Assembly (NCBI GenBank): GCA_002378195.1 | Contig: DFRJ01000001.1 | Span: forward strand, 161,722 to 225,721 | Source of the DNA: Patescibacteria group bacterium UBA3466 | Lineage (GTDB): Bacteria; Patescibacteriota; Minisyncoccia; Phycocordibacterales; UBA918 | DNA: 64,000 nucleotides | Direction: 5' to 3' | Shown here: positions 1 through 64,000 of the stretch, piece by piece | Position numbering within the stretch: position 1 is the stretch's first letter | Layout: each line of letters begins with the position of its first letter | The notes under the pieces: model-generated | Databases searched by the model: none | What the model was told of the DNA's origin: nothing | What the model saw: the letters and a program-made list of their open reading frames with translations, nothing else | Made by a program: the position numbers and the translations under genes

Positions 1-526
1 CACGGTCGGTGATCTTGGTGGTTTCGGTCAGATTCTTCATCGATTGATAGCGGCCGGTAATACCAGCACGCACTTGATTTTTAGCGAAGTGTCCGTTATC
101 CATTAGGTTTTGATACACCTCAAGATTGACCGGTCTTGGTCCTACTATACTCAGATCACCTTTTAGCACATTAAAAAATTGTGGCAGCTCGTCCATATAA
201 ATTTGCTTCAAGACCCAGCCAACCACTGTGACACCTCCATTTTTCTCAAAATATTTGGTGTGAATAAATTCACCACGGGCCTTTGCTTCCAGGATCATGC
301 GGTGTTTAAAAATATTAAATTTATATAAAGTAAAAGGAACCCCGTGCGACATCCGAGTTTCTTTATAGAAGAGAGGGTGGAATAAACCTCCGTCAAGAAT
401 CTGGACAATTTTAATCAAGAAGAGGGCAGTAGCACTAAAGGGTAGAGTAATTATTAGAATGAAAGAAGACAAAACGATGTCTAGCAGACGTTTGGCAAAG
501 ATGATTTTAGGTCTTGTTTGTTTCAT
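1..526 (-). CDS. Bacterial sugar transferase (undecaprenyl-phosphate glycosyl-1-phosphate transferase family). Only the N-terminal TM helix and start of the catalytic domain lie in the window; the gene runs off the window start.
   Basis: Minus-strand translation from ATG at 524-526: MKQTRPKIIFAKRLLDIVLSSFILIITLPF...VLKGDLSIVGPRP. The N-terminal TM helix and the GDLS(I/L)VGPRP block are typical of the WbaP/WcaJ C-terminal sugar-transferase domain. Confidence 0.7.
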   Translation of the reverse strand, partial: MKQTRPKIIFAKRLLDIVLSSFILIITLPFSATALFLIKIVQILDGGLFHPLFYKETRMSHGVPFTLYKFNIFKHRMILEAKARGEFIHTKYFEKNGGVTVVGWVLKQIYMDELPQFFNVLKGDLSIVGPRPVNLEVYQNLMDNGHFAKNQVRAGITGRYQSMKNLTETTKITDR

Positions 527-588
527 GTGATGTAGCGGGCATTATAACAAAGGTTTAGTCGTTGGCTATCTCGGAAAGGTGCTTGTAG

Positions 589-1128
589 TTAGTCATTCAT
601 TATTTCACCGATTTTCCTTACCGTGTTGATGTTGCGAGCGGTGAGTTTTTTATAAATGTCAGTTTTGATCACTTCATTCATTTTACTTTTTGAGTAGTCA
701 GCCTTCTTCACGCGCCATATTATTGCTCCCTCAAAGTATTGGGTCTTATCGACAGCCGGGTTCTTCTCGATTAGTTTTAAAGTTTCTTTCGATCTATATT
801 CATCCCACAGAAACCACACGTCAGTTTTGTACTCGCTGTCGTTCTTCCATGTGTGTGGTACGTGCTCAATTAAATTATCAATTTCTATCTGGCTACGCAA
901 AACTACCGGAATATTTAAATTAAAATCTCGAACAATAGTTGCTTCGATCTTTTGAATGACGTCCTTCTTACTCTTTGCTGTAGTGTCAAATATTACGTTT
1001 CCAGAATTGATGTAGGTAGTTACTTCTTTAAAACCAAGCTGCTCAAAAGAAGTTTTTAGCTCCCGCATGTCGATTTTATTATTGCCACCGACATTTATTC
1101 CTCTTAACAGCGCAACGTATGTAGCCAT
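589..1128 (-). CDS. DUF1697 family protein
   Basis: MATYVALLRGINVGGNNKI... matches the DUF1697 N-terminal signature. Internal Met chosen as start; the ORF extends to 1173 as an alternative start. Confidence 0.6.
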   Translation of the reverse strand: MATYVALLRGINVGGNNKIDMRELKTSFEQLGFKEVTTYINSGNVIFDTTAKSKKDVIQKIEATIVRDFNLNIPVVLRSQIEIDNLIEHVPHTWKNDSEYKTDVWFLWDEYRSKETLKLIEKNPAVDKTQYFEGAIIWRVKKADYSKSKMNEVIKTDIYKKLTARNINTVRKIGEIMND

Positions 1129-1167
1129 ATTAAAAATTGTATCAGAAGGCGTTGGTATAATTATGTT

Positions 1168-1704
1168 ATGCAAAAACCATTTATAGTATTTATTGACGGA
1201 CCAATGGGTTCAGGTAAAACAACCACCACAAAGTTACTCAATTCTGAGCTTCCAGATACAGCAAGGATCGCTTTTCCTGACATTAAGAGACTGGTTCCAA
1301 ATTACAGAGAAAACGAAATAACAATTTCAGTTATAAAAGAAGTGATGGCGGTTATGATTGAAAAATATTTGGAACATGGAGTGAGCGTGGTTGTAGAACA
1401 GATTACGAAACAAGAGGGTATTCACTCACTCAAAGACATTGCAGACAAGCATGGCGCTAGATTTTTTGCATACAGAATGAGCGCGCCAAAGGATGTGCGA
1501 TGGGAACGAGTTAAGGAGAGAACAAGGTTAATGATGAAAGTAGAAACCTTGTCCGAATCTAAAGTTGAGGAACTCCGTGGATACTTTGAACCTAACAACA
1601 AATTCTATGAGGACAACCCCTCGGACGTAAGTGTGGAAATTGATTCACTTGAAAACAACCCTAAACAAGTTGTTGAAATGATTAAGGAGAATTTATATTT
1701 GTAA
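1168..1704 (+). CDS. P-loop NTPase / nucleotide kinase-like protein
   Basis: Walker A motif GPMGSGKTT near the N-terminus; ~180 aa, the size of small kinases (AAA_33 or zeta-toxin-like). Confidence 0.5.
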   Translation: MQKPFIVFIDGPMGSGKTTTTKLLNSELPDTARIAFPDIKRLVPNYRENEITISVIKEVMAVMIEKYLEHGVSVVVEQITKQEGIHSLKDIADKHGARFFAYRMSAPKDVRWERVKERTRLMMKVETLSESKVEELRGYFEPNNKFYEDNPSDVSVEIDSLENNPKQVVEMIKENLYL

Positions 1705-1719
1705 AAATACTATATACTT

Positions 1720-2712
1720 TTGGATATGGAACCCCAACAAACAATTGAAACTCAAGAAATTGAGAAAGAATCAAATCTAAATAAAGTCACGCCACTATCA
1801 AAATATTTAGCCCTGCTACTTTTTGTTCTTTTACCGTTTATCGGAGGCTATATCGGTTATATGTATGCTCCGGTTAAGGTGGTTGAGGTTGAAAGGGGGG
1901 TCATTAGAGAGGAGGTAAGTGAGGAATTGATTGGTGTGTCCGACAATTCAAGTGCTAATACTCAGGTAGGAATTGAGGAACCTGATTCTGTTTTTGTCAT
2001 AGATGATTTAAATTCTGAAATAGAAGCTGAATTGATTCAAAATACCCTACGGTGGAGAGAGTGGAACCCCAAGTCTGATCGATGGAATGACTGGCACTCT
2101 TTTGTGGTCTCTAATCCAGATGAGCTTAAATATCTTGGTCTAGGTTTATTTACTGACAAGATTGAAATCTATCGACTGGATACAGTTGAAGCAATCTTTA
2201 TCCCTGACTCTATTCAGCTTGATCCAGCACTTGCTATCACGGTTTTCACAGAACAAGGAGAGGCGTTTATTGAGAATGGAGAGAGACTGTTTGTAAGTGT
2301 TCCAGTTATCATGACCGGCTCTAGTTTGGCTGAGCTACCAGGCTTTAGGAGAGCCGATTTGTTAGTACTTGGCTACGGATACATTACTGACGGCACCAAG
2401 TTGTATTCACTCGATGGTATTAATCAAAATGATCAGATACCGGCACTAGAGGGTGTTGATCCAGATAATTTCGATTTTTATTTAGTAAACAATTCTGACC
2501 ATCCCTCTAATGTATTTATTGTTAGTAAAAATAGAGTTTACTACCGAGATCTTTTGCTGGATGGTATTGATTTTGAAAACGCAGAGTTTCTGAATGGAAA
2601 TACGATAGTTAAGGATACAGACACAGTATGGTTTGCTAGTGGCGATTGTCATTATAAAACCTATAGGACAGGTTCGCTTGAAGAGATTGAGGGATACATT
2701 CCACCTTGCTAA
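1720..2712 (+). CDS. Hypothetical membrane-anchored protein
   Basis: 330-aa ORF with one N-terminal TM helix (LALLLFVLLPFIGGYIGYMY); no recognisable domain. Confidence 0.5.
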   Translation: MDMEPQQTIETQEIEKESNLNKVTPLSKYLALLLFVLLPFIGGYIGYMYAPVKVVEVERGVIREEVSEELIGVSDNSSANTQVGIEEPDSVFVIDDLNSEIEAELIQNTLRWREWNPKSDRWNDWHSFVVSNPDELKYLGLGLFTDKIEIYRLDTVEAIFIPDSIQLDPALAITVFTEQGEAFIENGERLFVSVPVIMTGSSLAELPGFRRADLLVLGYGYITDGTKLYSLDGINQNDQIPALEGVDPDNFDFYLVNNSDHPSNVFIVSKNRVYYRDLLLDGIDFENAEFLNGNTIVKDTDTVWFASGDCHYKTYRTGSLEEIEGYIPPC

Positions 2713-2721
2713 AAAATCAGT

Positions 2722-2925
2722 GTGCGCGATGAGAGATTTGGTCACCTTCACATCAATATTTTGTTCGACATAAAGTCTCCAAAATATTGTGTTACGCGAC
2801 CCCGGCGCTCGAATCGTCCTCGCTCCGCTCCGGGCGATATACTCGCTTTCTTCAAGTCCCTCACCACTCTGCATAATTTGAGACACAAGAAAAGCCGGAC
2901 CGATGTCCGACTGTTCTTGTGCTAG
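2722..2925. mobile_element. ~200-nt tRNA-associated element downstream of tRNA-Val, bounded by a partial copy of the tRNA-Val 3' end; homologous to the element at 15938-16152
   Basis: gcgcgatgagagatttg at 2735-2751 duplicates the tRNA-Val 3' end (gcgcgatgagagacttg at 2927-2943). Shared blocks with the His-linked element: ggtcacc, tattttg(t/c)ttcg, ctc(c/a)caaaata, ccgctccgg, gaatcgtcct. Confidence 0.45.
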
Positions 2926-2998
2926 TGCGCGATGAGAGACTTGAACTCCCGACCTTTTCGGTGTAAACGAACTGCTCTACCAACTGAGCTAATCGCGC
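2926..2998 (-). tRNA. tRNA-Val (anticodon TAC)
   Basis: Reverse complement GCGCGATTAGCTCAGTTGGTAGAGCAGTTCGTTTACACCGAAAAGGTCGGGAGTTCAAGTCTCTCATCGCGCA folds as a cloverleaf. 7-bp acceptor stem, anticodon loop TTTACAC, T-loop GTTCAAGT. Confidence 0.85.
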
Positions 2999-3017
2999 TT
3001 ATAAATAGTATGTTTTG

Positions 3018-3110
3018 GCTTCCAACACAAATATAGCTTAAGATGTCAGTTCGTTTACAGGTGTAAACGGTTCGAAAGTCTCCCAGACTTTCTCACTTCC
3101 ACCAACTTCG
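3018..3110 (+). pseudogene. Degenerate inverted tRNA-Val-like fragment
   Basis: The plus strand carries CAGTTCGTTTACA, identical to the tRNA-Val anticodon arm. GGTTCGAAAGTCTCCC resembles the T-arm and TCGTCGCGC the acceptor end. No intact D-arm or acceptor pairing. Confidence 0.35.
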
Positions 3111-3443
3111 TCGCGCTTAAATATTTGGTTGTAGGGGATATCCTACCGAATTTTTCAAAAAAAACAATAGGCTACTTTTAAAATAGTTAGAGCTCGCAAC
3201 TTGTGCGAGCTCGTACCCCTTCACCGTTTTGCCATCTGAATCTGAAATGGCAGATTAAAATAACGGGGTGGTTGAAATTTGGGTAGGTGACGTTTCCGAT
3301 TTTTGTTCGGAGACGGCCGACTTTCTGGTTCACCACCACGGTTATAGGTCCGGTGCTTATTTGCCAAATGAACTTCTCCTTGTTAGTGTGCCTATTTACT
3401 TTATAGACCGGTGTAGGGTCTGACGCAAGTTAACAGGTGTGAA

Positions 3444-3803
3444 TCATACCGCCTCAATAATCCCCGCCACACCGGTTTCAGTATTAGTTTCTGCCGGTAT
3501 GGCCGGAGAGGTGGCATGAAGTTTGAAGAGTCGACCTGGTTTGTCAACGCATAGCGTCAACGTATCTTTGCAGTCAGTGAAGACAAATTCTCCATTTCGC
3601 ACAAAGCCGAGTGAGATCTCAGCTGTGGTGTGGAAACTGATAGGTGAGCTGCAGCCCGTGAGATTGTCGATACTTCGAATTAGATATTCGACCCGACCAT
3701 CCCCAGCTTTTTTGACGGTAACGCCAACATGGCAGGTGACATTATGCAGGCAAATTTTCTTACCAGGGGAGGCAGTGATGTTGATCGGTTCACTAACGTA
3801 CAT
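3444..3803 (-). CDS. MOSC-like beta-barrel domain protein (putative)
   Basis: 119 aa; the segment GEFVFTDCKDTLTLCVDKPGRLFKLH resembles the MOSC block GDIF..ALIQVSQPRSPCYKL. Confidence 0.35.
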   Translation of the reverse strand: MYVSEPINITASPGKKICLHNVTCHVGVTVKKAGDGRVEYLIRSIDNLTGCSSPISFHTTAEISLGFVRNGEFVFTDCKDTLTLCVDKPGRLFKLHATSPAIPAETNTETGVAGIIEAV

Positions 3804-3925
3804 ATATTACTTCCTTTTGTTGACCAGAGGGTTGTTGTAGAACTACTTCACCAGCAACAATATAATAATATTTATATATGTCAAATATGTTGGTTTAGTG
3901 TTGGGCACAAGGTATACTGTCACGC

Positions 3926-4198
3926 ATGATCGAAATGCTAGCAGTCGTGACTGGTAAAGTGCAGAAAGTAGCCTACCGAGCTTATACCCAAGAATCGGCG
4001 ACCGAGTTAGGGATAGTAGGTAGTGTGCAAAATATGTCCAATGGCACAGTACAAGTAGTGGCTCAGGCTGAGCCTGATGTCTTGAAAGAGTTTGTGGAAT
4101 ACTTAAATGAAGGGTCACTAATGTCAGAAGTGGAAGGGGTGTCGGTCGAATGGCGCAGTGTATCCAAAACTTACGACGAATTTTCTTTGTTGCATTAA
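3926..4198 (+). CDS. acyP: Acylphosphatase
   Basis: 90 aa; GKVQKVAYRAYTQ...GIVGSVQNMSNGTVQVVAQ matches the acylphosphatase signature VQGVxFR...GWVRNxxDGxVE. Confidence 0.75.
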   Translation: MIEMLAVVTGKVQKVAYRAYTQESATELGIVGSVQNMSNGTVQVVAQAEPDVLKEFVEYLNEGSLMSEVEGVSVEWRSVSKTYDEFSLLH

Positions 4199-4201
4199 AA
4201 T

Positions 4202-4882
4202 ATGAACAAAACTTCAATCCAGTGCCTTGGCTTTATTATGGACGGCAATCGCCGTTGGGCGAAAGAAAAAAACCTGCCTACTTTAGAGGGTCATCGTAAG
4301 GGGCACGAGGTGTTCCTTGACTGCGTTCGCTTTGTTAGAGATCAGCATATCCCGCACGCAGTTTTTTATGCCTTTTCTACTGAGAATTGGAATCGTTCAG
4401 AAGAAGAGGTGGCGTATCTCATGCAGTTGTTCGCTCAAGTCATTGAAAATATCAAGAAAGGAGTAGATGAAGAGAGGGTGCGAGTGCGGATAGTTGGTAA
4501 TCGGTCTGACTTTTCAGAAGAACTGCAAACCGCTATGACAGAGTTGGAAGAAGATAGTGCCAAATATACAGAGACTACCATCTGGTTGGCGCTATCATAT
4601 GGAGGCCGAGCCGAAATAATCACGGCCGTTAATCAGGCGGTCGAAAACGGCACTAAAGTGACAGAAACAGATTTTCAAAAATTATTATGGACAGCTGATA
4701 TGCCTGATCCCGACATGATCGTGCGTACCAGCGGCGAACAGAGACTGTCTAATTTTTTGCCCTGGAATTCAGTTTATAGTGAATTCTTGTTTTTAGACAA
4801 ACACTGGCCCGCTTTGACCAAAAGTGATTTCGACGGCATACTCAATGAATATGAATCCAGAGACAGGCGAAAAGGTAAGTAA
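4202..4882 (+). CDS. uppS: Undecaprenyl pyrophosphate synthase (isoprenyl transferase)
   Basis: HLGFIMDGNRRWA near the N-terminus plus the central ENW and C-terminal RTSGEQRLSNFLPW motifs of cis-prenyltransferases. Confidence 0.9.
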   Translation: MNKTSIQCLGFIMDGNRRWAKEKNLPTLEGHRKGHEVFLDCVRFVRDQHIPHAVFYAFSTENWNRSEEEVAYLMQLFAQVIENIKKGVDEERVRVRIVGNRSDFSEELQTAMTELEEDSAKYTETTIWLALSYGGRAEIITAVNQAVENGTKVTETDFQKLLWTADMPDPDMIVRTSGEQRLSNFLPWNSVYSEFLFLDKHWPALTKSDFDGILNEYESRDRRKGK

Positions 4883-5621
4883 TGAACCAGCAGTATTGTT
4901 TGAGAACGATGATGTTGTTTTCATCAACAAGCCATACGGCTGGTTAACTCATGCGGATGGACATAATCAAACTGCACCGGTAGTGGTGGATTGGTTGTGC
5001 GCCAAGTACCCTGAAGCTAAGGGGGTTGGAGAGCCTGGCTACGCCAAAGATGGCTCGGAACTCGATCGATCGGGTATTGTGCACCGGCTTGATCGAGAAA
5101 CGTCTGGAGTGTTGGTGTTGGCAAAGAATCAACCTGCATACGAATTTCTCAAGGAACAATTTAAGGAACGGTTGGTACGCAAAGAGTACCGAGCGTTTGT
5201 GTATGGCCGGATGAATGATCGGTGGGGCACTATCAACCGACCAATCGGCCGTAGTGCCAAAGACTCTCGTCGTCGATCAGCTGAGCGGGGAGCCAAGGGT
5301 GTGCGTCGGGAGGCGATTACCGACTTTGAGCGAGTCGGGATGGGTGAGTATGATGGCGAACCTTTTTCTTATGTTAGATTGATCCCTAAAACTGGCCGCA
5401 CTCACCAGCTTCGAGTGCATTTACGCGCCATCGATCGTCCAATTGTTGGTGATGGTCTATATGCTGAGCATAAAATCCAAAAATCCAATAACTTATCGCT
5501 TGATAGGCTGGCTCTTCATGCCTATATTCTTGAATTGGCCCTCCCGAGTGGTGAAACCCACCGCGCTATGGCACCAGTTCCCCAAGAGTTTGAAATAGCG
5601 GCCGAGCGCATTGCAGAGTAA
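4824..5621 (+). CDS. RluA-family pseudouridine synthase
   Basis: VHRLDRETSGVLVLAKN catalytic-Asp motif and KEYRAFVYG block of the RluA/RluD family. Overlaps the uppS 3' end, so the true start is probably 4845 or 4851. Confidence 0.8.
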   Translation: MISTAYSMNMNPETGEKVSNEPAVLFENDDVVFINKPYGWLTHADGHNQTAPVVVDWLCAKYPEAKGVGEPGYAKDGSELDRSGIVHRLDRETSGVLVLAKNQPAYEFLKEQFKERLVRKEYRAFVYGRMNDRWGTINRPIGRSAKDSRRRSAERGAKGVRREAITDFERVGMGEYDGEPFSYVRLIPKTGRTHQLRVHLRAIDRPIVGDGLYAEHKIQKSNNLSLDRLALHAYILELALPSGETHRAMAPVPQEFEIAAERIAE

Positions 5622-5718
5622 CTAGTATTGTGGTAGATTGTGGCACGTTTTAAGGACCTTTTTATAAGGTCTTCTTTATTAAGAAACGACGCATTCAGAT
5701 TTATTAATTGTATTTATT

Positions 5719-6369
5719 ATGAAAGTAGCAATGGAGGGGGTTGAAGTATCTCCCGTAAACATGGAAGAACGTAAGTCACTTGGTATCCGAGCTGGAGACA
5801 CAGTGCGAGTTCACCAAAAAATTCAAGATAAAGGTAAGACCAGAATTCAGATTTTTGAAGGTTTGGTTCTTGCTCGTAAGCATGGTAATGAACCAGGAGC
5901 GACCTTCACTGTACGAAAGGTGGCTAGTGGAGTAGGGGTGGAAAAGATTTTCCCACTGTATTCACCACTTATCGATAAGCTAGAAATCGTTAAGCGCGCT
6001 AAAGTGCGACAATCTAAGTTGTACTACATTCGTGAGAAGGTTAATCGAGAGATTAAGCGACAAATGCGTCGAATGCACCTAGTTGCTCTCGCAACCGAAT
6101 CTGAAGCTGAGGCAGAAGTTCGAAAGGCTGAGGAAGCTAAGAAAGCTGAAGAAGAAGCCGCTCGCGTAGCTGAAGAGGAAGCCAAGAAGGCAGAGGAGGC
6201 TGCAGCCAAAGAGGCGGAAGCAGCTCCAGCAGAAGCACCGGCTGAAGAGTCTGCTGATGAAAATACTGAAGAAGCTGCCGAAGAGGCGGCGCCAGTGGTA
6301 GAAGAAGCAGCTGAAGAAACTCCAGTAGAAGACAAGAAGGAAGAGACTGAAGAAGAAAAAAAGGATTAG
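5719..6369 (+). CDS. rplS: Ribosomal protein L19 with ~100-aa C-terminal E/A/K-rich low-complexity extension
   Basis: AGDTVRVHQKIQDKGKTRIQIFEGLVLARKHGNEPGATFTVRKVASGVGVEKIFPLYSP aligns with bacterial L19. The tail is EAEAEVRKAEEAKKAEEEAARVAEEEAKKAEE... Confidence 0.85.
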   Translation: MKVAMEGVEVSPVNMEERKSLGIRAGDTVRVHQKIQDKGKTRIQIFEGLVLARKHGNEPGATFTVRKVASGVGVEKIFPLYSPLIDKLEIVKRAKVRQSKLYYIREKVNREIKRQMRRMHLVALATESEAEAEVRKAEEAKKAEEEAARVAEEEAKKAEEAAAKEAEAAPAEAPAEESADENTEEAAEEAAPVVEEAAEETPVEDKKEETEEEKKD

Positions 6370-6375
6370 GTTAAA

Positions 6376-6410
6376 TAAAAAGCCGGCGCCCTACGGGCGC
6401 CGGCTTTTTA
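6376..6410 (+). terminator. Rho-independent terminator (GC-clamp family: aaaaagccggcgccc-tac-gggcgccggcttttt)
   Basis: Perfect 12-bp GC stem followed by a T-run, immediately after rplS. Confidence 0.8.
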
Positions 6411-6463
6411 TTTACTTGAACAATATAAGTGCTTCAGGCATAATGGCTCGCACCAATCGATAT

Positions 6464-6548
6464 GTCTACGTGGCGGAATTGGTAGACGCGCTACCTTGAG
6501 GGGGTAGTGAGCATTATGCTCGTGCTGGTTCAACTCCAGTCGTAGACA
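6464..6548 (+). tRNA. tRNA-Leu (anticodon GAG), class II with long variable arm
   Basis: GTCTACG-TG-GCGGAATTGGTAGACGCG-CTACC-TTGAGGG-GGTAG-TGAGCATTATGCTCG-TGCTGGTTCAACTCCAGT-CGTAGAC-A gives the expected acceptor, D, anticodon (TTGAGGG) and T arms plus a long variable arm. Confidence 0.85.
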
Positions 6549-6589
6549 CAAATTAAGACGCCTTCGGGCGTTTTTAATTTGTGTCTACG
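6541..6589 (+). terminator. Long hairpin/terminator after tRNA-Leu. A 16-bp outer stem includes the tRNA 3' acceptor strand, around an inner gacgcc-ttcg-ggcgtt stem plus T-run.
   Basis: cgtagacacaaattaa...ttaatttgtgtctacg inverted repeat enclosing acgccttcgggcgttttt. Confidence 0.6.
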
Positions 6590-6795
6590 AAGAAAGCAAA
6601 CTGCTTTGCTTTCGTCTGGAGTTAAAAGACGGAACGATGTGAGTGTGCGAACAAGTGAGTCGGGGTCGAAAGCACTTGGTAGATTTGTTGCGAAGCAATA
6701 AATATACTTAGTGACTTGTGGCCAACGTAGGGAGTAGACATACAAATTAAACGAGGCGATATCTCCGATATCGCCTCGTTTGCTATACTACCGAC

Positions 6796-7251
6796 ATGAA
6801 AGCAATCAAAGATACTTCATATGGGGTGATTCCGGTCAGACGAGCGGGAGATTCATTCGAAGTGTTTCTCATCCATCAATATAGTCGCATTGGAAATAAT
6901 ACTTACTGGGTTTTTCCCAAAGGACACCCTGAAGCCGGGGAAACTCCAGAAGAAACGGCTAGACGTGAACTCAAAGAAGAAACTGACATGTTGGCTGATA
7001 AATTAATAAGGGATCCAGTTTTTAAGCTGCAATATAGCTTTCACTACGACGGTAATCTAATTGATAAGACTGTAGTATTCTTCCTTGGCCTGGTTTCCCA
7101 AATTGAATACCAGCTAGACCCAGAAGAAGTGAAAGAAGCGGGCTGGTACTCCCTCGCAGATGCTAAAAAACGACTAGACTACAGTGATACAAAACAGATG
7201 TTCTCCGAAGTAACAAATTTTCTGGCAAGCCAATCCGCACTTGAAATATAA
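6796..7251 (+). CDS. NUDIX hydrolase
   Basis: Nudix box GHPEAGETPEETARRELKEETD (GX5EX7REUXEEXGU). Confidence 0.85.
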   Translation: MKAIKDTSYGVIPVRRAGDSFEVFLIHQYSRIGNNTYWVFPKGHPEAGETPEETARRELKEETDMLADKLIRDPVFKLQYSFHYDGNLIDKTVVFFLGLVSQIEYQLDPEEVKEAGWYSLADAKKRLDYSDTKQMFSEVTNFLASQSALEI

Positions 7252-7326
7252 GTAATAGCTTGTATAGTTTGTTTTGAATTAGGTTACTTTGGTCTTTCCG
7301 TTTTTAAACCAATAAGGAGACGCATA

Positions 7327-7872
7327 ATGCGCCTACTAATTATTGTGGTACTGCTGTCAATCGCTTTTTCCGCTAGCGCTCAAGAAGGACTAGATCAACG
7401 TTTTCGAGATCCGGAAAGTGTTTTGTTACCGGGTTGTGAAAAAGTCAGAGACTTGCGTCATGCGTTTCGGAACATGGATCGTGCTCAGGCTTTTCAAGAA
7501 GACTACGATTACAAATTCCTTGACGGCATCACTGGTTGCGACCGGGTGCGCATCCGTTCTCGTAGCACCTATCACCTGCATAGTTTTTTTGCTGGGGAAT
7601 TTGGACTGTTCTCAGTCTATGAGGTCCGGGGAGGGCGTGGCCACCGCGATAATGAAGTTGTCGGGTATGTGGTGGTTAGTGAATATGATAAACGGTCATG
7701 GGAGATCGCTGATAAGCGCTACTGTAGCATGTCTTCGTCGGTGGGTAACTGTTTGTTGCCTCGAGACTGCATGGTTTTCTCCGGTCGGATTCCGGCTGGC
7801 ACTTTTCACAAACTGCCAGTTGATGAGGTGGCAATTCCGCCATATTGCTTTGGTGTGGGCAGAAGTCATTAA
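7327..7872 (+). CDS. Secreted hypothetical protein, Cys-rich
   Basis: Signal peptide MRLLIIVVLLSIAFSASAQE; AAGGAG Shine-Dalgarno sequence 7 nt upstream. The overlapping alternate-frame ORF 7418-7999 is rejected. Confidence 0.55.
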   Translation: MRLLIIVVLLSIAFSASAQEGLDQRFRDPESVLLPGCEKVRDLRHAFRNMDRAQAFQEDYDYKFLDGITGCDRVRIRSRSTYHLHSFFAGEFGLFSVYEVRGGRGHRDNEVVGYVVVSEYDKRSWEIADKRYCSMSSSVGNCLLPRDCMVFSGRIPAGTFHKLPVDEVAIPPYCFGVGRSH

Positions 7873-7885
7873 CATTAAGGTAAAA

Positions 7886-7923
7886 CCAAGACGCTGGTGC
7901 GATAGCACCAGCGTCTTTTACTT
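7886..7923. terminator. Bidirectional terminator hairpin between convergent genes
   Basis: aagacgctggtgc-gata-gcaccagcgtctt with A-run and T-run flanks. Confidence 0.7.
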
Positions 7924-9312
7924 TTACACTTTGTTTAATTCTGATTCGGCTTTTCGTACAGCGTTTCTAACAATTTCTGGCAGGGCGGGGTGGATGTAGA
8001 TCATTTTTAGTAGGTCTGCGCAGGTGGCTTCCATGGTCATGGCCAGTATTAATTGGTGCACCATAGTAGCGGCTTCTTCACCAATAATATGCGCTCCCAG
8101 TAGTTTCTTACTCTCTTTATCGAACATTAGCTTGACGAGCCCTGTTTCTGGTAAGCGAGCCATACCCTGAGCACTGTGTTTGTATTCATGAGTCACCACC
8201 AGGTAATTAGCGCCGGTTTGGCGAAGTTGATCTTCGGTGGCACCAACGCCAGCAATCTCTGGGTAAGTGAAGACCGCGTGAGGCATTGGTGGGTAAGAAA
8301 TTTCTGCCTTCTCGGCATACTTGAATAGCTGCTCAAATAAATACTCACCTTCAAAGTTGACACTGTGTCGGAATAGAAAATTACCTACACAGTCGCCAAT
8401 AGCGTACACGCCAGACGCATTAGTTTCTAGATGACCGTTCACCTTTATGTAACCTCGTTCATCAGTTTGGATATTCGTATTCTCGATACCCAATTCATCT
8501 GTGTTTGGTGTCACTCCCGTGGCCAGGAATAGGGCATCTCCTGACACCCGTACTTCATTACCGGCGGGGTCTAGGCCAGTCAGGGTGAATTCGTCTGATT
8601 CATAAGAGACTGTCAGGTTTTGGGTGCCGTAAATTGTCTGGTGTTTTTTCTCAAAAATTTTCTGAAACTCTTCTCTGATAGTCTCGTCTTCATGGCTAAG
8701 GTAACAGTCCCGCACAAAGAATATTGTTTCAGTCCCGAGGGCGCTATAGACATGACCAAGCTCACTGGCGATGTAGCCGCCACCTATTACAAGTAATTTT
8801 TTCGGTTGCCGGTCTGGTTTGAGTACTTCGCGACTAGTCATATAAGGAGTACCGGCCAGTCCAGGAATTGGTGGCACATTCGGCCTTGAGCCGGTCGCAA
8901 TAACAATCAGCGGTGCAGTTATAGTTTCATCGCCAACTTTAATCACTTTATCTTCTACAAACAAAGCAGACCCTCGGTAATAGTCTAGGGTATCTATGGT
9001 GTCGTAGGTGGTAGCAATTGAAGCGCTTTCAGCCTCCACGGTTTTGTTTACACGGTCGAACAGTCTTTCAAAGTCAACCTTGCAGTCACCGTCTATTTCG
9101 ATGCTGTATTTATGCAGCTCCTTAGCGTGATTCAGAACATTGGCCGGGTGGATTAGCATTTTTGAGGGGATGCAACCTCGATTGAGACAAGTGCCACCTA
9201 AGTCTTCTTTCTCAATGATCGCTACTCGCTTGCCGAGCTTAGCTGCGGGGGTAGATAGTTTGGTGCCGCCACCAGCTCCTATGACAATTAGGTCGTATTC
9301 TTTCATGCTCAT
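7924..9312 (-). CDS. FAD-dependent pyridine nucleotide-disulfide oxidoreductase (dihydrolipoyl dehydrogenase / glutathione-reductase class I)
   Basis: DLIVIGAGGGT FAD-binding motif, redox-active disulfide GGTCLNRGCIPSK, second Rossmann fold LLVIGGGYIASE, C-terminal HPALPE interface motif. Confidence 0.8.
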   Translation of the reverse strand: MSMKEYDLIVIGAGGGTKLSTPAAKLGKRVAIIEKEDLGGTCLNRGCIPSKMLIHPANVLNHAKELHKYSIEIDGDCKVDFERLFDRVNKTVEAESASIATTYDTIDTLDYYRGSALFVEDKVIKVGDETITAPLIVIATGSRPNVPPIPGLAGTPYMTSREVLKPDRQPKKLLVIGGGYIASELGHVYSALGTETIFFVRDCYLSHEDETIREEFQKIFEKKHQTIYGTQNLTVSYESDEFTLTGLDPAGNEVRVSGDALFLATGVTPNTDELGIENTNIQTDERGYIKVNGHLETNASGVYAIGDCVGNFLFRHSVNFEGEYLFEQLFKYAEKAEISYPPMPHAVFTYPEIAGVGATEDQLRQTGANYLVVTHEYKHSAQGMARLPETGLVKLMFDKESKKLLGAHIIGEEAATMVHQLILAMTMEATCADLLKMIYIHPALPEIVRNAVRKAESELNKV

Positions 9313-9321
9313 TATTTTAAG

Positions 9322-10737
9322 TTAGTTCATCTGTTCTTTCTCTTGTAAAAAGACCTCCTTCGCTTTCTTGTAGGTTTCCATCGTGCGGTGGTAGCTCATC
9401 TTTTGGTCGACGAGTGGGGCAGGGTAATCAGGAGCGAGTGTGCTGAAGTTTTGAGTTTTGCCATCAGTGAGAAGTGAGGCGTCTACCTCTGACAGTTCAG
9501 GAATCCATTTCTTAATATACTCAGCATCTTTATCGTAGTTTACTGCCTGTGTGTACGGGTTAAAGATTCTTAGTGGACGCGGGTCAGCGCCCGTTGACGC
9601 GCTCCATTGCCAGCCACCATTATTTTGACAGGGATCATAATCAATTAATTTTTGGGCAAAATATTTTTCACCCCACTGCCAATTGATAAGGAGATTTTTG
9701 GTAAGGTAGGAGGCAACCACCATACGTGAACGATTATGCATCCAGCCGGTTTTATTTAGCTCGCGCATACCAGCGTCGACCATCGGCACACCGGTTTTGC
9801 CTTCACACCAAGCTTCAAACTGTTCCTCGTCATTAATCCACTCGAGGTGCTTGGCCCACGGCAGGAAAGAGTTTTTGAATACCTGAGGGAAGTGATAAGT
9901 GATATAGAAATAAAAGTCGCGCCAGTATAGTTCTGAAATAAAATGACAACCGATGCCCGAGTGTTCTTTAGCAGTATGGAAACTTTCGCGAATCGAAATT
10001 GTGCCAAATTTATGATGAGCGGATAGTTTCGAGGTGCCGTTGTCGGCCGGGAGGTTGCGTCGATCTTTGTAGTTATTAAGGTACTGGTTTTTATTGAGAA
10101 TCGCGAGACCTTCTTCGCGTCCACCCTGAATCACGTAGTCTTCATTTTTAGGAAGGAGATAGTCTTCCAGTGCCACTAGTTCGGTCTTAAGTGCACTACT
10201 AAAATAATTATCAAAATTATTTTTGCGTGGTTTAGGTACTTCATTTTGAATTGCGTTCTTCATGAACGGAGTGTAGACGGTGTAGACCTTGTCCTGACCG
10301 GTGCGAATAGTTTCGATTGGACTGAGCGCCACATCATCAAGCCTGAAAAGGGGTACTTCCACTGCTTTACACACATCATTAATTTCGCCATCACGTTTTC
10401 GAGAGAAGGGAGTGTAGTCCTTGTTTACATACACAGCCTCCACCTGGTCGTTTTCGATGAGTGATTTTACGACTAATTCAGGCTGACCATGAGCGACGTG
10501 TAATTGCGAGCCACGGTTTTTGAGTGCTTCATCAAGTTCGGCGAGGGAGTTAAGCATGAAGTAGAAAGCGGGGGAGCTAAAAAACTCATTCTCTTTCTTA
10601 TTAATTTGTCGGTCATCAAATATAAATAAAGGCACCACTTCTTCCGAGTTTTCCAAGGCAGCTAACAAGCCGAGGTTGTCTTCCAGTCGCAGATCTCGCC
10701 TGAAAATAAAAACCGATCTTTTATAGGTTTTATCCAT
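9322..10737 (-). CDS. phr: Deoxyribodipyrimidine (CPD) photolyase
   Basis: N-terminal RSVFIFRRDLRLEDN and C-terminal FAD-binding block (GWMHNRSRMVVASYL, DYDPCQNNGGWQW) typical of class I CPD photolyase/cryptochrome. Confidence 0.85.
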   Translation of the reverse strand: MDKTYKRSVFIFRRDLRLEDNLGLLAALENSEEVVPLFIFDDRQINKKENEFFSSPAFYFMLNSLAELDEALKNRGSQLHVAHGQPELVVKSLIENDQVEAVYVNKDYTPFSRKRDGEINDVCKAVEVPLFRLDDVALSPIETIRTGQDKVYTVYTPFMKNAIQNEVPKPRKNNFDNYFSSALKTELVALEDYLLPKNEDYVIQGGREEGLAILNKNQYLNNYKDRRNLPADNGTSKLSAHHKFGTISIRESFHTAKEHSGIGCHFISELYWRDFYFYITYHFPQVFKNSFLPWAKHLEWINDEEQFEAWCEGKTGVPMVDAGMRELNKTGWMHNRSRMVVASYLTKNLLINWQWGEKYFAQKLIDYDPCQNNGGWQWSASTGADPRPLRIFNPYTQAVNYDKDAEYIKKWIPELSEVDASLLTDGKTQNFSTLAPDYPAPLVDQKMSYHRTMETYKKAKEVFLQEKEQMN

Positions 10738-10770
10738 AAGTATTTAGTATAGTCAAAACCTGCTGTTTAG

Positions 10771-12015
10771 CTAGTTCATATCCAGAATCAACCCGGCCCA
10801 GGTGAAGCGGTCGGCGCCCATACCTTGGCCGGTTTCAGGATGGTAGTACTCACGCATGCCAGACTTTCGGATTAGTTCTTCAGTAGAGGTTTTTAGTTTA
10901 GCCGCTTCCTCGTTAAAACCGTATCGCTTTAATCCTTGGTAAACACACCAATTGACCACCATCCAGATTGGCCCGCGCCAATGCGGGTGCTGCCACGGTT
11001 GACCAAAGTCTGGTTCGGTGGGGGCGTAGGCTTCATCGCTCTGACTAACGGTCGGGATTGAAAATGGGGTAGAGAAGTGACGGGGAGAATTAAAATATTT
11101 ATCGATTAACTCAGACGCTTCTTCTGGTGAGTATAATCCAGCGAATAAGGGGGCAAAATGAGCCCAAGTATCTACTTCAATGAGTGGTTGGCTGGGTCCC
11201 ATAGCGCTCAAAAATACTCCGTCACTAAAACAGTAGCGCCGCAAATCCTCGGCAGTTTGATCGGCTTGCTGAAGCAGCTGATCAGATTTTGTCTGATCTC
11301 CCAAAATTTCAGCTATCCGACTTAAGGAGCGGACGCTCTCTAGGGTGAAAATATTGAATGGCACGTCTTCGACCCAGAAGTGTTCGTGTGTACCCTGATT
11401 AGCCTTAAACGCATTTTGCTTATGCACGTCAAATAAGGCAAACCGCTTTTTTTGATTTTCCTCTACATCGTGTATTGGTGGCAAGTCGAGCGCGATATCA
11501 AAACGCGGTGAGTTATCCTCGCCCGATTCGTCGGGGTTGATGATGCCGTAAATATTTCGGTTGGGAAGTTGGCGCTCACGCGCTAGGTATTCGTGCCACT
11601 TCACCAGTTTGGGGAAAATGCGCTGCAGCCAATCAGTATTACTGGTCTTTTCAAAAATTCTTAAAGCAGTGTATGCAATGACCGGCGGCTGGATGAGGGT
11701 GGTAGTGTTAGTGTCGACGCCCCAGTCAACCGGGTACACATCGTGGTCACGCTCCCAGTAGATCACGTGAGGTACCATGCCGTTTTCCCACTGTTTGGTT
11801 AGCAAGGTTTCGATTTCTTTTTCTGCCAGTTCTGGCTGGTAGTAGCTATATATGAGAGCATGCCAACAAGAGTCCCAGAGCCATTGGTAGGGGTAGGCGC
11901 GGTCGGAAGGCACGGTGTAGAAATGTCCGCCAGACTTACGCTGGTTGTTGGCCATGGTTGATTTGATAAGGGGCAAGAACTCACTTTCCATGGTCTCATT
12001 ATAGCGGTCAATCAT
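10771..12015 (-). CDS. GH63-like six-hairpin glycoside hydrolase (mannosylglycerate/glucosylglycerate hydrolase-like)
   Basis: YPYQWLWDSCWHA and HPHWRGPIWMVVNWCVYQGL blocks resemble the MGH1-like / GH63 alpha-alpha toroid glycosidases. Confidence 0.55.
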   Translation of the reverse strand: MIDRYNETMESEFLPLIKSTMANNQRKSGGHFYTVPSDRAYPYQWLWDSCWHALIYSYYQPELAEKEIETLLTKQWENGMVPHVIYWERDHDVYPVDWGVDTNTTTLIQPPVIAYTALRIFEKTSNTDWLQRIFPKLVKWHEYLARERQLPNRNIYGIINPDESGEDNSPRFDIALDLPPIHDVEENQKKRFALFDVHKQNAFKANQGTHEHFWVEDVPFNIFTLESVRSLSRIAEILGDQTKSDQLLQQADQTAEDLRRYCFSDGVFLSAMGPSQPLIEVDTWAHFAPLFAGLYSPEEASELIDKYFNSPRHFSTPFSIPTVSQSDEAYAPTEPDFGQPWQHPHWRGPIWMVVNWCVYQGLKRYGFNEEAAKLKTSTEELIRKSGMREYYHPETGQGMGADRFTWAGLILDMN

Positions 12016-12027
12016 CGCCGTCGCTTA

Positions 12028-13464
12028 TTAATCACTGGATAAATAATCTTTGGCCTGACTTAAATGCGTGCGCTTTTTTTCTTCAGTCATTTTTTCTAAT
12101 AACCTAGGCATCATCGAGAGCCGGTGATTTGATTTGAAAAAATCTAAATGTTCATTAATAAAATTCCAGTAGAGGGCCGTCCAGGTTTCCTCCCAGTCAC
12201 CCTTGGGGAAATCAGACATTTTCTTTAAGTAGTTGCTGCCGGAGATGTATGGTTTGGTGGCAAAGCTACCGCCATCAGCAAATTGGCTCATGCCGTAGAC
12301 ATTGGGCACCATCACCCAGTCGTAGGCATCAACATACATACCCATAAACCAGCGGTAGACTTCATCGGGATGTATTTGACTCAGGAGCATAAAATTTCCC
12401 ATGACCATAAGTCGTTCTATGTGGTGGGTATACCCAAATTTTAAAGCGGTATTTATCACCTGGTCGACTGGCATGATGCCGGTCTTGCCTGACCAGTGAC
12501 TATCCTGCAGTTTTCGTGTATGTGCAAAAAAGTTTTGGTTACGCATGACGTTACCATCAACTTCGTAGCTAGCTCGTATGAATTCTCGCCAACCTAAAAT
12601 CTGTCGAACAAAACCTTCTATTGAATTGAAGGGTATTTTGTTATCTTCAGCATAATTGATCGCTGTCTTTAAAACGGAGTCGGGTTCTAGCAGCCCCACA
12701 TTAATAAGAGGGGATAAGGCTGAGTGAAAAAGCCGAGTACCTTTGGTGGTCATAGCATCTTCGTAGGTGCCGAAGTGGTGGAAGCGGAGGCGGAAAAATT
12801 CCTGGAGGAATTTTTCCGCCTCCGACCTCGTATAAGGCAGCCAGCACCCCGCTTCACCATAAATTTCTCCTTCAATTTCAGCGCTCCACTCAATCGCCGC
12901 TTTTACCTCATTGTTAGATATAAACTCTATATCTGTTGGCCGGTCAATGTCCCGCGGCAGTTTTTTGCGATTATCATCATCAAAACTCCATTTGCCTCCC
13001 GCCGGTTCACCTCGATCGTCTATCAAAATATTTTTATCAATTCGCAGCTGTTTATAGAAACTAGCCATAAATTTACGACTCGACACAAACCGGTGCATTG
13101 CCTCGGCTTTTGTTAATACAAACAAGGGTGAGTCGTACCAGACGCGCTCAATATTTAGTTGGGCAATTTTTCTCTCGAGGTAGTTGTCTGTGGTGTCGAC
13201 GACATGAATTTGTTCTATCTGGTCGCGGTTCAGGATTTCTCCCAAGTCATTTCGGACAGACACTCTAGTTACTTGATAGCCAGCTTGCTCTAACTCAGCC
13301 TGATAAACATCCATAGTTAGTTTGTGGAAGATTAATTTCTGGCGGTGGATTGGATTGTGGGTAAGGATTAGTGGCTCTTCAACTAAATAAATTGGCCGCC
13401 CCAGCGAGACGGCCGGCGAAGTCTCAAATAATTGGTGAGGGTAGATGATAGTGGCTTCATTCAT
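12028..13464 (-). CDS. Cryptochrome/photolyase-family protein (COG3046, (6-4)-photolyase-related)
   Basis: MNEATIIYPHQLF... N-terminus and overall ~480-aa architecture of photolyase-related PhrB-like proteins. Few cysteines, so an Fe-S cluster is not evident. Confidence 0.65.
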   Translation of the reverse strand: MNEATIIYPHQLFETSPAVSLGRPIYLVEEPLILTHNPIHRQKLIFHKLTMDVYQAELEQAGYQVTRVSVRNDLGEILNRDQIEQIHVVDTTDNYLERKIAQLNIERVWYDSPLFVLTKAEAMHRFVSSRKFMASFYKQLRIDKNILIDDRGEPAGGKWSFDDDNRKKLPRDIDRPTDIEFISNNEVKAAIEWSAEIEGEIYGEAGCWLPYTRSEAEKFLQEFFRLRFHHFGTYEDAMTTKGTRLFHSALSPLINVGLLEPDSVLKTAINYAEDNKIPFNSIEGFVRQILGWREFIRASYEVDGNVMRNQNFFAHTRKLQDSHWSGKTGIMPVDQVINTALKFGYTHHIERLMVMGNFMLLSQIHPDEVYRWFMGMYVDAYDWVMVPNVYGMSQFADGGSFATKPYISGSNYLKKMSDFPKGDWEETWTALYWNFINEHLDFFKSNHRLSMMPRLLEKMTEEKKRTHLSQAKDYLSSD

Positions 13465-13513
13465 ATTATGTTTGTGTTAGACGATGTTACCACGATCTAA
13501 TTGCAGAGCGTGT

Positions 13514-14056
13514 CTAATCGCAAACTCCGGCTGCCCAGAGGCCGAGTTGATTAGATTTCGCATATTGTTCAGCGGCTTGGAAGTCAGCTTGGTACTGGTA
13601 TGGAGTTTTAAAAGTGTATTCATAGCCAAAACCATTTCTGATCATCTTCTCAGCAAAGTTTTCGCCTGAGGTTAAAAAGATGTAACCAAGCAACCGGTCG
13701 TATTGATCACGCTTGGCTTGACTTGGGTCATGAGTGAAAGTGACTGTCTGATTAGTTAAAATTCTTCTGGCTTCTTCGGTTGCCTCTTGGCCAAAACACT
13801 CTTCTTTTCGATACGGACTGTCAGTCTCGGGGGTGTTGAGGCCCACCAAGCGTACGCTTTCGATAGTGTCGTCTATGTTTAGCCGGATCGTGTCCCCATC
13901 TATGATGTCTACCACTTGGTATTGATTGTGAGGAGAGGAGGTCGCTGCCGGTTCCTCTCGATCGAGGTTTTTGTTGACCCCGGTTTCAGCCGGCACAAAC
14001 TCTGACCAAAGCATCAGGCCAGTTATGATCAAAATGAGAGGAAGGATTAATTTCAT
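13514..14056 (-). CDS. Secreted thermonuclease (SNase/micrococcal nuclease family)
   Basis: Signal peptide MKLILPLILIITG, then VVDIIDGDTIRL...VRLVGLNTPE...CFGQEATEEA catalytic blocks of staphylococcal-nuclease homologues. Confidence 0.8.
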   Translation of the reverse strand: MKLILPLILIITGLMLWSEFVPAETGVNKNLDREEPAATSSPHNQYQVVDIIDGDTIRLNIDDTIESVRLVGLNTPETDSPYRKEECFGQEATEEARRILTNQTVTFTHDPSQAKRDQYDRLLGYIFLTSGENFAEKMIRNGFGYEYTFKTPYQYQADFQAAEQYAKSNQLGLWAAGVCD

Positions 14057-14061
14057 TTTGA

Positions 14062-14478
14062 TTATTCTTTCGGACAAGCCAAATCTTCTTCACTAAATAC
14101 GCCGCTGGGGCAGACGTCGTAAATAGCAGTTGGTTTTAGTACCAGCAAACCCTTGGTCACCCGTTCGGGATTTTGAGTTTCGACCCAGGCTGCCGCCTCT
14201 TCAAACTCTGCTCCAGCACTAAGATAGGTAACCTCGGCTTTTATCTGGACACCGGTCATATCGGTCCAAGCGGCTAAAGCTACTTGCCCGTCAGCTGCCA
14301 GATTATTCTTGGTTTTATTCATGAAAAAATCGAAGAGCCAGATTGAATCTGAATTGACTCTAATCATTGAAACCGGCACCACGTTTATTCCTTCTGGCCC
14401 ATTGGTGGCCAAGGCTTTGGCGCTGGCATTTTCTAAGAGGGATTTGATTGTAGTTGAAAGTGACACGATAAAATACAC
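14062..14478 (-). CDS. Pyridoxamine 5'-phosphate oxidase-like FMN-binding split-barrel protein
   Basis: LATNGPEGINVVPVSMIRV pattern of the PNPOx-like family; 138 aa. Confidence 0.6.
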   Translation of the reverse strand: MYFIVSLSTTIKSLLENASAKALATNGPEGINVVPVSMIRVNSDSIWLFDFFMNKTKNNLAADGQVALAAWTDMTGVQIKAEVTYLSAGAEFEEAAAWVETQNPERVTKGLLVLKPTAIYDVCPSGVFSEEDLACPKE

Positions 14479-14519
14479 TTAGATTGGTATTCTTCCATTA
14501 TACTCCGCTTCATCTTTGT

Positions 14520-14549
14520 TACGTAGCATGTTACGTAACATGCTACGTA
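14520..14549. promoter_or_regulatory. Perfect 30-bp palindrome tacgtagcatgttacgtaacatgctacgta in the divergent promoter region
   Basis: The sequence equals its own reverse complement; between divergently transcribed genes ending at 14478 (-) and starting at 14675 (+). Confidence 0.6.
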
Positions 14550-14674
14550 GCAAGTACCTAAACTGAAACTATTGGAACATCAGAAACATCAATTGTTCCT
14601 TTATATAAAACATGAGGTATACCAGCATAAAGAAGTGGCTTTTTCTTTTCCGTTATAGACTATAATAACCAGTA

Positions 14675-15190
14675 ATGAATCAAGAAATATTTAACGGAAA
14701 GGTTGTTCGGTTGATGATTGAACCAAAAGAAGTTAATGGTAAAACTATAGATTTTGAAAAAGTTTATTTACCGGGTTCGGTGCATATTTTTCCGATAACA
14801 GATGAGGGTAAGATTCGTCTGGTTAGAGAGAGGAGACATGAGCAGGATGGGAAAGTGAAAGACAAAGTAACGGCTGGCATTATCGAGAAAGATGAAGATT
14901 CTCTGGTGGCTGCAAAGCGGGAGCTTAAAGAAGAGCTGGGGTTAATAGCCGAAGAGTGGAAAGAGGTTTATGTGGCGGAGCAGAAAGGAGCTGTTAACGA
15001 TAGTCGCGTATATTATTCAGCAAAAAATCTAATTCAAGTGGATTTAGAGCATGATGAAGGGGAAGATATACTGGGTTTTGTAGACTACACCTTGGAAGAA
15101 CTTTTTCAGAAAGTTGTAGATGGAGATTTTGGTTCGTCGCCAACTGCTGTTGTGATTGCTAGGTTGTGTCATCAAGGATTGGAGCTTTAG
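14675..15190 (+). CDS. NUDIX hydrolase (ADP-ribose pyrophosphatase-like)
   Basis: Nudix box AGIIEKDEDSLVAAKRELKEELGL. Confidence 0.8.
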   Translation: MNQEIFNGKVVRLMIEPKEVNGKTIDFEKVYLPGSVHIFPITDEGKIRLVRERRHEQDGKVKDKVTAGIIEKDEDSLVAAKRELKEELGLIAEEWKEVYVAEQKGAVNDSRVYYSAKNLIQVDLEHDEGEDILGFVDYTLEELFQKVVDGDFGSSPTAVVIARLCHQGLEL

Positions 15191-15202
15191 TCTGGTTTGT
15201 TT

Positions 15203-15280
15203 AAGTACAGTAGGCACTAAAAAAATACCCCAAAATAAGTTTTTAAATATCGCTTCTTGGAATGGGCACGTACTGTCCAT
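15203..15280. repeat. Repeat R1 (direct repeat of R2 at 15878-15960), includes a degenerate tRNA-His 3'-end-like segment aatgggc
   Basis: Shares acagtaggcactaaaaa (17/17) and aaatat(c/a)gcttctt(g/a)(g/a)aatgggc with R2. Confidence 0.6.
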
Positions 15281-15415
15281 GCGACGTAACTAGTTTGAGG
15301 AAATTTGTGCGGATTAGTTGGGGAAGGTGAGGAGACATTTACTGAATAATATTGGCATATAAATATATTTGTGGCATTATTCCTAATAGGATTCAACTGT
15401 ACATGGAGGTGGGCT

Positions 15416-15808
15416 ATGCCCAAGACATTTCAACTCATAGATCTGATGTCCGCTAACGGCGGCGACGGCGAAGTTCACGATAATTTCAAGGACGCTCTGC
15501 GCGATCTCTATGATCGCATAAATCATGTCATGGATAATGGAACGATGACGAGTCAGTGGCTTGAAACCAGTGTCTGGATTTCCGTTGAAGATATTGATCC
15601 TGATACTGATACTGATCTGCGTGGTCCGATTTACTTCTACGATGCGCGCGACATCGCAATCAAGTATGGCTTGGTCGACGGTGGCGCCAAGGTAGTAAAC
15701 GAAGGCGGGCATGAGCCTGATGGTGACATGTTGGTTGAGGTAGCACTGCTGTGTACTATCGACGGTGGCGCCGAACAATACATCAAAGGTCTTGATAGGG
15801 TAGCGTAG
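15416..15808 (+). CDS. Hypothetical acidic protein; cargo of the repeat-flanked insertion at tRNA-His
   Basis: 130-aa ORF between R1 and R2; no recognisable domain. Confidence 0.4.
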   Translation: MPKTFQLIDLMSANGGDGEVHDNFKDALRDLYDRINHVMDNGTMTSQWLETSVWISVEDIDPDTDTDLRGPIYFYDARDIAIKYGLVDGGAKVVNEGGHEPDGDMLVEVALLCTIDGGAEQYIKGLDRVA

Positions 15809-15877
15809 CACCCGCCAGCACTGAACGAATTGGCTCGCCAGTCGTAGTGTTGGCGGGTCTTTTCTTTTGATTCCACT

Positions 15878-15960
15878 ACTGACAGTAGGCACTAAAAACA
15901 CCATCTAAATATGTTGCTAAATATAGCTTCTTAAAATGGGCGGCTACCGGGAATCGTCCT
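15878..15960. repeat. Repeat R2 ending in a partial copy of the tRNA-His 3' end (ggcggctaccgggaatcg)
   Basis: Matches tRNA-His 3' segment ggcgactaccgggaatcg at 16153-16172 in 17/18 positions; the left part is homologous to R1. Confidence 0.6.
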
Positions 15961-16152
15961 GACGGTCACCAAGTTATTTTGCTTCGTTTCCTCACAAAAT
16001 AACTGGTGCCGCGGGACACACCTCGCTTGTTCGTCATCCTTCCTCACACCGCTCCGGCGTTCGATTCCTGACGCGAGCAAAGCAGTTTGCTCGCTGTATC
16101 CGCCGTCACCAAATCAAAACACTCCCAAAAGGGAGTGTTTTGATTTGCCGAT
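15938..16152. mobile_element. ~200-nt tRNA-associated element between a partial tRNA-His 3'-end copy and tRNA-His; homologous to the element downstream of tRNA-Val
   Basis: Same block order as 2722-2925 (ggtcacc, tattttgcttcg, ctcacaaaata, ccgctccgg); contains a terminator hairpin caaaacactccc-aaaa-gggagtgttttg at 16118-16146. Confidence 0.45.
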
Positions 16153-16226
16153 GGGCGACTACCGGGAATCGAACCCGAACTGCCGGTACCACAAACCGGT
16201 GCACTAACCGTTATACTATAGTCGCC
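16153..16226 (-). tRNA. tRNA-His (anticodon GTG) with encoded G-1
   Basis: Reverse complement G-GCGACTA-TA-GTAT-AACGGTTA-GTGC-A-CCGGT-TTGTGGT-ACCGG-CAGT-TCGGG-TTCGATT-CCCGG-TAGTCGC-C. G-1 and C73 are bacterial tRNA-His identity features. Confidence 0.8.
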
Positions 16227-16427
16227 ATGTTGTAGGGTGGGATTTTGCTGACGGCAGAGCCGGCAAAATTCCACCCGAGTGGCTACATTTATACCTATTT
16301 TTACTGTAAATGTCGAGAGCTTCATTCGAATTTAACGATACACTAATGTATATTTAGTTTATGGACAAAACATTTCTCATGGTGTCATTATTTTTCACCT
16401 TTATTATTGGTTTGAGTATCGGCTTTT

Positions 16428-17558
16428 ATGGGGCGAGTATCGTTCTGTAGGGCTCTGGTAATGCTGGTACTGTTGGTGCCAGTTTGGGTGTCCGCTCAAA
16501 ACCTGCACCAAGACGTGCAAGAACGCTTAGCGGCTGAAGTGATTGAAATTGTAGATGAGCGAGAGCGAGAGATCACCGGTACCGATGCTATTGCGACCGT
16601 ACAAGAAGTGCGGGCGGTACTGCATTCGGGGGACCGGGCAGGGGAAGTGGTGCGCTTTGAAAGTGAGGCGGTTAGCCTCGAAAAAGGTGACGATATTTTT
16701 CTTAATCGAGTCGTTACTATAAATGGTGACGAGTATATTACCTTTGCCGATTTTGAGCGCCGGCCAGTCATATATATGTTGGCCGGACTGTTTGTGATGT
16801 TGCTGGTCGGCCTGTCTGGGTGGGGTGGTCTCAGAGCGCTGGCTTCTTTGGCGGGTAGTATTGCTGCCATAGTCTTTCTACTTATCCCTGCGCTCTTGGC
16901 CGGATACAACCCAGCTCTTACCAGTGTCCTGATTGCGGCCGTGATCATGGTATTTGTCTTGTTTGGTACACATGGGGTGAATCCGCGCACTATTATTGCT
17001 TTTGTAGGGACATATAGCGCGATTGCTGTTACCGGATTGATCGCCTTTTTGTCAGTGGATATGATGCGGCTAACTGGTTTTGGGAACGATGCTTCAGTTT
17101 ATTTAAATTTTGCCACCAATGGTCAGCTTGATTTGTCTGGGCTACTACTCGGCAGTGTGATTATCGGTATTTTGGGAGTGTTAGATGACGTGTCGATCAC
17201 GCAAGCCTCGGTGGTACAAGAGCTAAAACGCGCCAACCGCAACTTTAAATTCAACGAATTATATAAAAGAGCAATCGTGGTCGGGAAGGATCATATTGGT
17301 TCTTTAGTGAATACGCTCGCCTTGGCTTATGTGGGGGTGTCACTGCCACTTATATTATTGTATGCCAAGACTGACTCTAGTTTGATTACTAATCTCAACC
17401 AAGAGGTGGTGGCGGCAGAGATTGTGCGGATTATCATCGGCAGTATCGGGCTTTTGTTGGCTGTACCCGCTACCACCGCAGCGGCGGCTTGGTGGTTTAA
17501 TGATCGAGAGGTTGACGGAGACGTTGAAGCGGGGCATTGTCACCATCACCACCACTAA
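16428..17558 (+). CDS. YibE/F-family integral membrane protein with native C-terminal His-rich tail (GHCHHHHH)
   Basis: Signal/TM helix at N-terminus, a ~70-aa soluble segment, then ~8 TM helices as in the YibE/F family; last residues HCHHHHH. Alternative start at 16461. Confidence 0.55.
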   Translation: MGRVSFCRALVMLVLLVPVWVSAQNLHQDVQERLAAEVIEIVDEREREITGTDAIATVQEVRAVLHSGDRAGEVVRFESEAVSLEKGDDIFLNRVVTINGDEYITFADFERRPVIYMLAGLFVMLLVGLSGWGGLRALASLAGSIAAIVFLLIPALLAGYNPALTSVLIAAVIMVFVLFGTHGVNPRTIIAFVGTYSAIAVTGLIAFLSVDMMRLTGFGNDASVYLNFATNGQLDLSGLLLGSVIIGILGVLDDVSITQASVVQELKRANRNFKFNELYKRAIVVGKDHIGSLVNTLALAYVGVSLPLILLYAKTDSSLITNLNQEVVAAEIVRIIIGSIGLLLAVPATTAAAAWWFNDREVDGDVEAGHCHHHHH

Positions 17559-17602
17559 TAAGCTATACTTTCAGTGAATTTATTATTTTATAGTTTTTAA
17601 GT

Positions 17603-17998
17603 ATGAAGTCATTTGTTGAAGAATTTAAGGCTTTTGCCATGAAAGGAAACGTTATCGATCTAGCGGTTGCGGTTGTGATCGGTGCGGCGTTTGGCAAGAT
17701 CGTGTCGGCTTTGGTAGACAACATCATCATGCCACTTATCGGTATATTGATGGGAGGAGTAAATTTCTCTGGTCTGACTGCCAATGTCGGGGAAGCAGTG
17801 ATTACCTACGGGGTATTTATTCAAGCGGTGATCGATTTCCTAATTGTAGCGCTAGTTATCTTTATGATTATTAAGGGAATCAATAAAGCGCAAGATGCAG
17901 TTGATGGAGATGATGAAGAAGAAGCACCCGCTGCTCCTCCAGAGCCGTCAGAAGAAGTGAAGTTACTGCGTGAAATCCGCGATGGGTTAAGAAGATAA
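17603..17998 (+). CDS. mscL: Large-conductance mechanosensitive channel
   Basis: [47 protein letters not shown] is the canonical MscL N-terminus and TM1. Confidence 0.9.
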
Positions 17999-18009
17999 GT
18001 TCTTCACAC

Positions 18010-18036
18010 AAAAAACACCCCGTCGGGGTGTTTTTT
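18010..18036 (+). terminator. Rho-independent terminator
   Basis: aaaaacaccccg-tc-ggggtgttttttg. Confidence 0.8.
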
Positions 18037-18232
18037 GTTGCGCTGTCAAGAAAAACACGTACAAGAATATAAAAATAAAACCTTGTATATATTGGCAAAA
18101 TCTAAAATTTGAATCGTAATTTCGCTACTCAGTAGTTATCCACAGGTTTGAGGGCACTAAGTACAGGATATCCTTATTTATAGAGCTGCACTCGATCACG
18201 CCTAATTCTGGAAAATGGTAGTATTTATTTAT

Positions 18233-18251
18233 CACACGAAGTAGTCGTGTG
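18233..18251. promoter_or_regulatory. Palindromic hairpin cacacga-agtag-tcgtgtg upstream of nrdB (candidate operator, NrdR-box-like spacing off by 1)
   Basis: ACAC-N9-GTGT palindrome ~200 nt upstream of the nrdB start. Confidence 0.25.
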
Positions 18252-18457
18252 TCGGGGGTATGACACACGCTCCTCTCTCTTCAGAAGAGCAGAGCATCAT
18301 TTTTTTAAATGGTGGTGTGTTTGTCGCGGCCTAGTTTGCGCCTAGACCTAATTGCACTAAAATAGTTTCACCAATCTAATTTAGTATCTTCCACCAATTA
18401 CGTCTGCACGCAAGCACCAAAGTCATTTACTCATAATCCAATTATTTAGAGACTTAC

Positions 18458-19771
18458 ATGGAAATCCAAAGCATCAGAAAGAGGGACGGTTCAATCCAAT
18501 CGTTCGATATCAGCAAGATCACCAACGCCGTTGCTAAGGCATTGGCCGAAACCGGGGAAGGAGATCGAGCTGCTGCTGAAGCTGTCGCGGAGCTAGCCCA
18601 TCAAAAAGTTGTCGCCATGTGTGTGCAGGCAGGTACTGCCACCGACGACGACCCAGTATCACAAAAATGTATTGACGGTAATCCAACCGTGGAAGAAATT
18701 CAGGACTTAGTAGAGCAGGCCCTGATGGAGAAGGATTATTACAATACAGCCAAGGAATACATTATTTATCGTAACGCTCGACGCAAACTGCGGGAACGAG
18801 ATATTTTCGCTAAGCGAACAGCCTTCAAGCCTTACGAATACCCAGAGCTATACGAGTACACAGACGCAGTGCGCCACTCATACTGGGTGCACACCGAGTT
18901 CAACTTCACTTCAGACGTACAAGACTTTCACATCAACGTAAACGACGTAGAGCGTTCGGCTATCAAAAACTCCATGCTTGCTATCGCTCAGATTGAGGTA
19001 GCGGTGAAAACTTTCTGGGGAGACATTTACAAGAAAATGCCAAAGGCAGAGATCGGAGCGGTCGGCGCTACTTTCGCGGAATCAGAAGTGCGGCATGCCG
19101 ACGCTTACGCACACTTGCTAGAAATCCTTGGACTCAATGAAGAATTTAATAAGATCAAAGATATTCCAGTGATTCAAAAGCGAATGGCATACCTGGAAGA
19201 AGTGATTGATCTGTCGCGGACGCAAGAAAATCGTGACTACTTCAAGTCAGTAATGCTTTTCTCATTGTTTGTTGAGCACGTGTCACTATTCTCACAATTC
19301 TTGGTGATGATGTCATTTAATAAGCACCGAAATCTATTCAAGGGAATTTCAAACGCAGTTGAGGCAACTTCAAAGGAAGAAAACTTACACGGCATGTTTG
19401 GTATTGATGTGATAAATATCATCAAGGAAGAACATCCAGAATGGTTTGATGCTGAATGTAGAGAGGGAATTATTCAGGCGTGTGAGGAAGCTTACGAAGC
19501 CGAAGCTGAGATCGTAGACTGGATCTTTGAAGCTGGAGAGTTAGACTTTTTGCCATCACAAAACGTTAAAGAATTCATCAAGCATCGCTTCAACAATTCT
19601 TTGGTTGCGATTGGTTTGACTCGACACTTTGAGGTGTCCGAAGCGCTCTTGGAAGAAACTGATTGGTTCGACAACGAAGTTATTGCCACTAAGCACGTAG
19701 ACTTCTTTAACAAGCGATCGATCAACTACAACAAGCGATCTTCTTCTGTAACTTCTGACGATCTCTTCTAA
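18458..19771 (+). CDS. nrdB: Ribonucleotide reductase class I beta subunit (R2) with N-terminal ATP-cone domain
   Basis: N-terminus IRKRDGSIQSFDISKITNAVAKAL is an ATP-cone. It is followed by a ferritin-like R2 fold with iron ligands (EVRHADAYAHLLE, FSLFVEHVSLFSQF, EENLHG) and a C-terminal tail. Confidence 0.85.
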   Translation: MEIQSIRKRDGSIQSFDISKITNAVAKALAETGEGDRAAAEAVAELAHQKVVAMCVQAGTATDDDPVSQKCIDGNPTVEEIQDLVEQALMEKDYYNTAKEYIIYRNARRKLRERDIFAKRTAFKPYEYPELYEYTDAVRHSYWVHTEFNFTSDVQDFHINVNDVERSAIKNSMLAIAQIEVAVKTFWGDIYKKMPKAEIGAVGATFAESEVRHADAYAHLLEILGLNEEFNKIKDIPVIQKRMAYLEEVIDLSRTQENRDYFKSVMLFSLFVEHVSLFSQFLVMMSFNKHRNLFKGISNAVEATSKEENLHGMFGIDVINIIKEEHPEWFDAECREGIIQACEEAYEAEAEIVDWIFEAGELDFLPSQNVKEFIKHRFNNSLVAIGLTRHFEVSEALLEETDWFDNEVIATKHVDFFNKRSINYNKRSSSVTSDDLF

Positions 19772-19872
19772 ACCACCATTTGCCTCGAACTGGGAGATTT
19801 TAAAGAGAAATCGCCCAAGTATTAAATTGGTGTATAATAGCGAAAATTATAAACGCATAATCACAGTAATCT

Positions 19873-21552
19873 ATGGAACCCTGGTACTGGCTGAACGAAA
19901 ATAGTCGCGCGTTTCTGGCCCGAGGATATCTTGGCGAAGAACAAACCGCCGAAGAACGTATTCGTGTCATCGCTGACACAGCAGAAAAATATCTAAAACG
20001 AGACGGCTTCTCAGACAAGTTTTATGAGTATATGTCCAAAGGTTGGATCTCACTGTCTTCACCGGTGTGGTCAAATTTTGGCATTAGCAAGGGCCTGCCA
20101 ATTAGCTGTTTCGGTTCTTACGCTGCCGACAATATGGCCAGCATCCTACACACCAACGGGGAAGTGGGGATGATGAGCAAGTTCGGTGGTGGTTGTTCAG
20201 GCTACTTTGGTGCACTCCGAGCTCGTGGAGCGTCTATCTCAGATAACAACGGCTATTCTTCTGGGTCGGTTCACTTTATGCAGCTGTTCGAAACCTTGGT
20301 GGATGTGGTCTCGCAAGGTTCAGTGCGACGCGGGCATTTCTCACCGTATCTACCGGCCGAACATGATGATGTCATGGAATTCCTCGACATCGGGACTGAA
20401 GGGAACCCGATCCAAAAGCTCACGCACGGGGTGACTGTTGGCGATGAATGGATGGAGTCAATGATCGAAGGCGACGAAGCCAAGCGAAAGATTTGGGCAC
20501 GCATCATTCAGCGGCGGGGAGAAATGGGTTATCCGTACATCATGTTTAATGATACAGCTAACAAAAACACCGTTGACGCCTACAAAGATAAAGACCTCAC
20601 TATTTATGCCAGTAACATGTGTAGTGAGATCATGCTGCCAAGTAAAGAAGACTGGTCATTTGTTTGCTGCTTGTCTTCAGTCAACTTGCTACACTACGAT
20701 GACTGGAAGGATACCGATCTAATCGAGACAATGACCGCTTTTCTAGATGCAGTGATGGAAGATTTCATCGTGAAGTTGGAAGAAATGCGAGATCACGAAG
20801 ATTCAGAAAAACAAGCAGCATTTCGATTTATGGAGCGAGCGTACAACTTCGCTAAAGCCAATAGAGCTCTCGGCTTGGGTGTCCTTGGATACCACTCTCT
20901 ACTACAGGCAAAGAATTTGCCTTTTGAAAGCGACGAAGCAGCTGCTCTCAACACCGAAGTATTCAAATTAATGAAAGAAAAAGCTTATGCTGAGTCGGAA
21001 GTATTGGCTAAGGAGCTTGGTGAACCTGAAGTGCTAGAAGGTTATGGGCGTCGAAACACAACGCTACTGGCTATTGCTCCAACCACTTCATCAGCCTTTA
21101 TTTTGGGGCAAGTGTCTCAAGGGATTGAGCCGATTTGGTCAAACTGCTACATCAAAGATGTGGCTAAGATGAAGGTGACCATTAAGAACCCGACCCTCAA
21201 GAAGCTTTTGGAAGAGAAGGGAGAGGACACAAAAACTACGTGGGACAGCATCCGCGATAATGACGGGTCAGTACAGCACCTAGATTGTTTGTCAGACGAA
21301 GAAAAGGCTATCTTCCGGACTTTTGCTGAAATCGATCAAGCTACTCTCATTGAACAAGCTGGAGAACGACAGAAGTATATCGATCAGGGTCAGTCACTTA
21401 ATGTGATGGTGGCGCCTGATACTCCGGTAAAGGAAATCAATCAGCTATACATCAAAGCTTGGAAGGAAGGAGTGAAATCTCTCTATTACCAACACAGTAT
21501 GAACGCCGCACAGCAATTGGTAAGAAAGAAGCTGACAGAAGGAGGTAAGTAG
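19873..21552 (+). CDS. nrdA: Ribonucleotide reductase class I alpha subunit (R1), short form lacking ATP-cone and C-terminal redox cysteines
   Basis: Active-site blocks ISCFGSY, NMCSEIMLPSK (Cys/Glu), FVCCLSSVNL and the radical-path tyrosines SLYYQHS. 559 aa, ending ...LTEGGK with no Cys. Confidence 0.85.
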   Translation: MEPWYWLNENSRAFLARGYLGEEQTAEERIRVIADTAEKYLKRDGFSDKFYEYMSKGWISLSSPVWSNFGISKGLPISCFGSYAADNMASILHTNGEVGMMSKFGGGCSGYFGALRARGASISDNNGYSSGSVHFMQLFETLVDVVSQGSVRRGHFSPYLPAEHDDVMEFLDIGTEGNPIQKLTHGVTVGDEWMESMIEGDEAKRKIWARIIQRRGEMGYPYIMFNDTANKNTVDAYKDKDLTIYASNMCSEIMLPSKEDWSFVCCLSSVNLLHYDDWKDTDLIETMTAFLDAVMEDFIVKLEEMRDHEDSEKQAAFRFMERAYNFAKANRALGLGVLGYHSLLQAKNLPFESDEAAALNTEVFKLMKEKAYAESEVLAKELGEPEVLEGYGRRNTTLLAIAPTTSSAFILGQVSQGIEPIWSNCYIKDVAKMKVTIKNPTLKKLLEEKGEDTKTTWDSIRDNDGSVQHLDCLSDEEKAIFRTFAEIDQATLIEQAGERQKYIDQGQSLNVMVAPDTPVKEINQLYIKAWKEGVKSLYYQHSMNAAQQLVRKKLTEGGK

Positions 21553-21571
21553 ATTAATTGAAGTGGATTTA

Positions 21572-21604
21572 GAAAGACGGCGCCCTGCGGGCGCCGTCTT
21601 TCTA
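21572..21604 (+). terminator. Rho-independent terminator (GC-clamp family variant: gaaagacggcgccc-tgc-gggcgccgtctttc)
   Basis: Perfect GC-rich stem after nrdA. Confidence 0.75.
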
Positions 21605-21705
21605 ACTGTGTAAATCTGCCACTTGCAGACCTAGAAGTAGGGTATAGTTAAGATACGTGAGAGCTTCAGCTCTTGCGGACATATTTTTATATGAGGTTCG
21701 CCTCT

Positions 21706-21768
21706 ACAAACGGCGCCCTGCCAGGGACTACGTATCGCGACTACGCAGTCCCCGCTGGGCGCCGTTTG
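21706..21768 (+). other. Long compound hairpin: 13-bp outer stem (acaaacggcgccc/gggcgccgtttgt) enclosing ~37 nt with internal ctacg repeats
   Basis: Outer arms are perfectly complementary; the inner segment is tgccagggactacgtatcgcgactacgcagtccccgct. Confidence 0.5.
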
Positions 21769-21803
21769 TGTTGTTGGCTCTGGTATGATATTCCATATAT
21801 TCT

Positions 21804-22748
21804 ATGAAGAGTTTATTGCTGAGCTTATTAATACTATCTTCAGTGGCCAGTACCACGTATTGGTATCAGTCCACCGCGCAAGAGTGTCCAACCCCTTTAT
21901 ATTATCGATTGGGAGAATTGGATGCGTCTTTTGACCTGTCTCCCGAAGCTGCAAAGCAATACGTGGCTGAAGCCGAAGCGTATTGGGAGAATATCACCCG
22001 TCGTGATTTGTTCGTTTATGATGATACGGCAGATTTTACCGTCAATTTTATTTTTGATGATCGGCAAGAGTTTGCCAATGAAGAAGAAAATTTGCAGGCT
22101 AAGTTAGATGACCAGCGTACAGAGAGTGAACAGATCAAGGAAGTGATTGAAGGTCTTCAAGAAGACTATGATGAGCTAGCCGCTGCCTATGAGACCAGGG
22201 TGTCTAATTATGAATCTAGACTAAGTGCATACAATGCTGAGGTAAATAAATATAACGACCGTGGGGGTGCCCCCGCTGAAGTGTTTTCCCAGCTAGAAGA
22301 TGAGCGGACGGAGCTAAATCAAATAGCAGAGTCATTGAGTAATACGGCCACCGAATTAAATGATTTTGCAGCGCGTATTAATGAACTGGGGGAGCGAGGT
22401 AATCGTATTGTTGAAGATTTCAATCATAATGTAGATCTGTATAACGATCGATTTGTGACTGAAGAAGAATTCACTCAGGGTGACTATACTGGCAGCGCGA
22501 TCAATATTTATAAATTCTCCAATGATAACGAACTGATGACCGTGCTCGGTCACGAACTGGGACATGCTCTCGGAATTGGTCACGTTGATGAGCCAGGATC
22601 AGTCATGTACTATTTATTAGGTGACACCAGTCGCCGCACCCCATTGTCAGAGTCTGATATCGAAGCGTACTACAGCGTGTGTGGTCAGACGGAAAGTTTG
22701 GAACAGCGAGCTCGAGCCTATATTAGAAGCCTCTTAAAATTATTTTAA
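21804..22748 (+). CDS. Secreted zinc metalloprotease-like protein (zincin HExxHxxGxxH) with coiled-coil insert
   Basis: Signal peptide MKSLLLSLLILSSVAS; HELGHALGIGH metzincin-type motif near the C-terminus; a ~130-aa E/Q/A-rich heptad-like segment in the middle. Confidence 0.55.
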   Translation: MKSLLLSLLILSSVASTTYWYQSTAQECPTPLYYRLGELDASFDLSPEAAKQYVAEAEAYWENITRRDLFVYDDTADFTVNFIFDDRQEFANEEENLQAKLDDQRTESEQIKEVIEGLQEDYDELAAAYETRVSNYESRLSAYNAEVNKYNDRGGAPAEVFSQLEDERTELNQIAESLSNTATELNDFAARINELGERGNRIVEDFNHNVDLYNDRFVTEEEFTQGDYTGSAINIYKFSNDNELMTVLGHELGHALGIGHVDEPGSVMYYLLGDTSRRTPLSESDIEAYYSVCGQTESLEQRARAYIRSLLKLF

Positions 22749-22752
22749 ATTT

Positions 22753-23547
22753 ATGGAATCAGGATTATTTAGTAACCAATTAAACAAAACTCTCGGGGCA
22801 GCCATGCTGGGCAGCGCCACTCTAGCATTATTGGCATTTGCTTTTGTGACGGTGCAGCAGAGCGACTTAGTTAATGATGCTTTTCCCACCACCATTTCTG
22901 TTAACGGAGAAGGTGAGGTATTAGCGGTACCAGATATTGGGCAATTCTCCTTTTCGGTGAATGCCGAAGGTAAAGATGCGGCGATGGCACAAGAAGAATC
23001 AGGTACAAAAATTAATGACATCATCGCATACCTTAAAGAGCAGGGTATAGATGAAAAGGATATTAAGACACAAAACTACAACCTGTATCCAAAATGGACT
23101 TATCAGCAGCCCGAAACTTGCCCTATTGGTTCGTATTGTCCAGGCGAACGAGTGCAAGACGGTTTTGAAGTCACTCAATCTGTTTCAGTTAAGGTGCGGG
23201 ACACTGATAAAGCTGGAGCTATTATCGCCGGAGTGGGTGAGCGTGGCGCGACCAACATTAGTAGCTTGAATTTCACGATCGATGATGTCGACGCTCTGCG
23301 TGAGGAAGCACGAGAGTTGGCGATCGAAGATGCTAAAGACAAGGCGAAGATATTAGCTGATCAGCTGGGAGTAGATATTGTCCGATTGTCTGGCTTTTAT
23401 GAAGGGGGAGACTTCTATGACCCGTTTTTCTACGAAGCGCGGGCTATGTCTATGGACATGGAAGAGTCGGGATTTGGAGGAGCGGACCTGCCAATGGGAG
23501 AAGAGAGTACGACAGTTTCGGTTGAACTCATCTACGAAGTTAAGTAA
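22753..23547 (+). CDS. SIMPL-domain (DUF541) periplasmic/membrane-anchored protein
   Basis: TM anchor followed by ISVNGEGEVLAVPDIGQFSFSV..., typical of the SIMPL/YggE family. Confidence 0.7.
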   Translation: MESGLFSNQLNKTLGAAMLGSATLALLAFAFVTVQQSDLVNDAFPTTISVNGEGEVLAVPDIGQFSFSVNAEGKDAAMAQEESGTKINDIIAYLKEQGIDEKDIKTQNYNLYPKWTYQQPETCPIGSYCPGERVQDGFEVTQSVSVKVRDTDKAGAIIAGVGERGATNISSLNFTIDDVDALREEARELAIEDAKDKAKILADQLGVDIVRLSGFYEGGDFYDPFFYEARAMSMDMEESGFGGADLPMGEESTTVSVELIYEVK

Positions 23548-23556
23548 ATTCATTCT

Positions 23557-23590
23557 AAAAAGCCGGCGCCCGAAGGGCGCCGGCTCTTTA
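23557..23590 (+). terminator. Rho-independent terminator (GC-clamp family: aaaaagccggcgccc-gaa-gggcgccggctcttt)
   Basis: Same stem sequence as the terminators at 6376, 24526 and 25436. Confidence 0.8.
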
Positions 23591-23658
23591 CTTTCTCAAA
23601 ATTAGGAGTACTATAGAGCGTAATCAAAGCCCGGAGGGCTTTTTTAATTGCAAACATC

Positions 23659-23847
23659 ATGGACAAATTTTCAAAATATATCACCGATACCATGGCCGAG
23701 CTTAAGCAAGTGTCATGGCCGTCACAACACCAGGCGCTAATGTATACCGCTTTAGTAATCGCTATTTCCGTAATCGTGGCACTTTTCTTAGGTGCTTTCG
23801 ACTTCGTGTTTGGTGAATTTATCAAGTCAATCGTAAATAGCTACTAA
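23659..23847 (+). CDS. secE: Preprotein translocase subunit SecE
   Basis: 62 aa, single TM helix, KYITDTMAELKQVSWPS matches SecE; directly upstream of nusG as in the conserved secE-nusG-rplK arrangement. Confidence 0.85.
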   Translation: MDKFSKYITDTMAELKQVSWPSQHQALMYTALVIAISVIVALFLGAFDFVFGEFIKSIVNSY

Positions 23848-23849
23848 TT

Positions 23850-24395
23850 ATGGCTAAGCAACAAGGAACTGGTGAACGACACTGGTACGCAATTCATACC
23901 TATTCTGGATATGAGAATGCCGTGACACGTAACCTAAAGCAACGAATCGACTCGCTCAACATGAACGACAAAATTTTTGACGTGGTTGTTCCAACTGAAA
24001 AGAAGATTCGAGTGAAGGGAGGTAAGCGAGTAACGGAAGAAGAGAGAATCTATCCAGGGTACGTTTTGGTGGACATGATTGTAGACGATGAGTCTTGGTT
24101 TGTGGTGCGAAATACTCCACGAGTAACTGGTTTTGTCGGTAGCGGTACTCAGCCAGTACCTCTGTCTGAGGCAGAATACAATTCACTGATGAAGCAAATG
24201 TCTTCAGAAACTGTGAAGCACAAAGTTGATTTCAGTACTGGTGACATGGTCATCATTGCCGACGGTCCATTTAAAGATCTGGAAGGAAAGATCGGGGAAG
24301 TGGATGAGGCTAGTGGAAAGATCAAGGTGATGGTGAGTATGTTTGGTCGAGAGACTCCAGTAGAACTCGATTTCCTACAAGTTAAGAAGATTTAA
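23850..24395 (+). CDS. nusG: Transcription termination/antitermination factor NusG
   Basis: N-terminal NGN domain (HWYAIHTYSGYENAV) and C-terminal KOW domain (GDMVIIADGPFKDLEGKIGEVD). Confidence 0.9.
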   Translation: MAKQQGTGERHWYAIHTYSGYENAVTRNLKQRIDSLNMNDKIFDVVVPTEKKIRVKGGKRVTEEERIYPGYVLVDMIVDDESWFVVRNTPRVTGFVGSGTQPVPLSEAEYNSLMKQMSSETVKHKVDFSTGDMVIIADGPFKDLEGKIGEVDEASGKIKVMVSMFGRETPVELDFLQVKKI

Positions 24396-24433
24396 GGAGC
24401 GGGAGCGACTATAAATTTCTTATGCAGGCGCTT

Positions 24434-24472
24434 GGCCACGATTCAGGACCAGACCTAGTCCTGAATCTGGCC
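24434..24472 (+). other. Long hairpin ggcca-c-gattcaggac...gtcctgaatc-tggcc in the nusG-rplK intergenic region
   Basis: 15 bp of pairing with a single bulge. Confidence 0.5.
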
Positions 24473-24525
24473 GCAGCGAGCTGCTAAAAAGGTCTAAATT
24501 GGCGAATAACTTTGTCGCTACGATA

Positions 24526-24556
24526 AAAAGCCGGCGCCCTTCGGGCGCCGGCTTTG
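24526..24556 (+). terminator. Rho-independent terminator (GC-clamp family: aaaaagccggcgccc-ttc-gggcgccggctttg)
   Basis: Identical stem to the 25436 terminator. Confidence 0.75.
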
Positions 24557-24564
24557 CTATTATT

Positions 24565-24882
24565 ATGAATATGAAAAATTCAGACAAAGTGACAAAGAAA
24601 ATAACCGCGGCCGTAACCGAAACAGTTGTAGAGGTAGATAAGGTGGTCGACCAGGCAGAAGCAGATCTTGATAAGGCAATTGATCCGGTGCGAAAAAAGG
24701 CGATCAAAAGATTTCCTACACTTTTTCTCTTGGTGGTCACTTTTGGAGCCACTGCAGTGATTACCGGCTTTGAGCAACTTTTGTTTAAGTACGATGTTTT
24801 ATTAGAACGCCCTTGGATAATACTTGCCATCGGGATCATCACTTTAGTCCTAACTGGAAAACTGTACAAAAAGCTCGATTAA
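24565..24882 (+). CDS. Small two-TM membrane protein inserted between nusG and rplK
   Basis: 105-aa ORF starting MNMKNSDK just after the terminator; two predicted TM helices. Confidence 0.45.
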   Translation: MNMKNSDKVTKKITAAVTETVVEVDKVVDQAEADLDKAIDPVRKKAIKRFPTLFLLVVTFGATAVITGFEQLLFKYDVLLERPWIILAIGIITLVLTGKLYKKLD

Positions 24883-24993
24883 CCAGGTATTAGCGCTTGC
24901 CTTTTAGTTATATTTCTTGTACATTATCGAGGCTTCTAACGGTGCTGGTGGCTATGGAACGCCCCACCTAAACAGTTTTTAACTTAAATTAAG

Positions 24994-25419
24994 ATGGCAA
25001 AAGAATTAATCAATCAAGTAAAAGTACAAGCGATCGGTGGTAAAGCTACGCCAGCTCCACCACTTGGTCCGGTACTAGGACAAGCTGGAATCAACATCGG
25101 TGAATTCGTAAACCAATTCAACGAACAAACCCGTGAACGAATGGGGGAGGTGGTACCAGTGGTGATCAATGTTTACGATGACCGAAGTTTCGACTTTATC
25201 GTAAAGGTGTCACCAATGTCACGCTTGATTCTAAAAAAGATCAACAAGCCTAAAGGATCAGGTAAGAATCTTGTATCAAAAGCTGGAACTATCACTAAGG
25301 CTCAGGTACGAGAAGTAGCAGAAGAAAAGATGCCAGATCTGAACGCAGCTTCAATCGAAGCAGCGATGAAGATCGTAGAAGGATCTTGCTACTCAATGGG
25401 TATTGAGGTAACTGATTAG
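24994..25419 (+). CDS. rplK: Ribosomal protein L11
   Basis: MAKELINQVKVQAIGGKATPAPPLGPVLGQAGINIGEFV is canonical L11. Confidence 0.95.
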   Translation: MAKELINQVKVQAIGGKATPAPPLGPVLGQAGINIGEFVNQFNEQTRERMGEVVPVVINVYDDRSFDFIVKVSPMSRLILKKINKPKGSGKNLVSKAGTITKAQVREVAEEKMPDLNAASIEAAMKIVEGSCYSMGIEVTD

Positions 25420-25435
25420 GTACCAATATTGATGA

Positions 25436-25468
25436 AAAAGCCGGCGCCCTTCGGGCGCCGGCTTTTTG
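25436..25468 (+). terminator. Rho-independent terminator (GC-clamp family: gaaaaagccggcgccc-ttc-gggcgccggctttttg)
   Basis: Follows rplK directly; no rplA follows. Confidence 0.8.
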
Positions 25469-25496
25469 TATGCAAGATTAATATTTTTACCTTCCT

Positions 25497-25560
25497 CAAG
25501 ACTCACTCCAGCAGCTGCGGAGGTTAGGTCTGTATAAACCCAATCAGCCCATATCCTTCG
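25497..25560. repeat. Copy A: short remnant of the 3'-end segment of the 26476-28584 gene, upstream of the first MENNK gene
   Basis: gcggaggtt...ctgtataaacccaatcagcc resembles 26768-26790 and 26085-26125. Confidence 0.5.
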
Positions 25561-25575
25561 TTGTAGAATATAAAT

Positions 25576-25923
25576 ATGGAAAACAACAAAATTTACAACA
25601 ATAAAAAAGTATTAGTTATCTCTTGCATCCCAGCATTAGCAATGTCTAGTGTGTTGTACAAATTTTTTGTGTTCCCTTTTGTATGGGGATTGTCTTATAG
25701 TGTTTATTGGGTGTCTGAGCTATATATGTTTTTGCTCTTACCGCTATTGCCAATATTTTTTGTATTTTTAATAGCTAAATCAAAATGGTTTAGAGTCTTT
25801 TCTAATAATGATCATTCAGGTCATAAAGTGATCTCATTAGTAACTCTGCCGACCGTCAGTAGTATCCTGTCTTTCTTAGTAATGATGTTGGGAGTTTATA
25901 TAATTGATGTGGTTTTTTCCTAA
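25576..25923 (+). CDS. Small multi-TM membrane protein (MENNK-start family, copy A)
   Basis: 115 aa, begins MENNK, 3-4 TM helices; paralogous context to 26148-26516. Confidence 0.5.
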   Translation: MENNKIYNNKKVLVISCIPALAMSSVLYKFFVFPFVWGLSYSVYWVSELYMFLLLPLLPIFFVFLIAKSKWFRVFSNNDHSGHKVISLVTLPTVSSILSFLVMMLGVYIIDVVFS

Positions 25924-25951
25924 CCACCGCTGTATTCTGAACGCTCTTCTT

Positions 25952-26135
25952 ATAAGCTCATTTTAATTTCTGCAATTAGGTCACGGCTGGTTTTGTATCC
26001 TCTGGGGAGATTTGATCTCTACGCTCCAGTCTTTTTATTATTGTCTTTAATGACCGCTTTTAGTTCAGCGAATAATTCTTCTGTAGTCGGCGGTTCCGCT
26101 ACTGTATAAACTCAATCAGGCAGCATCATTTGTTT
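25952..26135. repeat. Copy B: partial duplicate (with ~130-nt internal deletion) of the last ~300 nt of the 26476-28584 gene
   Basis: ataagctcattttaatttctgcaattaggtcacggctggtttt-tatcctctggggagatttgatctctacg is near-identical to 26512-26582; a second block matches 26715-26790. Confidence 0.7.
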
Positions 26136-26147
26136 TAGAATAGAAAC

Positions 26148-26516
26148 ATGGAAAATAACAAACTATCAATTATTTACACTAGAAAATTTTGGCTGAGTCT
26201 AATCGTAATTCAAGCATTAACAAATTTAATATTATTGAACATCTTGTATAACACCTCAGATACAGTTTTTGAATACTTATATGCAACTTTGCTGATTTTG
26301 GGGGCTGCTACACCGGCACTAGTTATTTATCCAATATTAGGTGATGGGATAGTTATAGATCTTATAAATTCTCTGGTTTTCGTAGTATTTGCTTTCTACG
26401 TATTTCGAAATGTCGTGAGACCGCGAGGAAAGATTAAAATTCTAATACCGCTTTCATTCGTTACTGTTTCACTAATCAGTTTAATTTTTGGTGCTGTGGT
26501 GATAAGCTCATTTTAA
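26148..26516 (+). CDS. Small multi-TM membrane protein (MENNK-start family, copy B)
   Basis: 122 aa, begins MENNK; its 3' end overlaps convergently with the stop of the 26476-28584 gene. Confidence 0.5.
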   Translation: MENNKLSIIYTRKFWLSLIVIQALTNLILLNILYNTSDTVFEYLYATLLILGAATPALVIYPILGDGIVIDLINSLVFVVFAFYVFRNVVRPRGKIKILIPLSFVTVSLISLIFGAVVISSF

Positions 26517-28584
26517 TTTCTGCAATTAAGTCACGGCTGGTTTGCGCATCCTCTGGGGAGATTTGATCTCTACGTTCTAATCTTTCGATCATCCTATCTA
26601 TTCGTCGTAGTAAAAATTTTGCTGTCCGGTCGGAGATTCGGGTATTCTTTAGTGACATTTTTTCAGCCAACTTGATCCTTAGCAGCAAGCGCTTTTCGTT
26701 GTGGCGGCTTAAGTCGCTGTCTTTTATTGCAGCTTTTAGTGCAGCAAACAATTCTTCCGTGGTCGGAGGTTCTTCTGCGGTATAAAGTCCTAGTCCGTAG
26801 CGAGAGAAGGTGGTGTTGGTAAAGGTGACGGTGCTTTCTGCTACGTTTACATTACTGTCTAATTTTGGTTCCCAGGTTGCTGTCTCAGGATTAAAGTAGA
26901 AAACAATCAGTTCTTCCGCATTACCTCCTAGTTCTGTTATCAGTTCTGGTTCATAAGCAAAGGTTACATCGACTGAGAAAGTGTCATTTTCGAGCGATGA
27001 TTCCAGATCCCAGAAGATAGGTAGCATTTTGGTACCGTCTGGTATCAGACCTTCAGTGACGGGTTCTTGATAGGGAGTGATGTTGAAGGTGGTGCCAGCT
27101 GGTAGAGGAGAGGTAAATTGCATCTCAATGTCAGACTTGGGGAAGGAGATGTAATCAGTTTCTTCCGTTAGTTCTAATTGCGAAATGGTATCGATCCCGG
27201 CCCAGGCCACAGGATTTAAGAAACGAGTTGTGCCACCGACGTTGAGGAAGCCAGGTCCTCGAGGTCCATCACCACCCGGTGTGAGCGTTAAATCAGATCC
27301 CCACTTACCGCTAAAATTTAAAAAGATTTGATCGATGCTAGATAGTTTATTTAAACTATCTAGAGTTACACCAGAATTAGAAGTTATATCTGTGCCAACA
27401 CCAGTATTAATACTTTTTACATAAGGATAATTCGCGTGTGATCCTAATGACACATAGCTCACTAGCCGTTCAGCATCTTTAGTTACTTCTTCGCTATCCC
27501 AAGCCCTTCTCACAGAGTCGTAGGTTTTGGGATCAAAGTCTTCCGCATCCCCATTATTATGATGAGCTGAATAAGCCACATATTCAGGCTCCTCAGTTTC
27601 GGCGTCCAAGAAAATAAAGACTGATTCAAAATCACCTTCGTGGTTGTTAAAGCCTCCTTGTTCAGCCCAATTATTCATCGCGTAAAACTGCCAGTATTGC
27701 AGGACGATATAGTCTTTGTCGGCCGTGGAGTCAGTCATGCGGTGGGCGTAGACGGTCACATTTTCAGGGTCGGGGGTGCCGTACTTGGTGCGGGCCGCAT
27801 CGAGATCGATTGAAGCTGGGTTGTTCGGGTCGCTGTAGGCGAGGTAGTAATCTTCAGTATTATTTTGCTCTACTATCTGTGCAAAGGTGGCTGGAGTCAG
27901 ACTTTCTTCATTGAGGACAATTTCATCTACCAACTCTCCATCCCAGAGAGCGCTATCAGTAATAAACTCTTCCATGCTCATCGGGAAGTAGTCTTCATCA
28001 GGGTGCATTCGCAATATCGGTGCGTACTCTAAAAGTAGTGGGTCAATTTCTTCCTCGTCAGAGGGCGCTACCACCGTGAAGGTAGTCACGTAAGTGTAGG
28101 TAGGGGGAAATTCTTGAGCGTGAGCAGTCGGGATTAAAAATTCTAGCCATTGGTTGCGTTTTGCTTCCGAAAGGACCATTAGGAATTCATCCATGGTCAC
28201 AAGAGTGTAGGTGCCATAACCGTCGAGAGCTAGTCTAAAATTATTACTACTGTCACGGTAGTCATCTCCGTCGTGCTTATAAATAAAAGAAGAAGCACTG
28301 GTGTTTCTCGGATCACCTACCTCTTCCAAGATAGCCGAGTCTGGATCTTCTACTTCTATCACATCACCGTCATTAATGATGGTGCCGTTAATTTCCAATT
28401 TGATAGCTGGTTCTATATCAGATTTGCCAAAAGGATCCTCACAGTCTTCGATGGGATGTATTTCCTCAAAAAAGTCGATAATGTTGCCGCAGGGTAGATC
28501 GGCGCTGGCTTGATTGGTAAAAGTGAATAGTAATGAAAGGGCGAGCAGGAAAGATAACGCTCTAGCTTTGATTGTGATGGTCAT
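26476..28584 (-). CDS. Secreted protein with Vps62/DUF946-like domain and helical basic C-terminal tail
   Basis: Signal peptide MTITIKARALSFLLALSLLFTFTNQASA; central YVLQYWQFYAMNNW...GGFNNHEGDFESVFIFLD resembles the Vps62 (PF06101) HxGDWE core. The C-terminal 100 aa are K/R-rich helical. Confidence 0.5.
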   Translation of the reverse strand: MTITIKARALSFLLALSLLFTFTNQASADLPCGNIIDFFEEIHPIEDCEDPFGKSDIEPAIKLEINGTIINDGDVIEVEDPDSAILEEVGDPRNTSASSFIYKHDGDDYRDSSNNFRLALDGYGTYTLVTMDEFLMVLSEAKRNQWLEFLIPTAHAQEFPPTYTYVTTFTVVAPSDEEEIDPLLLEYAPILRMHPDEDYFPMSMEEFITDSALWDGELVDEIVLNEESLTPATFAQIVEQNNTEDYYLAYSDPNNPASIDLDAARTKYGTPDPENVTVYAHRMTDSTADKDYIVLQYWQFYAMNNWAEQGGFNNHEGDFESVFIFLDAETEEPEYVAYSAHHNNGDAEDFDPKTYDSVRRAWDSEEVTKDAERLVSYVSLGSHANYPYVKSINTGVGTDITSNSGVTLDSLNKLSSIDQIFLNFSGKWGSDLTLTPGGDGPRGPGFLNVGGTTRFLNPVAWAGIDTISQLELTEETDYISFPKSDIEMQFTSPLPAGTTFNITPYQEPVTEGLIPDGTKMLPIFWDLESSLENDTFSVDVTFAYEPELITELGGNAEELIVFYFNPETATWEPKLDSNVNVAESTVTFTNTTFSRYGLGLYTAEEPPTTEELFAALKAAIKDSDLSRHNEKRLLLRIKLAEKMSLKNTRISDRTAKFLLRRIDRMIERLERRDQISPEDAQTSRDLIAEIKMSLSPQHQKLN

Positions 28585-28624
28585 TACTTCTAAAATACCA
28601 CATTAATTTGTAGCAAAATCGGTT

Positions 28625-29137
28625 CTAAGATCCTTTTCTTTCGTAATCAATCCATTGGAATTTTATGCCGTTGTGCTCTTGGGGTGCGTGTTCTTTGGTG
28701 ACGGCAAAGTCGGCTGAGAAATCAGGGAAGAAAGTATCTGCTTCTGGTTCGTCTTCGACTAGAGTGAGGTGTAGTCGGTCCACTAAAGGCAGGGCTTCAC
28801 GGTAGAGCATGGCACCGCCGCCGATATGTATTTCGGTGGGGTTTTCTTCTTTCGCGATATTTATTCCATCTTCTAAAGAATGAGCCACCTTGGCACCTGG
28901 CGTAACTTCTTCACCAACTCGAGAGAGAACAATATTGGTCCGCCCCGGCAAAGGCTTGCCCAAAATTTTAATGATAGATTCGTAGGTATTTCGACCCATT
29001 ATGATGGGGTACCCGAGGGTTAATTCTTTGAAATGCTTAAGGTCTTCCGGCAAGTGCCAAAGCAGTTGGTTTTTAAAACCGATCGCGCGGCGCTCTTTAC
29101 TCATGGCCGCAACAATGACTAGTGGTGGTTTATTCAT
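28625..29137 (-). CDS. folA: Dihydrofolate reductase
   Basis: VIVAAMSKERRAIGFKNQLLWHLPEDLKHFKELTLGYPIIMGRNTYESI is canonical DHFR. Confidence 0.9.
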   Translation of the reverse strand: MNKPPLVIVAAMSKERRAIGFKNQLLWHLPEDLKHFKELTLGYPIIMGRNTYESIIKILGKPLPGRTNIVLSRVGEEVTPGAKVAHSLEDGINIAKEENPTEIHIGGGAMLYREALPLVDRLHLTLVEDEPEADTFFPDFSADFAVTKEHAPQEHNGIKFQWIDYERKGS

Positions 29138-29201
29138 AGAGGCAATTATGCCATAGGCTGTATAAGTTGAAATGGCGACAGGCTAAAAACGAGCCGGTAT
29201 A

Positions 29202-29903
29202 ATGATCAGACTTAATCTGTATCTGCTTATGTCTCAATTTGAAATCGAAATAAAATCTTTACTCGGCGAAAAAACTAATGCTGAAAATTTAAAAGCTCGC
29301 ATGGCCGAATTGGATCCCGGGCATAAGCAGGTGTCTGAAAATAAGCAGCTCAACCACTACTTCGAAGGGGGTGACGTTCATAAACTATATGACTTAGTTG
29401 AACATCTATACACCGGAGTAGAGCACGACAAATTTAAAATGCTGGCAGAGAAGGGGACTAATTGTTCAGTGCGAACACGGCAGCGTGATGATGAGGTTTT
29501 GCTCGTAGTTAAAGCTTCCATCGACGAGGGTACCAGCGAAAACACGGTGAAGCGAATGGAGTTTGAAGAACCAGTGAGCATTACTCTCGAAGAACTTGAT
29601 GATTTGGTGCAGCAGGCCGGATATAAATATCAGGCCAAGTGGTCGCGGGATCGGGAAGAGTATGAATACAAGGGCGTTAATGTCTGCATTGACCGCAACG
29701 CTGGTTACGGATATCTGGCCGAGTTTGAGAAGATCGTTGAGGATGAAGCCGAAACCGATGTGGTAAAAAATCAGTTATTGGAATTGATGCAAGAACTGCA
29801 GGTTGAAGAATTGCCGCAAGAAAGATTGGCGCGGATGTTTGAGCACTACAACGCTAATTGGCCAGACTACTATGGCACCGATAAGGTGTTCAGTATTGAG
29901 TAG
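29202..29903 (+). CDS. CYTH-domain protein (class IV adenylyl cyclase / triphosphatase-like)
   Basis: Starts with the EIEIK strand-1 motif of the CYTH fold and has acidic clusters consistent with a triphosphate tunnel. The true start is likely MSQFEIEIK at 29229. Confidence 0.5.
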   Translation: MIRLNLYLLMSQFEIEIKSLLGEKTNAENLKARMAELDPGHKQVSENKQLNHYFEGGDVHKLYDLVEHLYTGVEHDKFKMLAEKGTNCSVRTRQRDDEVLLVVKASIDEGTSENTVKRMEFEEPVSITLEELDDLVQQAGYKYQAKWSRDREEYEYKGVNVCIDRNAGYGYLAEFEKIVEDEAETDVVKNQLLELMQELQVEELPQERLARMFEHYNANWPDYYGTDKVFSIE

Positions 29904-29953
29904 ATTATTAATCGGTTTTGCGCCCACAGTGAGACCTCTCTATAATAGGAATT

Positions 29954-30502
29954 ATGTTTTTGTCTGACATTGATATTAAAAAAGCGGTGGATGCGGGAGA
30001 GATTACTCTCGAGCCTTTTAATGAGGAGAAATTGCAGCCCGCTAGTTACGACATACTGCTAGGTAATAAGTTTGTAGTGAATGATGAACATCAAACTCCA
30101 CTGGTTGATCCTGCCAAAAATATTTTCGCCAAGACCCGGGAGATCGAGGTCGCCGATGGCGAAGAGTTTATTCTGCATCCGGGTGTGTCGGTGCTGGGGA
30201 TCTCCAAAGAATACTTCGGGTCCAATAAATATTTGGTTCAGGTTGGTGGTAAGTCATCGCTCGCTCGCGTGGGACTGATGATTCACAATACGGCCGGACT
30301 TATTAATCCGGGGCACTTCCTCCACATTACTTTTGAGCTTTGCAATCTCAACAACGTACCGATTATTCTCCGGCCAGGCATGGAGATTGCCCAGCTTACA
30401 TTTTCGATTCTCTCTAGCCCACCCAGCACGGCATATGATAATGAAGAACGAGGGAAGGACAATTGGGAGAGCAATTTTAAGGGTCGCGATTTGATTAAAT
30501 AA
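29954..30502 (+). CDS. dcd: dCTP deaminase (dUTPase superfamily)
   Basis: MFLSDIDIKKAVDAGEITLEPF...QPASYDILLGN is the canonical Dcd N-terminus. Confidence 0.85.
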   Translation: MFLSDIDIKKAVDAGEITLEPFNEEKLQPASYDILLGNKFVVNDEHQTPLVDPAKNIFAKTREIEVADGEEFILHPGVSVLGISKEYFGSNKYLVQVGGKSSLARVGLMIHNTAGLINPGHFLHITFELCNLNNVPIILRPGMEIAQLTFSILSSPPSTAYDNEERGKDNWESNFKGRDLIK

Positions 30503-30512
30503 AAAAGCAATT

Positions 30513-31529
30513 ATGTCAGAGAAAAAACATCCAGAATATCAATATTTAGACTTATGTCAGGACATTCTTGATAATGGCGCTGATAAAGAATTGTTTTTCA
30601 ATGATGTTGTACTTGAGGAGTACAAGAAAAAAGGGGAAGAGCCGCCGTTTATTCGCTCAGTCTTCGGTCGGCAAATTCGCTTTGATTTATCGGAAGGATT
30701 TCCGCTTCTCACCACCAAAAAAACATTTTGGCGAGGAATTACCACCGAACTTTTATGGTTTCTTTCTGGTGATTCAAATTTGAAACCGCTCGTTGATCAG
30801 AATAATCATATTTGGGACGAGTGGGCGTGGAAGATGTATCACATGTGGGCGGTTGAAAATGCTCCAGATGAAGACATGACTCAGGAAGAGTTTATTACAA
30901 AAATTGCCGAGTCTGATGCGGATGATGAATTCGTCCAAAAATGGGGAGACCTGATCACTATCTATGGTCGAATGTGGCGCCGGTGGCCAGCCAAAGATGG
31001 CCGCGAGATCGATCAGTTGCAGTGGGTTATTGATGGACTAAAGAAGAAACCAGATCGTAAGAGTTATGTGGTAAATGCGTGGAATCCAGACTTTATTTAC
31101 GAAATGGCTTCTGAAGGTCAGCAGTCACAAGTGCCACCGTTTTGCCATACGATGTTTCAGTTTCAGGTGGCAAACGGTAAGTTGAATCTCGGTCTTTACC
31201 AACGATCGGCTGATGTTTTCTTGGGCGTACCATTCAATATTGCAAGTTACGCATTGTTGTTGAAGATGGTAGCGCAGGTGGTCGATATTCCAGCCGGGGA
31301 ATTTGTACATACTTTTGGTGACGCTCATATTTATTCTAATCACTTTGATCAAGTGAACGAGCAAATGTCTCGTGAGCCAATGTCTTTCCCGGAAGTGAAG
31401 CTGAACCCGGAGATTAAAAATATCGACGACTTTAAGCTTGAAGACATCGAGTTGGTCGACTATCAATCTCATCCGTCATTACGTGGAGAGATTGCTAATA
31501 TTGGTGGATTCGAGAAGAAAAATAAATAG
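30513..31529 (+). CDS. thyA: Thymidylate synthase (ThyA) with N-terminal extension and ~35-aa insertion
   Basis: FIRSVFGRQIRFDLSEGFPLLTTKK, ELLWFLSGDSN, catalytic PPFCHTMFQF and SADVFLGVPFNIASYALL blocks; 338 aa versus ~264 typical. Confidence 0.9.
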   Translation: MSEKKHPEYQYLDLCQDILDNGADKELFFNDVVLEEYKKKGEEPPFIRSVFGRQIRFDLSEGFPLLTTKKTFWRGITTELLWFLSGDSNLKPLVDQNNHIWDEWAWKMYHMWAVENAPDEDMTQEEFITKIAESDADDEFVQKWGDLITIYGRMWRRWPAKDGREIDQLQWVIDGLKKKPDRKSYVVNAWNPDFIYEMASEGQQSQVPPFCHTMFQFQVANGKLNLGLYQRSADVFLGVPFNIASYALLLKMVAQVVDIPAGEFVHTFGDAHIYSNHFDQVNEQMSREPMSFPEVKLNPEIKNIDDFKLEDIELVDYQSHPSLRGEIANIGGFEKKNK

Positions 31530-31759
31530 TCGGATGAAGGGATTGTTACAATTTTTTTTCCATGTCTACTTATTTCCTAGAGTAGATTAAAGTATTCGAC
31601 CATCGGCGCCGCTCAGTCATCTGCTGAAGTGACCAAAGAGGCTTTGTCATTGGTATCTTAAATCGTGCTATAATTTTGCCAATAATTTTCGTTTTATGAT
31701 CTAACTCATTCGCCACCACTTAGTAGAGCAAGTTAACAGTTACGGTAATTTATTTAAGT

Positions 31760-33031
31760 ATGAGCGAATATAAATACATCAAAGATCAAGACGAAGAAAT
31801 CTATCAAACACTAGTAGGAGAAGAGGAGCGCGAACGAGTCGGGATTGAATTAATTCCGAGTGAAAACTACGCCTCATTGGCGGTGCGGGAAGCTTGTGGT
31901 TCGGTATTTACCAACAAATACTCAGAAGGCTATCCAGGGAGGAGGTACTATGGTGGACAGGAGTTTACTGACCAAATGGAAACTATTGCCATCGAGCGGG
32001 CTAAAAAATTATTTAAAGCTGAGTACGCTAACGTTCAACCGCTCGGGGGAGCGGCCGCCAATGTTGCAATGTATTTTGCGCTCATGGAACCAGGCGACAC
32101 GGTGCTTGGTATGGATCTTTCACACGGCGGACATCTTACTCACGGTCATCCGACTACTGCTATCAATAAAGTCTTCAATTTTGTTCGCTACAAAATGAAA
32201 GATGTCGACACGGGGGAGATCGACTATGAACATTTGCGAGAGATGGCTATTGAGCACAAACCAAAGATAATCTTGGCTGGCTTTTCTGCTTACAGTCGGG
32301 AGCTTGATTACGCTAAGTTTAAAGAAATAGCCGATGAGGTGGGGGCGTATACCGTAGCGGACATTGCCCACATTACTGGACTAATTGCTGGTGGGGTAGC
32401 CAAAAATCCATTCGATTATGGTTTTGATGTAATGACTATGACTACTCATAAGTCACTTCGCGGTCCACGGGGAGGAATGATTGTGATCCGCGAAGACGAA
32501 GAAATCGCTAAGAAAATAAATAAGGCTGTCTTCCCGGGTATGCAAGGTGGTCCGCACATGCATATTATTGCTGCCAAGGCGGTGGCGTTTGGTGAAGCCC
32601 TGCATCCAAACTTCAAGCTTTATGCTGAGCAGATTGTTAAAAATGCCAAAGCTATGGAGGTTGTATTTAAAGATCACGAAGTGCGACTACTATGTGGTGG
32701 CACTGATAATCATCTACTACTGGCTGACGTGTACGGCTCACTAGGGGTGACCGGACAAGAGGCCGAGACCGTGCTCGATGAAGTGGGTATCACTCTCAAT
32801 AAAAACATGATCGCCGATGAGCCGCGCTCAGCTCTTGACCCATCTGGTATACGCTTCGGTACTCCGGCCATGACCACCCGCGGTATGAAAGAAGAAGAAG
32901 CTACCAGCTTAGCTGAGTTGATGATCCGAACCCTGAAAAATAAAGACAACGAAGCAGAGAAAGAAAAGATCAGACAGGCAGTGGTCGCTCTTTGTGAAAA
33001 ATTTCCGGTACCTGAAACTTTTGTCGACTAA
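31760..33031 (+). CDS. glyA: Serine hydroxymethyltransferase
   Basis: GIELIPSENYASLAVREACGSVFTNKYSEGYPGRRYYGG and the PLP-lysine region TTHKSLRGPRGG. Confidence 0.95.
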   Translation: MSEYKYIKDQDEEIYQTLVGEEERERVGIELIPSENYASLAVREACGSVFTNKYSEGYPGRRYYGGQEFTDQMETIAIERAKKLFKAEYANVQPLGGAAANVAMYFALMEPGDTVLGMDLSHGGHLTHGHPTTAINKVFNFVRYKMKDVDTGEIDYEHLREMAIEHKPKIILAGFSAYSRELDYAKFKEIADEVGAYTVADIAHITGLIAGGVAKNPFDYGFDVMTMTTHKSLRGPRGGMIVIREDEEIAKKINKAVFPGMQGGPHMHIIAAKAVAFGEALHPNFKLYAEQIVKNAKAMEVVFKDHEVRLLCGGTDNHLLLADVYGSLGVTGQEAETVLDEVGITLNKNMIADEPRSALDPSGIRFGTPAMTTRGMKEEEATSLAELMIRTLKNKDNEAEKEKIRQAVVALCEKFPVPETFVD

Positions 33032-33084
33032 GACAAGCTATAATCCGCAGGTAGTGCTAGACGGTAGTTTGGTATGATGAGTTT

Positions 33085-34173
33085 ATGCTGAATTTTATAA
33101 AACACTTCAGTCACTTGGTGCGAGTCCATTGGTTAACCTTTGGTTTTATTCTCGGTTTTATTACCGACTTAATTTTGCTGAACCGAATTGATGACTTGGT
33201 AGACAATCTGATCTTGTTGTTTTATGTGCTATTGGCCACTACCGCGATGCTGTTTCTTTATATGGGAGTGGCTGAGCGTGGTCCACAGTTTGCTTCTTTG
33301 TGGATGAAAAAGTATTCACCACTTTTAATGCAGTACGCTTTTGGTGGTTTGTTGTCTGGGATGCTTATTTTTTACGGGCGGAGCGGAGATTGGTTGGCCA
33401 GCGCCCCTTTTTTGCTTTTAATATTGGGAGTCATCCTGGGTAACGAGTTTGTTGGCAAGCGGTCTGATCGCTTGGTGTATAATCTCGCACTATATTTTAT
33501 TGGTCTGTTCTCATATATCGTACTCGTGATTCCAGTGATTTCTGGCATGATGGGGGATTGGATATTTATCGGCAGCGGCTTGATTGCGCTTATGATTGTT
33601 ACGTTTGTCGTGCGCTTACTTCACAAGATCGTGCCGAATTTCATGGAGGCGAATGTGAAGCGAGTCATTACTACTATCGGTTTTATTTATATTGGCTTCA
33701 ATACTTTGTACTTCACCAGTGTGATTCCTCCTATTCCTTTGTCGCTGACCGAATTAGAAATCGTGCAGCGATCGGTCAAGTTGGAAAGTGGTGGCTACCG
33801 GGTGGAGAGTGAAGTGCAGCCTTGGTTTCGCAAGCTGCCGTTTATGAAGCCGGTGCTTCATCCTAAATATAATTCGGTCAGTTGTTTTGCTCGAGTATTT
33901 GCGCCGACTCGTTTGTCGACTGATATTTATCACCGCTGGGAATATAAAGATGAAGAGGGACATTGGCATGAGCATTTTCGATTTGGTTACGAAATATCGG
34001 GTGCTAACAAAGGTGGGTATGGCGGCTACACCGTCAACGAGAATTTCTTCGATGGTGTTTGGCGTTGTAGTGTGGAGACTGAGAGGGGGCAGGTGTTGGG
34101 CCGATATTCGGTGGTAATAGATACCGCAGGTGAATTGAAGAGTACTGACAAAAACGAAGTACAGATTCGGTAA
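33085..34173 (+). CDS. Hypothetical polytopic membrane protein with C-terminal soluble beta-rich domain
   Basis: ~7 TM helices followed by a 140-aa C-terminal domain; no confident family. Confidence 0.4.
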   Translation: MLNFIKHFSHLVRVHWLTFGFILGFITDLILLNRIDDLVDNLILLFYVLLATTAMLFLYMGVAERGPQFASLWMKKYSPLLMQYAFGGLLSGMLIFYGRSGDWLASAPFLLLILGVILGNEFVGKRSDRLVYNLALYFIGLFSYIVLVIPVISGMMGDWIFIGSGLIALMIVTFVVRLLHKIVPNFMEANVKRVITTIGFIYIGFNTLYFTSVIPPIPLSLTELEIVQRSVKLESGGYRVESEVQPWFRKLPFMKPVLHPKYNSVSCFARVFAPTRLSTDIYHRWEYKDEEGHWHEHFRFGYEISGANKGGYGGYTVNENFFDGVWRCSVETERGQVLGRYSVVIDTAGELKSTDKNEVQIR

Positions 34174-34185
34174 GGAAATTAAAAT

Positions 34186-34225
34186 AAAGGCCGGAGAAGC
34201 TTTGCTTCTCCGGCCTTTATTTTTA
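34186..34225 (+). terminator. Rho-independent terminator
   Basis: aaaggccggagaagc-tttg-cttctccggccttt plus T-run. Confidence 0.8.
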
Positions 34226-34294
34226 CCTCACACATGGTACGATCAATTTGTGGTCTGATACACCACCTATCTAAGTCAAATTAGTGACTTAGTT

Positions 34295-37200
34295 ATGTCT
34301 GATATACATAAACAATCTAATATGAATAACAAGAATGATGGTCGCGTAAGCGACAAGGTAAAAGTGGTTGACGCTAAGCCTGCTTCTGAAGTGGCCAGGC
34401 GAGAAGAGGACATGCAAGCCTTTTGGGTTGAGCATGACATTTTTAATAAAACCTTAGAGACTCCAGCTGGCAATGAGCCAGACGGGGATTTTGTTTTTTA
34501 TGACGGTCCACCATTTGCCACCGGAGCACCTCACTACGGACACCTACTACAAAGCGCTCTCAAAGATGCCATTCCACGCTTTTGGACCATGAACGGCAAG
34601 CGGGTGCGTCGCCAGTGGGGGTGGGATTGTCACGGATTGCCGGTTGAGAATTTGATTGAAAAGAAATTGGGACTAGCCACCAAGAAGGATATTGAAGATT
34701 TTGGAGTAAAAAACTTTAACGAAGAAGCGCGTAATACCGTCATGGAGTACGCTGATGATTGGCGACAAATCGTGCCGCGCATGGGTCGGTTTGTTGATAT
34801 GGAAAATGACTACAAGACCATGGACAGTACCTACACCGAAAGTGTGTGGTGGGTGTTTAAGTCACTACATGAAAAAGGTTTGGTGTATGAAGGTTTTAAG
34901 ACTATGCATCTTTGTCCACGCTGTGGTACGACCTTGTCCAACTTCGAGGTGAATCAGGGTTATAAGGACATCAAGGATTTATCGGTGTTTGTTGAGTTGC
35001 CACTAATAGATGAAGCGGCTTCGCTGATAGTCTGGACGACTACTCCGTGGACTCTGCCGGGCAACATCGCCGCTGCAGTACATAAAGACATTGAGTATGC
35101 TCGAGTTAAGCTGACCGAAGATGATGGGGAAAAGACCGTGATCTTAGCCAAGGATCGGATTGAAGCTGTGCTTGGACAAAAGACTTTTGAAATCATCGGC
35201 ACTTACCAAGGGTCTGAACTGATCGGCAAGCAGTATCAGCCACCTTTTGATTATCATCAAAAGGAAGAGTTTGACGGAAAAGAAAATTGCTGGACGATTT
35301 ACCACGCCGATTATGTTGAGGTCGGTGAAGAAGGTAGTGGTATTGTGCACATTGCAGCTGCGTATGGAGAAGATGACATGAATTTGGCCAAAGAGAATGG
35401 GGTGCCAATCCGGCACCATGTCAATGAATCCGGCCATTTTATGGATTTTGTTACTGACTTTGCAGGTCTGCTGGTAAAGCCAAAAGATGACAAGACAGCC
35501 GATATCAATCATATGGACACCGATATCGAGATCATTCGCGCTTTGGCACAAAAAGGTGTGTTATTTGGTAAGGAAAAAATTACTCACAGCTATCCGCATT
35601 GTTGGCGTTGTGAGACACCGCTTCTGAATTACGCCACCACCTCTTGGTTTGTTGAAGTGACCAAGTTACGCAGTGAGTTATTGGCTGCAAACGCCGAGGT
35701 AGATTGGGTGCCAGAACATGTAGGGAAGAATCGCTTTGGAAAGTGGCTTGAGGGTGCGCGCGACTGGGCAGTGTCACGACAGCGTTATTGGGGAGCACCT
35801 TTACCGATCTGGAAAAATCCGGACACAAACGAGGTGCATGTCATTGGTGGGCTCGAAGAGCTAAAGAAATTAGTGAAAACTAGTGGCAATCAGTATGTAC
35901 TAATGCGCCACGGTGAGAGTGAAAGTAATATCAAAGGTATCATTAGCTGCAACAAAGCAAATGTTGACGGACTGACTGATAAAGGTAAAGAGCAGGCGAC
36001 AACGTCAGCTGCAAAGCTAGAAGATATCGATGTGATTATTCATTCAGGCTTCCAGCGCACCAAAGAGACGGCTGAAATTGTGGCCGCCCGTTTTCCTGGC
36101 GTCGAACTAATTGAAGATGATCGGATTCGTGAACTTGACCTGAGTGATGATTTTGAAGGTCAGACTTGGAAAGAGTACAACGCCAGCTTTGGTACTTGGG
36201 AAGAAAAGTTTAAAAAAGAATTGGTTGGTTCCGAAAACCGCCTAGACGTACAAAAGCGTATGGGAGAGTTCTTGTACGATCTGGATAAGCGCTATGCCGA
36301 CAAGAAGATTTTGATTGTCAGTCACGCCGGCCCATTGTTTGCTCTTGAGTGTGCAATTGACGGCTTGAATATCGAACAGTCAAAAAGCTACTTCGCTGAC
36401 GGAGCGGCCTACTTCAACAACGCTGAAGTGCGCACGCCAGATTTTTGTCCACTACCGCATAATGATAATTATGAACTTGATTTCCATCGTCCATACATAG
36501 ATGAGGTGGAATTATATGATGGGGGAGTGCGACTTTTGCGCGTACCGGATGTGTTTGATTGTTGGTTTGAATCTGGCTCAATGCCGTACGCTCAAAATCA
36601 CTATCCATTCTCGTGTGATCAAGAGGTGTTCCTGCAGCAACGATTCCCAGCGCAGTTTATTGGCGAAGGTTTAGATCAGACTCGTGGTTGGTTCTATTCA
36701 ATGATTGTGCTGGGAGTGGCTTTGTTCGGTAAGTCACCGTATGAAAACGTCGTAACAAATGGCTTGGTGCTGGCTGAAGATGGCCGGAAGATGAGTAAAT
36801 CATTACAGAATTATCCTGATCCAGTCGAGCTGATCAGTCAGGTGGGTGCCGATACCATTCGCTTTTATCTCCTGTCATCGTCATTGATAAGAGGGGAAGA
36901 TGTAAACTTTTCTGAGAAGGAGGTGCAAGAATTACAAAGAAAGAATATTGGTCGACTACACAATGTGCTGGTGATGTACCAGATGTTTGCGGATGGCACT
37001 GAGGCGGCCGACAATTCAGACCATGTGCTAGACCGATGGGTGGTAGCTCGCCTGAATCAATTGGTTGCTGAAGTGACAGCAGGTTATGAAAATTATGAGC
37101 TCGATAAAGCCACTCGACCAATTACTGATTTTATTGATGACCTGTCAGTATGGTACTTGCGTCGTAGTCGCGATCGTCTTAAAAGTGATGATGAGAAAGA

Positions 37201-37834
37201 CAAGGCTTTGGCACTTAGCACCTTGCGCTATGTGCTACAAAATCTTGCTTTAGTGATGGCTCCAGTGATGCCGTTTTACGCAGAATTTCTGTGGCAAGCG
37301 GTTAAAGAAGAAACTGAGGCTGAAAGCGTGCACTTAGGTCGGTGGCCAAAAACGACGAAGATTGATGAGTCGGTGGTGGTTGATATGTTGGCGACCAGAA
37401 CTATCGTAACCGAGGCGCTAGAGGCGCGGACTACGGCTGGGATTAAGGTGCGTCAACCAATTCAGGCTGTTTTCGGCCCGAAACTAGCAGCTGAGCTGTC
37501 AGCTATAGTGGTTGAAGAACTTAATGCCAAAGAGTACCAAGAGGCCGAGACTGTAAAGATTGATACTGAGCTGACCGCGGAGCTTTTGTCTGAAGGAGCG
37601 GTGCGAGAACTCATGCGAGCGGTGCAGGGAAATAGAAAGCAGGCCGGGCTGCAGCCAGACGACGAAATTACCCTCACTATCCAAGCAGATGAAGCTAGCA
37701 AACAGGCGGTGGAGACCCACGAGGAGCTTTTGGTAAGAACAGTAGGAGCAAGCGAGCTAGCATTTGCTGAGGTTACTGGGGAAGAGGTGCAAGCTGGAGA
37801 TTATAAGTTTGTCTTTACCATTAAGACTGCCTAG
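34295..37834 (+). CDS. ileS: Isoleucyl-tRNA synthetase carrying an inserted histidine-phosphatase (phosphoglycerate-mutase-like) domain
   Basis: HIGH (PFATGAPHYGHLL), editing-domain TTPWTLPGN and KMSKS motifs are all present. Between IWKNPDTNEVHVIGG and DFHRPYIDEV lies a ~200-aa block with the histidine-phosphatase motifs LMRHGESESN and ILIVSHAGP. Confidence 0.85.
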   Translation: MSDIHKQSNMNNKNDGRVSDKVKVVDAKPASEVARREEDMQAFWVEHDIFNKTLETPAGNEPDGDFVFYDGPPFATGAPHYGHLLQSALKDAIPRFWTMNGKRVRRQWGWDCHGLPVENLIEKKLGLATKKDIEDFGVKNFNEEARNTVMEYADDWRQIVPRMGRFVDMENDYKTMDSTYTESVWWVFKSLHEKGLVYEGFKTMHLCPRCGTTLSNFEVNQGYKDIKDLSVFVELPLIDEAASLIVWTTTPWTLPGNIAAAVHKDIEYARVKLTEDDGEKTVILAKDRIEAVLGQKTFEIIGTYQGSELIGKQYQPPFDYHQKEEFDGKENCWTIYHADYVEVGEEGSGIVHIAAAYGEDDMNLAKENGVPIRHHVNESGHFMDFVTDFAGLLVKPKDDKTADINHMDTDIEIIRALAQKGVLFGKEKITHSYPHCWRCETPLLNYATTSWFVEVTKLRSELLAANAEVDWVPEHVGKNRFGKWLEGARDWAVSRQRYWGAPLPIWKNPDTNEVHVIGGLEELKKLVKTSGNQYVLMRHGESESNIKGIISCNKANVDGLTDKGKEQATTSAAKLEDIDVIIHSGFQRTKETAEIVAARFPGVELIEDDRIRELDLSDDFEGQTWKEYNASFGTWEEKFKKELVGSENRLDVQKRMGEFLYDLDKRYADKKILIVSHAGPLFALECAIDGLNIEQSKSYFADGAAYFNNAEVRTPDFCPLPHNDNYELDFHRPYIDEVELYDGGVRLLRVPDVFDCWFESGSMPYAQNHYPFSCDQEVFLQQRFPAQFIGEGLDQTRGWFYSMIVLGVALFGKSPYENVVTNGLVLAEDGRKMSKSLQNYPDPVELISQVGADTIRFYLLSSSLIRGEDVNFSEKEVQELQRKNIGRLHNVLVMYQMFADGTEAADNSDHVLDRWVVARLNQLVAEVTAGYENYELDKATRPITDFIDDLSVWYLRRSRDRLKSDDEKDKALALSTLRYVLQNLALVMAPVMPFYAEFLWQAVKEETEAESVHLGRWPKTTKIDESVVVDMLATRTIVTEALEARTTAGIKVRQPIQAVFGPKLAAELSAIVVEELNAKEYQEAETVKIDTELTAELLSEGAVRELMRAVQGNRKQAGLQPDDEITLTIQADEASKQAVETHEELLVRTVGASELAFAEVTGEEVQAGDYKFVFTIKTA

Positions 37835-38410
37835 ATGGCCTATACTACGTACACCACAGAGGCGTTAGTGTGCGGAACTTTTGTTAGAAACACCGCCGAT
37901 GCTTCTTACTTATTGTTTACTAGAGAAGCGGGGATGTTGTACGCTGACGCGCGAAGCGTTCGTGAAGAACGCTCGCGTCAGCGCTACGCATTACAAGATT
38001 TTTCCTTACTCAGGGTGTCTTTGGTAAAAGGAAAAGGTGGTTGGAAAATCGGCAGTATTGAATCAATCAGAAATTATTATCAGCAAGCAAACAGCAAGTC
38101 AGCACGCGGTAGCGTAGTGTCGGTAGTACGCCTTTTGCGTCGCTTTCTGAAAGGGGAGGAGGTGATGACTGGTCTATTTGATTTGGCTAAAGATGGACTT
38201 GAAACATTACTCAAAGAAACAACAGAGCGCGCCTTCATTGAAGAGGTGGTTAAGCTCCGCATGCTGGCACTGCTTGGTTATGTAGATCGTAATAAAATAC
38301 CCGCCGAACTGACGGGTGAATGTAGCAATATTGCGGCTCACTATGATGACAAGTTAGAAAAAGCTATTAGCCAACTTTATGCCCACGCTGTGGATGTCAG
38401 CCATCTGTAG
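37835..38410 (+). CDS. recO: DNA repair protein RecO (short form)
   Basis: N-terminal OB-fold pattern TEALVCGTFVRNTADASYLLFTREAGMLYADARSVRE and the later LRMLALLGY helix resemble RecO; start overlaps the ileS stop. Confidence 0.55.
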   Translation: MAYTTYTTEALVCGTFVRNTADASYLLFTREAGMLYADARSVREERSRQRYALQDFSLLRVSLVKGKGGWKIGSIESIRNYYQQANSKSARGSVVSVVRLLRRFLKGEEVMTGLFDLAKDGLETLLKETTERAFIEEVVKLRMLALLGYVDRNKIPAELTGECSNIAAHYDDKLEKAISQLYAHAVDVSHL

Positions 38411-38437
38411 CTACAGTGGTATAATTATGGCCAAGAT

Positions 38438-40357
38438 ATGAAGCCGTTGAAAACCCAAAAGGAAATCGATGAGATGCGCCGCCGTCTATACGACCGCGGC
38501 CCGGCTTTGCGTGAGAGTGAGCGTCATAGGCTTACCGATATAAAAGTAGATGTATCAAAAGACTGGGAGAATAAACCTACTGCAGAACCAGCCCCTACCG
38601 AACCGGAAGAGCCTGAAGTCGTGGATGAGGCTGATGTCTTAGATCAAGACACATCAGAACCTGCCAGAAAATATCGCACAATTGTTTTAGTGGCGAGTAT
38701 TTTCTTATTTATTTGTGTGGCCACATTTTCCATTGTGACCTTGTTCCAAGGCAACAATCAAATTTCAAGTGAAAACATTAATTTGAATATTGAAGCACCG
38801 TCATTTATTGGTGGAGGAGAGATGTTGTCTATGCAAATTGAAGTCGATAACCAAAACGCAGTGGCGATTGAGTCAGCGACCTTGATAGTGAAATATCCTC
38901 CTGGTACCAGATCAGTCGAAGACAACCCGCGCAATTTATTTGAGGAGCGTATACCGATTAGTGACCTCTCTCCTGGTGAGACGGTGAATGTGCCAGTTAG
39001 CGTGACTATTTTTGGCGATGAGAATGATGAGAAAAAGATAGAAGCTACGTTGGAGTATCGAGTGGAAGGTTCTAATAGTATGTTTTACAAAGAATCTGCA
39101 CCACTGGCACTTAGGATTAGTTCGTCACCGTTGGTGCTACGGATTGATAATGTAGAGAAGGTGGCGTCTGGGCAATTGGTGCAGGTTAAGGTCACAGCGG
39201 TATCAAATGCTTCTGAGCCGCTTTCAGACATTTTGATTGCTGCATCTTATCCGAATGGTTTTGATTTTGAGACAGCAGACCCGGAGCCAGTTTTTGCACA
39301 AAATGTCTGGCGCATTGAAGAAATTTTGCCTGACGAAGAATTTTCTATTGAAATCGAAGGTGTTATTAGCGGATTGACTGAGGAAGAGCTAAGTCTTAAT
39401 TTCGTGGCCGGTCCGCCAGATACTGACAATCAGTTCATCGTTGGGGCCAGCTTGGCCGAAGGCGCATCCGACTTTTTGATTGAGCGACCTTTTATTAATT
39501 TAGATATTGCGATTAATGATGATAAAAGTCGATCAGTAGTCTTAAGTCAGGGCGAAGAGGCAAAAGTGGTGGTGGATATAACCAATACCTTAGATGAGAC
39601 AGTTTATGATTTGGTGGTGGAAGTAGAGCCAGGAGGGAATGCATTAAATGAAGATTCAATTATTAGCGGCCAGGGATTTTATGATTCCAACCGCGGAGTG
39701 GTGCGTTGGGAGGTTTCTAATAATGAGGACTTTGAGCGCATCTTCCCAGGTGATACCCGTCAAATTAATTTTGATATAAAACCAAACAATAACCCAAGTA
39801 CCGCCTCGTTCGATATTGTGATCAATGTCTACGCTAGGCGAGTGGCCGAAGAAAGTGCCCAAGAAACTTTGATCGGGACAACTCGAGCAGAAGCCAAGTA
39901 TTCAGCTACCGTTGGTCTTGGAAATCAGGCTAGTTTGATTAGTGGGCCAGTGCCGCCAAGGGTGGGAGAAATGACTAGCTACAATATAACTTTGGTGGCT
40001 GAGGCGGGCGCCAATGATCTGACCGACACTATTGTTGAGTCGAGCTTGCCGGTCTATGTTGAATGGGCCAATTCTTTTGAAGCTGATGGAGCAGTGACTT
40101 TCAATTCAGTATCGAAAAAACTAGAGTGGTTGGCCGGTAATATCGATGCCGGGGAAAGAAAGACTATGAATGTTCAACTTGACATTGTGCCGAGCCGCTC
40201 TCAAGAGGGTGATCGACCGGTCTTGATAAATTCACAAACAGTGCGAGCCAACGACCGCTTCACTGGGGCGCTGTTGCAAGATAGGGCAGAAGCTGTTACA
40301 ACTGAACTCTCAAGAGAAATGGGCTATGACGAAGGAAACGGAACAGTAGCAGACTAA
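38438..40357 (+). CDS. Membrane-anchored large surface protein with tandem beta-sandwich (DUF11/CARDB-like) repeats
   Basis: Basic N-terminus, single TM helix (IVLVASIFLFICVATFSIV), then repetitive V/T/E-rich segments typical of conserved-repeat-domain proteins. Confidence 0.45.
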   Translation: MKPLKTQKEIDEMRRRLYDRGPALRESERHRLTDIKVDVSKDWENKPTAEPAPTEPEEPEVVDEADVLDQDTSEPARKYRTIVLVASIFLFICVATFSIVTLFQGNNQISSENINLNIEAPSFIGGGEMLSMQIEVDNQNAVAIESATLIVKYPPGTRSVEDNPRNLFEERIPISDLSPGETVNVPVSVTIFGDENDEKKIEATLEYRVEGSNSMFYKESAPLALRISSSPLVLRIDNVEKVASGQLVQVKVTAVSNASEPLSDILIAASYPNGFDFETADPEPVFAQNVWRIEEILPDEEFSIEIEGVISGLTEEELSLNFVAGPPDTDNQFIVGASLAEGASDFLIERPFINLDIAINDDKSRSVVLSQGEEAKVVVDITNTLDETVYDLVVEVEPGGNALNEDSIISGQGFYDSNRGVVRWEVSNNEDFERIFPGDTRQINFDIKPNNNPSTASFDIVINVYARRVAEESAQETLIGTTRAEAKYSATVGLGNQASLISGPVPPRVGEMTSYNITLVAEAGANDLTDTIVESSLPVYVEWANSFEADGAVTFNSVSKKLEWLAGNIDAGERKTMNVQLDIVPSRSQEGDRPVLINSQTVRANDRFTGALLQDRAEAVTTELSREMGYDEGNGTVAD

Positions 40358-40373
40358 TATTTTAATCAGGATA

Positions 40374-41759
40374 ATGAACGAAAAAGAAAACAACAAAATG
40401 GACAAAATTGTCAGTCTCTGTAAGCGACGGGGTTTTGTATTTCAAGGTAGTGAAATTTACGGTGGACTACGAGGAACTTGGGACTTGGGCCCATTGGGGG
40501 TAGCTCTCAATAACAATCTCAAGCGCGAGTGGTGGAAGATGTTTGTCGATGGGCGAGAGGATATGTATGGTCTTGATGCGTCTATTTTGATGAATGGAAA
40601 AGTTTGGGATGCTTCTGGTCACACTGGCGCCGGCTTTTGTGATCCTTTGGTAGAAGATACTGAAACCGGAGAACGTTATCGAGCAGACCACTTACTTAAA
40701 GACGCTGGACATGAAGCCGACGGCTTAAGTCTCGAAGAGATAGATGCAATTATTGTTGATAATAAAATTGTAAGTCCCAATGGTAATCCACTTTCTCCTG
40801 CCAGACAGTTTAATTTAATGTTTGAGAGTCGTATTGGAGCCACTGCCGGAGACGAAGGACGGGTCTACCTACGGCCAGAAACAGCCCAAGGTATTTTTGT
40901 TAATTTCAAGAATGTTGTCGATACGATGTCACCAAAAATGCCTTTTGGTATTGCTCAGATCGGTAAAGCTTTTCGCAATGAAATTGCTCCTCGGGAATTT
41001 TTGTTTCGGGTGCGTGAGTTTGAACAGATGGAGATTGAGTATTTTATTAAGGAGGCAGCCTGGAAAGATGAGTTTGAAAAACTGAGAGGAGACATCAAAA
41101 AGTGGCACACTCATTTAGGTTTGTCTGAAGATAATATTCGTGAATACGAGGTGCCTGATAACGATCTTGCACATTACTCAAAACGGACAATTGATTTTGA
41201 ATACAATTACCCAGGTAAAGGCTTTGATGAGCTTTGTGGTTTTGCTTACAGAACTGACCATGATCTTAAAAATCATATGGAAGCCAGTGGAGTATCAATG
41301 GAATACATTGAACCCGATGGCAGTCGTTATGTGCCACACGTACTCGAACCATCATTTGGAATTGGCCGTGCTATCACTGCTGTACTTTGTGAAGCCTACA
41401 CTGAAGACGAAATGAATGGAGATGTTCGTACTTATCTTAAGCTGCCTAAGCACTTGGCGCCAAACCGGGTAGCGGTATCACCACTCTTGAAGAACAAGCC
41501 AGAATTAGTCGAAAAAGCGCGAGAAGTATTTACCATGCTTAAGACTGAGTTTGGAAACGTGGCCTGGGACGATAATGGAAACGTCGGTAAGCGCTACCGT
41601 CGGCAGGATGAAATTGGTACTCCGCACTGCATCGTAATCGATTTTGATACGCTAGGACAAGAAGCGCCGGAGCACACAGATACGGTGACAGTCCGTGATC
41701 GTGATACTGGTGAACAAGAGCGTGTGGCCATTTCTGACTTGATTCAAAAACTAAAATAA
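40374..41759 (+). CDS. glyQS: Glycyl-tRNA synthetase (alpha2 dimeric type)
   Basis: RRGFVFQGSEIYGGLRGTWDLGPLG N-terminus, class II motifs 2 and 3, and a C-terminal anticodon-binding domain. Confidence 0.9.
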   Translation: MNEKENNKMDKIVSLCKRRGFVFQGSEIYGGLRGTWDLGPLGVALNNNLKREWWKMFVDGREDMYGLDASILMNGKVWDASGHTGAGFCDPLVEDTETGERYRADHLLKDAGHEADGLSLEEIDAIIVDNKIVSPNGNPLSPARQFNLMFESRIGATAGDEGRVYLRPETAQGIFVNFKNVVDTMSPKMPFGIAQIGKAFRNEIAPREFLFRVREFEQMEIEYFIKEAAWKDEFEKLRGDIKKWHTHLGLSEDNIREYEVPDNDLAHYSKRTIDFEYNYPGKGFDELCGFAYRTDHDLKNHMEASGVSMEYIEPDGSRYVPHVLEPSFGIGRAITAVLCEAYTEDEMNGDVRTYLKLPKHLAPNRVAVSPLLKNKPELVEKAREVFTMLKTEFGNVAWDDNGNVGKRYRRQDEIGTPHCIVIDFDTLGQEAPEHTDTVTVRDRDTGEQERVAISDLIQKLK

Positions 41760-41793
41760 CTTTACTCTTTTTGATCTAGGGGTTATAAGAGGG

Positions 41794-42000
41794 TTGGCCG
41801 GAGGAGGGGATTACATGAAGGTGACCTTAATTGAGAGAACTGATGACGTCAGGTTTCACTACTGCTACTTTTGTCGCCAGGCTGTGAAAGGCTATCGTCA
41901 TGTTCACTACAATACTCTGGAAAGTTTTTTGGATCATACAGAGCGTGAACGCCGGCTTAGGCGCGAGGCGGCTAGACAAGAGGGGGAGTGGTCTTCATGA
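41794..42000 (+). CDS. Small hypothetical protein with C-x2-C / H-x-H spacing (possible zinc ribbon)
   Basis: 68-aa ORF (alternative start MKVTL at 41815 preceded by ggaggagggg) with HYCYFC...HVH. Confidence 0.3.
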   Translation: MAGGGDYMKVTLIERTDDVRFHYCYFCRQAVKGYRHVHYNTLESFLDHTERERRLRREAARQEGEWSS

Positions 42001-42041
42001 CCCCTTTATTTTTATATATACACCATGGTAAGGTAATCTTC

Positions 42042-43481
42042 ATGGAAGAAAAAACACCAAAATATATCACTACTACTTTACCGTATGTAAATGCGTCACC
42101 GCATATGGGTCATGCCCTTGAGTTTGTGCAGGCGGATACCTTAGCACGATACTATCGACTGATGGGACACGAGGTGTTTTTTAATACCGGAGCTGATGAG
42201 CATGGGCAAAAAGTCGCCAAGAAAGCCGATGAAGCTGGTGTTGATAGGCAGTCATATACCGATAAGTACGCTGCTGAGTTTGATAATTTGCAGACCGCTT
42301 TTAATTTGTCCTGGACTAATTTCATTCGTACAACCAATCCTGAGCATAAGGCGGCAGCTCAGCATATCTGGAAACTATGCGAAGAGAACGGAGATATTTA
42401 TAAGAAAAAGTACCAAGGTTTGTATTGCGTGGGGTGTGAATCATTTAAAGTAGATTCTGACCTGGTGGATGGAAAGTGTCCTGAACATGGAACAGAGCCA
42501 GAAGCAATTGAAGAAGAAAACTACTTTTTCAAACTATCAAATTACCAAGATTACCTTTTGGAATATTTAAGCAATGAAGGTGTGGTGGTACCTGAATTTA
42601 GACGACAAGAAGCTCTGCGGTTTGTGGAGGGAGGTCTTGAAGATTTGAGTATTTCGCGAGAAAAATCAAGAATGGATTGGGGTGTGCCGGTGCCTGGTGA
42701 TGACGAGCATGTTATGTATGTTTGGTTTGATGCGCTGACTAACTACATCTCAACCCTCGGGTGGCCAGAAGATAAGGCCGGTCAGTTTAAGAAATTTTGG
42801 GACGATGGCAGCACGTTGCAGCTAGCCGGTAAGGACCAAATCCGCTTCCAATCGGTTATCTGGCAGGCGATGTTAAAGAGTGCCGGTATTCAGGCGACCG
42901 ATAGAGTTTTTTATCACGGTTTTATAAATAGCGACGGCCAAAAGATGAGTAAATCGATCGGGAATGTGATCGATCCGTATGAGATAGTCGATAAGTATGG
43001 TACTGATGCGGCAAGATATATTATGCTACGTCACGTCCACCCAACTGACGATTCAGATATTACTTGGGAGAAAATGGATGAGTGGTATACCGCAAACTTA
43101 GTTAATGGACTTGGTAATCTTACCGCTAGAATTATGAAAATGGCTGAGACTCATCTTGATGCACCGATTGAACGACCTGAAGCGCAAGGTTTTGCGCCAG
43201 AGTATATTGATGCTCTAGACTGCTACAATTTCCAAGGAGCGATGGATTTTGTCTGGGGCAAGGTGCAAGCACTAGATGAAAAAATCACCGAGACCGAACC
43301 TTTTAAATTGGTAAAGGAGGACAAAGAAGCGGCGGTAGCGATTATTAAAGAGCTACTCCATGAGCTATATATTATTGGTCGAATGTTGAACCCAGTCCTT
43401 CCTGAGGCGAATGTAATTCTAAAACAGGCGATACTAGAAAACAAAAAGCCAGACAATCTCTTTAATCGCCTAGAGTCTTAA
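42042..43481 (+). CDS. metG: Methionyl-tRNA synthetase
   Basis: PYVNASPHMGHA (HIGH-type) and KMSKSIGN motifs; start set at MEEKTPKY. The listed ORF begins at 41988. Confidence 0.9.
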   Translation: MEEKTPKYITTTLPYVNASPHMGHALEFVQADTLARYYRLMGHEVFFNTGADEHGQKVAKKADEAGVDRQSYTDKYAAEFDNLQTAFNLSWTNFIRTTNPEHKAAAQHIWKLCEENGDIYKKKYQGLYCVGCESFKVDSDLVDGKCPEHGTEPEAIEEENYFFKLSNYQDYLLEYLSNEGVVVPEFRRQEALRFVEGGLEDLSISREKSRMDWGVPVPGDDEHVMYVWFDALTNYISTLGWPEDKAGQFKKFWDDGSTLQLAGKDQIRFQSVIWQAMLKSAGIQATDRVFYHGFINSDGQKMSKSIGNVIDPYEIVDKYGTDAARYIMLRHVHPTDDSDITWEKMDEWYTANLVNGLGNLTARIMKMAETHLDAPIERPEAQGFAPEYIDALDCYNFQGAMDFVWGKVQALDEKITETEPFKLVKEDKEAAVAIIKELLHELYIIGRMLNPVLPEANVILKQAILENKKPDNLFNRLES

Positions 43482-43503
43482 ACAAATAACCCCAAGCAAG
43501 GGG

Positions 43504-43908
43504 TTATTTTTTGAGTAATTTCCAACGATCTGGTCCAGCGTAGCGGGGTAGTCCTATGTGAATCACATCGACCAAAGTATTAACAAAATCTACATAATCT
43601 GCCTTGTTTTTCTTTAGTCCAGATAAAACGGGTCTATAGCTACCAAAATTATAAGTCTCCCTAAGACGAGCAACGGTAGAGCTGCTTACACGCAAGGTTT
43701 TGCTGATAGCATAATCGGTATGACCTTCATCAATGAGGACGATGATGGCTAAGCGCTTGGCGAGCATAATTTGCTCAGTTGGAGTTAGGATACTCTCTAA
43801 AAATGGATCAGCCTTCGAGGCGCTTAAGCGACCGATCGTCTCTCCTAGCTGGTTCCAGATTTCTTTAGCCACCAACTTATCTAATTTTTGATTTGAAACT
43901 CTTGTCAT
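43504..43908 (-). CDS. TrpR/YerC/YecD-family helix-turn-helix protein
   Basis: LTPTEQIMLAKRLAIIVLIDEGHTDYAISKTLRVSSSTVARL matches the Trp-repressor-like YerC/YecD family. Confidence 0.7.
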   Translation of the reverse strand: MTRVSNQKLDKLVAKEIWNQLGETIGRLSASKADPFLESILTPTEQIMLAKRLAIIVLIDEGHTDYAISKTLRVSSSTVARLRETYNFGSYRPVLSGLKKNKADYVDFVNTLVDVIHIGLPRYAGPDRWKLLKK

Positions 43909-43954
43909 AACCTATCTATTAATCGTTATAATTATACCGATTAATCGATAGGTT
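43909..43954. promoter_or_regulatory. Imperfect inverted repeat (17-bp arms, 16/17 match, 12-nt AT-rich spacer) directly upstream of the TrpR-like gene; candidate autoregulatory operator
   Basis: aacctatctattaatcg-ttataattatac-cgattaatcgataggtt. Confidence 0.55.
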
Positions 43955-44001
43955 ACAAGGGGTTGTGTGGAGGATTGGGGGAGTGGTAGGATAGGAGAAC
44001 T

Positions 44002-44514
44002 ATGACGAAATCACCTAAAAAAATTCTAATTCAAGGTGTAAGTGCATCGGGAAAGACTACTTTTGGTGAAAAGCTCGCGCATAAACTTCAAAGACCGGTA
44101 ATTATGGTTGATGAAATTATGTGGAAACCAAACTGGGTTTATGTTGGTGATGAAGAGACTGCTAAAAAATTAAAAAAAGTAACTAGTAAAGAAGCTTGGA
44201 TTATCGAGGGGTATATTGTTGGATTGGTTCGGCAAGATGTTTTTGATCAAGCAGATTTAATATTGTACTTGGACTACTCGGGGTGGTTTTCTGCCTATCG
44301 ATATATGCTTAGGTTTATTAAGCACCGTAATGATCCGCGACCAGAAATTCTGGGTTGCCCAGAAAAGTTTAGCCTCGAGTTTTTATGGCGGGTATTTAAG
44401 AAAAAAGAAGTTTACAAAGTTGAAAAGTTAATTAGGGAGAATAATTATGAAAGTAAGGTGGTGCGATTTAAAAAACCGTCAGAAGCTAAGAAGTATTTAG
44501 ATAATCTAGTATGA
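44002..44514 (+). CDS. P-loop kinase-like protein (adenylate-kinase/topology-modulation FlaR-like)
   Basis: Walker A motif GVSASGKTT; 170 aa. Confidence 0.5.
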   Translation: MTKSPKKILIQGVSASGKTTFGEKLAHKLQRPVIMVDEIMWKPNWVYVGDEETAKKLKKVTSKEAWIIEGYIVGLVRQDVFDQADLILYLDYSGWFSAYRYMLRFIKHRNDPRPEILGCPEKFSLEFLWRVFKKKEVYKVEKLIRENNYESKVVRFKKPSEAKKYLDNLV

Positions 44515-45041
44515 AAAAGTTATTGGTCTTGCCAGGGAATAGTTTACGAAACAAAGAGTGGGGAGAGGGGTGTGCCTTGGCCTACGTTGATTTATTTGAT
44601 GAGGTGGTGATGCAATACTATGACCACTGGGATAATGAAGAGAATTTTATTAGCCTTGATAAAGAATTGGAAAAAATTAAGAGGACTATCGGAAATAGCG
44701 AAGATGATACCTGGCACGTCTTTGCCAAATCAATTGGCTCTTTAGTAACTTTAAAAGCTGTCCATGATGGTATTGTTACCCCCAAGCAGACTGTCTTTTT
44801 TGGTATGCCGTTAGATTTTGCGGAGGAATTTTACGCTGGTGATTGGGATCCTCTGAGTGACTATAAAGTTAGAACTTTAGCGTTTCATAATGATAGTGAT
44901 CCAACCGCTAATTATGAATTTACTAAAGATAAGCTTGAGATCTTGGCACCTTCAATTGAATTATTTACCCTAAGAGGAGATAATCATGACTACTTAGATT
45001 TCTCTGACTATAAAGAGAAAATTAAAGAATTTTTATCATGA
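44511..45041 (+). CDS. Alpha/beta-hydrolase-fold serine hydrolase (putative esterase)
   Basis: GxSxG nucleophile elbow AKSIGS; later conserved Asp/His candidates; 176 aa. Confidence 0.5.
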   Translation: MKKLLVLPGNSLRNKEWGEGCALAYVDLFDEVVMQYYDHWDNEENFISLDKELEKIKRTIGNSEDDTWHVFAKSIGSLVTLKAVHDGIVTPKQTVFFGMPLDFAEEFYAGDWDPLSDYKVRTLAFHNDSDPTANYEFTKDKLEILAPSIELFTLRGDNHDYLDFSDYKEKIKEFLS

Positions 45042-45886
45042 ATACGAAATACATCGATACGCATGCTCACCTAAACTTATCTGCTTTTAAGGAGGATGTT
45101 GAGGCTGTATCGCAGGCTTGTGCGGAGGCTTCGGTATCGGTAATTAATGTGGGCACCAAAGAGAGTACCAGTAAGCGGGGGGTGGAACTCTCGGAGCAAT
45201 ATGATTCTCAGTACGCCATTGTGGGTTTGCACCCGATCCAAACTGTACCGGGGATGCATGATGAGGAAGAGTTGGGTGGCGGCGAACCTTTTAAGAGTAA
45301 GGGTGAAGAATTTAACAAAGACTTTTACCGCGAACTGGCTAAGTCTAAAAAAGTGATCGGTATTGGTGAGTGTGGGTTTGATTATTATCACACACCAGAA
45401 GACAGCTACGCTATCCAAGAGAAAGCGTTTATTGAGCAAATTGCACTAGCGAATGAATTAGAGTTGCCGCTGATGATTCATACACGCGGGCCAAAGCCGG
45501 GGAATGAGAGTCCGACTGGACGCAGTGTTTACACCGATGTCTACGAGACTTTAAAGCAGTACACCAAAGTGCCTTTTAACGTGCATTTTTATGCGGGTAC
45601 TATCGCTGAAGCTGAAAAATTCTTCGAGCTAGGGGGCACTATTTCCTTCACTGGAGTGATTACTTTTGCGAAAGACTACGAAGAAGTGGTGAAGTGGGCA
45701 CCGCTCGATAGCATCCACGCGGAAACCGACTCTCCTTATGTGTCGCCAGTGCCACATCGCGGCAAGCGTTGTGAGCCACACTACGTGATTGAGGTATACA
45801 AAAAAATAGCCGAATTGAAGGGGGTGGATGAGGAAGAGGTTAGAACACAGCTGATAAAAAACGCTCAGAGTTTTTACAGTTTGTAA
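45038..45886 (+). CDS. tatD: TatD-family metal-dependent hydrolase/DNase
   Basis: YIDTHAHLN N-terminal motif, IGECGFDYYH and LPLMIHTR blocks. Confidence 0.85.
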   Translation: MNTKYIDTHAHLNLSAFKEDVEAVSQACAEASVSVINVGTKESTSKRGVELSEQYDSQYAIVGLHPIQTVPGMHDEEELGGGEPFKSKGEEFNKDFYRELAKSKKVIGIGECGFDYYHTPEDSYAIQEKAFIEQIALANELELPLMIHTRGPKPGNESPTGRSVYTDVYETLKQYTKVPFNVHFYAGTIAEAEKFFELGGTISFTGVITFAKDYEEVVKWAPLDSIHAETDSPYVSPVPHRGKRCEPHYVIEVYKKIAELKGVDEEEVRTQLIKNAQSFYSL

Positions 45887-46971
45887 TAACCAATCCCGCC
45901 ACCCTGGGAGACGTTAACAATTGGGTTTTCTGAAAATCGCATCAGAGTATGACCTGAACCAATCACCTCTCCTGATTTAATGAAGAAATGTGGGCAAAGA
46001 TCATAGTATAGAACTTTATCAATAACGGTTCCTTCATCGTATAAGCTAACTTTCATCTGGGGGATATGAGCTAACTCTTGGACGATGTAATTTGTATTAG
46101 AAAGCTTGCTAATCAGTTTTGACCATTCTACTTGGTTAAGCTTATGGCCAAAGTAAATATTAAAGCCTTCGCAACCATCAATTGGTTTAAGTACAAGGTC
46201 ATCTTTGTGCTGGTTACAATAGTCAATGATATCAGTGGTGACTTTCGTAGTTTTAAGAACGTATGGATGGTCTATTTCCTGCAATAGATCCTTGTAACCG
46301 AGGGTTCTTAATGCCATTGTATTTATTGGCTTCAGTCGTTTGGTTCTAAAATGATCAAACATATCTGAAGTCATTTTGGAGGTTTCAAGGCAGCGTCGTA
46401 CAACAGACCCCTCGGTTGCCTCACTCAGGTCAGTTATTCTTTTGCCGTTATTTCCGAGAGATTTGAGATTTTGTGATTCAACTGCATACGCATCCAGAAA
46501 GAAAGCGTCGTCACTATGTAGAACTACAGTTTCTTCGTCCCCGAACAGTTTGTTTAGGTTAAATTTATGTTCGTTTGTTGAGCGATCAGCTAAAGCCGAG
46601 TAAGTTTTGTCATGCAGCAGTAGACCGTCAGGATAGTCGCAGTTAATCTCTAAAATAGATACTCTTGAAGTATTTGGGTTCCAAAGACAATCAAATCTAA
46701 CAACCCCCGTGTAATCGTCATTAATGAGAGGGATAAGATCATTATCTCCCGCGTCTTCTGCACGTTTGTTAGCAGTTGCTTTTATTTCATCATTTTGTAG
46801 AAGTTGATCTAGGACAACTCTAAGTTGATCCTGCAATTCTTTATGATCAAGGTCTGGGATTTCAATAAGATCCCTAGCGATTGGTAACCGGATATCTCCA
46901 TTTGAAATCGGGTAAGCATGCTTAAGGTTATTCCAAAAATTTTGATAAGCAATTTCTTTATCAGTTTTCAT
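45874..46971 (-). CDS. ATP-grasp family ligase (RimK/glutathionylspermidine-synthase-like)
   Basis: SILEINCDYPDG and C-terminal NVSQGGG blocks typical of ATP-grasp enzymes. Confidence 0.4.
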   Translation of the reverse strand: MKTDKEIAYQNFWNNLKHAYPISNGDIRLPIARDLIEIPDLDHKELQDQLRVVLDQLLQNDEIKATANKRAEDAGDNDLIPLINDDYTGVVRFDCLWNPNTSRVSILEINCDYPDGLLLHDKTYSALADRSTNEHKFNLNKLFGDEETVVLHSDDAFFLDAYAVESQNLKSLGNNGKRITDLSEATEGSVVRRCLETSKMTSDMFDHFRTKRLKPINTMALRTLGYKDLLQEIDHPYVLKTTKVTTDIIDYCNQHKDDLVLKPIDGCEGFNIYFGHKLNQVEWSKLISKLSNTNYIVQELAHIPQMKVSLYDEGTVIDKVLYYDLCPHFFIKSGEVIGSGHTLMRFSENPIVNVSQGGGIGYYKL

Positions 46972-47891
46972 TAGTCAAAGAAATTAAGTCGGTAGCTATC
47001 AATTTCGCGTTGTTCCATGGTGTAGAAGGTGTCGCTCGAGCGGTGAATGTGTCGAGCTAGGTCGGTGCCTACAAAGCGCCAGTGCCATGGCTCGTAAATA
47101 TAAAATTCATTGTCAGGGGGGTAGGAGAGTATGAAGCCGTACTTGTAGGCGTTGCCTTCGAGCCATTTGAATTCTTCAGTTTGGTCGAAAGGTTGTTCCA
47201 GCTGGTAGCCGATGGCGGCTGTAGAAAAGTCGACGGCAGTACCGAGCTGGTGTTCAGAATAACCTTGGTCGGCTGAGAAGGCGTTGGCTCCGGTACCATA
47301 AATTTGCGTGAAATTACCTTTGATCTCACCTTGTTCATCGAAAGAGCGATAGGCGGATACAATCGAGAGAGCTACTCCATCATCTTCTGCTTCGTCCATC
47401 AGATCGTCTAGATGTTTGTAGGCGCGGTAGTGAAAATACTCGTCACCGCGGTCGGGAGCAACCCAGTCCTCTTTGAGTTGGCGTAGTCGCTCTGGCGTGT
47501 AGTTTTCGTTAAGGAAAGATACCTTTGAATACTTCATGAGAAGCTCTTCGTCGATGCTGGCTAGTTTGTCTAGATCACCGAGGGTGCCAGACAGGGCTCT
47601 GATTTGGTCTTCGAAGTCTTCATTGCGATTGCGCTCGTCTTGGTAGTTGTCAGCTAGCTCTTCTAAACTTTCCTTAAGGTCTTCGAGTTCGGATTTAAGG
47701 GTGTTGTTTTCGTTGGTGAGAGTGGTGGTGGTTTTGTTAAGTTCAGTGGTGAGAGATGAATTCTTTTGTTCCAAGCTAGAGATATTCGCGCTTTTCTCTT
47801 GACCTTCCACATACAGGTAGCTAGCGCTAGCGATACCAATGACGGCTAGGCCTCCGATGACATATAAAGTAGTGTCGTGCGGCAATTTCAT
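46971..47891 (-). CDS. Membrane-anchored D-alanyl-D-alanine carboxypeptidase (peptidase M15B/VanY-like) with coiled-coil linker
   Basis: N-terminal TM, S/T/N/E-rich heptad linker, then SEHQLGTAVDF...YGFILSYP...EPWHWRFVG zinc-binding M15 motifs. Confidence 0.75.
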   Translation of the reverse strand: MKLPHDTTLYVIGGLAVIGIASASYLYVEGQEKSANISSLEQKNSSLTTELNKTTTTLTNENNTLKSELEDLKESLEELADNYQDERNRNEDFEDQIRALSGTLGDLDKLASIDEELLMKYSKVSFLNENYTPERLRQLKEDWVAPDRGDEYFHYRAYKHLDDLMDEAEDDGVALSIVSAYRSFDEQGEIKGNFTQIYGTGANAFSADQGYSEHQLGTAVDFSTAAIGYQLEQPFDQTEEFKWLEGNAYKYGFILSYPPDNEFYIYEPWHWRFVGTDLARHIHRSSDTFYTMEQREIDSYRLNFFD

Positions 47892-47974
47892 GTGCCTATT
47901 CTAACACGCGCTTTAGCCTTGAAGCTAAGGAGTATGTATGGTACTGTTCTGCCGTTATTAATTAAGACACACAC

Positions 47975-48481
47975 ATGTCTGATAAAGAAATGCCAGCAGT
48001 CGAAGCCGGTTCATACGAACTAGCTTTCCACGTACTTCCAACGATTGCTGAAGGGGAAGTGGCTCAAGTAGCACAAGATCTTAAAGATCTAATTACTAAG
48101 CATGGAGGTGAAATTACTTCTGAAGAAGCGCCAGCACGATTCGATCTCGCATACGAAATCGAAAAGTATCTAGAAGGACGAAATCGAAAGTTCTCTAGCG
48201 CGTACTTTGGATGGGTAAGATTTAGCATTGCACCGACTGAAGTCGATGAAATCAACGCTACAGTTGAAGCCAATGCTTCAGTATTGCGACACCTACTTAT
48301 CAAGTTGACTAAGGTAGAAGAAGCGAATCCTTTCTTCTTCCACGAAGCACTTGAAACTGATAGTAAGAGTGAAACAGTAGAGATTGGTGAAGAGACTGCA
48401 GTTGAAGCTAAAGAAGAAGATGCTAAGGAGGATGAAACTGAAGAAAAAGAAGAGGTAGCAGCTGAAGAAACTAAGGAATAA
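47975..48481 (+). CDS. rpsF: Ribosomal protein S6 with acidic C-terminal tail
   Basis: YELAFHVLP...RFDLAYEI pattern of S6; last ~45 aa E/K/A-rich. Confidence 0.8.
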   Translation: MSDKEMPAVEAGSYELAFHVLPTIAEGEVAQVAQDLKDLITKHGGEITSEEAPARFDLAYEIEKYLEGRNRKFSSAYFGWVRFSIAPTEVDEINATVEANASVLRHLLIKLTKVEEANPFFFHEALETDSKSETVEIGEETAVEAKEEDAKEDETEEKEEVAAEETKE

Positions 48482-48488
48482 TTGTCGT

Positions 48489-48686
48489 ATGGAAAAAGAA
48501 ACAGTAAATCCACCAGCTAACCACATCGACTACAAGGATATCAATCGATTGCGGAGTAACGTAAACCCGCACTCACGTATGATGAGTCGACGTCGAACTG
48601 GTATGACTGCCAAGGGACAGCGAAATTTTGCGCGAGCTACTAAGCGAGCACGGTTCCTCGCTCTACTCCCATACATCCAGCATTAA
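48489..48686 (+). CDS. rpsR: Ribosomal protein S18
   Basis: IDYKDINRLRSNVNPHSRMMSRRRTGMTAKGQRNFARATKRARFLALLPY is canonical S18. Confidence 0.9.
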   Translation: MEKETVNPPANHIDYKDINRLRSNVNPHSRMMSRRRTGMTAKGQRNFARATKRARFLALLPYIQH

Positions 48687-48716
48687 TTTCTACAAAAATA
48701 AAGTATCTGCACCAGC

Positions 48717-48795
48717 TTCCTGATTTTATCTCAGTCGCTGTATATAAAAATACAGCTTCCTCATAAAATCAGTCCAGCTGGCACACCTACAGTTA
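48717..48795 (+). other. Long imperfect stem-loop in the rpsR-ssb intergenic region
   Basis: ccagcttcctgattttat...ataaaatcagtccagctgg inverted repeat with an inner ctgtatataaaaatacag hairpin. Confidence 0.4.
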
Positions 48796-48931
48796 TTTTT
48801 GAGAGAAATTAACAACTCACTCAAACTTGAGTAATGAAACCACCCCTTCCAGGGTGGTTTTGTGTAATGTGGCGGGGTATTAGCAGACAGGTTATAATAG
48901 CTCCATATTCAAATAAAGAGGAATCTATTAT

Positions 48932-49375
48932 ATGTATCTAAACAAAGCAATGATCTACGGAAACCTAACTAGGGATCCAGAACTGAAAGCTCTGCCAAGC
49001 GGAATGAACGTTTGCTCAATGTCTATTGCAACCAATCGCGTATATAAAGACCGGGATGGTAACAGACAAGAAAATGTTGATTATCACAACATTGTTGTGT
49101 TCGGTAATCAGGCGGAAAATAGCGCCAAGTATCTCTCGAAAGGTAACGGAGTGTACGTAGAAGGGAGACTCCAGACTCGAAGTTGGGAAAAGGATGGGCA
49201 AAAGCAGTACCGAACCGAGATCGTGGCCGATCGTGTACAATTTGGTCCAAAGGGCGGAAGTGGGAGCTCAGCTCCAGCCAGCGGGGGAGACTCAGCTCCG
49301 AAGGATGATGGTAAGGCGCCAGCGGTACCAGACTACCCAGAAGAGGAAATCAATCCAGAAGACATCCCATTTTAG
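48932..49375 (+). CDS. ssb: Single-stranded DNA-binding protein
   Basis: OB-fold N-terminus MYLNKAMIYGNLTRDPELK, Gly-rich linker and C-terminal acidic tip EDIPF. Confidence 0.9.
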   Translation: MYLNKAMIYGNLTRDPELKALPSGMNVCSMSIATNRVYKDRDGNRQENVDYHNIVVFGNQAENSAKYLSKGNGVYVEGRLQTRSWEKDGQKQYRTEIVADRVQFGPKGGSGSSAPASGGDSAPKDDGKAPAVPDYPEEEINPEDIPF

Positions 49376-49496
49376 TCAAAAGATATAATTCATCTACTTT
49401 GTCGCAACTTCGTTTTTATCAGTCACGGTAGCAGCCTACCGTTTCCTCTAGAAACTTGTTGCTCCTCGTATCTGGATCATCCTTTTGGCTAAAAAT

Positions 49497-49526
49497 AAAA
49501 GCCGGAAGCTTTGCTTCCGGCTTTTT
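49497..49526. terminator. Bidirectional terminator between ssb and efp
   Basis: aaaagccggaagc-tttg-cttccggcttttt. Confidence 0.8.
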
Positions 49527-49527
49527 C

Positions 49528-50103
49528 TTAGGCTTTATCTACTCTCGCAGTGTATTCACCACTATCAGTATTTACTGCCACCACATCACCCTCGTTGATG
49601 AATTGGGGAACTTGCAGTGAGAAGCCGGTTTCGAGAATGGCTTCTTTGGTTGCTCCGCTTGAGGTATTACCTTTGACCGCATCAGGAGCCTCTTTTACTT
49701 TAAGCTCTACCTTAATCGGAATATTCACACTCATTATCTCCTCATCAAATACAATCGCTTCTACTTCAGAGTTTTCTGTCACAAAGCTTTTAAGTTCTCC
49801 AACTACTTCTGCGCTTAGGTTAAATCTATCCTTTGGATTATCTGGGGCGCAGAACCAATATTCACCACGGTTCTCGTATAGGTACTTGACTTGTTGCTTT
49901 GAGATATCCGCTTCTTGCAGGACATCAGATTGATGGAATGTTTTCTCGATAACATTTCCAGTCCGAAGATTTTTCATCCGAACGTTGTTGCTGGCCTTTT
50001 GCCGGTCTTTCTTTGAGATGTTTGAAGAAAGTATCAAGTATGGATCATTATCCATGGTGACGGTTCGCTTCGGTAAGATTTGATTGTATTCTACTTTTGC
50101 CAT
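49528..50103 (-). CDS. efp: Elongation factor P
   Basis: MAKVEYNQILPKRTV...KTFHQSDVLQEADI matches EF-P; start set at the internal Met. The listed ORF extends to 50166. Confidence 0.85.
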   Translation of the reverse strand: MAKVEYNQILPKRTVTMDNDPYLILSSNISKKDRQKASNNVRMKNLRTGNVIEKTFHQSDVLQEADISKQQVKYLYENRGEYWFCAPDNPKDRFNLSAEVVGELKSFVTENSEVEAIVFDEEIMSVNIPIKVELKVKEAPDAVKGNTSSGATKEAILETGFSLQVPQFINEGDVVAVNTDSGEYTARVDKA

Positions 50104-50195
50104 ATTTCTATTTAAATTTTGTGCACATTTTATAGCAGGAAAGGGAGATTGCGCAACTTCTCTCAAGTTTTTGTAGTGATACTATGTGAAGACAT

Positions 50196-50786
50196 ATGTT
50201 GGGTTTCAATGAGCAACCAGATGAAGAATTGGAAGACGAAGTGGTCCTCCGTCGCTCGCAATCATCACCGTGGATGTTTGCTATTTTGGTGGGTCGTTAC
50301 GAAGAACCTTTCTTACGTAAGGCCAAGACAATTGTTCGTAACCCACTCGATGCTGAAGAGGTAGTGCAGGATGCTTTCACTAAGATCTATGTTAATGCTG
50401 ATAAATACTCCCCGCAAGACGGCGCTAAGTTTTCGTCTTGGGCGTATCGTATTCTCATGAATACAGCCTTTACGCGCTATCAAAAGCTCGTGAAGAATAG
50501 CGAGCGGTTTGCCGCAATGGATCCAGAATACGAACAACATTACGGCGAGTGGGCGTTGCATTCCGGCTTTAACCACAAGCAAGACGCGATTGAGCGAGTG
50601 CTAGAGAAACTCCCAGGACATTTTGCTGTGGTACTACGTTGGCATTACCTTGAACGCTGGTCCCACCAAGATATTGCGAATGAAACAGGGGAGAATGTCG
50701 GCACTATCAAAGCTCGTATCCACCGCGCTAAAGCCGCCTTTCGTAAAAAGGCAGATGGAAAGGAGTCAGAGTTATTGGCTGATTAG
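50196..50786 (+). CDS. ECF-type RNA polymerase sigma factor
   Basis: Region 2 (VQDAFTKIYVNADKYSP...FSSWAYRILMN) and region 4 HTH (LRWHYLERWSHQDIANETGENVGTIKARIHRAKAAF). Confidence 0.8.
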   Translation: MLGFNEQPDEELEDEVVLRRSQSSPWMFAILVGRYEEPFLRKAKTIVRNPLDAEEVVQDAFTKIYVNADKYSPQDGAKFSSWAYRILMNTAFTRYQKLVKNSERFAAMDPEYEQHYGEWALHSGFNHKQDAIERVLEKLPGHFAVVLRWHYLERWSHQDIANETGENVGTIKARIHRAKAAFRKKADGKESELLAD

Positions 50787-50845
50787 GTTGACATATCTTA
50801 TTTACAACGTATAGTAATTTTGAATCAGTTTCTTTTGGAGGTCAC

Positions 50846-51310
50846 ATGTTCGGTGGTTTTTCTTGGCAAGTACAAGCATTATTTGGAATGTGTGTAATGG
50901 CAACGTACTCGTTGTTTGTTCCATTCATGTTTAAAAACTTCGGGATTAAACCCGCTGAGACAGCGTCGCTCTGGCTTATTGGTACCACTATTGGCGTCAC
51001 GAGTATATCGTTCCTGTCTTCTGGGGGGATTAAGTTTGGTGGAAGCTACAGCATTGCACTGGTTGTAGTGTTGATCGGTCTAGTGTTTGGGGCATTAATG
51101 AATGTTGCGATTGCTCAGTCATTTACCAAAGCTCCAAACCCGGCATATACCAACATGATCATCAATATGGTTACTGTAACGGTGTTTGCCTTAGGTTTTG
51201 CCATGTTTAAGTTGTTTCCATCTTACTTTCCGGAGGTTCATATTAACTGGCGGGGGATTTTGGCTATTCTGCTTGGTTTTGCGAGTGTTTATCTTGCTTC
51301 GACCAGTTAA
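50846..51310 (+). CDS. Hypothetical 4-TM membrane protein
   Basis: 154 aa, four hydrophobic helices; downstream of the ECF sigma gene (position of an anti-sigma factor, unproven). Confidence 0.4.
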   Translation: MFGGFSWQVQALFGMCVMATYSLFVPFMFKNFGIKPAETASLWLIGTTIGVTSISFLSSGGIKFGGSYSIALVVVLIGLVFGALMNVAIAQSFTKAPNPAYTNMIINMVTVTVFALGFAMFKLFPSYFPEVHINWRGILAILLGFASVYLASTS

Positions 51311-51386
51311 TAATTGGCATTTCAGGCCCGCAATAGTAATGTTGTGGGCCTGTAACTTTTTTGTTACTAGTTAGTTATATAAGAGT

Positions 51387-51728
51387 ATGGAATCACAAAG
51401 TTTACAATCAGCCATTATGCGACGAGTGTATTATAGCTACGCGATCAGCTTGTTCACTCACGCTATGTTTTGGCAAGGTTTATTTTTGAGTGTCGCGACT
51501 CTCATGTTGGCTAAGTGGCTCCATGTTGCGAGCATAGTAAATAACTTTTTATCTGTACCGGTTGGTCAAACGCCACAATATGTCTACAACTCCTTTGTGG
51601 AAGCGATCAACCACGGGGAAATTATCACCGCCCTGACGTTAGTGCTAGCGAGCGGCGTAGCTGTCCAAGCTGGCTACCAGCTCATGCAATTCATGGCTTC
51701 ACGGTCAACAGTGTTGTCGCGAGTTTAA
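51387..51728 (+). CDS. Hypothetical 3-TM membrane protein
   Basis: 113 aa, three hydrophobic helices. Confidence 0.4.
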   Translation: MESQSLQSAIMRRVYYSYAISLFTHAMFWQGLFLSVATLMLAKWLHVASIVNNFLSVPVGQTPQYVYNSFVEAINHGEIITALTLVLASGVAVQAGYQLMQFMASRSTVLSRV

Positions 51729-51736
51729 TAGTAAAT

Positions 51737-51774
51737 AAAAAAGGCCGGCGCCGAAGGCGCCGGCCTTTTGTTTA
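51737..51774 (+). terminator. Rho-independent terminator (GC-clamp family variant: aaaaaaggccggcgcc-gaa-ggcgccggccttttg)
   Basis: Perfect GC stem plus T-run. Confidence 0.8.
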
Positions 51775-51809
51775 TGATTCGTGCCATCTCTACGGACGAG
51801 GATGGCTAG

Positions 51810-51840
51810 CGGATCGGCTCCAAGAATATATTGGCTTTGC
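51810..51840. repeat. 31-bp direct repeat copy 1 (cggatcggctccaagaatatattggctttgc)
   Basis: Identical to 51939-51969; ~130 nt apart, immediately downstream of the recA stop. Confidence 0.8.
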
Positions 51841-51938
51841 TTAGTACCAGCTGATTTTGCGTATTGAATTTCAGTAGTACGTTAAGTGATTGGACAGACT
51901 CGGTGATCCTAGTCCTTTCTAGGAAAGGAAAGGACTGA

Positions 51939-51969
51939 CGGATCGGCTCCAAGAATATATTGGCTTTGC
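51939..51969. repeat. 31-bp direct repeat copy 2
   Basis: Identical to 51810-51840; ends 3 nt before the recA stop codon. Confidence 0.8.
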
Positions 51970-51972
51970 CAA

Positions 51973-53049
51973 TTATTCTTGGGCCTCCTCTTTCATCGCT
52001 TTTCTAATATTCTTCAAAAGTTCGTTCTTGAGTTTCTTTTCAGACTTAAGGGTCTTTCTAGCTGCGTCGTAACCACGACCAAGTTTCACAATAGTGGATT
52101 CGTCGCCTCCTGGGGGAGTGTATGAATACGAGGCGCCAGACTTAGCGACCATTTTGTATTTTTCTCCCAAGGCTAGTAGTTCGCCCTCACTGGAGATCCC
52201 TTCGCCGTATATCAGGTCGAACTCGGTGGTTCTAAATGGCGCTGCGACCTTGTTTTTAACCACTTTCACGCGGTGTCGACCACCAACTACTTCGTCACCC
52301 TTTTTAATTTGAGCGATACGGCGAATATCCAGTCGGACAGAAGTATAGAATTTTAGTGCTTTACCACCCGGGGTAGTTTCTGGATTACCAAACATCACCC
52401 CGACTTGCATGCGGATTTGGTTGATAAAAATAACCACAGTCTTACTCTTGGCCACAATACCAGTGAGTTTCCGCAGTGCCTGACTCATCAAACGAGCCTG
52501 CTTGCCGACGTGGTGCGCGCCCATTTCGCCTTCAATCTCATCACGGGGGGTGAGGGCAGCGACCGAGTCAACTACAATCACATCTAGCTTACCTGAGCGT
52601 ACTAGAGACTCAACAATTTCTAAGGCTTGCTCACCGTTGTCGGGCTGCGACACCAACAGTTCGTCTAGTTTGACGCCCAAGTTCTTCGCGTACTCAGGGT
52701 CCATGGCATGCTCAGCGTCAATAAAGGCACAGATGCCGCCCATTTTTTGCGCTTCAGCTACAGCGTGAAGGGAAAGGGTGGTCTTACCAGAAGATTCTGG
52801 TCCGTAGATTTCAATGATTCGCCCGCGGGGAAGACCGCCGATTCCAAGTGCGTCATCAAGACCGATTGATCCAGTTGGGATAGATTCGATATCAACCTTC
52901 TTGGTTTCGTCCAGGGTCATTATCGCTTCGTCACCAAACTTGGTTTTGATGCTACGCAGAGTTTCGGTAATTTGACTCGCGTCACCAGTAGTTTCTTCAG
53001 CCGCCGCTTCTTTTTTAGTTTTAGTTGTCTTCTTTGCTTTTCCCGCCAT
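51973..53049 (-). CDS. recA: Recombinase RecA
   Basis: [20 protein letters not shown] Walker A and the canonical RecA core; K/E-rich C-terminus. Confidence 0.95.
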
Positions 53050-53110
53050 ATATAATGTGTGTTTTTTATTAATTTATGTAATTTTAACATTTTCTAGCTT
53101 CAAACAGTCT

Positions 53111-53479
53111 TTACTGAATGAAAGAAGAGGGGTTATACATATATTGTCTAGTTACTAATGTTTTGCGTCCGTAGCGGTCCTCGGCCTTCAGGGCTACAGT
53201 GGTGTAGCCATTTTCTAGAATTAGTGTTTCATGAAATCGCCCTTGAGCATCGGTAAATATCTGTCGATCGTTGACCCAAAGACGAGAGATGTTGTAGGCG
53301 TCTCCAGATAAAACGATGGCGCGGCTATTTTGACGCAAGGATGGCTCGTCCACCAATCTGATTTGCGGCCCGATGATAAAGTAGCGTGATTGGAATACTA
53401 TATAGGTAACCATTAACATAAAGCCAATGGAAATTAGGGACATCTTTACAACAGTTCTGAACGGAATTGATGTCTCCAT
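53111..53479 (-). CDS. Hypothetical membrane-anchored small protein
   Basis: 122 aa with one TM helix (ISIGFMLMVTYIVF); located between recA and ftsK. Confidence 0.4.
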   Translation of the reverse strand: METSIPFRTVVKMSLISIGFMLMVTYIVFQSRYFIIGPQIRLVDEPSLRQNSRAIVLSGDAYNISRLWVNDRQIFTDAQGRFHETLILENGYTTVALKAEDRYGRKTLVTRQYMYNPSSFIQ

Positions 53480-53482
53480 AGG

Positions 53483-55714
53483 CTAGTATTCTTGCTGCTC
53501 GCTAGCTCCTTCGTCTTCATCATCCTCATCTTCATCCTCTGAGACGGCTTCTTCTGCTTGTCCAGTCATGAGGATTTCACGAGCCTTAGATCCGTCGGCT
53601 GGTCCGATTACACCGTTTTCTTCCAACAGGTCCATCAAACGAGCTGCTCTCGAGTAGCCAACTCTTAGTTTTCTTTGGATGTATGAGGTTGAAGCTTTAT
53701 TGGCCTCGATCACAGCCATTTTGGCGTCTTCGTATAAGTCATCGTCAGCATCATCGCCGCCAACCATGGCATTGAACACCGCGTCATTACTGCCACCCTG
53801 TTCTTCGAAGTTGATGGTGTCGAGCTCTTGAGCGTCTTGATTCTTTAGGTAATCAACCACTTTCTTAATTTCTTCTTCAGATACATACGCTGATTGCAGT
53901 CGGACCGGCTTGGGGCTATCAGACGATAGGTACAGCATGTCACCTTGTCCCAACAGTTTTTCTGCTCCTGGCGAATCGATAATGGTGCGAGAGTCAATTT
54001 GAGACGCTACCATGAGAGCAACTCGGGTAGGGATGTTGGCTTTAATAGTACCGGTAATTACGTTTACTGATGGTCGCTGGGTCGCCAAAATGAGGTGAAT
54101 TCCCACCGCTCGACTCATTTGGGCCAATCGGACGATCATGGCTTCAAGTTCGCGCGGGTAGGCCTGCATCAAGTCGTTTAGCTCATCGAGGATGATGACA
54201 ATATAAGGAAGGGATTCTGGCAGATTGACCCGGTCTTCTTCATTTGAACCATTTGCTTCCCATTCTTCTTTAGCTGGGTTGTATACATTGTTGTGGTATG
54301 AAGAAATATTTTGAACTTTTTCGGCCTCGAGAATGTCGTAGCGTCGCTCCATTTCTTTTACTGCCCATGAGAGTGCCTGAATAGCCTTCTTAGCCTGAGT
54401 GATCACAGGGGTCAGCAGGTGAGGGATTTTGTTGTAGAGAGTGAGCTCAACTCGTTTCGGGTCAACTAGAATGAAACGTAGCTGGTCTGGGGAATTACGG
54501 TAGAGAAGAGAGATGATGACGTTGTGAATAGCTACCGACTTACCAGCCCCGGTGGTACCGGCAATCAGGCCGTGGGGCATACGGGCCACATTTGAAAAGT
54601 GGACGTTACCGGTCACGTCTTTACCGAGAGCGGCGATTAGTGGATGCGGAGAGTCTGTATACTCTGGGGTCGATAGAAGGGTAGATAAGCCAACAGTCGC
54701 GCGTTTTTCGTTTGGTACTTCAATACCGACCAATGATTTACCAGGGATTGGAGCTTCAATACGGATAGAGCTGGCCTTGAGGGCGAGTTGTAGTTCTTGT
54801 TGCAAGCCAGCAATCTTAGCAATTCGAACACCTTGCGCTGGCTTCAAGGCATAGCGGGTGATAGTCGGTCCACTTTCAACTGCGTCCATTTCAACACTAA
54901 TACCAAATTCTCGCAGCGTCCGCTTGATGGTTTTGGCGTTTTCTTTTACGTCGCCAATTTGTGCCTTACCTTTTTCTTTGTTGAGTAAAGAGAGAGAGGG
55001 GGCTACGTAGGTGCCGCTAAAGTTTTTGATAACAATTTCATTATTCTTTGATTTGCCAAACTTAGACATTTTCTTCGAGACCGCCGATAGGGCTGACCCT
55101 TTTTCTTCCTCGTCTTCCTCCGATTCTTCGTCGCCGTCTGTTGGTTCGGCCTCTTCTTCTAGTTCTTCCTCGGGCAGTCCCAAGTCGTCAAAATCTTCGT
55201 CTGCAAATTCGTCCTCCTCTTTCTTACTTAAGAATGGAATCTTTAAGCCGGTATTAAATAGAAGGAAGAGAGAGATGAGTACTAAACCGAAGATGAGTAC
55301 ACCAGACACAACCGACCCAAGTAGGGCCGCTAGAGGCCAGGCGAGGGCGAGTCCAGTAAAACCACCCAAGCCTTCTCCGTACAATTCGAGACCTCCGAGC
55401 AGTGAAAGGAACAAAAGTATAGTACCGGTGATTTTGGCGCCGCTTACTTCGCTACCTTCTTCTTTGGGATTCAACAATACAAATATATAGACCACACAGG
55501 CAAAAGGGGCGAGCCAAGCACCTGTACCAAATAGAGCTTTGAGGGCGACGTCTGTTAGCTCGCCCGCCGGTCCAGCATACTCGAGTAGCGAGAACAGAAA
55601 AAAGACGGCAATGATGCCCATTAGGACGGCGCCGATGGCTTGCTTGGCTTGGGGTGAAAGATCATCAAACCACGGTTCACTTTCTACTTTCTTTCTTTTC
55701 TTTTTACGTGCCAT
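53483..55714 (-). CDS. ftsK: DNA translocase FtsK/SpoIIIE with acidic C-terminal tail
   Basis: N-terminal TM helices, acidic linker, motor domain with Walker A GLIAGTTGAGKSV, gamma winged-helix domain, then EDEDEDDEDEGASEQQEY tail. Start set at MARKKKRKK. Confidence 0.9.
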   Translation of the reverse strand: MARKKKRKKVESEPWFDDLSPQAKQAIGAVLMGIIAVFFLFSLLEYAGPAGELTDVALKALFGTGAWLAPFACVVYIFVLLNPKEEGSEVSGAKITGTILLFLSLLGGLELYGEGLGGFTGLALAWPLAALLGSVVSGVLIFGLVLISLFLLFNTGLKIPFLSKKEEDEFADEDFDDLGLPEEELEEEAEPTDGDEESEEDEEEKGSALSAVSKKMSKFGKSKNNEIVIKNFSGTYVAPSLSLLNKEKGKAQIGDVKENAKTIKRTLREFGISVEMDAVESGPTITRYALKPAQGVRIAKIAGLQQELQLALKASSIRIEAPIPGKSLVGIEVPNEKRATVGLSTLLSTPEYTDSPHPLIAALGKDVTGNVHFSNVARMPHGLIAGTTGAGKSVAIHNVIISLLYRNSPDQLRFILVDPKRVELTLYNKIPHLLTPVITQAKKAIQALSWAVKEMERRYDILEAEKVQNISSYHNNVYNPAKEEWEANGSNEEDRVNLPESLPYIVIILDELNDLMQAYPRELEAMIVRLAQMSRAVGIHLILATQRPSVNVITGTIKANIPTRVALMVASQIDSRTIIDSPGAEKLLGQGDMLYLSSDSPKPVRLQSAYVSEEEIKKVVDYLKNQDAQELDTINFEEQGGSNDAVFNAMVGGDDADDDLYEDAKMAVIEANKASTSYIQRKLRVGYSRAARLMDLLEENGVIGPADGSKAREILMTGQAEEAVSEDEDEDDEDEGASEQQEY

Positions 55715-55904
55715 ATAGGGTCTATTGCAATGCTGGATAACTTTTAAATAATGCCTCCATAATATCACGTATCGCTTGTATGCCGCATCAAAACTAGAGC
55801 TTAAAAAGACAGTTTAGGGTAGCTTGCATTAATTAAAAATGTCCTTATAGTGGTAAATACGAAAGGGGACTTTAGTCTTTAAAAGTTTAAACGACAAGGA
55901 CAGT

Positions 55905-56645
55905 ATGCAGATAGAAAAGGACAGTAAGATAAAAATTAAAAGACTTTCAAGTGACGAAAACTACTATAATAATGTCTTTAAAAAGGCAGAAAAGATCGTG
56001 TCCGTTATATTTTATGTTGTCTCTGAGACTAGTATAAACAATAAGACAGAAAGTCATCTAAATAAACTAAAAGACATAGCTTTTAAAACTCACGAACTGT
56101 CTCTTAACACCTTGTCTCTTCAAAGTCATGAACAATTTCAAGGACTGTACGCTTTTCAAAATTCACTCGTCTCGCTAGCGAGCTACTTGAAGATTGCCAA
56201 CACGGCTCAGGTGGTAACTAGTGAGATTCACAACCTACTAGCTGATCAACTAGATATCGTGCAGCGCTATCTAAATAACCATTACTTAAGTAATGACGGT
56301 ATTGCCATAGACTCATTGGTAGACAAGTTGGACTTAGCGAGCAAGGCTCCAAAGACAAAGGGTGTCAATTCGGCTACAGGCGGGACGCGACAACGGCGGG
56401 TGAATATCCCGGCGGGAGACATTAGTACCGATGCTTATATGGTACATAGCCAGATGACCGATAGAGGAGAGAGAATAAAGACAGTCCTTGAAGCAAAGCC
56501 GCAAGCAACCATTAAAGACATTGCAGAAGTGATTACGGACGTAAGCGAAAAGACAATTCAAAGAGAGTTGAATAGTCTTATAGAAAAAGGACAAGTGTTC
56601 AGGGAAGGAGAAAGGCGTTGGTCTAGATACTCGGTTTCTAAATAG
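55905..56645 (+). CDS. Hypothetical protein with C-terminal winged-helix DNA-binding domain
   Basis: C-terminal ATIKDIAEVITDVSEKTIQRELNSLIEKGQV resembles DeoR/MarR-type wHTH. Confidence 0.4.
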   Translation: MQIEKDSKIKIKRLSSDENYYNNVFKKAEKIVSVIFYVVSETSINNKTESHLNKLKDIAFKTHELSLNTLSLQSHEQFQGLYAFQNSLVSLASYLKIANTAQVVTSEIHNLLADQLDIVQRYLNNHYLSNDGIAIDSLVDKLDLASKAPKTKGVNSATGGTRQRRVNIPAGDISTDAYMVHSQMTDRGERIKTVLEAKPQATIKDIAEVITDVSEKTIQRELNSLIEKGQVFREGERRWSRYSVSK

Positions 56646-56681
56646 CTTGTACTTTATATCAATAAAGTCCTATTTAAGTTT

Positions 56682-56712
56682 TGTCCGTTTGACCTATAAG
56701 GTCAAACGGACA
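56682..56712. promoter_or_regulatory. Perfect 13-bp inverted repeat tgtccgtttgacc-tataa-ggtcaaacggaca
   Basis: Arms are perfectly complementary; no T-run follows, so it may be a protein-binding palindrome rather than a terminator. Confidence 0.5.
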
Positions 56713-57158
56713 GATGTGTAGGAAGAGAAAGCTTCGTTAAAGAATTAGAAAGTCCAAGATGTCTATTAATGTACGTCTGAGTCTTTTTTGCTTGCAAAAT
56801 AAGCCATTTTGTTATGTAATGCTGAACTGGTGTAAGAAGACCCTAGGTCAGGCGTCTTATTAACCAGACCAGAGAGAACGGCATTTCGGTTAGAAATTCA
56901 CTAATTTTTATACATGAAGCATGTTTTATAACACCATGTATCCACAGTCTGTGAACTCCTATACCAGTATAAAGATGCTATTATCTCTGTACGCGCAAGA
57001 GCGCTTTTTTTCTAAGCCTCTGCGTTGTGAACGCACTTTGACAATGAAGCTATCTATGGCTTCTAAATAATAAATCAAAGTCTTAACACACTAATACCGC
57101 GTGACCTTTTTCCGTTTTAGACCGCCTGGCAGATACGCAGACCTGATTCGCAGCTAAC

Positions 57159-57216
57159 CTTTGCAGGCAGCACACCGTCTCTCTATCGAGAGGGGAATGG
57201 TGTGCTGACTGCAAAG
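57159..57216 (+). other. Long hairpin (18-bp arms, 17/18 paired) within the ~630-nt leader of the surface-protein gene
   Basis: ctttgcaggcagcacacc...ggtgtgctgactgcaaag with an inner ctctc-tatc-gagag stem. Confidence 0.5.
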
Positions 57217-57346
57217 TTAGTGATATTACGTAAGTGATGTGATAAACCACTTACTAATATGAATTAATTCATATTATTAGATATATCAATTAACGTCTCT
57301 TCGGAGACATGCGTAGTAATTACGCAAACAAATTACAGATAATTAT

Positions 57347-59413
57347 ATGACTATCGCACGAGAATTTGTTGCAAAGCTAGCAGTAGCTTTTGTAGCAGTT
57401 GCTATGGTTCTTTCTGCTTTTGCACCAGCTGCACAAGCTCAAACAACAGAAGAACTACAAGCAATGATTAATGACCTTCTTGCTCAAGTAGCAGCTCTAC
57501 AAGCTGGTGCTGGACAAGACGCTGGAGTTTCTTCAGACGTATGTCCTTACACTTGGACACGAGACCTTTCAACAGGTTCAACTGGAGCTGATGTAATGAA
57601 GCTTCAACAATTCCTAAACGCTGACCCAGACACACGAGTGGCTGTATCAGGCGTAGGATCAGCAGGAATGGAAACTGAATACTACGGTCCAGCGACCGCA
57701 GCTGCAGTTTCAAAGATGCAAGTTAAGTACCGAGCTGACATCCTTTCACCAGCAAACTTGGTGAACCCAACAGGATTCTTCGGTCCTTCATCACGAACAA
57801 AGGCTAACTCTCTATGTGTTGCTGCTCCAGTAATGGACGATGACATGGGAGACGATGACATGATGGATGATGACGAAGATGAAGACGATTCAGATAACAC
57901 ACTATCTGGTGAAGCTTCTCTAAACTCAGTATCTGTTAACTCAGAAGAATCTGAAGTTGAAGAAGGTGAAGAAGATGTTGCAGTTATGGAACTCGGAGTA
58001 GAGTTCGAAAACGGTGACGCTGAAATCGCTCGACTTGACGTTGAACTTACAGCTGACGGTGGTAACGCTGAAGATGAACCATGGGAAGTATTTGAAACTG
58101 TTTCTCTATGGATCGACGGCGACATGATCGCTGAAGCTGATGCTGACGACGAAGATGAATACCTAGACGAAGACGACGGTTCAATCCGATTCTCTGGTCT
58201 TGATATCTTCGCTGAAGAAGATGAAGAAGTAGAAATCATCGTTGCTGTATCAATGCAGAACAACCTTGAAAGCATGCCAGAAACTTGGAACGTTACTGTT
58301 GAATCAATGCGATTCTTCGACGCTGATGGTGTAGCCGAAACTGTAACAGACGGTGACACTGACGCTGACGAACTAGGTGATCTAGTTGAATTCGATGTTG
58401 AAGCTGAAGGTTCAAACGAAGATCTAGATGTTTCTCTATCTTCAAACAACCCAGACTCAACTGACATTGTTGTTGACACTGACTCAGACACTAACGATGT
58501 AACAATCCTAGTAGCTGATCTAGAAGCTGAAGACAACGATCTAGAAGTTGATACATTCATCGTTCGAGTTAACACAACTGGTGCTTCTACTACTGACGTA
58601 GTTGATGACATTCGAGTTGTTATTGGCGGTCAAAGCTTTGATGCTGAGAACGTTTCAAACTCAAACAAGGGAACAATCAGCGGATCTGATTCACGATACG
58701 TAGACAACGACGTAACTGATGACGCTGTGTGGTACGTATTCGACATTGACGGAGACGTAACTCTTGAAGAAGATGAAGAAGTAGATCTAGAAGTAGTAGT
58801 TGATCTTAAGGACACCAACGATGGTGCTCGGTACTCAAACGGTACTCAAATTGAAGCAACTATCACTTCAGTAGAACTAGCAGCATGGGACGTAGAAGGA
58901 GCTGACGATGTTACTCCTAGCGGATCTGCAGCTGGTGATACTCACACACTAGTAGCTGAAGGTATCCTTGTACCAGTTGACGGTGTTGAAACAACAACTG
59001 ATACTTCAGGTGACAACGATACTCTTGGTGAATTCGAAATCGAATTCGAAGTTACTGCAGTAGAAGGTGACTTCTACATCCGAGAACTTGCTACTGAAGG
59101 TACATCTGCTACAACTGGTGTTGAATTCACAGTTGACGGAACTTCAGCAACAACTTCAGGAACTCTATCTTCAACAGCTGACGAAGACACTGCAGGTGTA
59201 TTCACAGTTCGAGAAGGAGAAACTGAAACATTTACTCTACGAGTAACTGTTAACCCAGATGCCTCAGGTGACTTCCGAGTTAACCTAACAGGTGTTAACT
59301 ACGCAGAAAACTCAAACGGATTCTACGTAACAGCTGGTACAGACGGTGACCTATACGTACCGACTCCAGCACAAGACTTCCGAACATCTTACGAAACTAT
59401 CCAAGGTTCATAA
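57347..59413 (+). CDS. Secreted, highly acidic surface protein with N-terminal peptidoglycan-binding (PG_binding_1-like) domain
   Basis: Signal peptide ending AQAQ; CPYTWTRDLSTGSTGADVMKLQQFLN...YGPATAAAVSKMQVKY resembles PGRP-type PG-binding domains. The remaining ~550 aa are D/E/T/V-rich. Codon usage (gct/gaa/gac/gtt/cga) resembles that of the ribosomal-protein genes here. Confidence 0.6.
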   Translation: MTIAREFVAKLAVAFVAVAMVLSAFAPAAQAQTTEELQAMINDLLAQVAALQAGAGQDAGVSSDVCPYTWTRDLSTGSTGADVMKLQQFLNADPDTRVAVSGVGSAGMETEYYGPATAAAVSKMQVKYRADILSPANLVNPTGFFGPSSRTKANSLCVAAPVMDDDMGDDDMMDDDEDEDDSDNTLSGEASLNSVSVNSEESEVEEGEEDVAVMELGVEFENGDAEIARLDVELTADGGNAEDEPWEVFETVSLWIDGDMIAEADADDEDEYLDEDDGSIRFSGLDIFAEEDEEVEIIVAVSMQNNLESMPETWNVTVESMRFFDADGVAETVTDGDTDADELGDLVEFDVEAEGSNEDLDVSLSSNNPDSTDIVVDTDSDTNDVTILVADLEAEDNDLEVDTFIVRVNTTGASTTDVVDDIRVVIGGQSFDAENVSNSNKGTISGSDSRYVDNDVTDDAVWYVFDIDGDVTLEEDEEVDLEVVVDLKDTNDGARYSNGTQIEATITSVELAAWDVEGADDVTPSGSAAGDTHTLVAEGILVPVDGVETTTDTSGDNDTLGEFEIEFEVTAVEGDFYIRELATEGTSATTGVEFTVDGTSATTSGTLSSTADEDTAGVFTVREGETETFTLRVTVNPDASGDFRVNLTGVNYAENSNGFYVTAGTDGDLYVPTPAQDFRTSYETIQGS

Positions 59414-59462
59414 TCCATTTAGGATTATCCTAGGATGAGTAACGTATGGTTACGGATTCTTC

Positions 59463-59490
59463 AAAAAAGCCCCTTCGGGGGCTTTTTTGT
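59463..59490 (+). terminator. Rho-independent terminator
   Basis: aaaaaagcccc-ttcg-ggggcttttttg. Confidence 0.85.
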
Positions 59491-59555
59491 TGTTTGGAAA
59501 GGAGTCTGCGGGCGTATATTTGTTGCTTTATTTATTTCACGGTAAAATATCAAAT

Positions 59556-60059
59556 ATGAATAAAACTATAGTCACACTCAGCTTTTTGTTAATAGCCTTT
59601 GCGTTTTCGGCTGGCGATGCCGAGGCCTACCGGTCACTAGGAAATGTCACAACTAAAATAAATGACACGACCTATTTATTAGCGCATGCCTACACCTTAG
59701 GTTTTTTGAATGCCGATATGAACACGCCAATTTTGGCTGGGCTAGAAGAAACTTCTCAGTTTGATACAGCACAAACCGTTTTTAGTGTAGAAGGAGAAGG
59801 GGAGCTGACCGTAAGCTCTATAGTGTTAAGTGGGCAAGACATCACGTCTGGTGGGTACGAGATCGCCGCTGGCGACCGTCCGGCCTTTATGCTGATTGCT
59901 ATCGTAGAAGGGGTGCTAGCAGGTCAAGGTGCGCCTGTAATGACGCTAGAGAAAATCCCGTTCACCTATATCAAGAATGGCGAATCTACGACAGAAGAGG
60001 GGGCTTACACGTTTTTTGATCAAGGCGCCGCTGAGTCTGATATACTAGTAGCACCATGA
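59556..60059 (+). CDS. Secreted hypothetical protein
   Basis: Signal peptide MNKTIVTLSFLLIAFAFSAGDAEA; ~167 aa. Confidence 0.45.
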   Translation: MNKTIVTLSFLLIAFAFSAGDAEAYRSLGNVTTKINDTTYLLAHAYTLGFLNADMNTPILAGLEETSQFDTAQTVFSVEGEGELTVSSIVLSGQDITSGGYEIAAGDRPAFMLIAIVEGVLAGQGAPVMTLEKIPFTYIKNGESTTEEGAYTFFDQGAAESDILVAP

Positions 60060-60195
60060 TGAATGAACCAAGAGGTAAGTTGAGTCGGCTAGCCAATAAA
60101 ACATTCTTTCGTTTTGTCTTTAGTTTTGTGGGTGTAATAGCAGCGGCACTCTTGGTAATTTTGGCTATTGGGATAGGAGGCGACGCTAATTAGTT
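60058..60195 (+). CDS. Possible small single-TM protein (45 aa)
   Basis: ATGA start/stop overlap with the upstream gene; hydrophobic segment FVFSFVGVIAAALLVILAIGIGG. Confidence 0.25.
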
Positions 60196-60198
60196 CTT

Positions 60199-60678
60199 AT
60201 GTTACGTATTACTGATCAATATTTTTGGAATTTTGTTTTCTCAGTCTTTTTCATCATTTTGGTGGTGATGGGAGCGATTATTCTAGAGACCGAATCAAGA
60301 ATTTTGTTAGCTGATTTGGAGTTGGTTGATTATGCATTAATCACACTAGCGTCTTGGCGTCTGGTGAGATTATTTGTATACGATGCCATTACCAAATTTA
60401 TTCGTGAGCAGTTCTGGGATGTTAAGAAGGTCGGAAGAAAGTACCAGTTAGAAAAACCCAAGACCGGACCAAGACGTACTATGGCAGATTTGTTCGATTG
60501 CCCTTGGTGTTTGTCGGTATGGACTACTGCCCTTGTGATGTTTGTTTACCTGCTGACACCTTACGCTGTGTTCCCGGTAGTATTTTTGGCGTTATCTAGT
60601 GTAGCTACTTTCTTGCAGCTTATGTCTAGCGCGGTGGGACACAAGGCAGAGCAGCTCAAGCGAGAAAATGAGGGTTAG
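60199..60678 (+). CDS. DUF1360-family membrane protein
   Basis: CPWCLSVW motif and flanking TM helices as in DUF1360. Confidence 0.55.
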   Translation: MLRITDQYFWNFVFSVFFIILVVMGAIILETESRILLADLELVDYALITLASWRLVRLFVYDAITKFIREQFWDVKKVGRKYQLEKPKTGPRRTMADLFDCPWCLSVWTTALVMFVYLLTPYAVFPVVFLALSSVATFLQLMSSAVGHKAEQLKRENEG

Positions 60679-60679
60679 T

Positions 60680-60896
60680 AGGGTCCCTGCATTTACATTT
60701 AAGTATTATCTGCTATATTAGTTGCCAACAGGCTCATGACAGCTGGTTTTCGAAAGAAAGTAATGAAGCATACGCTTCGCCGGCCGAGGTCCAAACTAAG
60801 CTAATTTAGTATGGAAGGTCGAGCCCGTCAGGGTATTTTTTATTTTAAAAATGCCTCCGGGCCTGTGTAAATTACAAAACGTAATCCATATTCTAA
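60680..60896 (+). promoter_or_regulatory. Candidate rplJ (L10) leader region
   Basis: 217-nt structured, comparatively GC-rich untranslated region (gccggccgaggtcc...ggtcgagcccgtc) immediately upstream of rplJ. Classed as a leader by position only. Confidence 0.3.
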
Positions 60897-61382
60897 ATGG
60901 CAATTACAAAAGAAAAAAAGCAGGAAATTCTCGCTAAGCTAGATGGAGTAAAGACTGATTCTGAATCTATCGTATTCGTTAAATTCAATGGTATGAACGT
61001 AGCAAATACCACAGCGATGCGAACTGACTTGCGTGGTGAAGGTGTAGGCTTCTTCGTTGCGAAGAAGACTCTGATGAAGCGATCGTTTGACGGTGCTTTC
61101 GAGGGTGATATGCCAGAACTAGAAGGGGAGATCGCGGTTGCATACAGCGCCGATGCGATTGCTCCAGCCCAAAAAATCAAAGAATTTGCGGGTAAGTACA
61201 AGGACAATATTGCGATTGCTGGAGGAGTGTTCCAAGGTGTCTACAAGGATGCTGCAGAAATGACTGAGATTGCCTCAATCCCAGCTCTACCAGTTCTACG
61301 TGGTATGTTCGTTAACGTTATTAACTCACCAATCCAAGGTTTGGTACTCGGCCTTAACGCTATCGCTGAGAAGAAAGCGTAA
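60897..61382 (+). CDS. rplJ: Ribosomal protein L10
   Basis: MAITKEKKQEILAKLDGVKTDSESIVFVKFNGMNVANTTAMR matches L10. Confidence 0.9.
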   Translation: MAITKEKKQEILAKLDGVKTDSESIVFVKFNGMNVANTTAMRTDLRGEGVGFFVAKKTLMKRSFDGAFEGDMPELEGEIAVAYSADAIAPAQKIKEFAGKYKDNIAIAGGVFQGVYKDAAEMTEIASIPALPVLRGMFVNVINSPIQGLVLGLNAIAEKKA

Positions 61383-61499
61383 TTTTACTTCATCTGCGTC
61401 GTTATTCTCCAAAAAATATTATTCACCGTACAACTCGTACGGCTCACAGTATTTTTTTCGAAGGCCTCGCATCTAAAGCAAATAACACTTTCAAACAAA

Positions 61500-62033
61500 T
61501 TGGATTTAACTAATAAAATTATGTCAGACGAGAAAGACACAGCAGTAGTAGAAGAAACTACTGAAGAGACTGCAGCTCCTGAAGCGGCAGCAGAAGAAAC
61601 TAAGGAAGAAGCTCCAGCTGAAGAAGCGGCTTCAGAATCAGATGTTGATGAATCAGTTGAAGTGCCAGCAGAATTCGCTGCTCTAGTGGAGCAAGTAGAA
61701 AAGATGTCAGTGCTTGAACTACATGAACTAGTTAAGGTTCTAGAAAAGCGCTTTGGCGTTTCAGCTTCTGCAGTAGCAGTAGCAGGACCAGCAGCTGGCG
61801 GTGACGCTGGAGGCGAAGAACAATCAGAATTTACTGTTGAACTAGCTGACGCTGGAGCACAAAAGATTGCTGTTATTAAGGCAGTGAAGGAAGCTTGTGG
61901 TCTTGGTCTTAAGGAGGCTAAGGAAATGGTAGATGGAGCACCAGCAGAAGTTAAGGCTGGTCTGAAGAAGGAAGATGCTGAAGCTCTAAAGGCGAAATTG
62001 GAGGAAGCTGGAGCGACTGTAAATCTTAAATAG
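61500..62033 (+). CDS. rplL: Ribosomal protein L7/L12 with ~50-aa acidic N-terminal extension (or internal GTG start)
   Basis: Canonical L12 begins at [24 protein letters not shown]...; C-terminal domain [27 protein letters not shown]. The upstream 50 aa are E/T/A-rich. A GTG start at the Val of VPAEF would give a canonical-length L12. Confidence 0.85.
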
Positions 62034-62201
62034 TTTTAAGATTTAAGTCACTGCTCCAGGGGCGGAGACATGTCGCGCGGAACGTAAGTGAGCACGACGG
62101 TCGAGCCGGGGTCGCGAGCCCAGAAAATAACATCGTATATTTTCTGAGGACTTGTGACGGAGCTACAGTAAACCTTAAGTAATCACTTACTTAGGTAGCA
62201 T

Positions 62202-62239
62202 AAAAAAGCAGCGCCCACGTACGTGGGCGCTGCTTTTTT
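62202..62239 (+). terminator. Rho-independent terminator
   Basis: aaaaaagcagcgccc-acgtacgt-gggcgctgctttttt. Confidence 0.85.
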
Positions 62240-62302
62240 ACAACATTGACCCCAAAAACTGTCTACCGACTTGATGTGATATAGTAGTCTCACAATTTCA
62301 GT

Positions 62303-62938
62303 ATGGCAGACCCACTTTCAATTCTGTTTGGTAGCACCGCCCGAGTAAAACTCCTAAGATTTTTTCTATTTAACCCGTCAAAAGAATTTACCTTCGATGA
62401 TATCTCTCGGAGGGCAAAGTTAGTGCGCCGCACAGCGCGCACTGAGATCAGTTCACTCGAGAAAGCCGGAGTTATTAAACAAAAAACTGTTTACATTGAA
62501 GTAGAAGGGAAGAAGAATAAAATGAAGGCAATCGGCTATACTCTGAATAAAGACTTTCAGGAGCTGCAGGCTTTGCAAACATTTTTATTCGAAACAGCAC
62601 CAATTGACGGTAAGAATCTACTAAAACACTTGCGCCAAGCAGGGACACTTGATTTTGTGGGTATTTCAGGGGTGTTTGTACGTGATTTTGAGCAAAGGCT
62701 CGATGTGTTGTTGTCGATGAAAAAGTTTAATCAGTCTAAGGTTGAAAAAGCAATTCGGTCACTGGAAGCCGAGGTGGGAATTGAGATCAGATTCGCCGCT
62801 ATGTCGTCTGAAGACTTGATGTACCGCGTCGGATTGTATGACAAACTGACTCGTGATTTCTTCGACTATAACCACCAAGTTTTGGTTGATAAAATCGGGG
62901 TAAAAGATGAAGTGACCTCAAACAGCTACCGGATGTAG
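62303..62938 (+). CDS. Hypothetical protein with N-terminal winged-helix domain
   Basis: STARVKLLRFFLFNPSKEFTFDDISRRAKLVRRTARTEISSLEKAGVI resembles a wHTH; 211 aa. Confidence 0.4.
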   Translation: MADPLSILFGSTARVKLLRFFLFNPSKEFTFDDISRRAKLVRRTARTEISSLEKAGVIKQKTVYIEVEGKKNKMKAIGYTLNKDFQELQALQTFLFETAPIDGKNLLKHLRQAGTLDFVGISGVFVRDFEQRLDVLLSMKKFNQSKVEKAIRSLEAEVGIEIRFAAMSSEDLMYRVGLYDKLTRDFFDYNHQVLVDKIGVKDEVTSNSYRM

Positions 62939-62972
62939 CATCAAAAATCCGCCAAGGCGGATTTTTGATGCT
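62937..62972 (+). terminator. Rho-independent terminator
   Basis: gcatcaaaaatccgcc-aa-ggcggatttttgatgc. Confidence 0.8.
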
Positions 62973-63005
62973 ACAATTTAGTTATTAAACACATAATTTT
63001 ACTTT

Positions 63006-63686
63006 ATGGGATACAGCGTGCTGACTTCAATTGAACAATCTATGGTAGCGCTTTGGATTGATGTGATGAGATTTTTGCCACAATTACTATTGGCTATTTT
63101 GGTGCTGGTTGCTGGTTGGATTATCGGTCGGATTTTGGGCGGGATTGTCTGTAAGATGTTTGTGGTACTTAAGTTGGATCATGCGTTAGATAAGGCAGGA
63201 GTTGATACCCTGTCAGAGCGAGCTGGCTATCAATTTAAGCCAGGACATTTTGTCGGTGGTTTGGTGAAATGGTTTGTGATGATTGCTTTTGCTGTGGCGG
63301 CTCTTGATATTCTTCGACTTGATGTGGTGAACGTATTTATGAGGGATGTAGTGCTAGGTTATTTGCCTAATGTGTTTGCGGCGGTGTTGATTATTTTTGC
63401 AGCTGCACTGATTGCGAAGGTGGCCGACAAGTCGGTGGTGGCAGCAGTGAAAACTGGCGGGGGACACAACCCGATTCTCTTTGGAAAACTGACATATTAT
63501 ATGATCACTTCGTTTGGTGCTTTGGCGGCGCTTAGTCAATTGCAAATTGCAGAGGAGCTAGTACAAACATTCTTCACTGGTGTGATGTTGGCAGTATCGA
63601 TTGCAGTTGGTTTGGCGTTTGGTTTGGGGGGTAAGAATGCGGCGGCTAAGTTTATTGAAGGTCATATTGAGAACATGCATAAGTAG
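63006..63686 (+). CDS. Membrane protein with conserved-TM-helix repeats (MscS-N-terminal-like)
   Basis: Several amphipathic/hydrophobic helices with a repeated small-residue pattern; 226 aa. Confidence 0.35.
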   Translation: MGYSVLTSIEQSMVALWIDVMRFLPQLLLAILVLVAGWIIGRILGGIVCKMFVVLKLDHALDKAGVDTLSERAGYQFKPGHFVGGLVKWFVMIAFAVAALDILRLDVVNVFMRDVVLGYLPNVFAAVLIIFAAALIAKVADKSVVAAVKTGGGHNPILFGKLTYYMITSFGALAALSQLQIAEELVQTFFTGVMLAVSIAVGLAFGLGGKNAAAKFIEGHIENMHK

Positions 63687-63692
63687 GGGAGA

Positions 63693-63730
63693 AAAAGGCG
63701 GGTTTCCCTTCGGGAAACCCGCCTTTTTCT
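63693..63730 (+). terminator. Rho-independent terminator
   Basis: aaaaaggcgggtttccc-ttcg-ggaaacccgcctttttc. Confidence 0.85.
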
Positions 63731-64000
63731 ATAGCTATTTAGCTTGTGTATAGCCTGTTGATAAAGTGGTGAAAAAGTCGAGGTATTTTTCCAGATAGAA
63801 CGCTTGACTTTATTTTTATTTCCTATAAGATAGCGGGCACGTATTTATGAGTTTGAGTGAAAAAGCAACGTCGTAGTAAGCGAAGTCAGTCACTGATTTT
63901 ACTTGCCGCGACTGTCGCGGTTTTTTCTTTCTCAAATTCAAGGGGGTGCGCGATTCTTTGAAAATTGCATATTCAAGAGAGACAGATTGATAAGGTCTGT

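Follow-up and report, generated by a model that had tools for sequence, protein, structure and literature searches.

The window, that is the whole 64,000-nt stretch of DNA analysed here, belongs to the genome of a marine member of the Patescibacteria (candidate phyla radiation, CPR) and holds four copies of a small element, each following a conserved gene: tRNA-Val, tRNA-His, tRNA-Leu, and rplL. The parts come in the same order in all four copies: the 3' end of the gene itself (proximal T); an optional terminator (S); an inverted copy of that gene end (T'); a conserved folded core; and a second, direct copy of T (distal copy). With a length of 110 to 190 nt and no ORF the elements are too small for an integrase, as was recognised in an earlier reading of the letters alone (hereafter the sequence-only reading), from which the copies after tRNA-Leu (6581-6741) and rplL (62034-62182) were absent.

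The Val element is on the minus strand. ARAGORN places tRNA-Val(tac) at 2925-2998 (Rfam tRNA, 67 bits), and its last 19 nt (2925-2943, ..GAGAGACTTG) form the proximal T. Between the tRNA and the remainder of the element lies the terminator hairpin S, an inverted repeat (2884-2921) enclosing a terminator-like site with a T tail (2912-2893). The T' arm (2850-2873), found by inverted-repeat search and folding, repeats the tRNA-Val 3' end in inverted and degenerate form: 2851-2863 and 2933-2945 are 92% complementary, and the arm pairs with the distal copy, several G.U pairs included. The folded core (2741-2849; 60.7 bits with our covariance model R1, fold z = -7.3) is a divergent member of type A, with an additional small hairpin, a CCGGAGCGG junction, and a P4 hairpin with a GGTGAC end. 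The distal copy (2722-2740, GTGCGCGATGAGAGATTTG) runs from T-loop position C56 to one nt beyond the discriminator, is identical to the proximal T at 18 of 19 nt, and lies 203 nt from it start-to-start. A duplicated tRNA-Val 3' end within 2722-2998 was thus proposed correctly, although the partial copy had been set at 2735-2751, about 13 nt off the place given by the repeat search, and the spacing at 192 nt.

The His element, also on the minus strand, follows tRNA-His(gtg) (16153-16225 by ARAGORN; proximal T ca. 16151-16171). Its terminator hairpin S (16111-16146) belongs to an inverted repeat, 16103-16126 / 16131-16154. T' (16059-16104) can be read from the sequence in two parts, 16096-16104 and 16059-16071, split by an inserted hairpin, Pins (16072-16095), with an apex identical to that in the Leu element. 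The type A core (15957-16058) is matched by R1 at 83.9 bits and by model R2 at 40 bits (E 3.6e-6), with a fold z of -8.9. The distal copy (ca. 15936-15956) and 16151-16171 form a 21-nt direct repeat identical at 20 positions, and the distal copy carries a C at position 69, like the tRNA-His of relatives. The supposed homology of the Val and His elements is upheld by the fact that the single model R1 matches both (E ~1e-17 and ~1e-24, respectively), and each flanking copy does match its own tRNA (18/19 and 20/21). Four of the five sequence blocks thought to be shared by the two elements are collinear and structural: ggtcacc makes up the 3' strand of helix P4, tattttg and caaaata form the two sides of the P4 hairpin, and ccgctccgg corresponds to the CGGAG junction motif. 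The fifth, gaatcgtcct, has to be dropped as not collinear, being situated within the core in Val (2812-2821) and overlapping the distal tRNA copy in His (15952-15961).

The two remaining copies are on the plus strand. In the first, the last 19 nt (6531-6549) of tRNA-Leu(gag) (6464-6549, ARAGORN) form the proximal T, and the adjoining terminator S (6550-6580; an inverted repeat with a terminator-like site at 6555-6574) makes, with its flanks and the tRNA end, a perfect extended hairpin of 17 bp (6540-6556 / 6574-6590, 100% complementary). The T' arm (6581-6628) is again split, into 6581-6589 and 6615-6628, by a Pins hairpin (6590-6614) with apex AGCAAACTGCTTTGCT; an inverted repeat links the tRNA end (6529-6542) to the T' region (6613-6626). 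Next come a type A core (6628-6722; P2a, GGA/GA internal loop, P3, P4; R2 61.8 bits, E 1.9e-10; R1 97.4 bits), a partly decayed distal copy of the tRNA-Leu 3' end that is visible in the sequence (6723-6741), and a second terminator (6749-6781). In the second, the proximal T consists of the last eight codons of rplL, stop included (62010-62033, from the sequence), and the T' arm (62034-62060), the reverse complement of the rplL end (local alignment score 30), begins immediately 3' of the stop codon. It is followed by a type A core (62061-62158; R2 46.2 bits, E 2.2e-7), a distal copy, GGAGCTACAGTAAACCTTAAGTAA (62159-62182), that on alignment still encodes GATVNLK*, and a native-type terminator (62202-62239).

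A structured core conserved across the family

The core comprises ca. 90 to 110 nt that form helix P2a, a GGA/GA internal loop, P3, and P4 with a GUGAC end, with the conserved motifs CGGAG..CGAG..GGGGUC..GUGAC. MAFFT and RNAalifold on whole elements returned a T-stem-like helix only; the core structure was set by hand on a core-only alignment, in which the share of paired cells is 92.3%, as opposed to 73% after shuffling and 28 to 38% with slid partners, and in which 10 of 13 pairs have changes on both sides. For 102 distinct cores the figures are 98.9% paired versus 84.3% shuffled. The covariation check that the sequence-only reading had called for therefore gives a strong result in both core alignments. 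The fold of the core belongs to a single strand, the sense strand of the gene, which folds better than its complement in 20 of 21 elements; G.U pairs number 63 versus 32. Since the sense strand is the folding strand, the active single strand could be RNA, and a role as trailer ncRNA, the third option of the sequence-only reading, may still apply. Many hairpin tips read GCGAAGC or GCAAAGC, a sequence that forms a DNA mini-hairpin of unusual stability and so hints at folded DNA over RNA. Searched against Rfam 15 at gathering thresholds, our sequences gave tRNAs only; a search by E-value (at most 10; window 2600-7000 and loci L034, L032, and L026) gave terminator look-alikes and nothing on the elements, so that no Rfam 15 family, whether self-cleaving ribozyme, group II intron, tRNA-like RNA, or other, has a match there. 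Even on a conservative view the cores, numbering more than 100 and with good covariation, make up a structured nucleic-acid family that is new and has no Rfam entry.

Distribution and signs of mobility

Further copies, for which the sequence-only reading had recommended a search, were found not only after tRNA-Leu and rplL in the window and in metagenomes: in 26 related Paceibacteria loci, model R1 also detects the element 3' of numerous tRNAs, whose orthologues in other relatives are without it. A metagenome scan yielded 109 core matches, 73 of them within 260 nt 3' of a tRNA on the same strand (18 amino-acid specificities) and some of the remainder after tmRNA-like ends or topA; the base of P4 is invariant in these matches by construction, because it was fixed in the search pattern. 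In all cases (more than 100 loci) the element is co-oriented with the upstream gene. Most tRNA cases have a strong intrinsic terminator between gene and element, and no promoter-like site is present on the sense strand of those that do. In many loci a second terminator stands 3' of the distal copy, which fits a displaced native gene end.

Among relatives the distribution is patchy, with tandem arrays (3.3 identical units in L228; also L032 and L051) and with cargo genes in some copies, inserted between the element's own gene end and T' (ArsR/Trx/ArsP, DUF3750, and IGPS-like). Cores at tRNA-Ser and tRNA-Ala are ca. 93% identical, and their arms differ. The elements are old enough for the window and L012, a species whose L19 is 85% identical, to share them, amid flanking terminators that cannot be aligned. 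Partial remnants with T' alone occur at tRNA-Val in L011 and at tRNA-His in L017, and small islets flanked by tRNA-end repeats, without a core, are present in relatives (L031). No excised form was seen, nor an empty allele within this population, whose 23 contigs each for L19 and rplL are all identical.

The T' arm and the junctions

Each element contains within it an inverted copy of the 3' end of its target, a key feature that the sequence-only reading did not see. In the tRNA cases the direct repeat starts at C56 and T' extends exactly 2 nt further, in 26 of 26; the same overreach of 2 nt is found at rplL, at topA in L253, and in L228. At tRNA, rplL, topA, and trailer targets alike T' ends 1 nt before helix P2a. 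The geometry of the junctions, which have the sequences ..GUGAC|C.. and ..GGTT|C.., is fixed. Wherever the proximal and distal copies can be told apart, T' agrees with the proximal one (7/7 discriminating positions, and likewise in rplL and L253), which for tRNA targets could merely reflect that the distal copy alone is free to mutate. In tRNA-linked copies the closing helix mirrors the acceptor and T stems, with the T-loop bases paired and the core in place of the loop. Plant-mitochondrial t-elements and mascRNA, which mimic acceptor stem and T arm, have a T loop and undergo processing by RNase P and RNase Z. A tRNA-like helix is missing from the rplL and topA copies, and with them a tRNA-like RNA (acceptor/T mimic, t-element, or tmRNA-like) falls as a general explanation. 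Two other candidates were likewise set aside: a primer-binding site of a tRNA-primed retroelement, since T' matches the genomic trailer and not CCA; and a hammerhead-like or H/ACA-like guide topology, since the inserted-hairpin junctions have no conserved catalytic or box motifs.

Replacement of gene ends at rplL and topA

The elements are insertions that replace the end of a gene, and the protein-coding targets make this visible. The distal and proximal rplL copies differ at 5 of 24 nt, all five at third codon positions, so that both encode GATVNLK* (P = 0.0003). In two topA cases 16 of 20 and 16 of 23 nt differences are at third codon positions, and the distal copies keep 19 of 22 and 17 of 21 amino acids (P < 5e-5). 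Such synonymous-biased divergence is not expected from a local duplication followed by drift. The rplL site is empty in all four closest orthologues, where the stop codon is followed by 15 to 25 nt and then the terminator. Judged from the alignments, the rplL end in the window is a mosaic whose nearest relative changes at the repeat boundary: across it the identity to L327 goes from 23/24 to 16/24 and that to L329 from 16/24 to 22/24. The signature of attL/attR-type integration claimed by the sequence-only reading therefore stands, carried by displaced rplL and topA ends that still code and by four empty rplL sites. The mosaic and the mostly synonymous divergence are the grounds on which we reject a true target-site duplication of the Cas1 or transposase type, made by staggered cuts.

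Searches for an enzyme and for related sequences

Neither the window ORFs from 1 to 46 kb, nor the cargo segments, nor 503 clustered ORFs within 3 kb of 109 metagenomic cores gave a recombinase, reverse transcriptase, or transposase. The neighbours of the cores are housekeeping genes only, together with a small cluster of HTH proteins; the latter show a LAGLIDADG-like motif that Pfam does not confirm. Given this result, the enzymatic step of the mechanism given below is one that we infer throughout. Comparison by blastn in distant mode with phage and plasmid collections gave no match, and scans of viral contigs with two patterns gave chance matches in GC-rich phages, none of them linked to a tRNA. 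Our literature searches brought up no description of such elements.

Proposed mechanism and alternative explanations

On balance we regard these sequences as probably integrative mini-elements of Patescibacteria, non-autonomous and without an integrase, that form a family not yet described, in which T' and the core would be the targeting and recombination module, served by an enzyme in trans. The mobile unit would consist of a replacement for the last 17 to 75 nt of the target gene (T_el), S as an optional intrinsic terminator, T', and the core, with T' as an inverted target copy complementary to the sense strand of the target across the crossover point. A Campbell-type crossover would take the unit into a conserved gene at its 3' end. 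The position of the crossover would be fixed: in tRNAs it may be placed between T55 and C56, and it would always lie 2 nt inside the stretch complementary to T' and directly abut the end of P4. After insertion the element would provide the functional gene end, and the native end with its own terminator would be shifted to the far side to become the distal repeat. The module might act as an att site of folded single-stranded DNA, comparable to the integron attC and the attP hairpin of the CTX phage, or as a guide-plus-scaffold RNA, with a recombinase presumably encoded elsewhere. A small non-autonomous element is also the best fit among the three options of the sequence-only reading. Its definition as tRNA-targeting is too narrow, in that rplL, topA, and tmRNA-like ends are targeted too, and the arm-type sites that it invoked do not agree with the conservation of a single-strand structure instead of a duplex sequence.

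The compensatory upkeep of the structure and its sharing across species would look alike if the element had an RNA function beneficial to the host, namely as a structured RNA that acts in cis from the 3' trailers or 3' UTRs of genes with high expression and has a role in processing, stability, or insulation. Such an RNA, likened to plant-mitochondrial t-elements or tRNA-like 3' modules, would not itself be mobile, would owe its closing helix to a local duplication of the gene end, and would be transcribed by read-through. Its constant orientation along the upstream gene, seen at more than 100 loci, the better-folding sense strand with its G.U pairs and strong covariation, the mimicry of acceptor and T stems in the tRNA cases, and the retention of an element between species with 85% identical L19 whose flanking terminators are not alignable would all be accounted for; moreover, the rplL copy precedes the sole terminator and so must belong to the rplL transcript. 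In most tRNA cases, however, a strong terminator intervenes and a sense-strand promoter-like site is wanting; the distal rplL and topA copies differ almost solely at synonymous sites; the rplL end is a mosaic and the element is absent from all four closest relatives; the distribution is patchy, with tandem arrays and cargo-bearing variants; and the closing helix, free in sequence as it is, copies the target plus 2 nt past the repeat, which points to an insertion mechanism. We consider a host RNA to be quite improbable on these grounds. Still less credit, and very little indeed, is due to the idea that the elements are inert integration scars, i.e. larger prophages or islands at tRNAs that were internally deleted down to attL, attR, and some arm sequence. 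Direct repeats of a tRNA 3' end are the classic signature of such events, and the core-less islets of L031 and the T'-only remnants in L011 and L017 are what they might leave, but the constant size and architecture and the covarying helices of the core, a conserved unit that recurs independently at over 100 loci and in over 20 target genes, the identical junction geometry (26/26), and the lack of similarity to phage or plasmid records and of visible integrase remnants largely refute it.

Another alternative is that T' and the core are a guide-plus-scaffold RNA which would programme a recombinase or transposase whose gene lies elsewhere, much as the bridge RNAs of IS110 and the omega/right-end RNAs of IscB/TnpB do, with a 5' guide of 17 to 25 nt, a scaffold of ca. 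100 nt, and a target chosen by base pairing and hence reprogrammable. It draws on the complementarity of T' to the intact target across the crossover and its end exactly 2 nt past it, on near-identical cores with different arms at different targets, on target sequences so diverse that one sequence-specific integrase could hardly serve them all, and on the sense-strand fold. Against it, no associated protein gene adjoins any copy; Rfam gives no match to known guide scaffolds; the guide would continue to match attL after insertion; T' in the integrated state is paired with the distal or proximal copy; the GCGAAGC/GCAAAGC tips hint at a folded DNA strand; and known RNA-guided recombinases leave a duplication of 2 to 5 bp and not a replaced gene end of 17 to 75 nt. 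We think this unlikely, if less so than a host RNA. Slightly better placed, though still speculative, is a wider form of programmable integration by base pairing, in which a protein encoded elsewhere binds the core, T' finds the complementary gene end as RNA or as folded single-stranded DNA, and strands are exchanged exactly 2 nt inside the pairing. Its natural, retargetable module of only ca. 130 nt would be distinct from IS110 bridge RNAs, CRISPR-associated transposons, and integron attC sites.

Comparison with known systems

Elements with tyrosine integrases (prophages, genomic islands, and ICEs; the T-loop class) insert in Campbell fashion into the 3' parts of tRNA and tmRNA genes and some protein genes. 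The mini-elements resemble them in the restored gene end, in a direct repeat from the T loop to the gene end (19 nt for Val, 21 nt for His, of the attL/attR type), and in tandem arrays at one tRNA. They differ in measuring 110 to 190 nt instead of several kb, in having no integrase gene in or near the element, and in a single core family that serves more than 20 targets; also, classical attP sites have neither the inverted target copy nor the covarying single-strand fold that the window elements have. The integron attC is a non-coding recombination module of ca. 60 to 140 nt of which one strand folds, with the enzyme acting in trans. Common to both are the similar size, a conserved structure on a single folding strand, imperfect inverted repeats closing a variable centre, a crossover at the base of the folded stem, and attachable cargo genes. 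In contrast to attC, the arms here copy a chromosomal target gene and replace its end, the targets are many conserved genes and not one platform, and sequence motifs are conserved in the core. On reading the sequences we saw no RYYYAAC/GTTRRRY core sites at the element ends, and no intI or attI in the loci examined.

The IMEX of the CTX-phage type use the Xer recombinases of the host, and their attP arises when two att-like sites in inverted orientation fold within single-stranded DNA. Once integrated, both kinds of element show one and the same order, from a sense att through a spacer, an inverted att, and cargo or core to a second sense att, and in both a hairpin stem mimics the duplex of the chromosomal target. 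Here, however, the targets are tRNA, tmRNA-like, rplL, and topA ends and not dif; the stems have no XerC/D-type site; the length is 100 to 200 nt, without genes; and T' matches the intact target 2 nt past the crossover and not the element's own junction. With MITEs and the IS200/IS605-derived PATEs the elements share small size, repetition, absence of coding sequence, terminal inverted repeats with hairpins, and a presumed mobilisation in trans, but their terminal repeats are not constant, varying by copy and equalling the local target; their orientation follows the target gene and not replication; and, because its divergence is coding-constrained, the 17 to 75 nt 'duplication' is neither short and fixed nor a true target-site duplication. 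An IS200/IS605-type single-strand transposon was dismissed for want of a replication-strand bias: the window has two copies per strand under a uniformly positive GC skew. PATE, TnpB, and IscB guides, which go with insertion 3' of a fixed short motif and no duplication, are set apart further by the long repeats and by the absence of an Rfam match at E <= 10. The IS110 bridge and IscB/TnpB omega/right-end RNAs are likewise structured non-coding modules of ca. 100 to 200 nt with target complementarity and a fixed crossover geometry. The bridge RNA of IS110 is encoded in the non-coding end of an element with a DEDD/serine recombinase gene. The elements here adjoin no recombinase or nuclease ORF, and their complementarity of 17 to 25 nt forms one block, sometimes split by a hairpin; IS110 duplicates a 2-nt core, as opposed to a replaced gene end and repeat of 17 to 75 nt here. 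The elements do show a distance of 2 nt, which separates the start of the repeat from the point where T' ends (cf. the 2-nt core of IS110).

Significance

If our interpretation is correct, the candidate phyla radiation harbours a class of mobile DNA, widespread and very small, that enters the ends of essential conserved genes (tRNA, tmRNA, rplL, topA), leaves them undamaged, has no enzyme of its own, and may carry cargo. It would account for some of the intergenic 'dark matter' that borders tRNA genes in these reduced genomes. The fixed junctions and the target-complementary arm suggest recognition by pairing or target mimicry instead of by a sequence-specific integrase, which would be of interest for genome engineering; and for episymbiotic bacteria that take up DNA, such elements would be a route of gene flow from one to another.

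Four elements behind gene ends

The window comes from the chromosome of a marine Patescibacteria population (Paceibacteria/Kaiserbacteria kind) and has housekeeping genes along its whole length; Tara Oceans contigs and two deposited assemblies contain identical DNA, and the closest genomes in the L19 comparison are Parcubacteria/Paceibacterota MAGs. ARAGORN called three tRNA genes in the window: tRNA-Val(tac) (2925-2998, minus strand), tRNA-Leu(gag) (6464-6549, plus strand), and tRNA-His(gtg) (16153-16225, minus strand). None of the three encodes a full CCA end, and behind every one stands an intrinsic terminator that appears bidirectional (A-tract upstream, T-tract downstream). A fourth tRNA of the genome, tRNA-Arg(tct), lies just beyond the window and has a terminator alone, with no element.

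The sequence-only reading had proposed that elements behind tRNA-Val and tRNA-His are bounded by copies of the tRNA 3' ends, as in site-specific integration. Both repeats were recovered by repeat search: 2722-2740 matches 2925-2943 (19 nt, 18/19 identical) and 15936-15956 matches 16151-16171 (21 nt, 20/21 identical), the inner coordinates first assigned to the partial Val copy being about 13 nt off. Of the five sequence blocks said to be shared by the two elements, four are collinear and one is out of order; the remainder of that description held. The elements are homologous, with a similarity beyond chance, because a single covariance model, trained on elements of this kind, scores 60.7 bits on Val and 83.9 bits on His. 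That reading had missed an element of the same kind at tRNA-Leu (6581-6741) and, in each tRNA element, an inverted repetition of the tRNA 3' end (T') right behind the terminator. In repeat searches the Val T' is 2851-2863 (against 2933-2945), and the Leu inverted repeats pair 6540-6556 with 6574-6590 and 6529-6542 with 6613-6626. In both Leu and His, T' is interrupted by a hairpin of 8-10 bp with the same apex (AGCAAACTGCTTTGCT). Also missed was a fourth copy straight after rplL (62061-62159; E = 2e-7 with the core-only model); its 5' arm (62034-62060) reads as the reverse complement of the rplL coding end (final ~26 nt), and the final 24 nt of the gene are repeated directly in its 3' flank (62159-62182). 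The family is therefore not tRNA-specific. The common plan is: gene end (T), optional terminator, T', a conserved folded core, and T again.

Other features of the window were recorded in passing. An isoleucyl-tRNA synthetase-like ORF (34295-37834, plus strand, 1179 aa) has its class I catalytic domain split by a histidine-phosphatase domain (His_Phos_1, residues 535-698), an uncommon insertion for an aminoacyl-tRNA synthetase. Long charged low-complexity extensions are present in L19 (216 aa, 5719-6369; a K/E-rich C-terminal tail) and L7/L12 (170 aa, 61521-62033; an E/A-rich N-terminal stretch). Near tRNA-Val lie a zeta-toxin/AAA_33-like small kinase ORF (1168-1704, plus strand) and a DUF1697 ORF (589-1173, minus strand).

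Core fold and junctions

Whole-element folding of Val, His and Leu is far better than that of shuffled sequence (z = -7.3, -8.9 and -5.3, respectively). The structure was set on a core-only alignment of 14 copies and consists, in order, of helix P2a (3 bp), an internal loop (5'-GGA / 3'-GA), hairpin P3 (variable), two G, and hairpin P4 (long, with the base GGUCG/UGACC). In these copies 92.3% of cells are paired, against 73% in shuffles and 28-38% with slid partners, and both sides have changed in 10 of the 13 pairs. Among 102 distinct metagenomic cores the figures are 98.9% against 84.3% in shuffles, the P4 base being fixed there by the retrieval pattern. The folding strand is, relative to the upstream gene, the sense one, which has the greater stability in 20 of 21 elements and carries 63 G.U pairs, against 32 on the opposite strand. 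No Rfam family matched, even at E <= 10, and nothing similar was found in phage and plasmid collections. The tips of P3 and P4 very often read GCGAAGC (window 6685-6691), GCAAAGC, GTGAAGC or GAGCGACGGCGA, flanked by G-A / A-G, with further examples at loci L032, L034 and L012 of relatives or metagenomes. The sequences GCGAAGC and GCAAAGC are known as an unusually stable DNA mini-hairpin, which may hint at DNA as the folded strand.

In all 26 evaluable tRNA cases the repeat starts at T-loop position C56, the junction falling between ..GGTT and C proximally (at the functional gene end) and between ..GTGAC and C distally (at the far-side copy). In the same 26 cases the complementarity of T' extends exactly 2 nt past the repeat, covering T54 and T55, and is followed by a single unpaired base and then P2a. 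The 2-nt rule also applies at rplL (CT), at topA of locus L253 (TA) and at L228, where the crossover is at the final three bases of a tRNA. From this constant geometry it follows that the position of the crossover between P4, P2a and the T':T helix does not vary, which speaks for a core and T' organized around the site of recombination.

Replacement of the gene end

What speaks most strongly for gene-end-replacing insertions is the comparison of sequences at the protein-gene targets, rplL and topA. At rplL, 5 of the 24 nt in the distal copy depart from the real gene end, all five at third codon positions (permutation P = 0.0003), and both copies encode GATVNLK-stop. The direct repeats at topA are ~65 nt long and differ by 20 and 23 nt while retaining 19/22 and 17/21 amino acids (P < 5e-5); the upstream ORF was identified as topA from its Zn_ribbon_Top1 repeats. 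Such coding-constrained divergence only accumulates if both copies have been real gene ends in different lineages; one of them was therefore imported. All four close rplL orthologues (proteins 90-96% identical) have an empty site, consisting of the stop codon, 15-25 nt and a terminator, and the distal copy in the window, with its next 19 nt and terminator, has the same layout. The nearest relative of the window rplL switches precisely at the repeat boundary: over the 24 nt ahead of it L327 matches at 23 positions and L329 at 16, and over the final 24 nt L327 matches at 16 and L329 at 22.

T' agrees with the proximal copy at 7/7 discriminating positions in the tRNA cases, and likewise at rplL and at topA of L253; the replacement gene end supplied by the element (T_el) and T' therefore move jointly. 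Many tRNA-linked elements have a second terminator behind them, as is expected if the distal copy and its terminator are the displaced native gene end. We hold with high confidence that the elements are gene-end-replacing insertions.

Distribution, arrays and cargo

The same architecture was found at 26 L19-linked loci of related species, behind many tRNAs (Val, Leu, His, Ser, Arg and Glu). Two core types (A and B) at the least were distinguished, besides further variants. Orthologous tRNAs of other relatives have no element, or a T' remnant only. At Val of L011, His of L017 and Leu of L016 an inverted acceptor-strand copy stands directly behind the terminator without core or distal copy, and may be either a deletion remnant or an independent palindrome extension at a terminator. 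Metagenome contigs scanned for a 22-base pattern gave at least 120 loci; the core-only model, applied to the first 100 of the matches listed, confirmed 109 cores. Of these 109 cores, 73 lie downstream of a same-strand tRNA (median 66 nt; 18 amino-acid specificities), and the others at contig starts, within tandem arrays, or behind cargo genes, topA or tmRNA-like 3' ends. Element orientation is that of the upstream gene in all cases. The finding of the sequence-only reading is real and larger than it supposed, with four copies in the window instead of two and at least 109 metagenomic cores.

Tandem arrays occur at L228, L032 (His), L034 (Ser) and L051 (Glu). On the minus strand of the metagenome locus L228 (~9574-9927), 3.3 perfectly identical 134-nt units (terminator, 9-nt T', core) stand behind tRNA-Arg(tct), the repeat beginning at the final 3 nt of the tRNA and not in the T loop. 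At L051 of a relative (10738-13114), two short elements, a 1.9-kb cargo and a third element follow tRNA-Glu; all three elements are closed by copies of the tRNA-Glu 3' end (+132, +353 and +2280 nt), and the cores are of a further, more divergent type. Cargo lies between T_el and T': an ArsR-family regulator, a thioredoxin-like protein and an ArsP-type permease at L051, DUF3750 at L035, and an IGPS-like ORF at L221. No recombinase was found among these or the other cargo genes. Cores that are ~93% identical carry wholly different arms at tRNA-Ser and tRNA-Ala. The sampled population is clonal across all four window elements, which counts against current activity.

At L031 of a relative (2914-3940) a 0.9-kb islet, with one 257-aa ORF lacking a Pfam match and no folded core, lies between perfect 22-nt direct repeats of the tRNA-Ser(gct) 3' end (gttcgaatccctccgtctccgc); the tRNA 3' ends of these genomes therefore also accept integrase-less islets of another kind. 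A cluster of ~225-aa ORFs (metagenome loci L214, L215, L208, L209, L265) with an N-terminal HTH and a LAGLIDADG-like motif (..GLALYWAEGYK..) lies immediately upstream of an element-bearing tRNA in two loci and just downstream of an element in two; Pfam recognizes the HTH only, and the ORFs could represent a free-standing homing-endonuclease-like gene, whose link with the element is conjectural. At L007 (3400-4300) a metagenome contig whose L19 gene is identical continues, from within tRNA-Leu, as AT-rich DNA (S10, tRNA-Thr/Ala/Ser), most likely an assembly chimera at conserved tRNA sequence.

Nature of the elements

A purely host-serving trailer or 3'-UTR RNA would account for the orientation, the fold and its conservation, but it leaves unexplained why the repeats are coding-constrained, why the rplL end is mosaic, and why empty sites, arrays and cargo occur, and we regard it as unlikely. 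Inert scars are largely ruled out by the recurrent, covarying unit. For each of four known classes (classical MITEs, IS200/IS605 derivatives, IS110 bridge RNAs, group II introns) a defining feature is missing from the elements, and integron attC sites fit by analogy only.

The elements combine a Campbell-type topology, gene-end replacement and an invariant crossover position with a single-strand fold that is conserved and a target-complementary arm, and there is no enzyme gene inside them or their cargo. T' and core would together form a module for targeting and recombination on which an enzyme encoded elsewhere would act; that the core fold is a recombination or targeting module we hold with moderate confidence. 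The module might act as a folded single-stranded DNA site, resembling CTX-phage integration in how its parts are arranged once integrated (sense, spacer, inverted, core, sense) and integron attC in conserving structure, not sequence. It might instead act as a guide-plus-scaffold RNA, in favor of which we count that T' complements the intact target, including the 2 nt missing from the element's own junction. Re-matching of T_el and T' to a new target could proceed by palindrome extension through template switching across the terminator hairpin, which we offer only as a suggestion. The family is most aptly characterized as a new kind of integrative element, very small and without an integrase, in which an arm matching the target is joined to a folded core that is conserved.

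Follow-up and report, generated by a model that had tools for sequence, protein, structure and literature searches.

The DNA analysed here (the window, a stretch of 64 kb) belongs to a marine Kaiserbacteria-like Patescibacterium, and in such genomes the DNA downstream of tRNA-His is hypervariable. The array under study is anchored by an intact tRNA-His gene, also recovered by Rfam (tRNA match at 16154-16225, 57.3 bits). The first-pass annotation had placed this gene correctly on the minus strand but ended it at 16226, one base too far. On the 5′ side of the tRNA the gene order is syntenic in relatives (YibE/F, MscL, RNR, M10 peptidase, SIMPL, NusG and L11), with YibE/F, MscL and RNR beside the anchor at every locus and unrelated genes on the 3′ side. 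In the window this 3′ side is a flexible island that carries genes for an MGH1-like GH, DPRP, SNase, PNPOx, NUDIX and a protein of 130 aa (ORF130), and that ends at an orthologous left flank (photolyase, 68% in relative L067; Pyr_redox, 70% in relative L069). The gene content of the island region is wholly different in both of these relatives. Relatives were compared over at most 10 kb per locus and the window's own genome over 64 kb. The features of the locus are collected in Table 1.

Table 1. Features annotated in the window, with the evidence used to place them
Feature	Position	Strand	Basis
tRNA-Leu(GAG)	6464-6549	+	
Second X-family element, directly downstream of tRNA-Leu	6576-6742	−	nhmmer; CM 83.8 bits, E=5e-21
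Whole flexible island, from conserved photolyase/Pyr_redox flank to tRNA-His	10738-16152		
R1, distal R copy, joined directly to Y with no X between	15195-15262		profile HMM
Y junction module, begins TGGGCACGTACTGTCC, core-like over ~13 nt	15263-15340		nhmmer E=1.5e-18 and alignments
Promoter-like site of cargo gene, TTGGCA-17-TGgCATTAT	15352-15380	+	
Shine-Dalgarno of cargo gene, GGAGGTG	15405-15411		
Cargo gene, 130-aa acidic protein, pI 4.17, 26 D+E	15416-15808	+	
Intrinsic terminator of cargo gene, conserved with L001	15832-15869	+	alignment
R2, copy of tRNA-His trailer module R, adjoins displaced core	15871-15935 (HMM limit 15936)		nhmmer E=8e-18
Displaced core (G variant), tRNA-His 3′-end copy	15936-15956		repeat search
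X, structured palindromic junction element, 175 nt	15936-16110		fold z=-9.9, covariation, CM 161 bits
X helix P1a	15939-15947/16096-16104		
X helix P1b	15948-15955/16063-16070		
X P2+hp1	15956-15981/15995-16017		
X hp3	16073-16081/16086-16094		
Inverted (sense-orientation) tRNA 3′-end copy, GATTCCTG ... hp3 ... GTATCCGCC	16063-16104		fold helices
Bidirectional intrinsic terminator hairpin between tRNA-His 3′ end and X, 17-bp stem, A-run and T-run flanks	16110-16147		
Proximal core copy, in and just past tRNA-His 3′ end (proximal direct repeat)	16151-16171		repeat search
tRNA-His(GTG), intact, array anchor	16153-16225	−	ARAGORN

The 3′ end of tRNA-His, ATGGGCGACTACCGGGAATCG (the proximal core), is repeated 215 nt downstream as the displaced core, ATGGGCGGCTACCGGGAATCG, and the gap between the two copies measures 194 nt (15957-16150). 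The two are identical at 20 of 21 positions, with identity stopping in the T-loop; the match of 17/18 reported earlier was reproduced for the same 18-mer and is contained in this longer core. Allowing up to three mismatches, the 18-mer of the tRNA 3′ end has only two sites in the 64 kb (0.04 expected). At the position where the displaced copy has a G, the acceptor stem of tRNA-His has an A:U pair. The displaced core has the very sequence that relatives such as L007 carry at the 3′ end of tRNA-His, and the core found with the ORF cassette in L001 is likewise identical to it. Integrative islands that target tRNAs are recognized by an intact tRNA gene whose 3′ part is directly repeated at the outer limit of the element, and this arrangement is present here. 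The terminator between the tRNA and X has arms that continue, with imperfect pairing, into the tRNA 3′ end and, on the opposite side, into the inverted core, and the Rfam alignments at tRNA-His show the tRNA and the terminator.

The acidic 130-aa ORF noted between R1 and R2 is a genuine gene, with its own promoter-like site, Shine-Dalgarno and terminator. The promoter-like site is conserved in L001 as TTGACA-17-TGaTATTAT. Its description as cargo of no known function stands after profile searches, which gave no match in Pfam and only a weak one in PHROGs (E=0.034). Homologues of the protein are known from two clusters only, and its AlphaFold2 model (pLDDT 44.8) is too poor for a fold search. 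L001 has the ORF cassette as well, together with R and the core (76%), and the homology ends at the GGGAAT of the core; in L001 a 1408-bp insert lies between 19-bp core repeats. The same cassette was found again in other contexts. Its GC content (0.50-0.52) is the same as that of the conserved YibE/F side and hence uninformative.

The reported homology of R1 and R2 was confirmed; the two align for ~65 nt with an identity of 72-78%, as far as AATGGGC. The two share an exact 17-mer, ACAGTAGGCACTAAAAA (at 15207 and 15882), that has two copies only in the window, with 0.23 expected even at up to three mismatches. In L077 and L067, R directly adjoins genuine tRNA-His genes; R is the native tRNA-His trailer, and the proposal that R1 and R2 could be a dispersed repeat unrelated to tRNA-His fails on this point. 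According to the identity matrix, R2 is closer to the R copies of other genomes (82-86%) than to R1 (72%), which means that R2 came with foreign DNA and not by local duplication. The first-pass annotation further held that each repeat ends in a tRNA-His-like fragment, which is true of R2, adjoining the displaced core, but not of R1, which is fused to the distinct conserved module Y.

This R1–Y joint is an “empty” R–Y junction, as also present in L068, and the outer palindrome arm of R1 is missing, having been lost at the NUDIX stop codon. The palindrome of the window copy has no significant fold (z=+0.97), whereas the intact R–Y copy of L068 does fold (z=-2.7). Y was found at cassette boundaries in L029, L041, L058, L061, L064, L068, L072 and L077, and both Y and the further module Z begin with GGGCRC/GGGCGAC. 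Junctions reuse four modules, namely R, the core (tRNA 3′ end), Y or Z, and X; between genomes the junction modules are 70-90% identical, and R, Y, Z and X recur at most gene-block boundaries, with their orientation fixed relative to the tRNA. Y and Z were considered as decayed tRNA-His bodies and rejected as such, with a global alignment to the tRNA no better than that of shuffles (z<0) and no tRNA-model match. No Rfam family was found for Y or Z at gathering or relaxed thresholds.

The 200-nt element next to the tRNA is X, which is not decayed filler but a conserved fold of ~175 nt kept by compensatory changes. Its folding z is about -10, and hp3 divides the inverted tRNA 3′-end copy, which pairs with the displaced core (P1a and P1b). 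Across 20 copies, 93% of the X pairing is retained; the corresponding values are 70% for shuffles and 32-44% for slid controls. Compensatory changes were present in 32 of the 39 pairs, one-sided changes were rare, and the core positions covary with the inverted arm. In the paired positions G-T was no commoner than A-C (18 vs 22 among 718 cells), which points to a constraint that is strand-symmetric and acts at the DNA level; being symmetric, these counts indicate no strand for X. X is under purifying selection for base-pairing. Its conserved termini consist of GGGCGGCTACCGGGAAT and its complement, and a GCAG in the hp3 loop is conserved across copies. A search of Rfam 15 returned no non-tRNA family at gathering threshold in the window and 14 loci, and X had no match even at E≤5. 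There is strong support for X being a previously undescribed structured element.

Gene-less X units adjoin tRNA-His in at least seven genomes, and X copies are also present at cassette junctions far from any tRNA. Many copies begin 5-15 nt past a terminator, and some have a TATAAAAT box upstream, carried by R. Copies within one genome are nearly identical (e.g., 5364-5533 vs 8251-8420 in L041), and the tRNA-proximal X of L041 has the CAGGG variant of its own tRNA. The window contains a second member of the family beside tRNA-Leu, and its inverted arm matches the 3′ end of that tRNA, which shows that the X body is modular, with arms that copy whichever tRNA adjoins. Several known classes were examined for X and rejected. 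The arrays contain no IS110, RT, TnpB or IscB genes, as would go with a bridge RNA, a retron ncRNA or an omega RNA, and in the case of a primer-binding site the complement lacks CCA in register. Inverted arms, as in a MITE, are present, but the repeated sequence is a stretch of tRNA of 17-21 nt and not a short target-site duplication; instead of many dispersed copies the 64 kb contain only two, each at a tRNA 3′ end.

Relatives with a plain tRNA-His (no X, extra core or ORF) provide the empty site sought for comparison: L007, L063, L065/L066 (the closest relative, YibE/F 73%), L067 and L068. Between the conspecific strains L076 and L077-79 the sequence is 99.9% identical on one side of the tRNA 3′ end and unrelated on the other, the change falling exactly at that end. 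L067 and L068 share distal genes and differ in the tRNA-proximal cassette (R–Z with DUF3800 vs R–Y with 237 aa). The earlier reading of the nested repeats as traces left by recombination at the 3′ end of tRNA-His, in a hypervariable region that is exchanged horizontally, is supported by these plain tRNA-His genes and by the strains diverging exactly from the tRNA end, as well as by the occurrence of the ORF cassette in other contexts and of R next to genuine tRNA-His. Conspecific strains also differ in the presence or absence of one 202-bp X unit (L072/74 vs L073/75); the L072/L073 indel has identical repeats of 99 nt at its borders and could be explained by plain homologous recombination. Presence/absence polymorphism was thus seen against related genomes and not within the window's own species, in which all six contigs have the same arrangement and there is no sign of recent mobility at this locus. 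The cassette genes of the arrays are typical accessory cargo (APH, glyoxalase, NUDIX, ParE/RelB, R-M, SMODS and deaminase).

Pfam detected no integrase in the window among the scanned ORFs near the locus and the candidate window ORFs, and a tyrosine-recombinase motif regex, applied to every window ORF of 110 aa or more, produced no credible match (two flags, one on an antisense ORF and one on the M10-peptidase orthologue, were discarded). In the scanned proteins of ~15 related arrays, Pfam likewise found no integrase or integrase fragment, except for the serine recombinase of L076. This 585-aa Resolvase-domain large serine recombinase adjoins the same tRNA, and its element is without X, Y or Z. 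The statement that no integrase gene remains therefore agrees with the scanned ORFs; the degraded island deduced from it is unlikely in view of the absence across ~15 arrays, by which the missing integrase looks systematic and not a matter of decay, and the cassettes look integrase-less by design. No recombinase was found linked to the arrays within 64 kb of the own genome and up to 10 kb per relative. In IMG/VR, the core with a non-tRNA continuation gave 17 matches, all by chance and inside unrelated phage genes, while IMG/VR scans for the X, Y and Z motifs and a PLSDB blastn search yielded nothing or one chance coding match. Neither database yielded a free element with a contiguous attP, and no unit has been seen in circular or excised form.

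Tycheposons of Prochlorococcus are tRNA-targeted islands with tandem accretion and partial tRNA copies between elements, and they encode a tyrosine recombinase and replication modules of their own (10.1101/2020.12.28.424599). The present locus is like them in its hypervariable tRNA-side island, in newer insertions pushing older ones outward, in its streamlined marine genome context and in its accessory/defence cargo. Unlike tycheposons, the array is without integrase in the scanned proteins, its units can be as small as 202-215 bp, and its boundaries carry the folded palindrome X or Y/Z, which are not described for tycheposons.

In integrons, attC cores read RYYYAAC/GTTRRRY and the array head comprises intI, attI and Pc. 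With integrons and CALIN the locus shares one-sided anchored arrays of small accessory cassettes (TA, NUDIX, glyoxalase, APH) and same-orientation imperfect palindromes with conserved ends and a variable centre, in which a direct core has an inverted counterpart at a distance of 60-140 nt and the copies of one genome are very similar. As in integron-type sites, X forms an oriented imperfect palindrome at cassette boundaries, with structure conserved more than sequence. However, no intI, attI or Pc lies beside the array, where the anchor neighbours are YibE/F, MscL and RNR at every locus. X ends in tRNA-derived sequence (GGGCGGCTACC.../...GGTAGCCGCC) where attC has RYYYAAC/GTTRRRY, and it is branched and, at about 175 nt, longer. 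Genes lie in both orientations, and the window cargo gene has its own promoter, which most integron cassettes do not.

The CTX phage attP at dif consists of two copies of the site in inverted orientation, separated by about 90-130 nt and able to form a target-mimicking duplex, and Xer-dependent IMEX are integrase-less elements found in tandem at one chromosomal site. Integrase-less tandem stacking at one site and inverted site copies folding into a target mimic are common to these systems and the present locus, in which P1a and P1b bring two inverted target copies into such a duplex and no recombinase of its own accompanies X. The target here is a tRNA 3′ end instead of dif, the Xer genes and dif site of this genome lie outside the window, and there are no phage or rolling-circle replication genes. 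In staphylococci, SCC and pseudo-SCC at rlmH (orfX) include recombinase-less units mobilised in trans. These resemble our arrays in targeting the 3′ end of a conserved gene, in direct repeats of 15-19 bp, tandem composites and recombinase-less units, and one related strain (L076) has a large serine recombinase at the same tRNA. They differ in that no ccr-like gene was found in the window or the other arrays, the L076 element being devoid of the junction modules. The pdif sites of Acinetobacter plasmids are 28-bp XerC/D sites and delimit small integrase-less modules with alternating inverted recombinase sites, often carrying TA or resistance genes; the modules are similar here, but the sites are chromosomal, tRNA-derived and have long structured spacers.

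We consider it probable (about 55%) that the locus is the tRNA-proximal end of a flexible island whose growth and turnover proceed through recombination at the 3′ end of tRNA-His. With the same confidence, the most likely reading of it is an accretion of integrase-less cassettes of an integron-, IMEX- or SCC-like kind, in which X is the recombination site. Each event would leave the tRNA whole and move the former core and R (tRNA 3′ end and trailer) outward. Two units can be recognized in the window. Unit 1 (15936-16150, 215 bp) is gene-less and comprises the displaced core, the X body with the inverted core and the bidirectional terminator, while unit 2 (about 15263-15935) comprises Y, the self-sufficient 130-aa gene and R2, with R1 as its distal bound. 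The cassettes, lacking an integrase, would be moved in trans by a recombinase encoded elsewhere; X would serve as their recombination site, with its direct and inverted copies folding, possibly as ssDNA, into a duplex that mimics the 3′ end of the tRNA gene. More tentatively, Kaiserbacteria-like CPR may possess an integron-like gene capture, in which the palindromes of X (perhaps also of R–Y and R–Z) rebuild the 3′ end of a tRNA (His, Leu) and a recombinase acting in trans inserts integrase-less cassettes with the tRNA undamaged.

An unlikely alternative is that of classical decayed islands, by which integrase-carrying elements entered tRNA-His serially and then lost their integrases and most genes, leaving X, Y and Z as functionless remains of attP arms. 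Direct repeats of a tRNA 3′ end that stop in the T-loop are a textbook footprint of tyrosine integrases, and both the serine recombinase element at the same tRNA in L076 and the tandem accretion with partial tRNAs documented for tycheposons (10.1101/2020.12.28.424599) fit this explanation. The scanned arrays, however, yielded not even an integrase fragment, the pairing of X is kept by compensatory changes in a way unexpected for debris, gene-less X units recur beside tRNA-His, and the one element with a recombinase has none of the modules. Still less credence is given to the absence of any dedicated system, with DNA uptake and ordinary homologous recombination acting via the tRNA/YibE-F side and the shared modules, and palindromes that are incidental, e.g., terminators or insulators. 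The long identical repeats flanking the L072/L073 indel, the near-identity of X copies in L041 (suggestive of gene conversion) and the similarity of the modules between genomes speak for such a process. It leaves unexplained the precise duplication of the tRNA 3′ end, the inverted copy held complementary by compensatory change, the window/L001 homology ending exactly inside the core and the 19-bp repeats around the L001 insert.

The least probable of these explanations makes X a ncRNA gene. Its product would be a minihelix resembling tRNA-His and transcribed together with the tRNA, or else an antisense regulator with a 5′ end complementary to the tRNA 3′ end, and the repeats would be the outcome of gene duplication and not recombination sites. 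A very stable fold, much covariation, conserved loops such as the GCAG of hp3, terminators on the flanks and the TATAAAAT box in R would all suit an RNA. The balance of G-U pairs and A-C mismatches and the rarity of one-sided changes are, in contrast, unlike RNAs constrained on one strand, and the many copies directly behind a terminator have no promoter space. The lack of an Rfam match, the copies at junctions distant from tRNAs, the copy number differing between strains and the change of the arms to tRNA-Leu sequence beside tRNA-Leu also speak against this explanation.

CPR/Patescibacteria have tiny genomes, and their gene acquisition is little understood. The locus described here is a defined hotspot for the exchange of defence, toxin-antitoxin and small accessory genes from lineage to lineage, and the grammar of its junctions (R, core, X, Y, Z) is directly searchable. 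If X is a recombination site, it offers a testable model for integrase-less cassettes targeting a tRNA 3′ end, and co-occurrence gives a route to the missing recombinase; if X is an RNA instead, it represents an unrecorded family. Should the integron-like reading be true, it would amount to a new structured att-site class and to a new way in which genes move among ultra-small bacteria that depend on hosts.

Finally, the Y1_Tnp genes of L072-75 and L077 were judged to be ordinary IS200-like insertions; these are 99.6% identical repeats, absent from most arrays and polymorphic between strains.

The tRNA-His, the copy of its 3′ end, the direct repeats R1 (distal) and R2 (proximal) and the 130-aa ORF (ORF130) reported by the first-pass annotation were all found in the sequence. 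The 21-mer ATGGGCGGCTACCGGGAATCG at 15936-15956 matches 20 of the 21 bases at 16151-16171, which comprise the tRNA-His 3′ end and two trailing bases; an 18-mer search allowing up to three mismatches returned just these two sites in 64 kb, against 0.04 expected. R1 and R2 share an exact 17-mer, ACAGTAGGCACTAAAAA, present only twice in the window, and align over ~65 nt at 72-78% identity, ending at AATGGGC. R2 is more similar to the R copies of other genomes (82-86% identity) than to R1 (72%). At the position where the displaced copy of the 3′ end (the core) reads G, the resident tRNA-His has an A:U pair with compensation, so this core is not a simple local duplicate.

These features represent the tRNA-proximal 960 bp of a flexible island. 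Across about 20 related contigs, synteny is kept 5′ of tRNA-His (YibE/F, MscL, ribonucleotide reductase, M10 peptidase, SIMPL, NusG and L11), the 3′-side DNA is different in each lineage, and the far flank is conserved once more (photolyase, 68% identity in L067; Pyr_redox, 70% in L069), which delimits the island to ~10738-16152. The window YibE/F protein is carried by a 1.34-Mb Tara Oceans scaffold; among named organisms, Candidatus Kaiserbacteria (Patescibacteria/CPR) are the closest relatives. The C-terminus of YibE/F, ...GHCHHHHH (17520-17558), is a natural His-rich tail. The long leader 5′ of the ribonucleotide reductase genes gave a weak, sub-threshold Rfam match to SorX (18240-18305; 23.6 bits, E=0.02), probably by chance.

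Module HMMs built from the window and its relatives describe four modules in one constant orientation relative to tRNA-His: the trailer R, the core, the folded element X with its terminator, and Y or Z (~75 nt each, starting with TGGGCRCGTACTGTCC and GGGCGACGTCGTAGAGGATGTTCGAAC, respectively). Genuine tRNA-His genes are directly abutted by R in L077 and L067, so that R/core represents a tRNA 3′ end followed by the trailer native to it. One junction occurs both filled, as R/core-X-terminator followed by tRNA, Y or Z, and empty, as R/Y (R1/Y in the window; L068), R/Z (L067) or plain tRNA-His. Where the copies are intact, the outer half of R and the start of Y are reverse complements, forming a ~95-nt palindrome (L068, z=-2.7), of which R1 in the window has lost the outer arm. 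The window order is NUDIX, R1/Y-promoter-ORF130-terminator, R2/core-X-terminator and tRNA-His. Z modules (for example L077 2987-3060 and 4343-4418; L067 8772-8848) contain two 8-nt palindromes, CGACGTCG and GTTCGAAC, followed by a promoter-like layout of a conserved TTGAGA, a variable ~17-nt spacer and a conserved TATATT; a same-strand start codon often, but not always, lies 40-80 nt downstream.

Features of the tRNA-His and tRNA-Leu loci in the window and of the insertion in the related contig L001
Feature	Position	Strand	Details
tRNA-Leu(GAG)	6464-6549	plus	X-family element directly after
Second X-family element	6576-6742	minus	model matches
Second terminator, after tRNA-Leu X	6749-6781
ORF130	15416-15808		130 aa, pI 4.17
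Intrinsic terminator of ORF130	15832-15859
X helix P1a	15939-15947/16096-16104
X helix P1b	15948-15955/16063-16070
X helix P2+hp1	15956-15981/15995-16017
X helix hp3	16073-16081/16086-16094
tRNA-His(GTG)	16153-16225	minus	Rfam tRNA, 57 bits
L001 insertion	L001 6497-7923		1408 bp; perfect 19-bp flanking core repeats TTGGGCGGCTACCGGGAAT

A metagenome scan for cores with a non-tRNA continuation located X next to tRNA-His (L029/L042, L045, L062, L055) and between genes elsewhere (L033, L041, L047, L058, L061, L064). Three copies fold with z = -9.9, -10.0 and -10.3 relative to shuffles, the displaced core pairing with an inverted tRNA 3′-end copy, which hp3 splits. Among 11 copies, 93.8% of cells are paired (71% in shuffles, 33-46% with partners slid) and 29 of the 39 pairs show compensatory changes; a covariance model extended the family to 20 copies at E<1e-9, with 93.0% of cells paired and compensation in 32/39 pairs. 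Covariation with the inverted arm was seen at three positions of the tRNA-derived core, and the tRNA-proximal X of L041 has the CAGGG T-stem variant of its own genome. X, the 200-nt element of the first-pass annotation, is therefore a conserved folded element. It has no Rfam match. An ncRNA gene is an alternative reading, with the stable fold in its favour; among 718 cells, however, G-T pairs (18) are no commoner than A-C mismatches (22), and one-sided changes are rare, which implies Watson-Crick constraint on both strands and favours a DNA palindrome over a one-strand RNA. Two further L041 copies (5364-5533 and 8251-8420) are near-identical to each other and each only ~69% identical to the tRNA-proximal one, a within-genome homogeneity resembling that of attC sites in chromosomal integrons.

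The second X-family element of the window has a body homologous to X; its inverted arm, AACTCCAG and TCGTAGACA on either side of hp3, corresponds to the tRNA-Leu 3′ end. The X body is thus modular, and at least the inverted arm follows the adjacent tRNA. Decay has left just 7 nt of the distal direct copy. A perfect 17-bp inverted repeat (6540-6556/6574-6590) spans the terminator and links X with the tRNA-Leu end. The tRNA-Leu and tRNA-His genes point towards each other across ~9.6 kb.

ORF130 looks like a real gene from its sequence, with a Shine-Dalgarno GGAGGTG five bases before the start codon, a promoter-like site (TTGGCA-17-TGgCATTAT) and an intrinsic terminator. This cargo gene moves. 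A search of 5.8 billion proteins yielded only two homologue clusters, one (74%; L001-L004) in a different neighbourhood without a tRNA, the other (59%; L005) 2.6 kb away from another tRNA-His. DNA homology between L001 and the window runs from promoter through gene, terminator and R into the core, ending exactly at GGGAAT; at this point L001 has an inserted segment with a 350-aa gene between 19-bp core repeats, past which the X sequence picks up again, 91% identical to the window. The 350-aa protein is coiled-coil-rich, with no Pfam match. The insertion contains a divergent X copy (Xa) with a perfect 14-bp closing stem, and a truncated tRNA-like remnant (GATGGGCCAGAGTCCGAATC...) lies right of the other copy, Xb.

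Comparisons between related contigs also point to turnover. L076 and L077-79 share the same YibE/F, their 99.9% identity beginning exactly at the tRNA 3′ end, and are unrelated beyond it; L067 and L068 have the genes farther from the tRNA in common and differ in the tRNA-proximal cassette. In the window's own species the arrangement is the same in 6/6 contigs. Cassette genes include an APH-like kinase, histidine phosphatase, glyoxalase, NUDIX, ParE/RelB, R-M plus SMODS, deaminase, Ham1 and similar functions.

The reading with most support is one in which integrase-less cassettes are stacked by recombination recurring at the tRNA 3′ end. The repeats, variability, module grammar, fold and strand symmetry are direct observations. 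From them we infer that X, in which a direct and an inverted copy form a duplex mimicking the tRNA end, would serve as the recombination site for a recombinase acting in trans; by analogy with integron attC or CTX phage attP, it may work as folded single-stranded DNA. Alternatively, these could be decayed classical islands, as the first-pass annotation concluded from the missing integrase. Pfam revealed no tyrosine integrase in the related-array proteins or window ORFs scanned, and a tyrosine-recombinase motif search of the full set of window ORFs of ≥110 aa returned no credible match; an absence this uniform speaks against decay and for cassettes that are integrase-less by nature. Homologous recombination only is a further, less likely alternative; it could account for the extra 202-bp X unit in L072/74 relative to L073/75, an indel bounded by 99-nt identical repeats.

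The earlier proposal that one event followed another at a tRNA-His att site was right in kind, though not in taking the 200-nt element for filler or the missing integrase for decay. The closest documented case is the tandem accretion of tycheposons at Prochlorococcus tRNAs (10.1101/2020.12.28.424599); tycheposons have their own integrases and no X-like site is described for them, whereas the window cassette proteins scanned include no integrase and X is present. The locus probably belongs to a known kind of tRNA-targeted accretion, with the X family as one clearly new component.

In a single strain, L076, tRNA-His is abutted by a gene for a 585-aa large serine recombinase-like protein (6449-8210; weak PF00239 match, ArdC-N close by), whose ORF runs into the tRNA on the opposite strand, in an element with no X, Y or Z modules; conspecific strains have a Z-gene-Z-gene array at the same place (L077 5207). 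Ordinary IS elements are also present among the cassettes. In L072-L075 (3100-7460), several ~570-bp IS200-like units encode a 142-146-aa Y1_Tnp, are 99.6% identical, and differ from one conspecific contig to the next in how many there are and where they lie; they are thus active IS elements within the array.

Follow-up and report, generated by a model that had tools for sequence, protein, structure and literature searches.

Loss of the C-terminal cysteines from a class I ribonucleotide reductase of Patescibacteria, and a conserved cysteine pair in the ATP-cone of its NrdB

A pair of cysteines at the C-terminus of the catalytic subunit is held to be common to all class I ribonucleotide reductases (RNRs) (PMC6187632). 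The window, by which we mean the whole 64,000-nucleotide stretch of Patescibacteria DNA that was analysed, carries an nrdBA operon whose NrdA ends without such a pair. This raises two questions: is the tail truly missing, and, if it is, how might the active site be re-reduced? An earlier sequence-only reading of the window had noticed the absence and taken it to imply an unusual route of re-reduction. Here we place the operon in its RNR class, follow the tail and its loss through related genomes and metagenomes, and weigh the ways in which the enzyme could cope. The features concerned are collected in Table 1.

Table 1. Features of the nrdBA locus, with positions in the window
Feature	Position	Strand	Basis
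Promoter box TGgTAGTAT of the extended -10 type, immediately before the leader	18216..18224	+	Inferred only, upstream alignment
Candidate cis-regulatory RNA, structured leader 5' of nrdB	18227..18418	+	Covariance model R1
nrdB, ATP-cone::NrdBi (class Id radical-generating subunit), 437 aa	18458..19771	+	Pfam ATP-cone and Ribonuc_red_sm
ATP-cone domain, NrdB residues 5-109	18470..18784	+	PF03477
Clade-specific insertion, ATP-cone alpha2-alpha3 loop, Cys55 to Cys71	18620..18670	+	Sequence comparison
nrdA, NrdAi ("NrdE-prime") catalytic subunit, 559 aa, no ATP-cone	19873..21552	+	TIGR02510
C-terminal tail without cysteine, NrdA residues 540-559, QHSMNAAQQLVRKKLTEGGK	21490..21549	+	Sequence read
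Terminator-type hairpin AGAAAGACGGCGCC-CTGC-GGGCGCCGTCTTTCT, core 27 nt after the nrdA stop	21571..21603	+	Sequence read

The nrdBA operon and its leader

The catalytic subunit is matched by TIGR02510 at 742.6 bits (cutoff 602.25), and its best relatives of known structure, 6DQX (E 1e-210) from Actinobacillus ureae and 6DQW (E 5e-176) from Flavobacterium johnsoniae, are class Id alpha subunits of the same family and the same minimal architecture. All of the catalytic residues are present (C79, N248, C250, E252, C265, Y538 and Y539), and Cys79, Cys250, Glu252 and Cys265 show no variation among the 145 NrdA sequences compared. Cys250 is the thiyl cysteine, Cys79 and Cys265 are the redox pair, and Tyr538-Tyr539 is the radical-transfer dyad; C79/C265, C250, E252 and Y538/Y539 correspond to Cys225/Cys462, Cys439, Glu441 and Tyr730/731 of the E. 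coli class Ia enzyme, which has the same active-site chemistry. The Pfam domains are Ribonuc_red_lgN (residues 6-73) and the barrel domain only, so that NrdA carries no ATP-cone, as had been read from the sequence; it does not start directly in the barrel as that reading had it, but keeps the N-terminal all-alpha domain. The median length of NrdAi proteins is 564 aa (PMC9669993).

The radical-generating subunit matches Ribonuc_red_sm over residues 122-393 (Pfam, E 5e-59) and aligns over its full length with the NrdB of Leeuwenhoekiella blandensis (5OLK, E 4e-166). We compared it with the class Id signature, that is, a glutamate as first ligand, a lysine directed towards the metals, a tyrosine restrained by a threonine, and a conserved tryptophan. 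The hallmark residues E180, K184, E210, H213, Y217, E273, T304, E308 and H311 are invariant, as is W187, and E180, K184, Y217, T304 and W187 map onto Glu170, Lys174, Tyr207, Thr294 and Trp177 of L. blandensis, so the class Id metal-site signature is complete. The ligands had earlier been described as those of iron; E180, K184, Y217 and T304 instead make the site one of the class Id dimanganese type, and this signature makes Mn2(IV,III) the most likely cofactor instead of iron. By homology with class Id NrdB (PMC6754362), its assembly would be expected to involve superoxide. We regard it as practically certain that nrdB-nrdA encodes a class Id (NrdAi/NrdBi) aerobic RNR.

The N-terminus of NrdB matches the ATP-cone family PF03477 with an E-value of 4e-20 (72.6 bits, cutoff 25.8), which settles the one doubt that had been attached to this domain. 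Its KRDG motif is conserved, it is modelled by AF2 with a pLDDT of 78-94, and the residues of the beta4 interface, D83, E86, M90, K99, I102, I103 and R105, which correspond to D73, D76, M80, K89, I92, I93 and R95 of L. blandensis, are invariant in the clade. Since the nucleotide-binding motif and the tetramer interface are both intact, the enzyme is expected to be switched on and off by ATP and dATP through tetramerisation of beta, as in L. blandensis. That class Id RNR (5OLK, 6SF4; Rozman Grinberg et al. 2018 eLife, 2019 JBIC) shares with the present one the N-terminal ATP-cone on NrdB, a short alpha subunit without it, the order of beta before alpha, and the class Id and beta4 residues. The ATP-cone on beta and the order nrdB-nrdA, both read correctly from the sequence, are known features, as the earlier reading had recognised for control through beta, and a cone on NrdB with an NrdA that lacks one defines the NrdAi/NrdBi group. 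The beta subunits of the A. ureae and F. johnsoniae type, by comparison, have no ATP-cone, and matches to Pasteurellaceae NrdB start only at about query residue 107-113.

The operon is preceded by a structured leader RNA of about 190 nt, which covariance model R1 finds in the window at 152 bits (E 2.6e-35) and which in the clade is found once in each genome, invariably directly 5' of nrdB. In its alignment 96.8% of cells are paired and 15 of 24 pairs have double changes, a level of covariation reached by 0 of 500 shuffles. No family of Rfam 15 matches the leader at the gathering threshold; the best permissive match, SorX (23.6 bits against 46.6), covers a single hairpin, and we rejected SorX and other known Rfam families as its identity. 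A conserved leader peptide was also rejected, since the ATG that follows GGGGGT is peculiar to the window and the relatives read TAAGAC. The putative promoter box follows a pattern, TGnTAnnAT, that the relatives share at this position when their upstream regions are aligned; a consensus promoter scanner made no call there. The leader is a possible riboswitch controlling the nrdBA operon.

The missing C-terminal cysteines

The C-terminus of NrdA reads ...LYYQHSMNAAQQLVRKKLTEGGK, with no cysteine among the 20 residues that follow the YY dyad. Exactly this 559-aa protein recurs on 17 independent contigs, one of them a 1.34-Mb Tara scaffold, and when NrdA is aligned with its NrdAi relatives, as the earlier reading had proposed, the tail cysteines are absent throughout the clade: in 120 of the 120 closest cluster representatives (82-100% identity), in about 50 species-level genomes, and in 37 metagenome loci. 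Identity of 82-100% holds for NrdA and NrdB alike across hundreds of clusters, and points to strong purifying selection on both.

Could a truncated gene call, a sequencing error, a programmed frameshift or stop-codon readthrough conceal a normal CxxC tail? There are examples of such deception among the relatives. P0244, which seems to be tail-less, encodes a CxxC in an overlapping frame, and Gracilibacteria homologues look truncated only for the reason that UGA encodes glycine there. For the clade itself we give the idea next to no credence: the 17 contigs, the relatives and the terminator-type hairpin that directly follows the nrdA stop rule out the error or frameshift at the 3' end that had been named as the weak point of the earlier reading, and readthrough or recoding is ruled out because TAA, TAG and TGA are all used as stops, second in-frame stops follow, and no conserved CxxC lies downstream in any frame (about 55 loci). 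The hairpin belongs to a family, GGCGCCC-N-GGGCGCC, of which the window holds 6 copies against 0.04 expected; those checked stand downstream of gene ends.

Elsewhere the tail is close to universal. At the 50% cluster level, 142 of 150 representatives of other NrdAi-like lineages have a C-terminal CxxC, and the 8 exceptions are fragments or have a split tail. In the sister lineages the protein continues as ...RKKL-(linker)-C[IL]SC[EQ][AS], and the Pasteurellaceae homologues, unlike the NrdA described here, end in ...NLLSCSSCEG. The only full-length exception, P0244, has its ...NAPCSACEG in an overlapping ORF on a phage-like contig, and we rejected it as a separate loss outside the clade. With CxxC near-universal elsewhere and the tail gone across the clade, the suggestion that re-reduction must be unusual gains support, and we are highly confident that the loss is real, clade-wide and repeated.

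A cysteine pair in the ATP-cone of NrdB

Between alpha2 and alpha3 of the ATP-cone the clade has a 15-residue insertion, bounded by Cys55 (codon 18620-18622) and Cys71 (codon 18668-18670); the L. blandensis ATP-cone is gapped across most of it and has 13 fewer residues. Both cysteines are present in 49 of 49 species genomes with tail-less NrdA, as against 0 of 21 with tailed NrdA, and the exact spacing Cys-x15-Cys recurs in 120 of 120 further cluster representatives. Residues 62-69, which lie between them, vary while the cysteines themselves are invariant. The AF2 model shows the insertion as an ordered helix-turn-helix (pLDDT 82-90), and neither Pfam nor NCBIfam finds a glutaredoxin or thioredoxin domain in NrdB, where the pair is a C-x15-C inside the ATP-cone. 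The sequence-only reading had left this pair unremarked; we consider it the strongest hint at how the enzyme manages in the absence of its tail.

Within the clade the pair is present in 84 of 84 tail-less members and also in 5 of 5 tailed ones. The intermediates L127/L132, L131, L139 and L136 keep the CxxC of alpha together with the cysteine pair of beta. The reverse combination, a tail-less alpha with a pair-less ATP-cone, was not found at any of the genome and metagenome loci compared. A first tree, in which the tail-less sequences were monophyletic, suggested a single loss event and was overturned by the metagenome intermediates: in neighbour-joining bootstraps all tail-less sequences group together in 0 of 100 replicates, L131 joins the tail-less L050 group in 97 of 100, and at least three changes of tail state are required in 99 of 100. 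These trees come from one protein and have short internal branches, so that the exact number of losses is uncertain while at least two is robust. The comparison thus points to at least two or three independent losses in one clade of Patescibacteria (Paceibacteria), each of which arose where NrdB already had the invariant Cys-x15-Cys pair. This fits an order of events in which the beta pair came first and the losses of the alpha tail came later, confined to that background.

No position of NrdA or NrdB was found by sequence comparison to change convergently with tail loss. Cys108 of NrdA (GGGCSGY) was considered as a compensating residue and rejected, being a trait of the crown subclade that the other tail-less groups lack. 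What is new here is the repeated loss of the tail and its restriction to the Cys-pair background. In the literature searched we found no description of a tail-less class I NrdA, of Cys-bearing ATP-cones or of an nrd leader RNA in CPR bacteria, which is not proof of absence.

How the active site may be re-reduced

With Cys79 and Cys265 retained, each turnover should leave a disulfide that needs re-reduction. The C754/C759 tail of E. coli class Ia NrdA has reportedly been treated in work by Aberg in 1989 and Mao in 1992. In E. coli thioredoxin-dependent turnover is abolished without the tail cysteines, and the natural enzyme described here has none. We propose that the relay has moved to beta. 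Turnover would leave the Cys79-Cys265 disulfide with no CxxC shuttle on alpha to resolve it; the insertion of the ATP-cone, which is joined to the beta core by a low-confidence and probably flexible linker, would present the Cys55/Cys71 dithiol on its helix-turn-helix; this dithiol would accept electrons from a cellular reductant and pass them to the active site of alpha, directly or via a transient intermolecular disulfide. The tail would thereby become redundant and could be lost. We put the probability that a beta-borne dithiol relays reducing equivalents in this way, making the alpha tail dispensable, at roughly 0.4.

There is a precedent for a reductant on beta. In Facklamia ignava NrdBi carries a glutaredoxin domain fused N-terminally to its ATP-cone, and this domain reduces the RNR efficiently (Rozman Grinberg et al. 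2018 JBC, PMC6187632). That fusion differs from the present protein in having a full, glutathione-dependent glutaredoxin domain (CPWC), where NrdB here has no redoxin fold, and its NrdA, to judge from a primer sequence, ends in ...LACEA and so keeps the tail cysteine that is gone here (PMC6187632). In the alpha4beta4 cryo-EM structure of L. blandensis, whose alpha subunit, unlike ours, has C-terminal cysteines, the closest approach of alpha and beta is about 10 A, from alpha Lys560, near the C-terminus, to Thr16 of the ATP-cone (PMC8350387). Against a relay stands the predicted geometry: the insertion is modelled as ordered and its cysteines are 15 residues apart, unlike a CxxC or Cx4C on a disordered, threading tail, so a folded domain may not reach Cys79 and Cys265. 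The pair arose once, and any other innovation of the clade elsewhere in the genome, a dedicated redoxin for example, would leave an identical phylogenetic distribution. Some lineages keep both pair and tail, and the pair alone therefore does not render the tail useless.

The main rival is that an unlinked redoxin or a low-molecular-weight dithiol reduces Cys79-Cys265, with Cys55/Cys71 serving as a structural staple or a redox-sensing switch, and we see this as only slightly less probable than the relay. E. coli NrdA carrying C754S/C759S loses activity with thioredoxin and retains it with DTT, so that a dithiol can reduce a tail-less alpha directly. Class III RNRs likewise have no C-terminal cysteine shuttle, and some are believed to receive their electrons straight from thioredoxin while others use formate (PMC9531940); they differ from NrdA here in their glycyl radical, strict anaerobiosis and other arrangement of active-site cysteines, and we found no homology-based link to them. 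The order of the AF2 insertion, which is no flexible arm, and the lineages that combine pair and tail, in which the pair must have a function independent of tail loss, also favour this explanation. It leaves unexplained why the loss recurs and stays confined to the Cys-pair clade, unless the reductant is a synapomorphy of the same clade, and its staple variant meets the difficulty that structural disulfides are unusual in the cytoplasm. The search for nrdH, glutaredoxin or thioredoxin genes that the earlier reading had recommended was carried through the 64-kb window, which has no redoxin gene, and through 10 kb on either side of nrdBA in about 50 genomes, where none is conserved. A thioredoxin homologue search with a Gracilibacteria query returned at least 120 matches, and those listed were all near the query. 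Individual candidates were rejected: an NrdH-like ORF lies upstream only in Helcococcus, which keeps its tail, and the glutaredoxin-like ORF of L052 is an isolated instance, joined to a membrane domain. The window does encode an Lpd-like flavoprotein, a disulfide reductase whose redox centre reads CLNRGC, and this indicates some disulfide-reducing capacity; as a linked partner it was rejected, having no synteny with nrd in other genomes.

It is improbable that the pair provides metal or Fe-S ligands, for example two plus two cysteines across two ATP-cones, for oligomerisation or redox sensing, with only an indirect link to tail loss. Two invariant cysteines on a compact helix-turn-helix would suit such a site, His48 is frequent nearby (82%), and ATP-cones do pair within the beta4 tetramer; the known interface, however, is formed by helices alpha3/alpha4 and not by the alpha2-alpha3 loop (PMC5794259). 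Only two ligands are invariant, since His48 and Asp73 both vary, and the problem of re-reduction would be left unsolved. A tail-less enzyme that does without disulfide chemistry, or that is no working RNR but a decaying or single-turnover one backed up by class II or III, is very improbable: all species then known to have an ATP-cone NrdB also encoded another RNR (2018 study, PMC5794259), but no second RNR and no further ATP-cone gene lies in the window, a regulatory leader is conserved ahead of the operon, and the invariant catalytic residues and the selection on both subunits speak for a working enzyme.

Our overall picture, which is tentative, is of a beta subunit that would combine the radical, the ATP/dATP switch and a Cys55/Cys71 delivery replacing the tail, in an operon possibly governed by a leader riboswitch. 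If true, RNR turnover would here be solved in a new way and this ATP-cone would be the first to be redox-active, a regulatory domain recruited for redox chemistry, and beta-borne reductants would extend beyond the single known glutaredoxin fusion. If the pair is not a relay, an RNR reductant that has yet to be discovered must be at work in these bacteria. In either case the "universal" C-terminal cysteine shuttle of class I has a counter-example in nature that is abundant and strongly conserved, since the clade comprises hundreds of sequence clusters of Patescibacteria from marine, freshwater and groundwater sources. The clade comes with its own evolutionary controls, namely tail-only sisters, intermediates with both tail and beta pair, and several independent losses, which make the route of electrons without a shuttle directly testable. 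The finding bears on DNA-precursor synthesis in ultra-small episymbionts with reduced genomes, and with the leader RNA comes an orphan riboswitch candidate linked to the making of deoxynucleotides.

A class Id reductase and its missing alpha tail

The enzyme encoded by nrdBA is a member of a known ribonucleotide reductase (RNR) subclass. The NrdAi/NrdBi (class Id) enzymes, of which those of L. blandensis and F. ignava have been characterised, are defined by an ATP-cone on beta, an alpha without one and a beta-then-alpha gene order (PMC5794259, PMC6187632), and ATP-cones borne on beta are almost confined to beta-alpha operons (Burnim et al., PMC9669993). The sequence-only reading had described a tail-less NrdA with an ATP-cone NrdB, and this was confirmed: both open reading frames lie where it had placed them, in the beta-before-alpha order it had given, and in Pfam NrdB residues 5-109 match the ATP-cone (E 4e-20) and residues 122-393 the R2 family (E 5e-59). 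NrdA is indeed short, but it does not start directly in the barrel as had been proposed; Pfam finds the barrel domain preceded by an RNR all-alpha N-domain (residues 6-73), and nothing else. NrdA scores 742.6 bits against TIGR02510 'NrdE-prime', above the cutoff of 602, among solved structures it is closest to two class Id alpha subunits, that from A. ureae (6DQX, E 1e-210) and that from F. johnsoniae (6DQW, E 5e-176), and the L. blandensis ATP-cone::NrdB (5OLK) aligns end to end with the window NrdB (E 4e-166). The best homologs are patescibacterial (Ca. Nomurabacteria, Kaiserbacteria, Paceibacteria), and the window is part of a marine member that is present too as a 1.34-Mb Tara scaffold.

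The class Id hallmarks of LbNrdB, Glu170, Lys174, Tyr207, Thr294 and Trp177 (PMC6754362, PMC5794259), correspond at an offset of +10 to E180, K184, Y217, T304 and W187, which are invariant in the clade of Paceibacteria treated below, as are E210/H213, E273 and E308/H311. Because these hallmarks are conserved, Mn2(IV,III) rather than iron would be the expected cofactor, so that of the iron-type R2 ligands first proposed the R2 family stands and the iron probably does not. The residues that build the dATP-induced beta4 of L. blandensis (D73, D76, M80, K89, I92, I93, R95) are likewise matched by invariant residues here (D83, E86, M90, K99, I102, I103, R105), from which regulation by ATP/dATP through beta tetramerisation would be expected.

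The alpha tail follows a YY dyad and normally carries the CxxC shuttle that re-reduces the active site. Its Cys pair has been stated to be present in all class I RNRs (PMC6187632), a published count over 2022 class I sequences gave CXXC in 1737 (PMC9531940), and no class I alpha lacking it was described in the literature searched. The window NrdA ends in LYYQHSMNAAQQLVRKKLTEGGK, with no cysteine among the 20 residues after Tyr538-Tyr539. The chance that this absence is an artefact, a frameshift or sequencing error hiding a cysteine tail, is negligible: 17 contigs from independent assemblies encode an identical NrdA, the nearest 120 cluster representatives, 557-576 aa long and 82-100% identical, all lack tail cysteines, and no conserved CxxC occurs in any frame past nrdA at ~55 loci, where the stop codon is TAA, TAG or TGA and second in-frame stops follow. 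In the window, the core of a GGCGCCC-loop-GGGCGCC hairpin lies 27 nt past the nrdA stop.

Among the best 150 relatives inspected (34-65% identity) from a search space of 1.84 billion representatives, 142 have CxxC ~20 residues past the dyad, and the others are fragments with the exception of one cluster representative, P0244. This candidate for a real tail loss was rejected, since an overlapping ORF on its phage-like contig supplies the tail (…NAPCSACEG). The P0244 operon (L086:3627-7886) has an RRXRR-family (PF14239) ORF between nrdB and nrdA, and the separate ORF with the tail is 72 aa long, reflecting either a frameshift or a natural split. In a set of 80 species-level genomes, the tail cysteines are missing from every NrdA with ~69% or more identity to the query, all of these being from Paceibacteria/Parcubacteria lineages. 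The tail is retained, and is longer, in sister Patescibacteria (…QQFGRKKL-(linker)-C[IL]SC[EQ][AS]), and CxxC ends the NrdA of Peribacteria, Gracilibacteria, Helcococcus and Pasteurellaceae.

A leader RNA and other features of the window

The ~230 nt 5' of nrdB consist of conserved blocks with variable hairpins between them, and a covariance model resting on three reliably aligned helices matches a structured leader there. It is present as a single copy per genome, always directly 5' of nrdB, at ~42 species-level and 32 metagenome loci of the same Paceibacteria clade (including L004, L006-L053 and L087-L132, among them the tailed L127/L132 and, weakly, L131), with no match outside that clade. 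In an alignment of 34 sequences, which was fitted to the model and so favours the structure somewhat, 96.8% of cells pair, with slid controls giving 22-47%; double changes occur in 15 of 24 pairs (103 cells), and none of 500 shuffles matches these figures, so that covariation is strong. One hairpin, GUGUGUC-GGAGGUAA-GACACAC, is invariant, and the segments beside it, CACACGA and GGUGUGUU, could pair alternatively; the 3' domain has three helices and a conserved internal loop, UCUUCCACC. Rfam 15 gave no match at gathering thresholds, the best permissive one being SorX (23.6 bits vs 46.6). The leader is a candidate new cis-regulatory RNA of a deoxynucleotide-synthesis operon, and a candidate riboswitch or attenuator.

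Features of the window (an empty cell means that nothing was reported)
Feature	Position	Strand	Details
ORF	1720-2712	+	330 aa; no significant Pfam/NCBIfam family
GGCGCCC-(3-4 nt)-GGGCGCC hairpin	6385, 21579, 23565, 24533, 25443, 51747	+	GC-rich repeat
Lpd-like class I flavoprotein disulfide reductase	7924-9312	-	462 aa; NF004944 605.6 bits, slightly below the cutoff of 619; CLNRGC redox centre
Structured leader RNA	18227-18418	+	~190 nt; covariance model, 152 bits
nrdB	18458-19771	+	437 aa
nrdA	19873-21552	+	559 aa
Large ORF	26476-28584	-	702 aa; no significant Pfam/NCBIfam family
DHFR	28625-29137	-	
CYTH	29202-29903		
dCTP deaminase	29954-30502		
Thymidylate synthase	30513-31529		
SHMT	31760-33031		
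Class I aminoacyl-tRNA synthetase	34295-37834	+	1179 aa; tRNA-synt_1 family, I/L/M/V type
Large ORF	57347-59413	+	688 aa; no significant Pfam/NCBIfam family

The GC-rich hairpin has six copies in the window vs 0.04 expected, and those checked sit just 3' of gene ends, among them the ends of rplS, nrdA, a SIMPL-domain gene and rplK; the repeat probably serves this genome as its usual intrinsic terminator, or else is REP-like, and its translation accounts for spurious 'RRPSGAG' peptides in several junk ORFs. A dTMP-synthesis cluster (28625-33031) lies 7 kb downstream of nrdBA with NUDIX genes nearby, and the closed Nomurabacteria genome L004 has a like neighbourhood. The aminoacyl-tRNA synthetase carries an unusual insertion, a His_Phos_1 domain (residues 535-698, E 4e-30) inside its catalytic domain. 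The three ORFs without a family are typical CPR 'dark' proteins.

A cysteine pair in the NrdB ATP-cone and the order of tail loss

When the cysteine columns of tail-less and tailed operons were compared, Cys55 and Cys71 of NrdB were found in 49 of 49 tail-less vs 0 of 21 tailed operons, and C-x15-C recurs in all 120 representatives of an independent set of NrdB clusters. The two cysteines are invariant and flank a 15-residue insertion in the alpha2-alpha3 loop of the ATP-cone (…AMCVQAGTA…DP…KC.DG.P.VEEIQD…), within which residues 62-69 vary, with entropy up to 2.9 bits. In AlphaFold2 the ATP-cone is predicted with high confidence (pLDDT 78-94), with helix alpha2 running to residue 60 and including Cys55, then a turn, a short helix at 66-69 and Cys71; the linkage to the R2 core (residues 103-159) has pLDDT below 50. 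Two metagenome loci outside this Cys-pair clade, L143 and L152, have another cysteine pair in the same loop (…GC[KD]GYCPTVEEIQ, CxxxC) with the alpha CxxC tail kept, and the loop may thus be a recurrent site of cysteine gain. Trp4 (19882-19884) and Trp58 (20044-20046) in the all-alpha N-domain of NrdA are near-universal in the clade, including the tailed L127, L131 and L136; outside it they are rare, with Met/Phe and Tyr instead, and they may be co-evolved contacts for the modified ATP-cone.

In a first tree the tail-less set was monophyletic, and a single event would be weak evidence. This single loss was overturned by intermediates from a metagenome scan seeded around the tail transition: L127/L132 (…QQLTRQKICRACE), L131 (…ALTRQKICVSCEA), L139 and L136, the last with a C-x9-C variant, have the alpha CxxC and the beta pair together. 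The pair is present in 84 of 84 tail-less and 5 of 5 tailed clade members in the combined NrdB alignment, and among the loci of the scan there was no tail-less alpha with a pair-less ATP-cone (L165, flagged as such by a pattern search, was rejected because its NrdA ends CVGSCEA). In 100 neighbour-joining bootstraps on the NrdA core, with the tail left out, the tail-less sequences were never monophyletic (0/100), L131 joined the tail-less L050 group in 97, and L127/L132 were nested in the tail-less radiation in all 100; parsimony required at least three state changes in 99. No column of NrdA or NrdB separates tail-less from tailed clade members, and NrdA Cys108, a suspect residue, proved to be a crown-subclade trait only. 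Taken together, the intermediates, the bootstraps and the lack of a distinguishing column indicate that the beta pair apparently arose once and preceded tail loss, and that the tail, on this phylogenetic reading, was then dispensable and was lost repeatedly, without either subunit having to change further.

Re-reduction of the active site

The NrdA active-site residues C79, N248, C250, E252 and C265 are all retained, with the four positions tested (79, 250, 252 and 265) invariant in 145 sequences, and since they are present ordinary disulfide-forming chemistry would be expected. With the tail absent and the catalytic residues intact, the earlier interpretation that the active site is re-reduced by an unusual route is supported. 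We tentatively propose, at a probability of roughly 0.4, that a Cys55/Cys71 dithiol on the beta ATP-cone would hand electrons to alpha. In the cryo-EM model of the L. blandensis alpha4beta4 alpha and beta come closest, at ~10 A, where Lys560, near the C-terminus of alpha, approaches ATP-cone residue Thr16 (PMC8350387), and the ATP-cone therefore lies near the point where the tail emerges. The F. ignava NrdBi has, fused ahead of its ATP-cone, a glutaredoxin domain that serves the RNR efficiently as a reductant (PMC6187632); together these two observations make such a relay physically plausible. Against it count the setting of the pair, two cysteines with x15 spacing on an element modelled as ordered, in contrast to a tail that can thread, and the lineages whose sequences keep both pair and tail.

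It also counts against the relay that the pair arose once, so that the same pattern would follow from some unseen factor, specific to the clade, elsewhere in the genome. An unlinked reductant, with Cys55/Cys71 forming a structural or regulatory disulfide, is a serious possibility, to which we give somewhat more than a three-in-ten weight in our own judgement. A scan of the 64-kb window found no thioredoxin, glutaredoxin, NrdH or thioredoxin reductase encoded there, nor does the clade have a conserved redoxin in the 10 kb to either side of nrdBA. The sole disulfide-reductase-type gene in the window, that of the Lpd-like flavoprotein, was rejected as a linked partner that might supply a small dithiol reductant, having no synteny with nrd in other genomes; it clusters on the same strand with a photolyase (9322-10737) and a DPRP photolyase-related gene. 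In the tail-less genome L052, a glutaredoxin-like N-domain (CPYG motif) fused to a multi-pass membrane domain is encoded at L052:4194-4994 (+), 3.5 kb upstream of nrdB, and did not turn up at the other loci compared. In Helcococcus, which keeps the tail, an NrdH-like ORF lies immediately 5' of the operon, a third reductant arrangement in addition to the F. ignava fusion; at L070, L071 and L074 (Helcococcus and a related Bacillota MAG) this redoxin ORF adjoins ATP-cone::nrdB and the alpha CxxC is kept.

That the cysteines form a metal site instead is improbable. Loss of normal chemistry, or a role for this RNR only as a back-up, is very unlikely, the active site being complete; the 64-kb window encodes no second RNR or further ATP-cone protein.

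As read from these genomes, the conditional, repeated natural loss of a 'universal' alpha tail, on the background of a new invariant beta pair, is new. That tail loss should be repeated and tied to a cysteine pair in the ATP-cone would surprise specialists, and it is directly testable.
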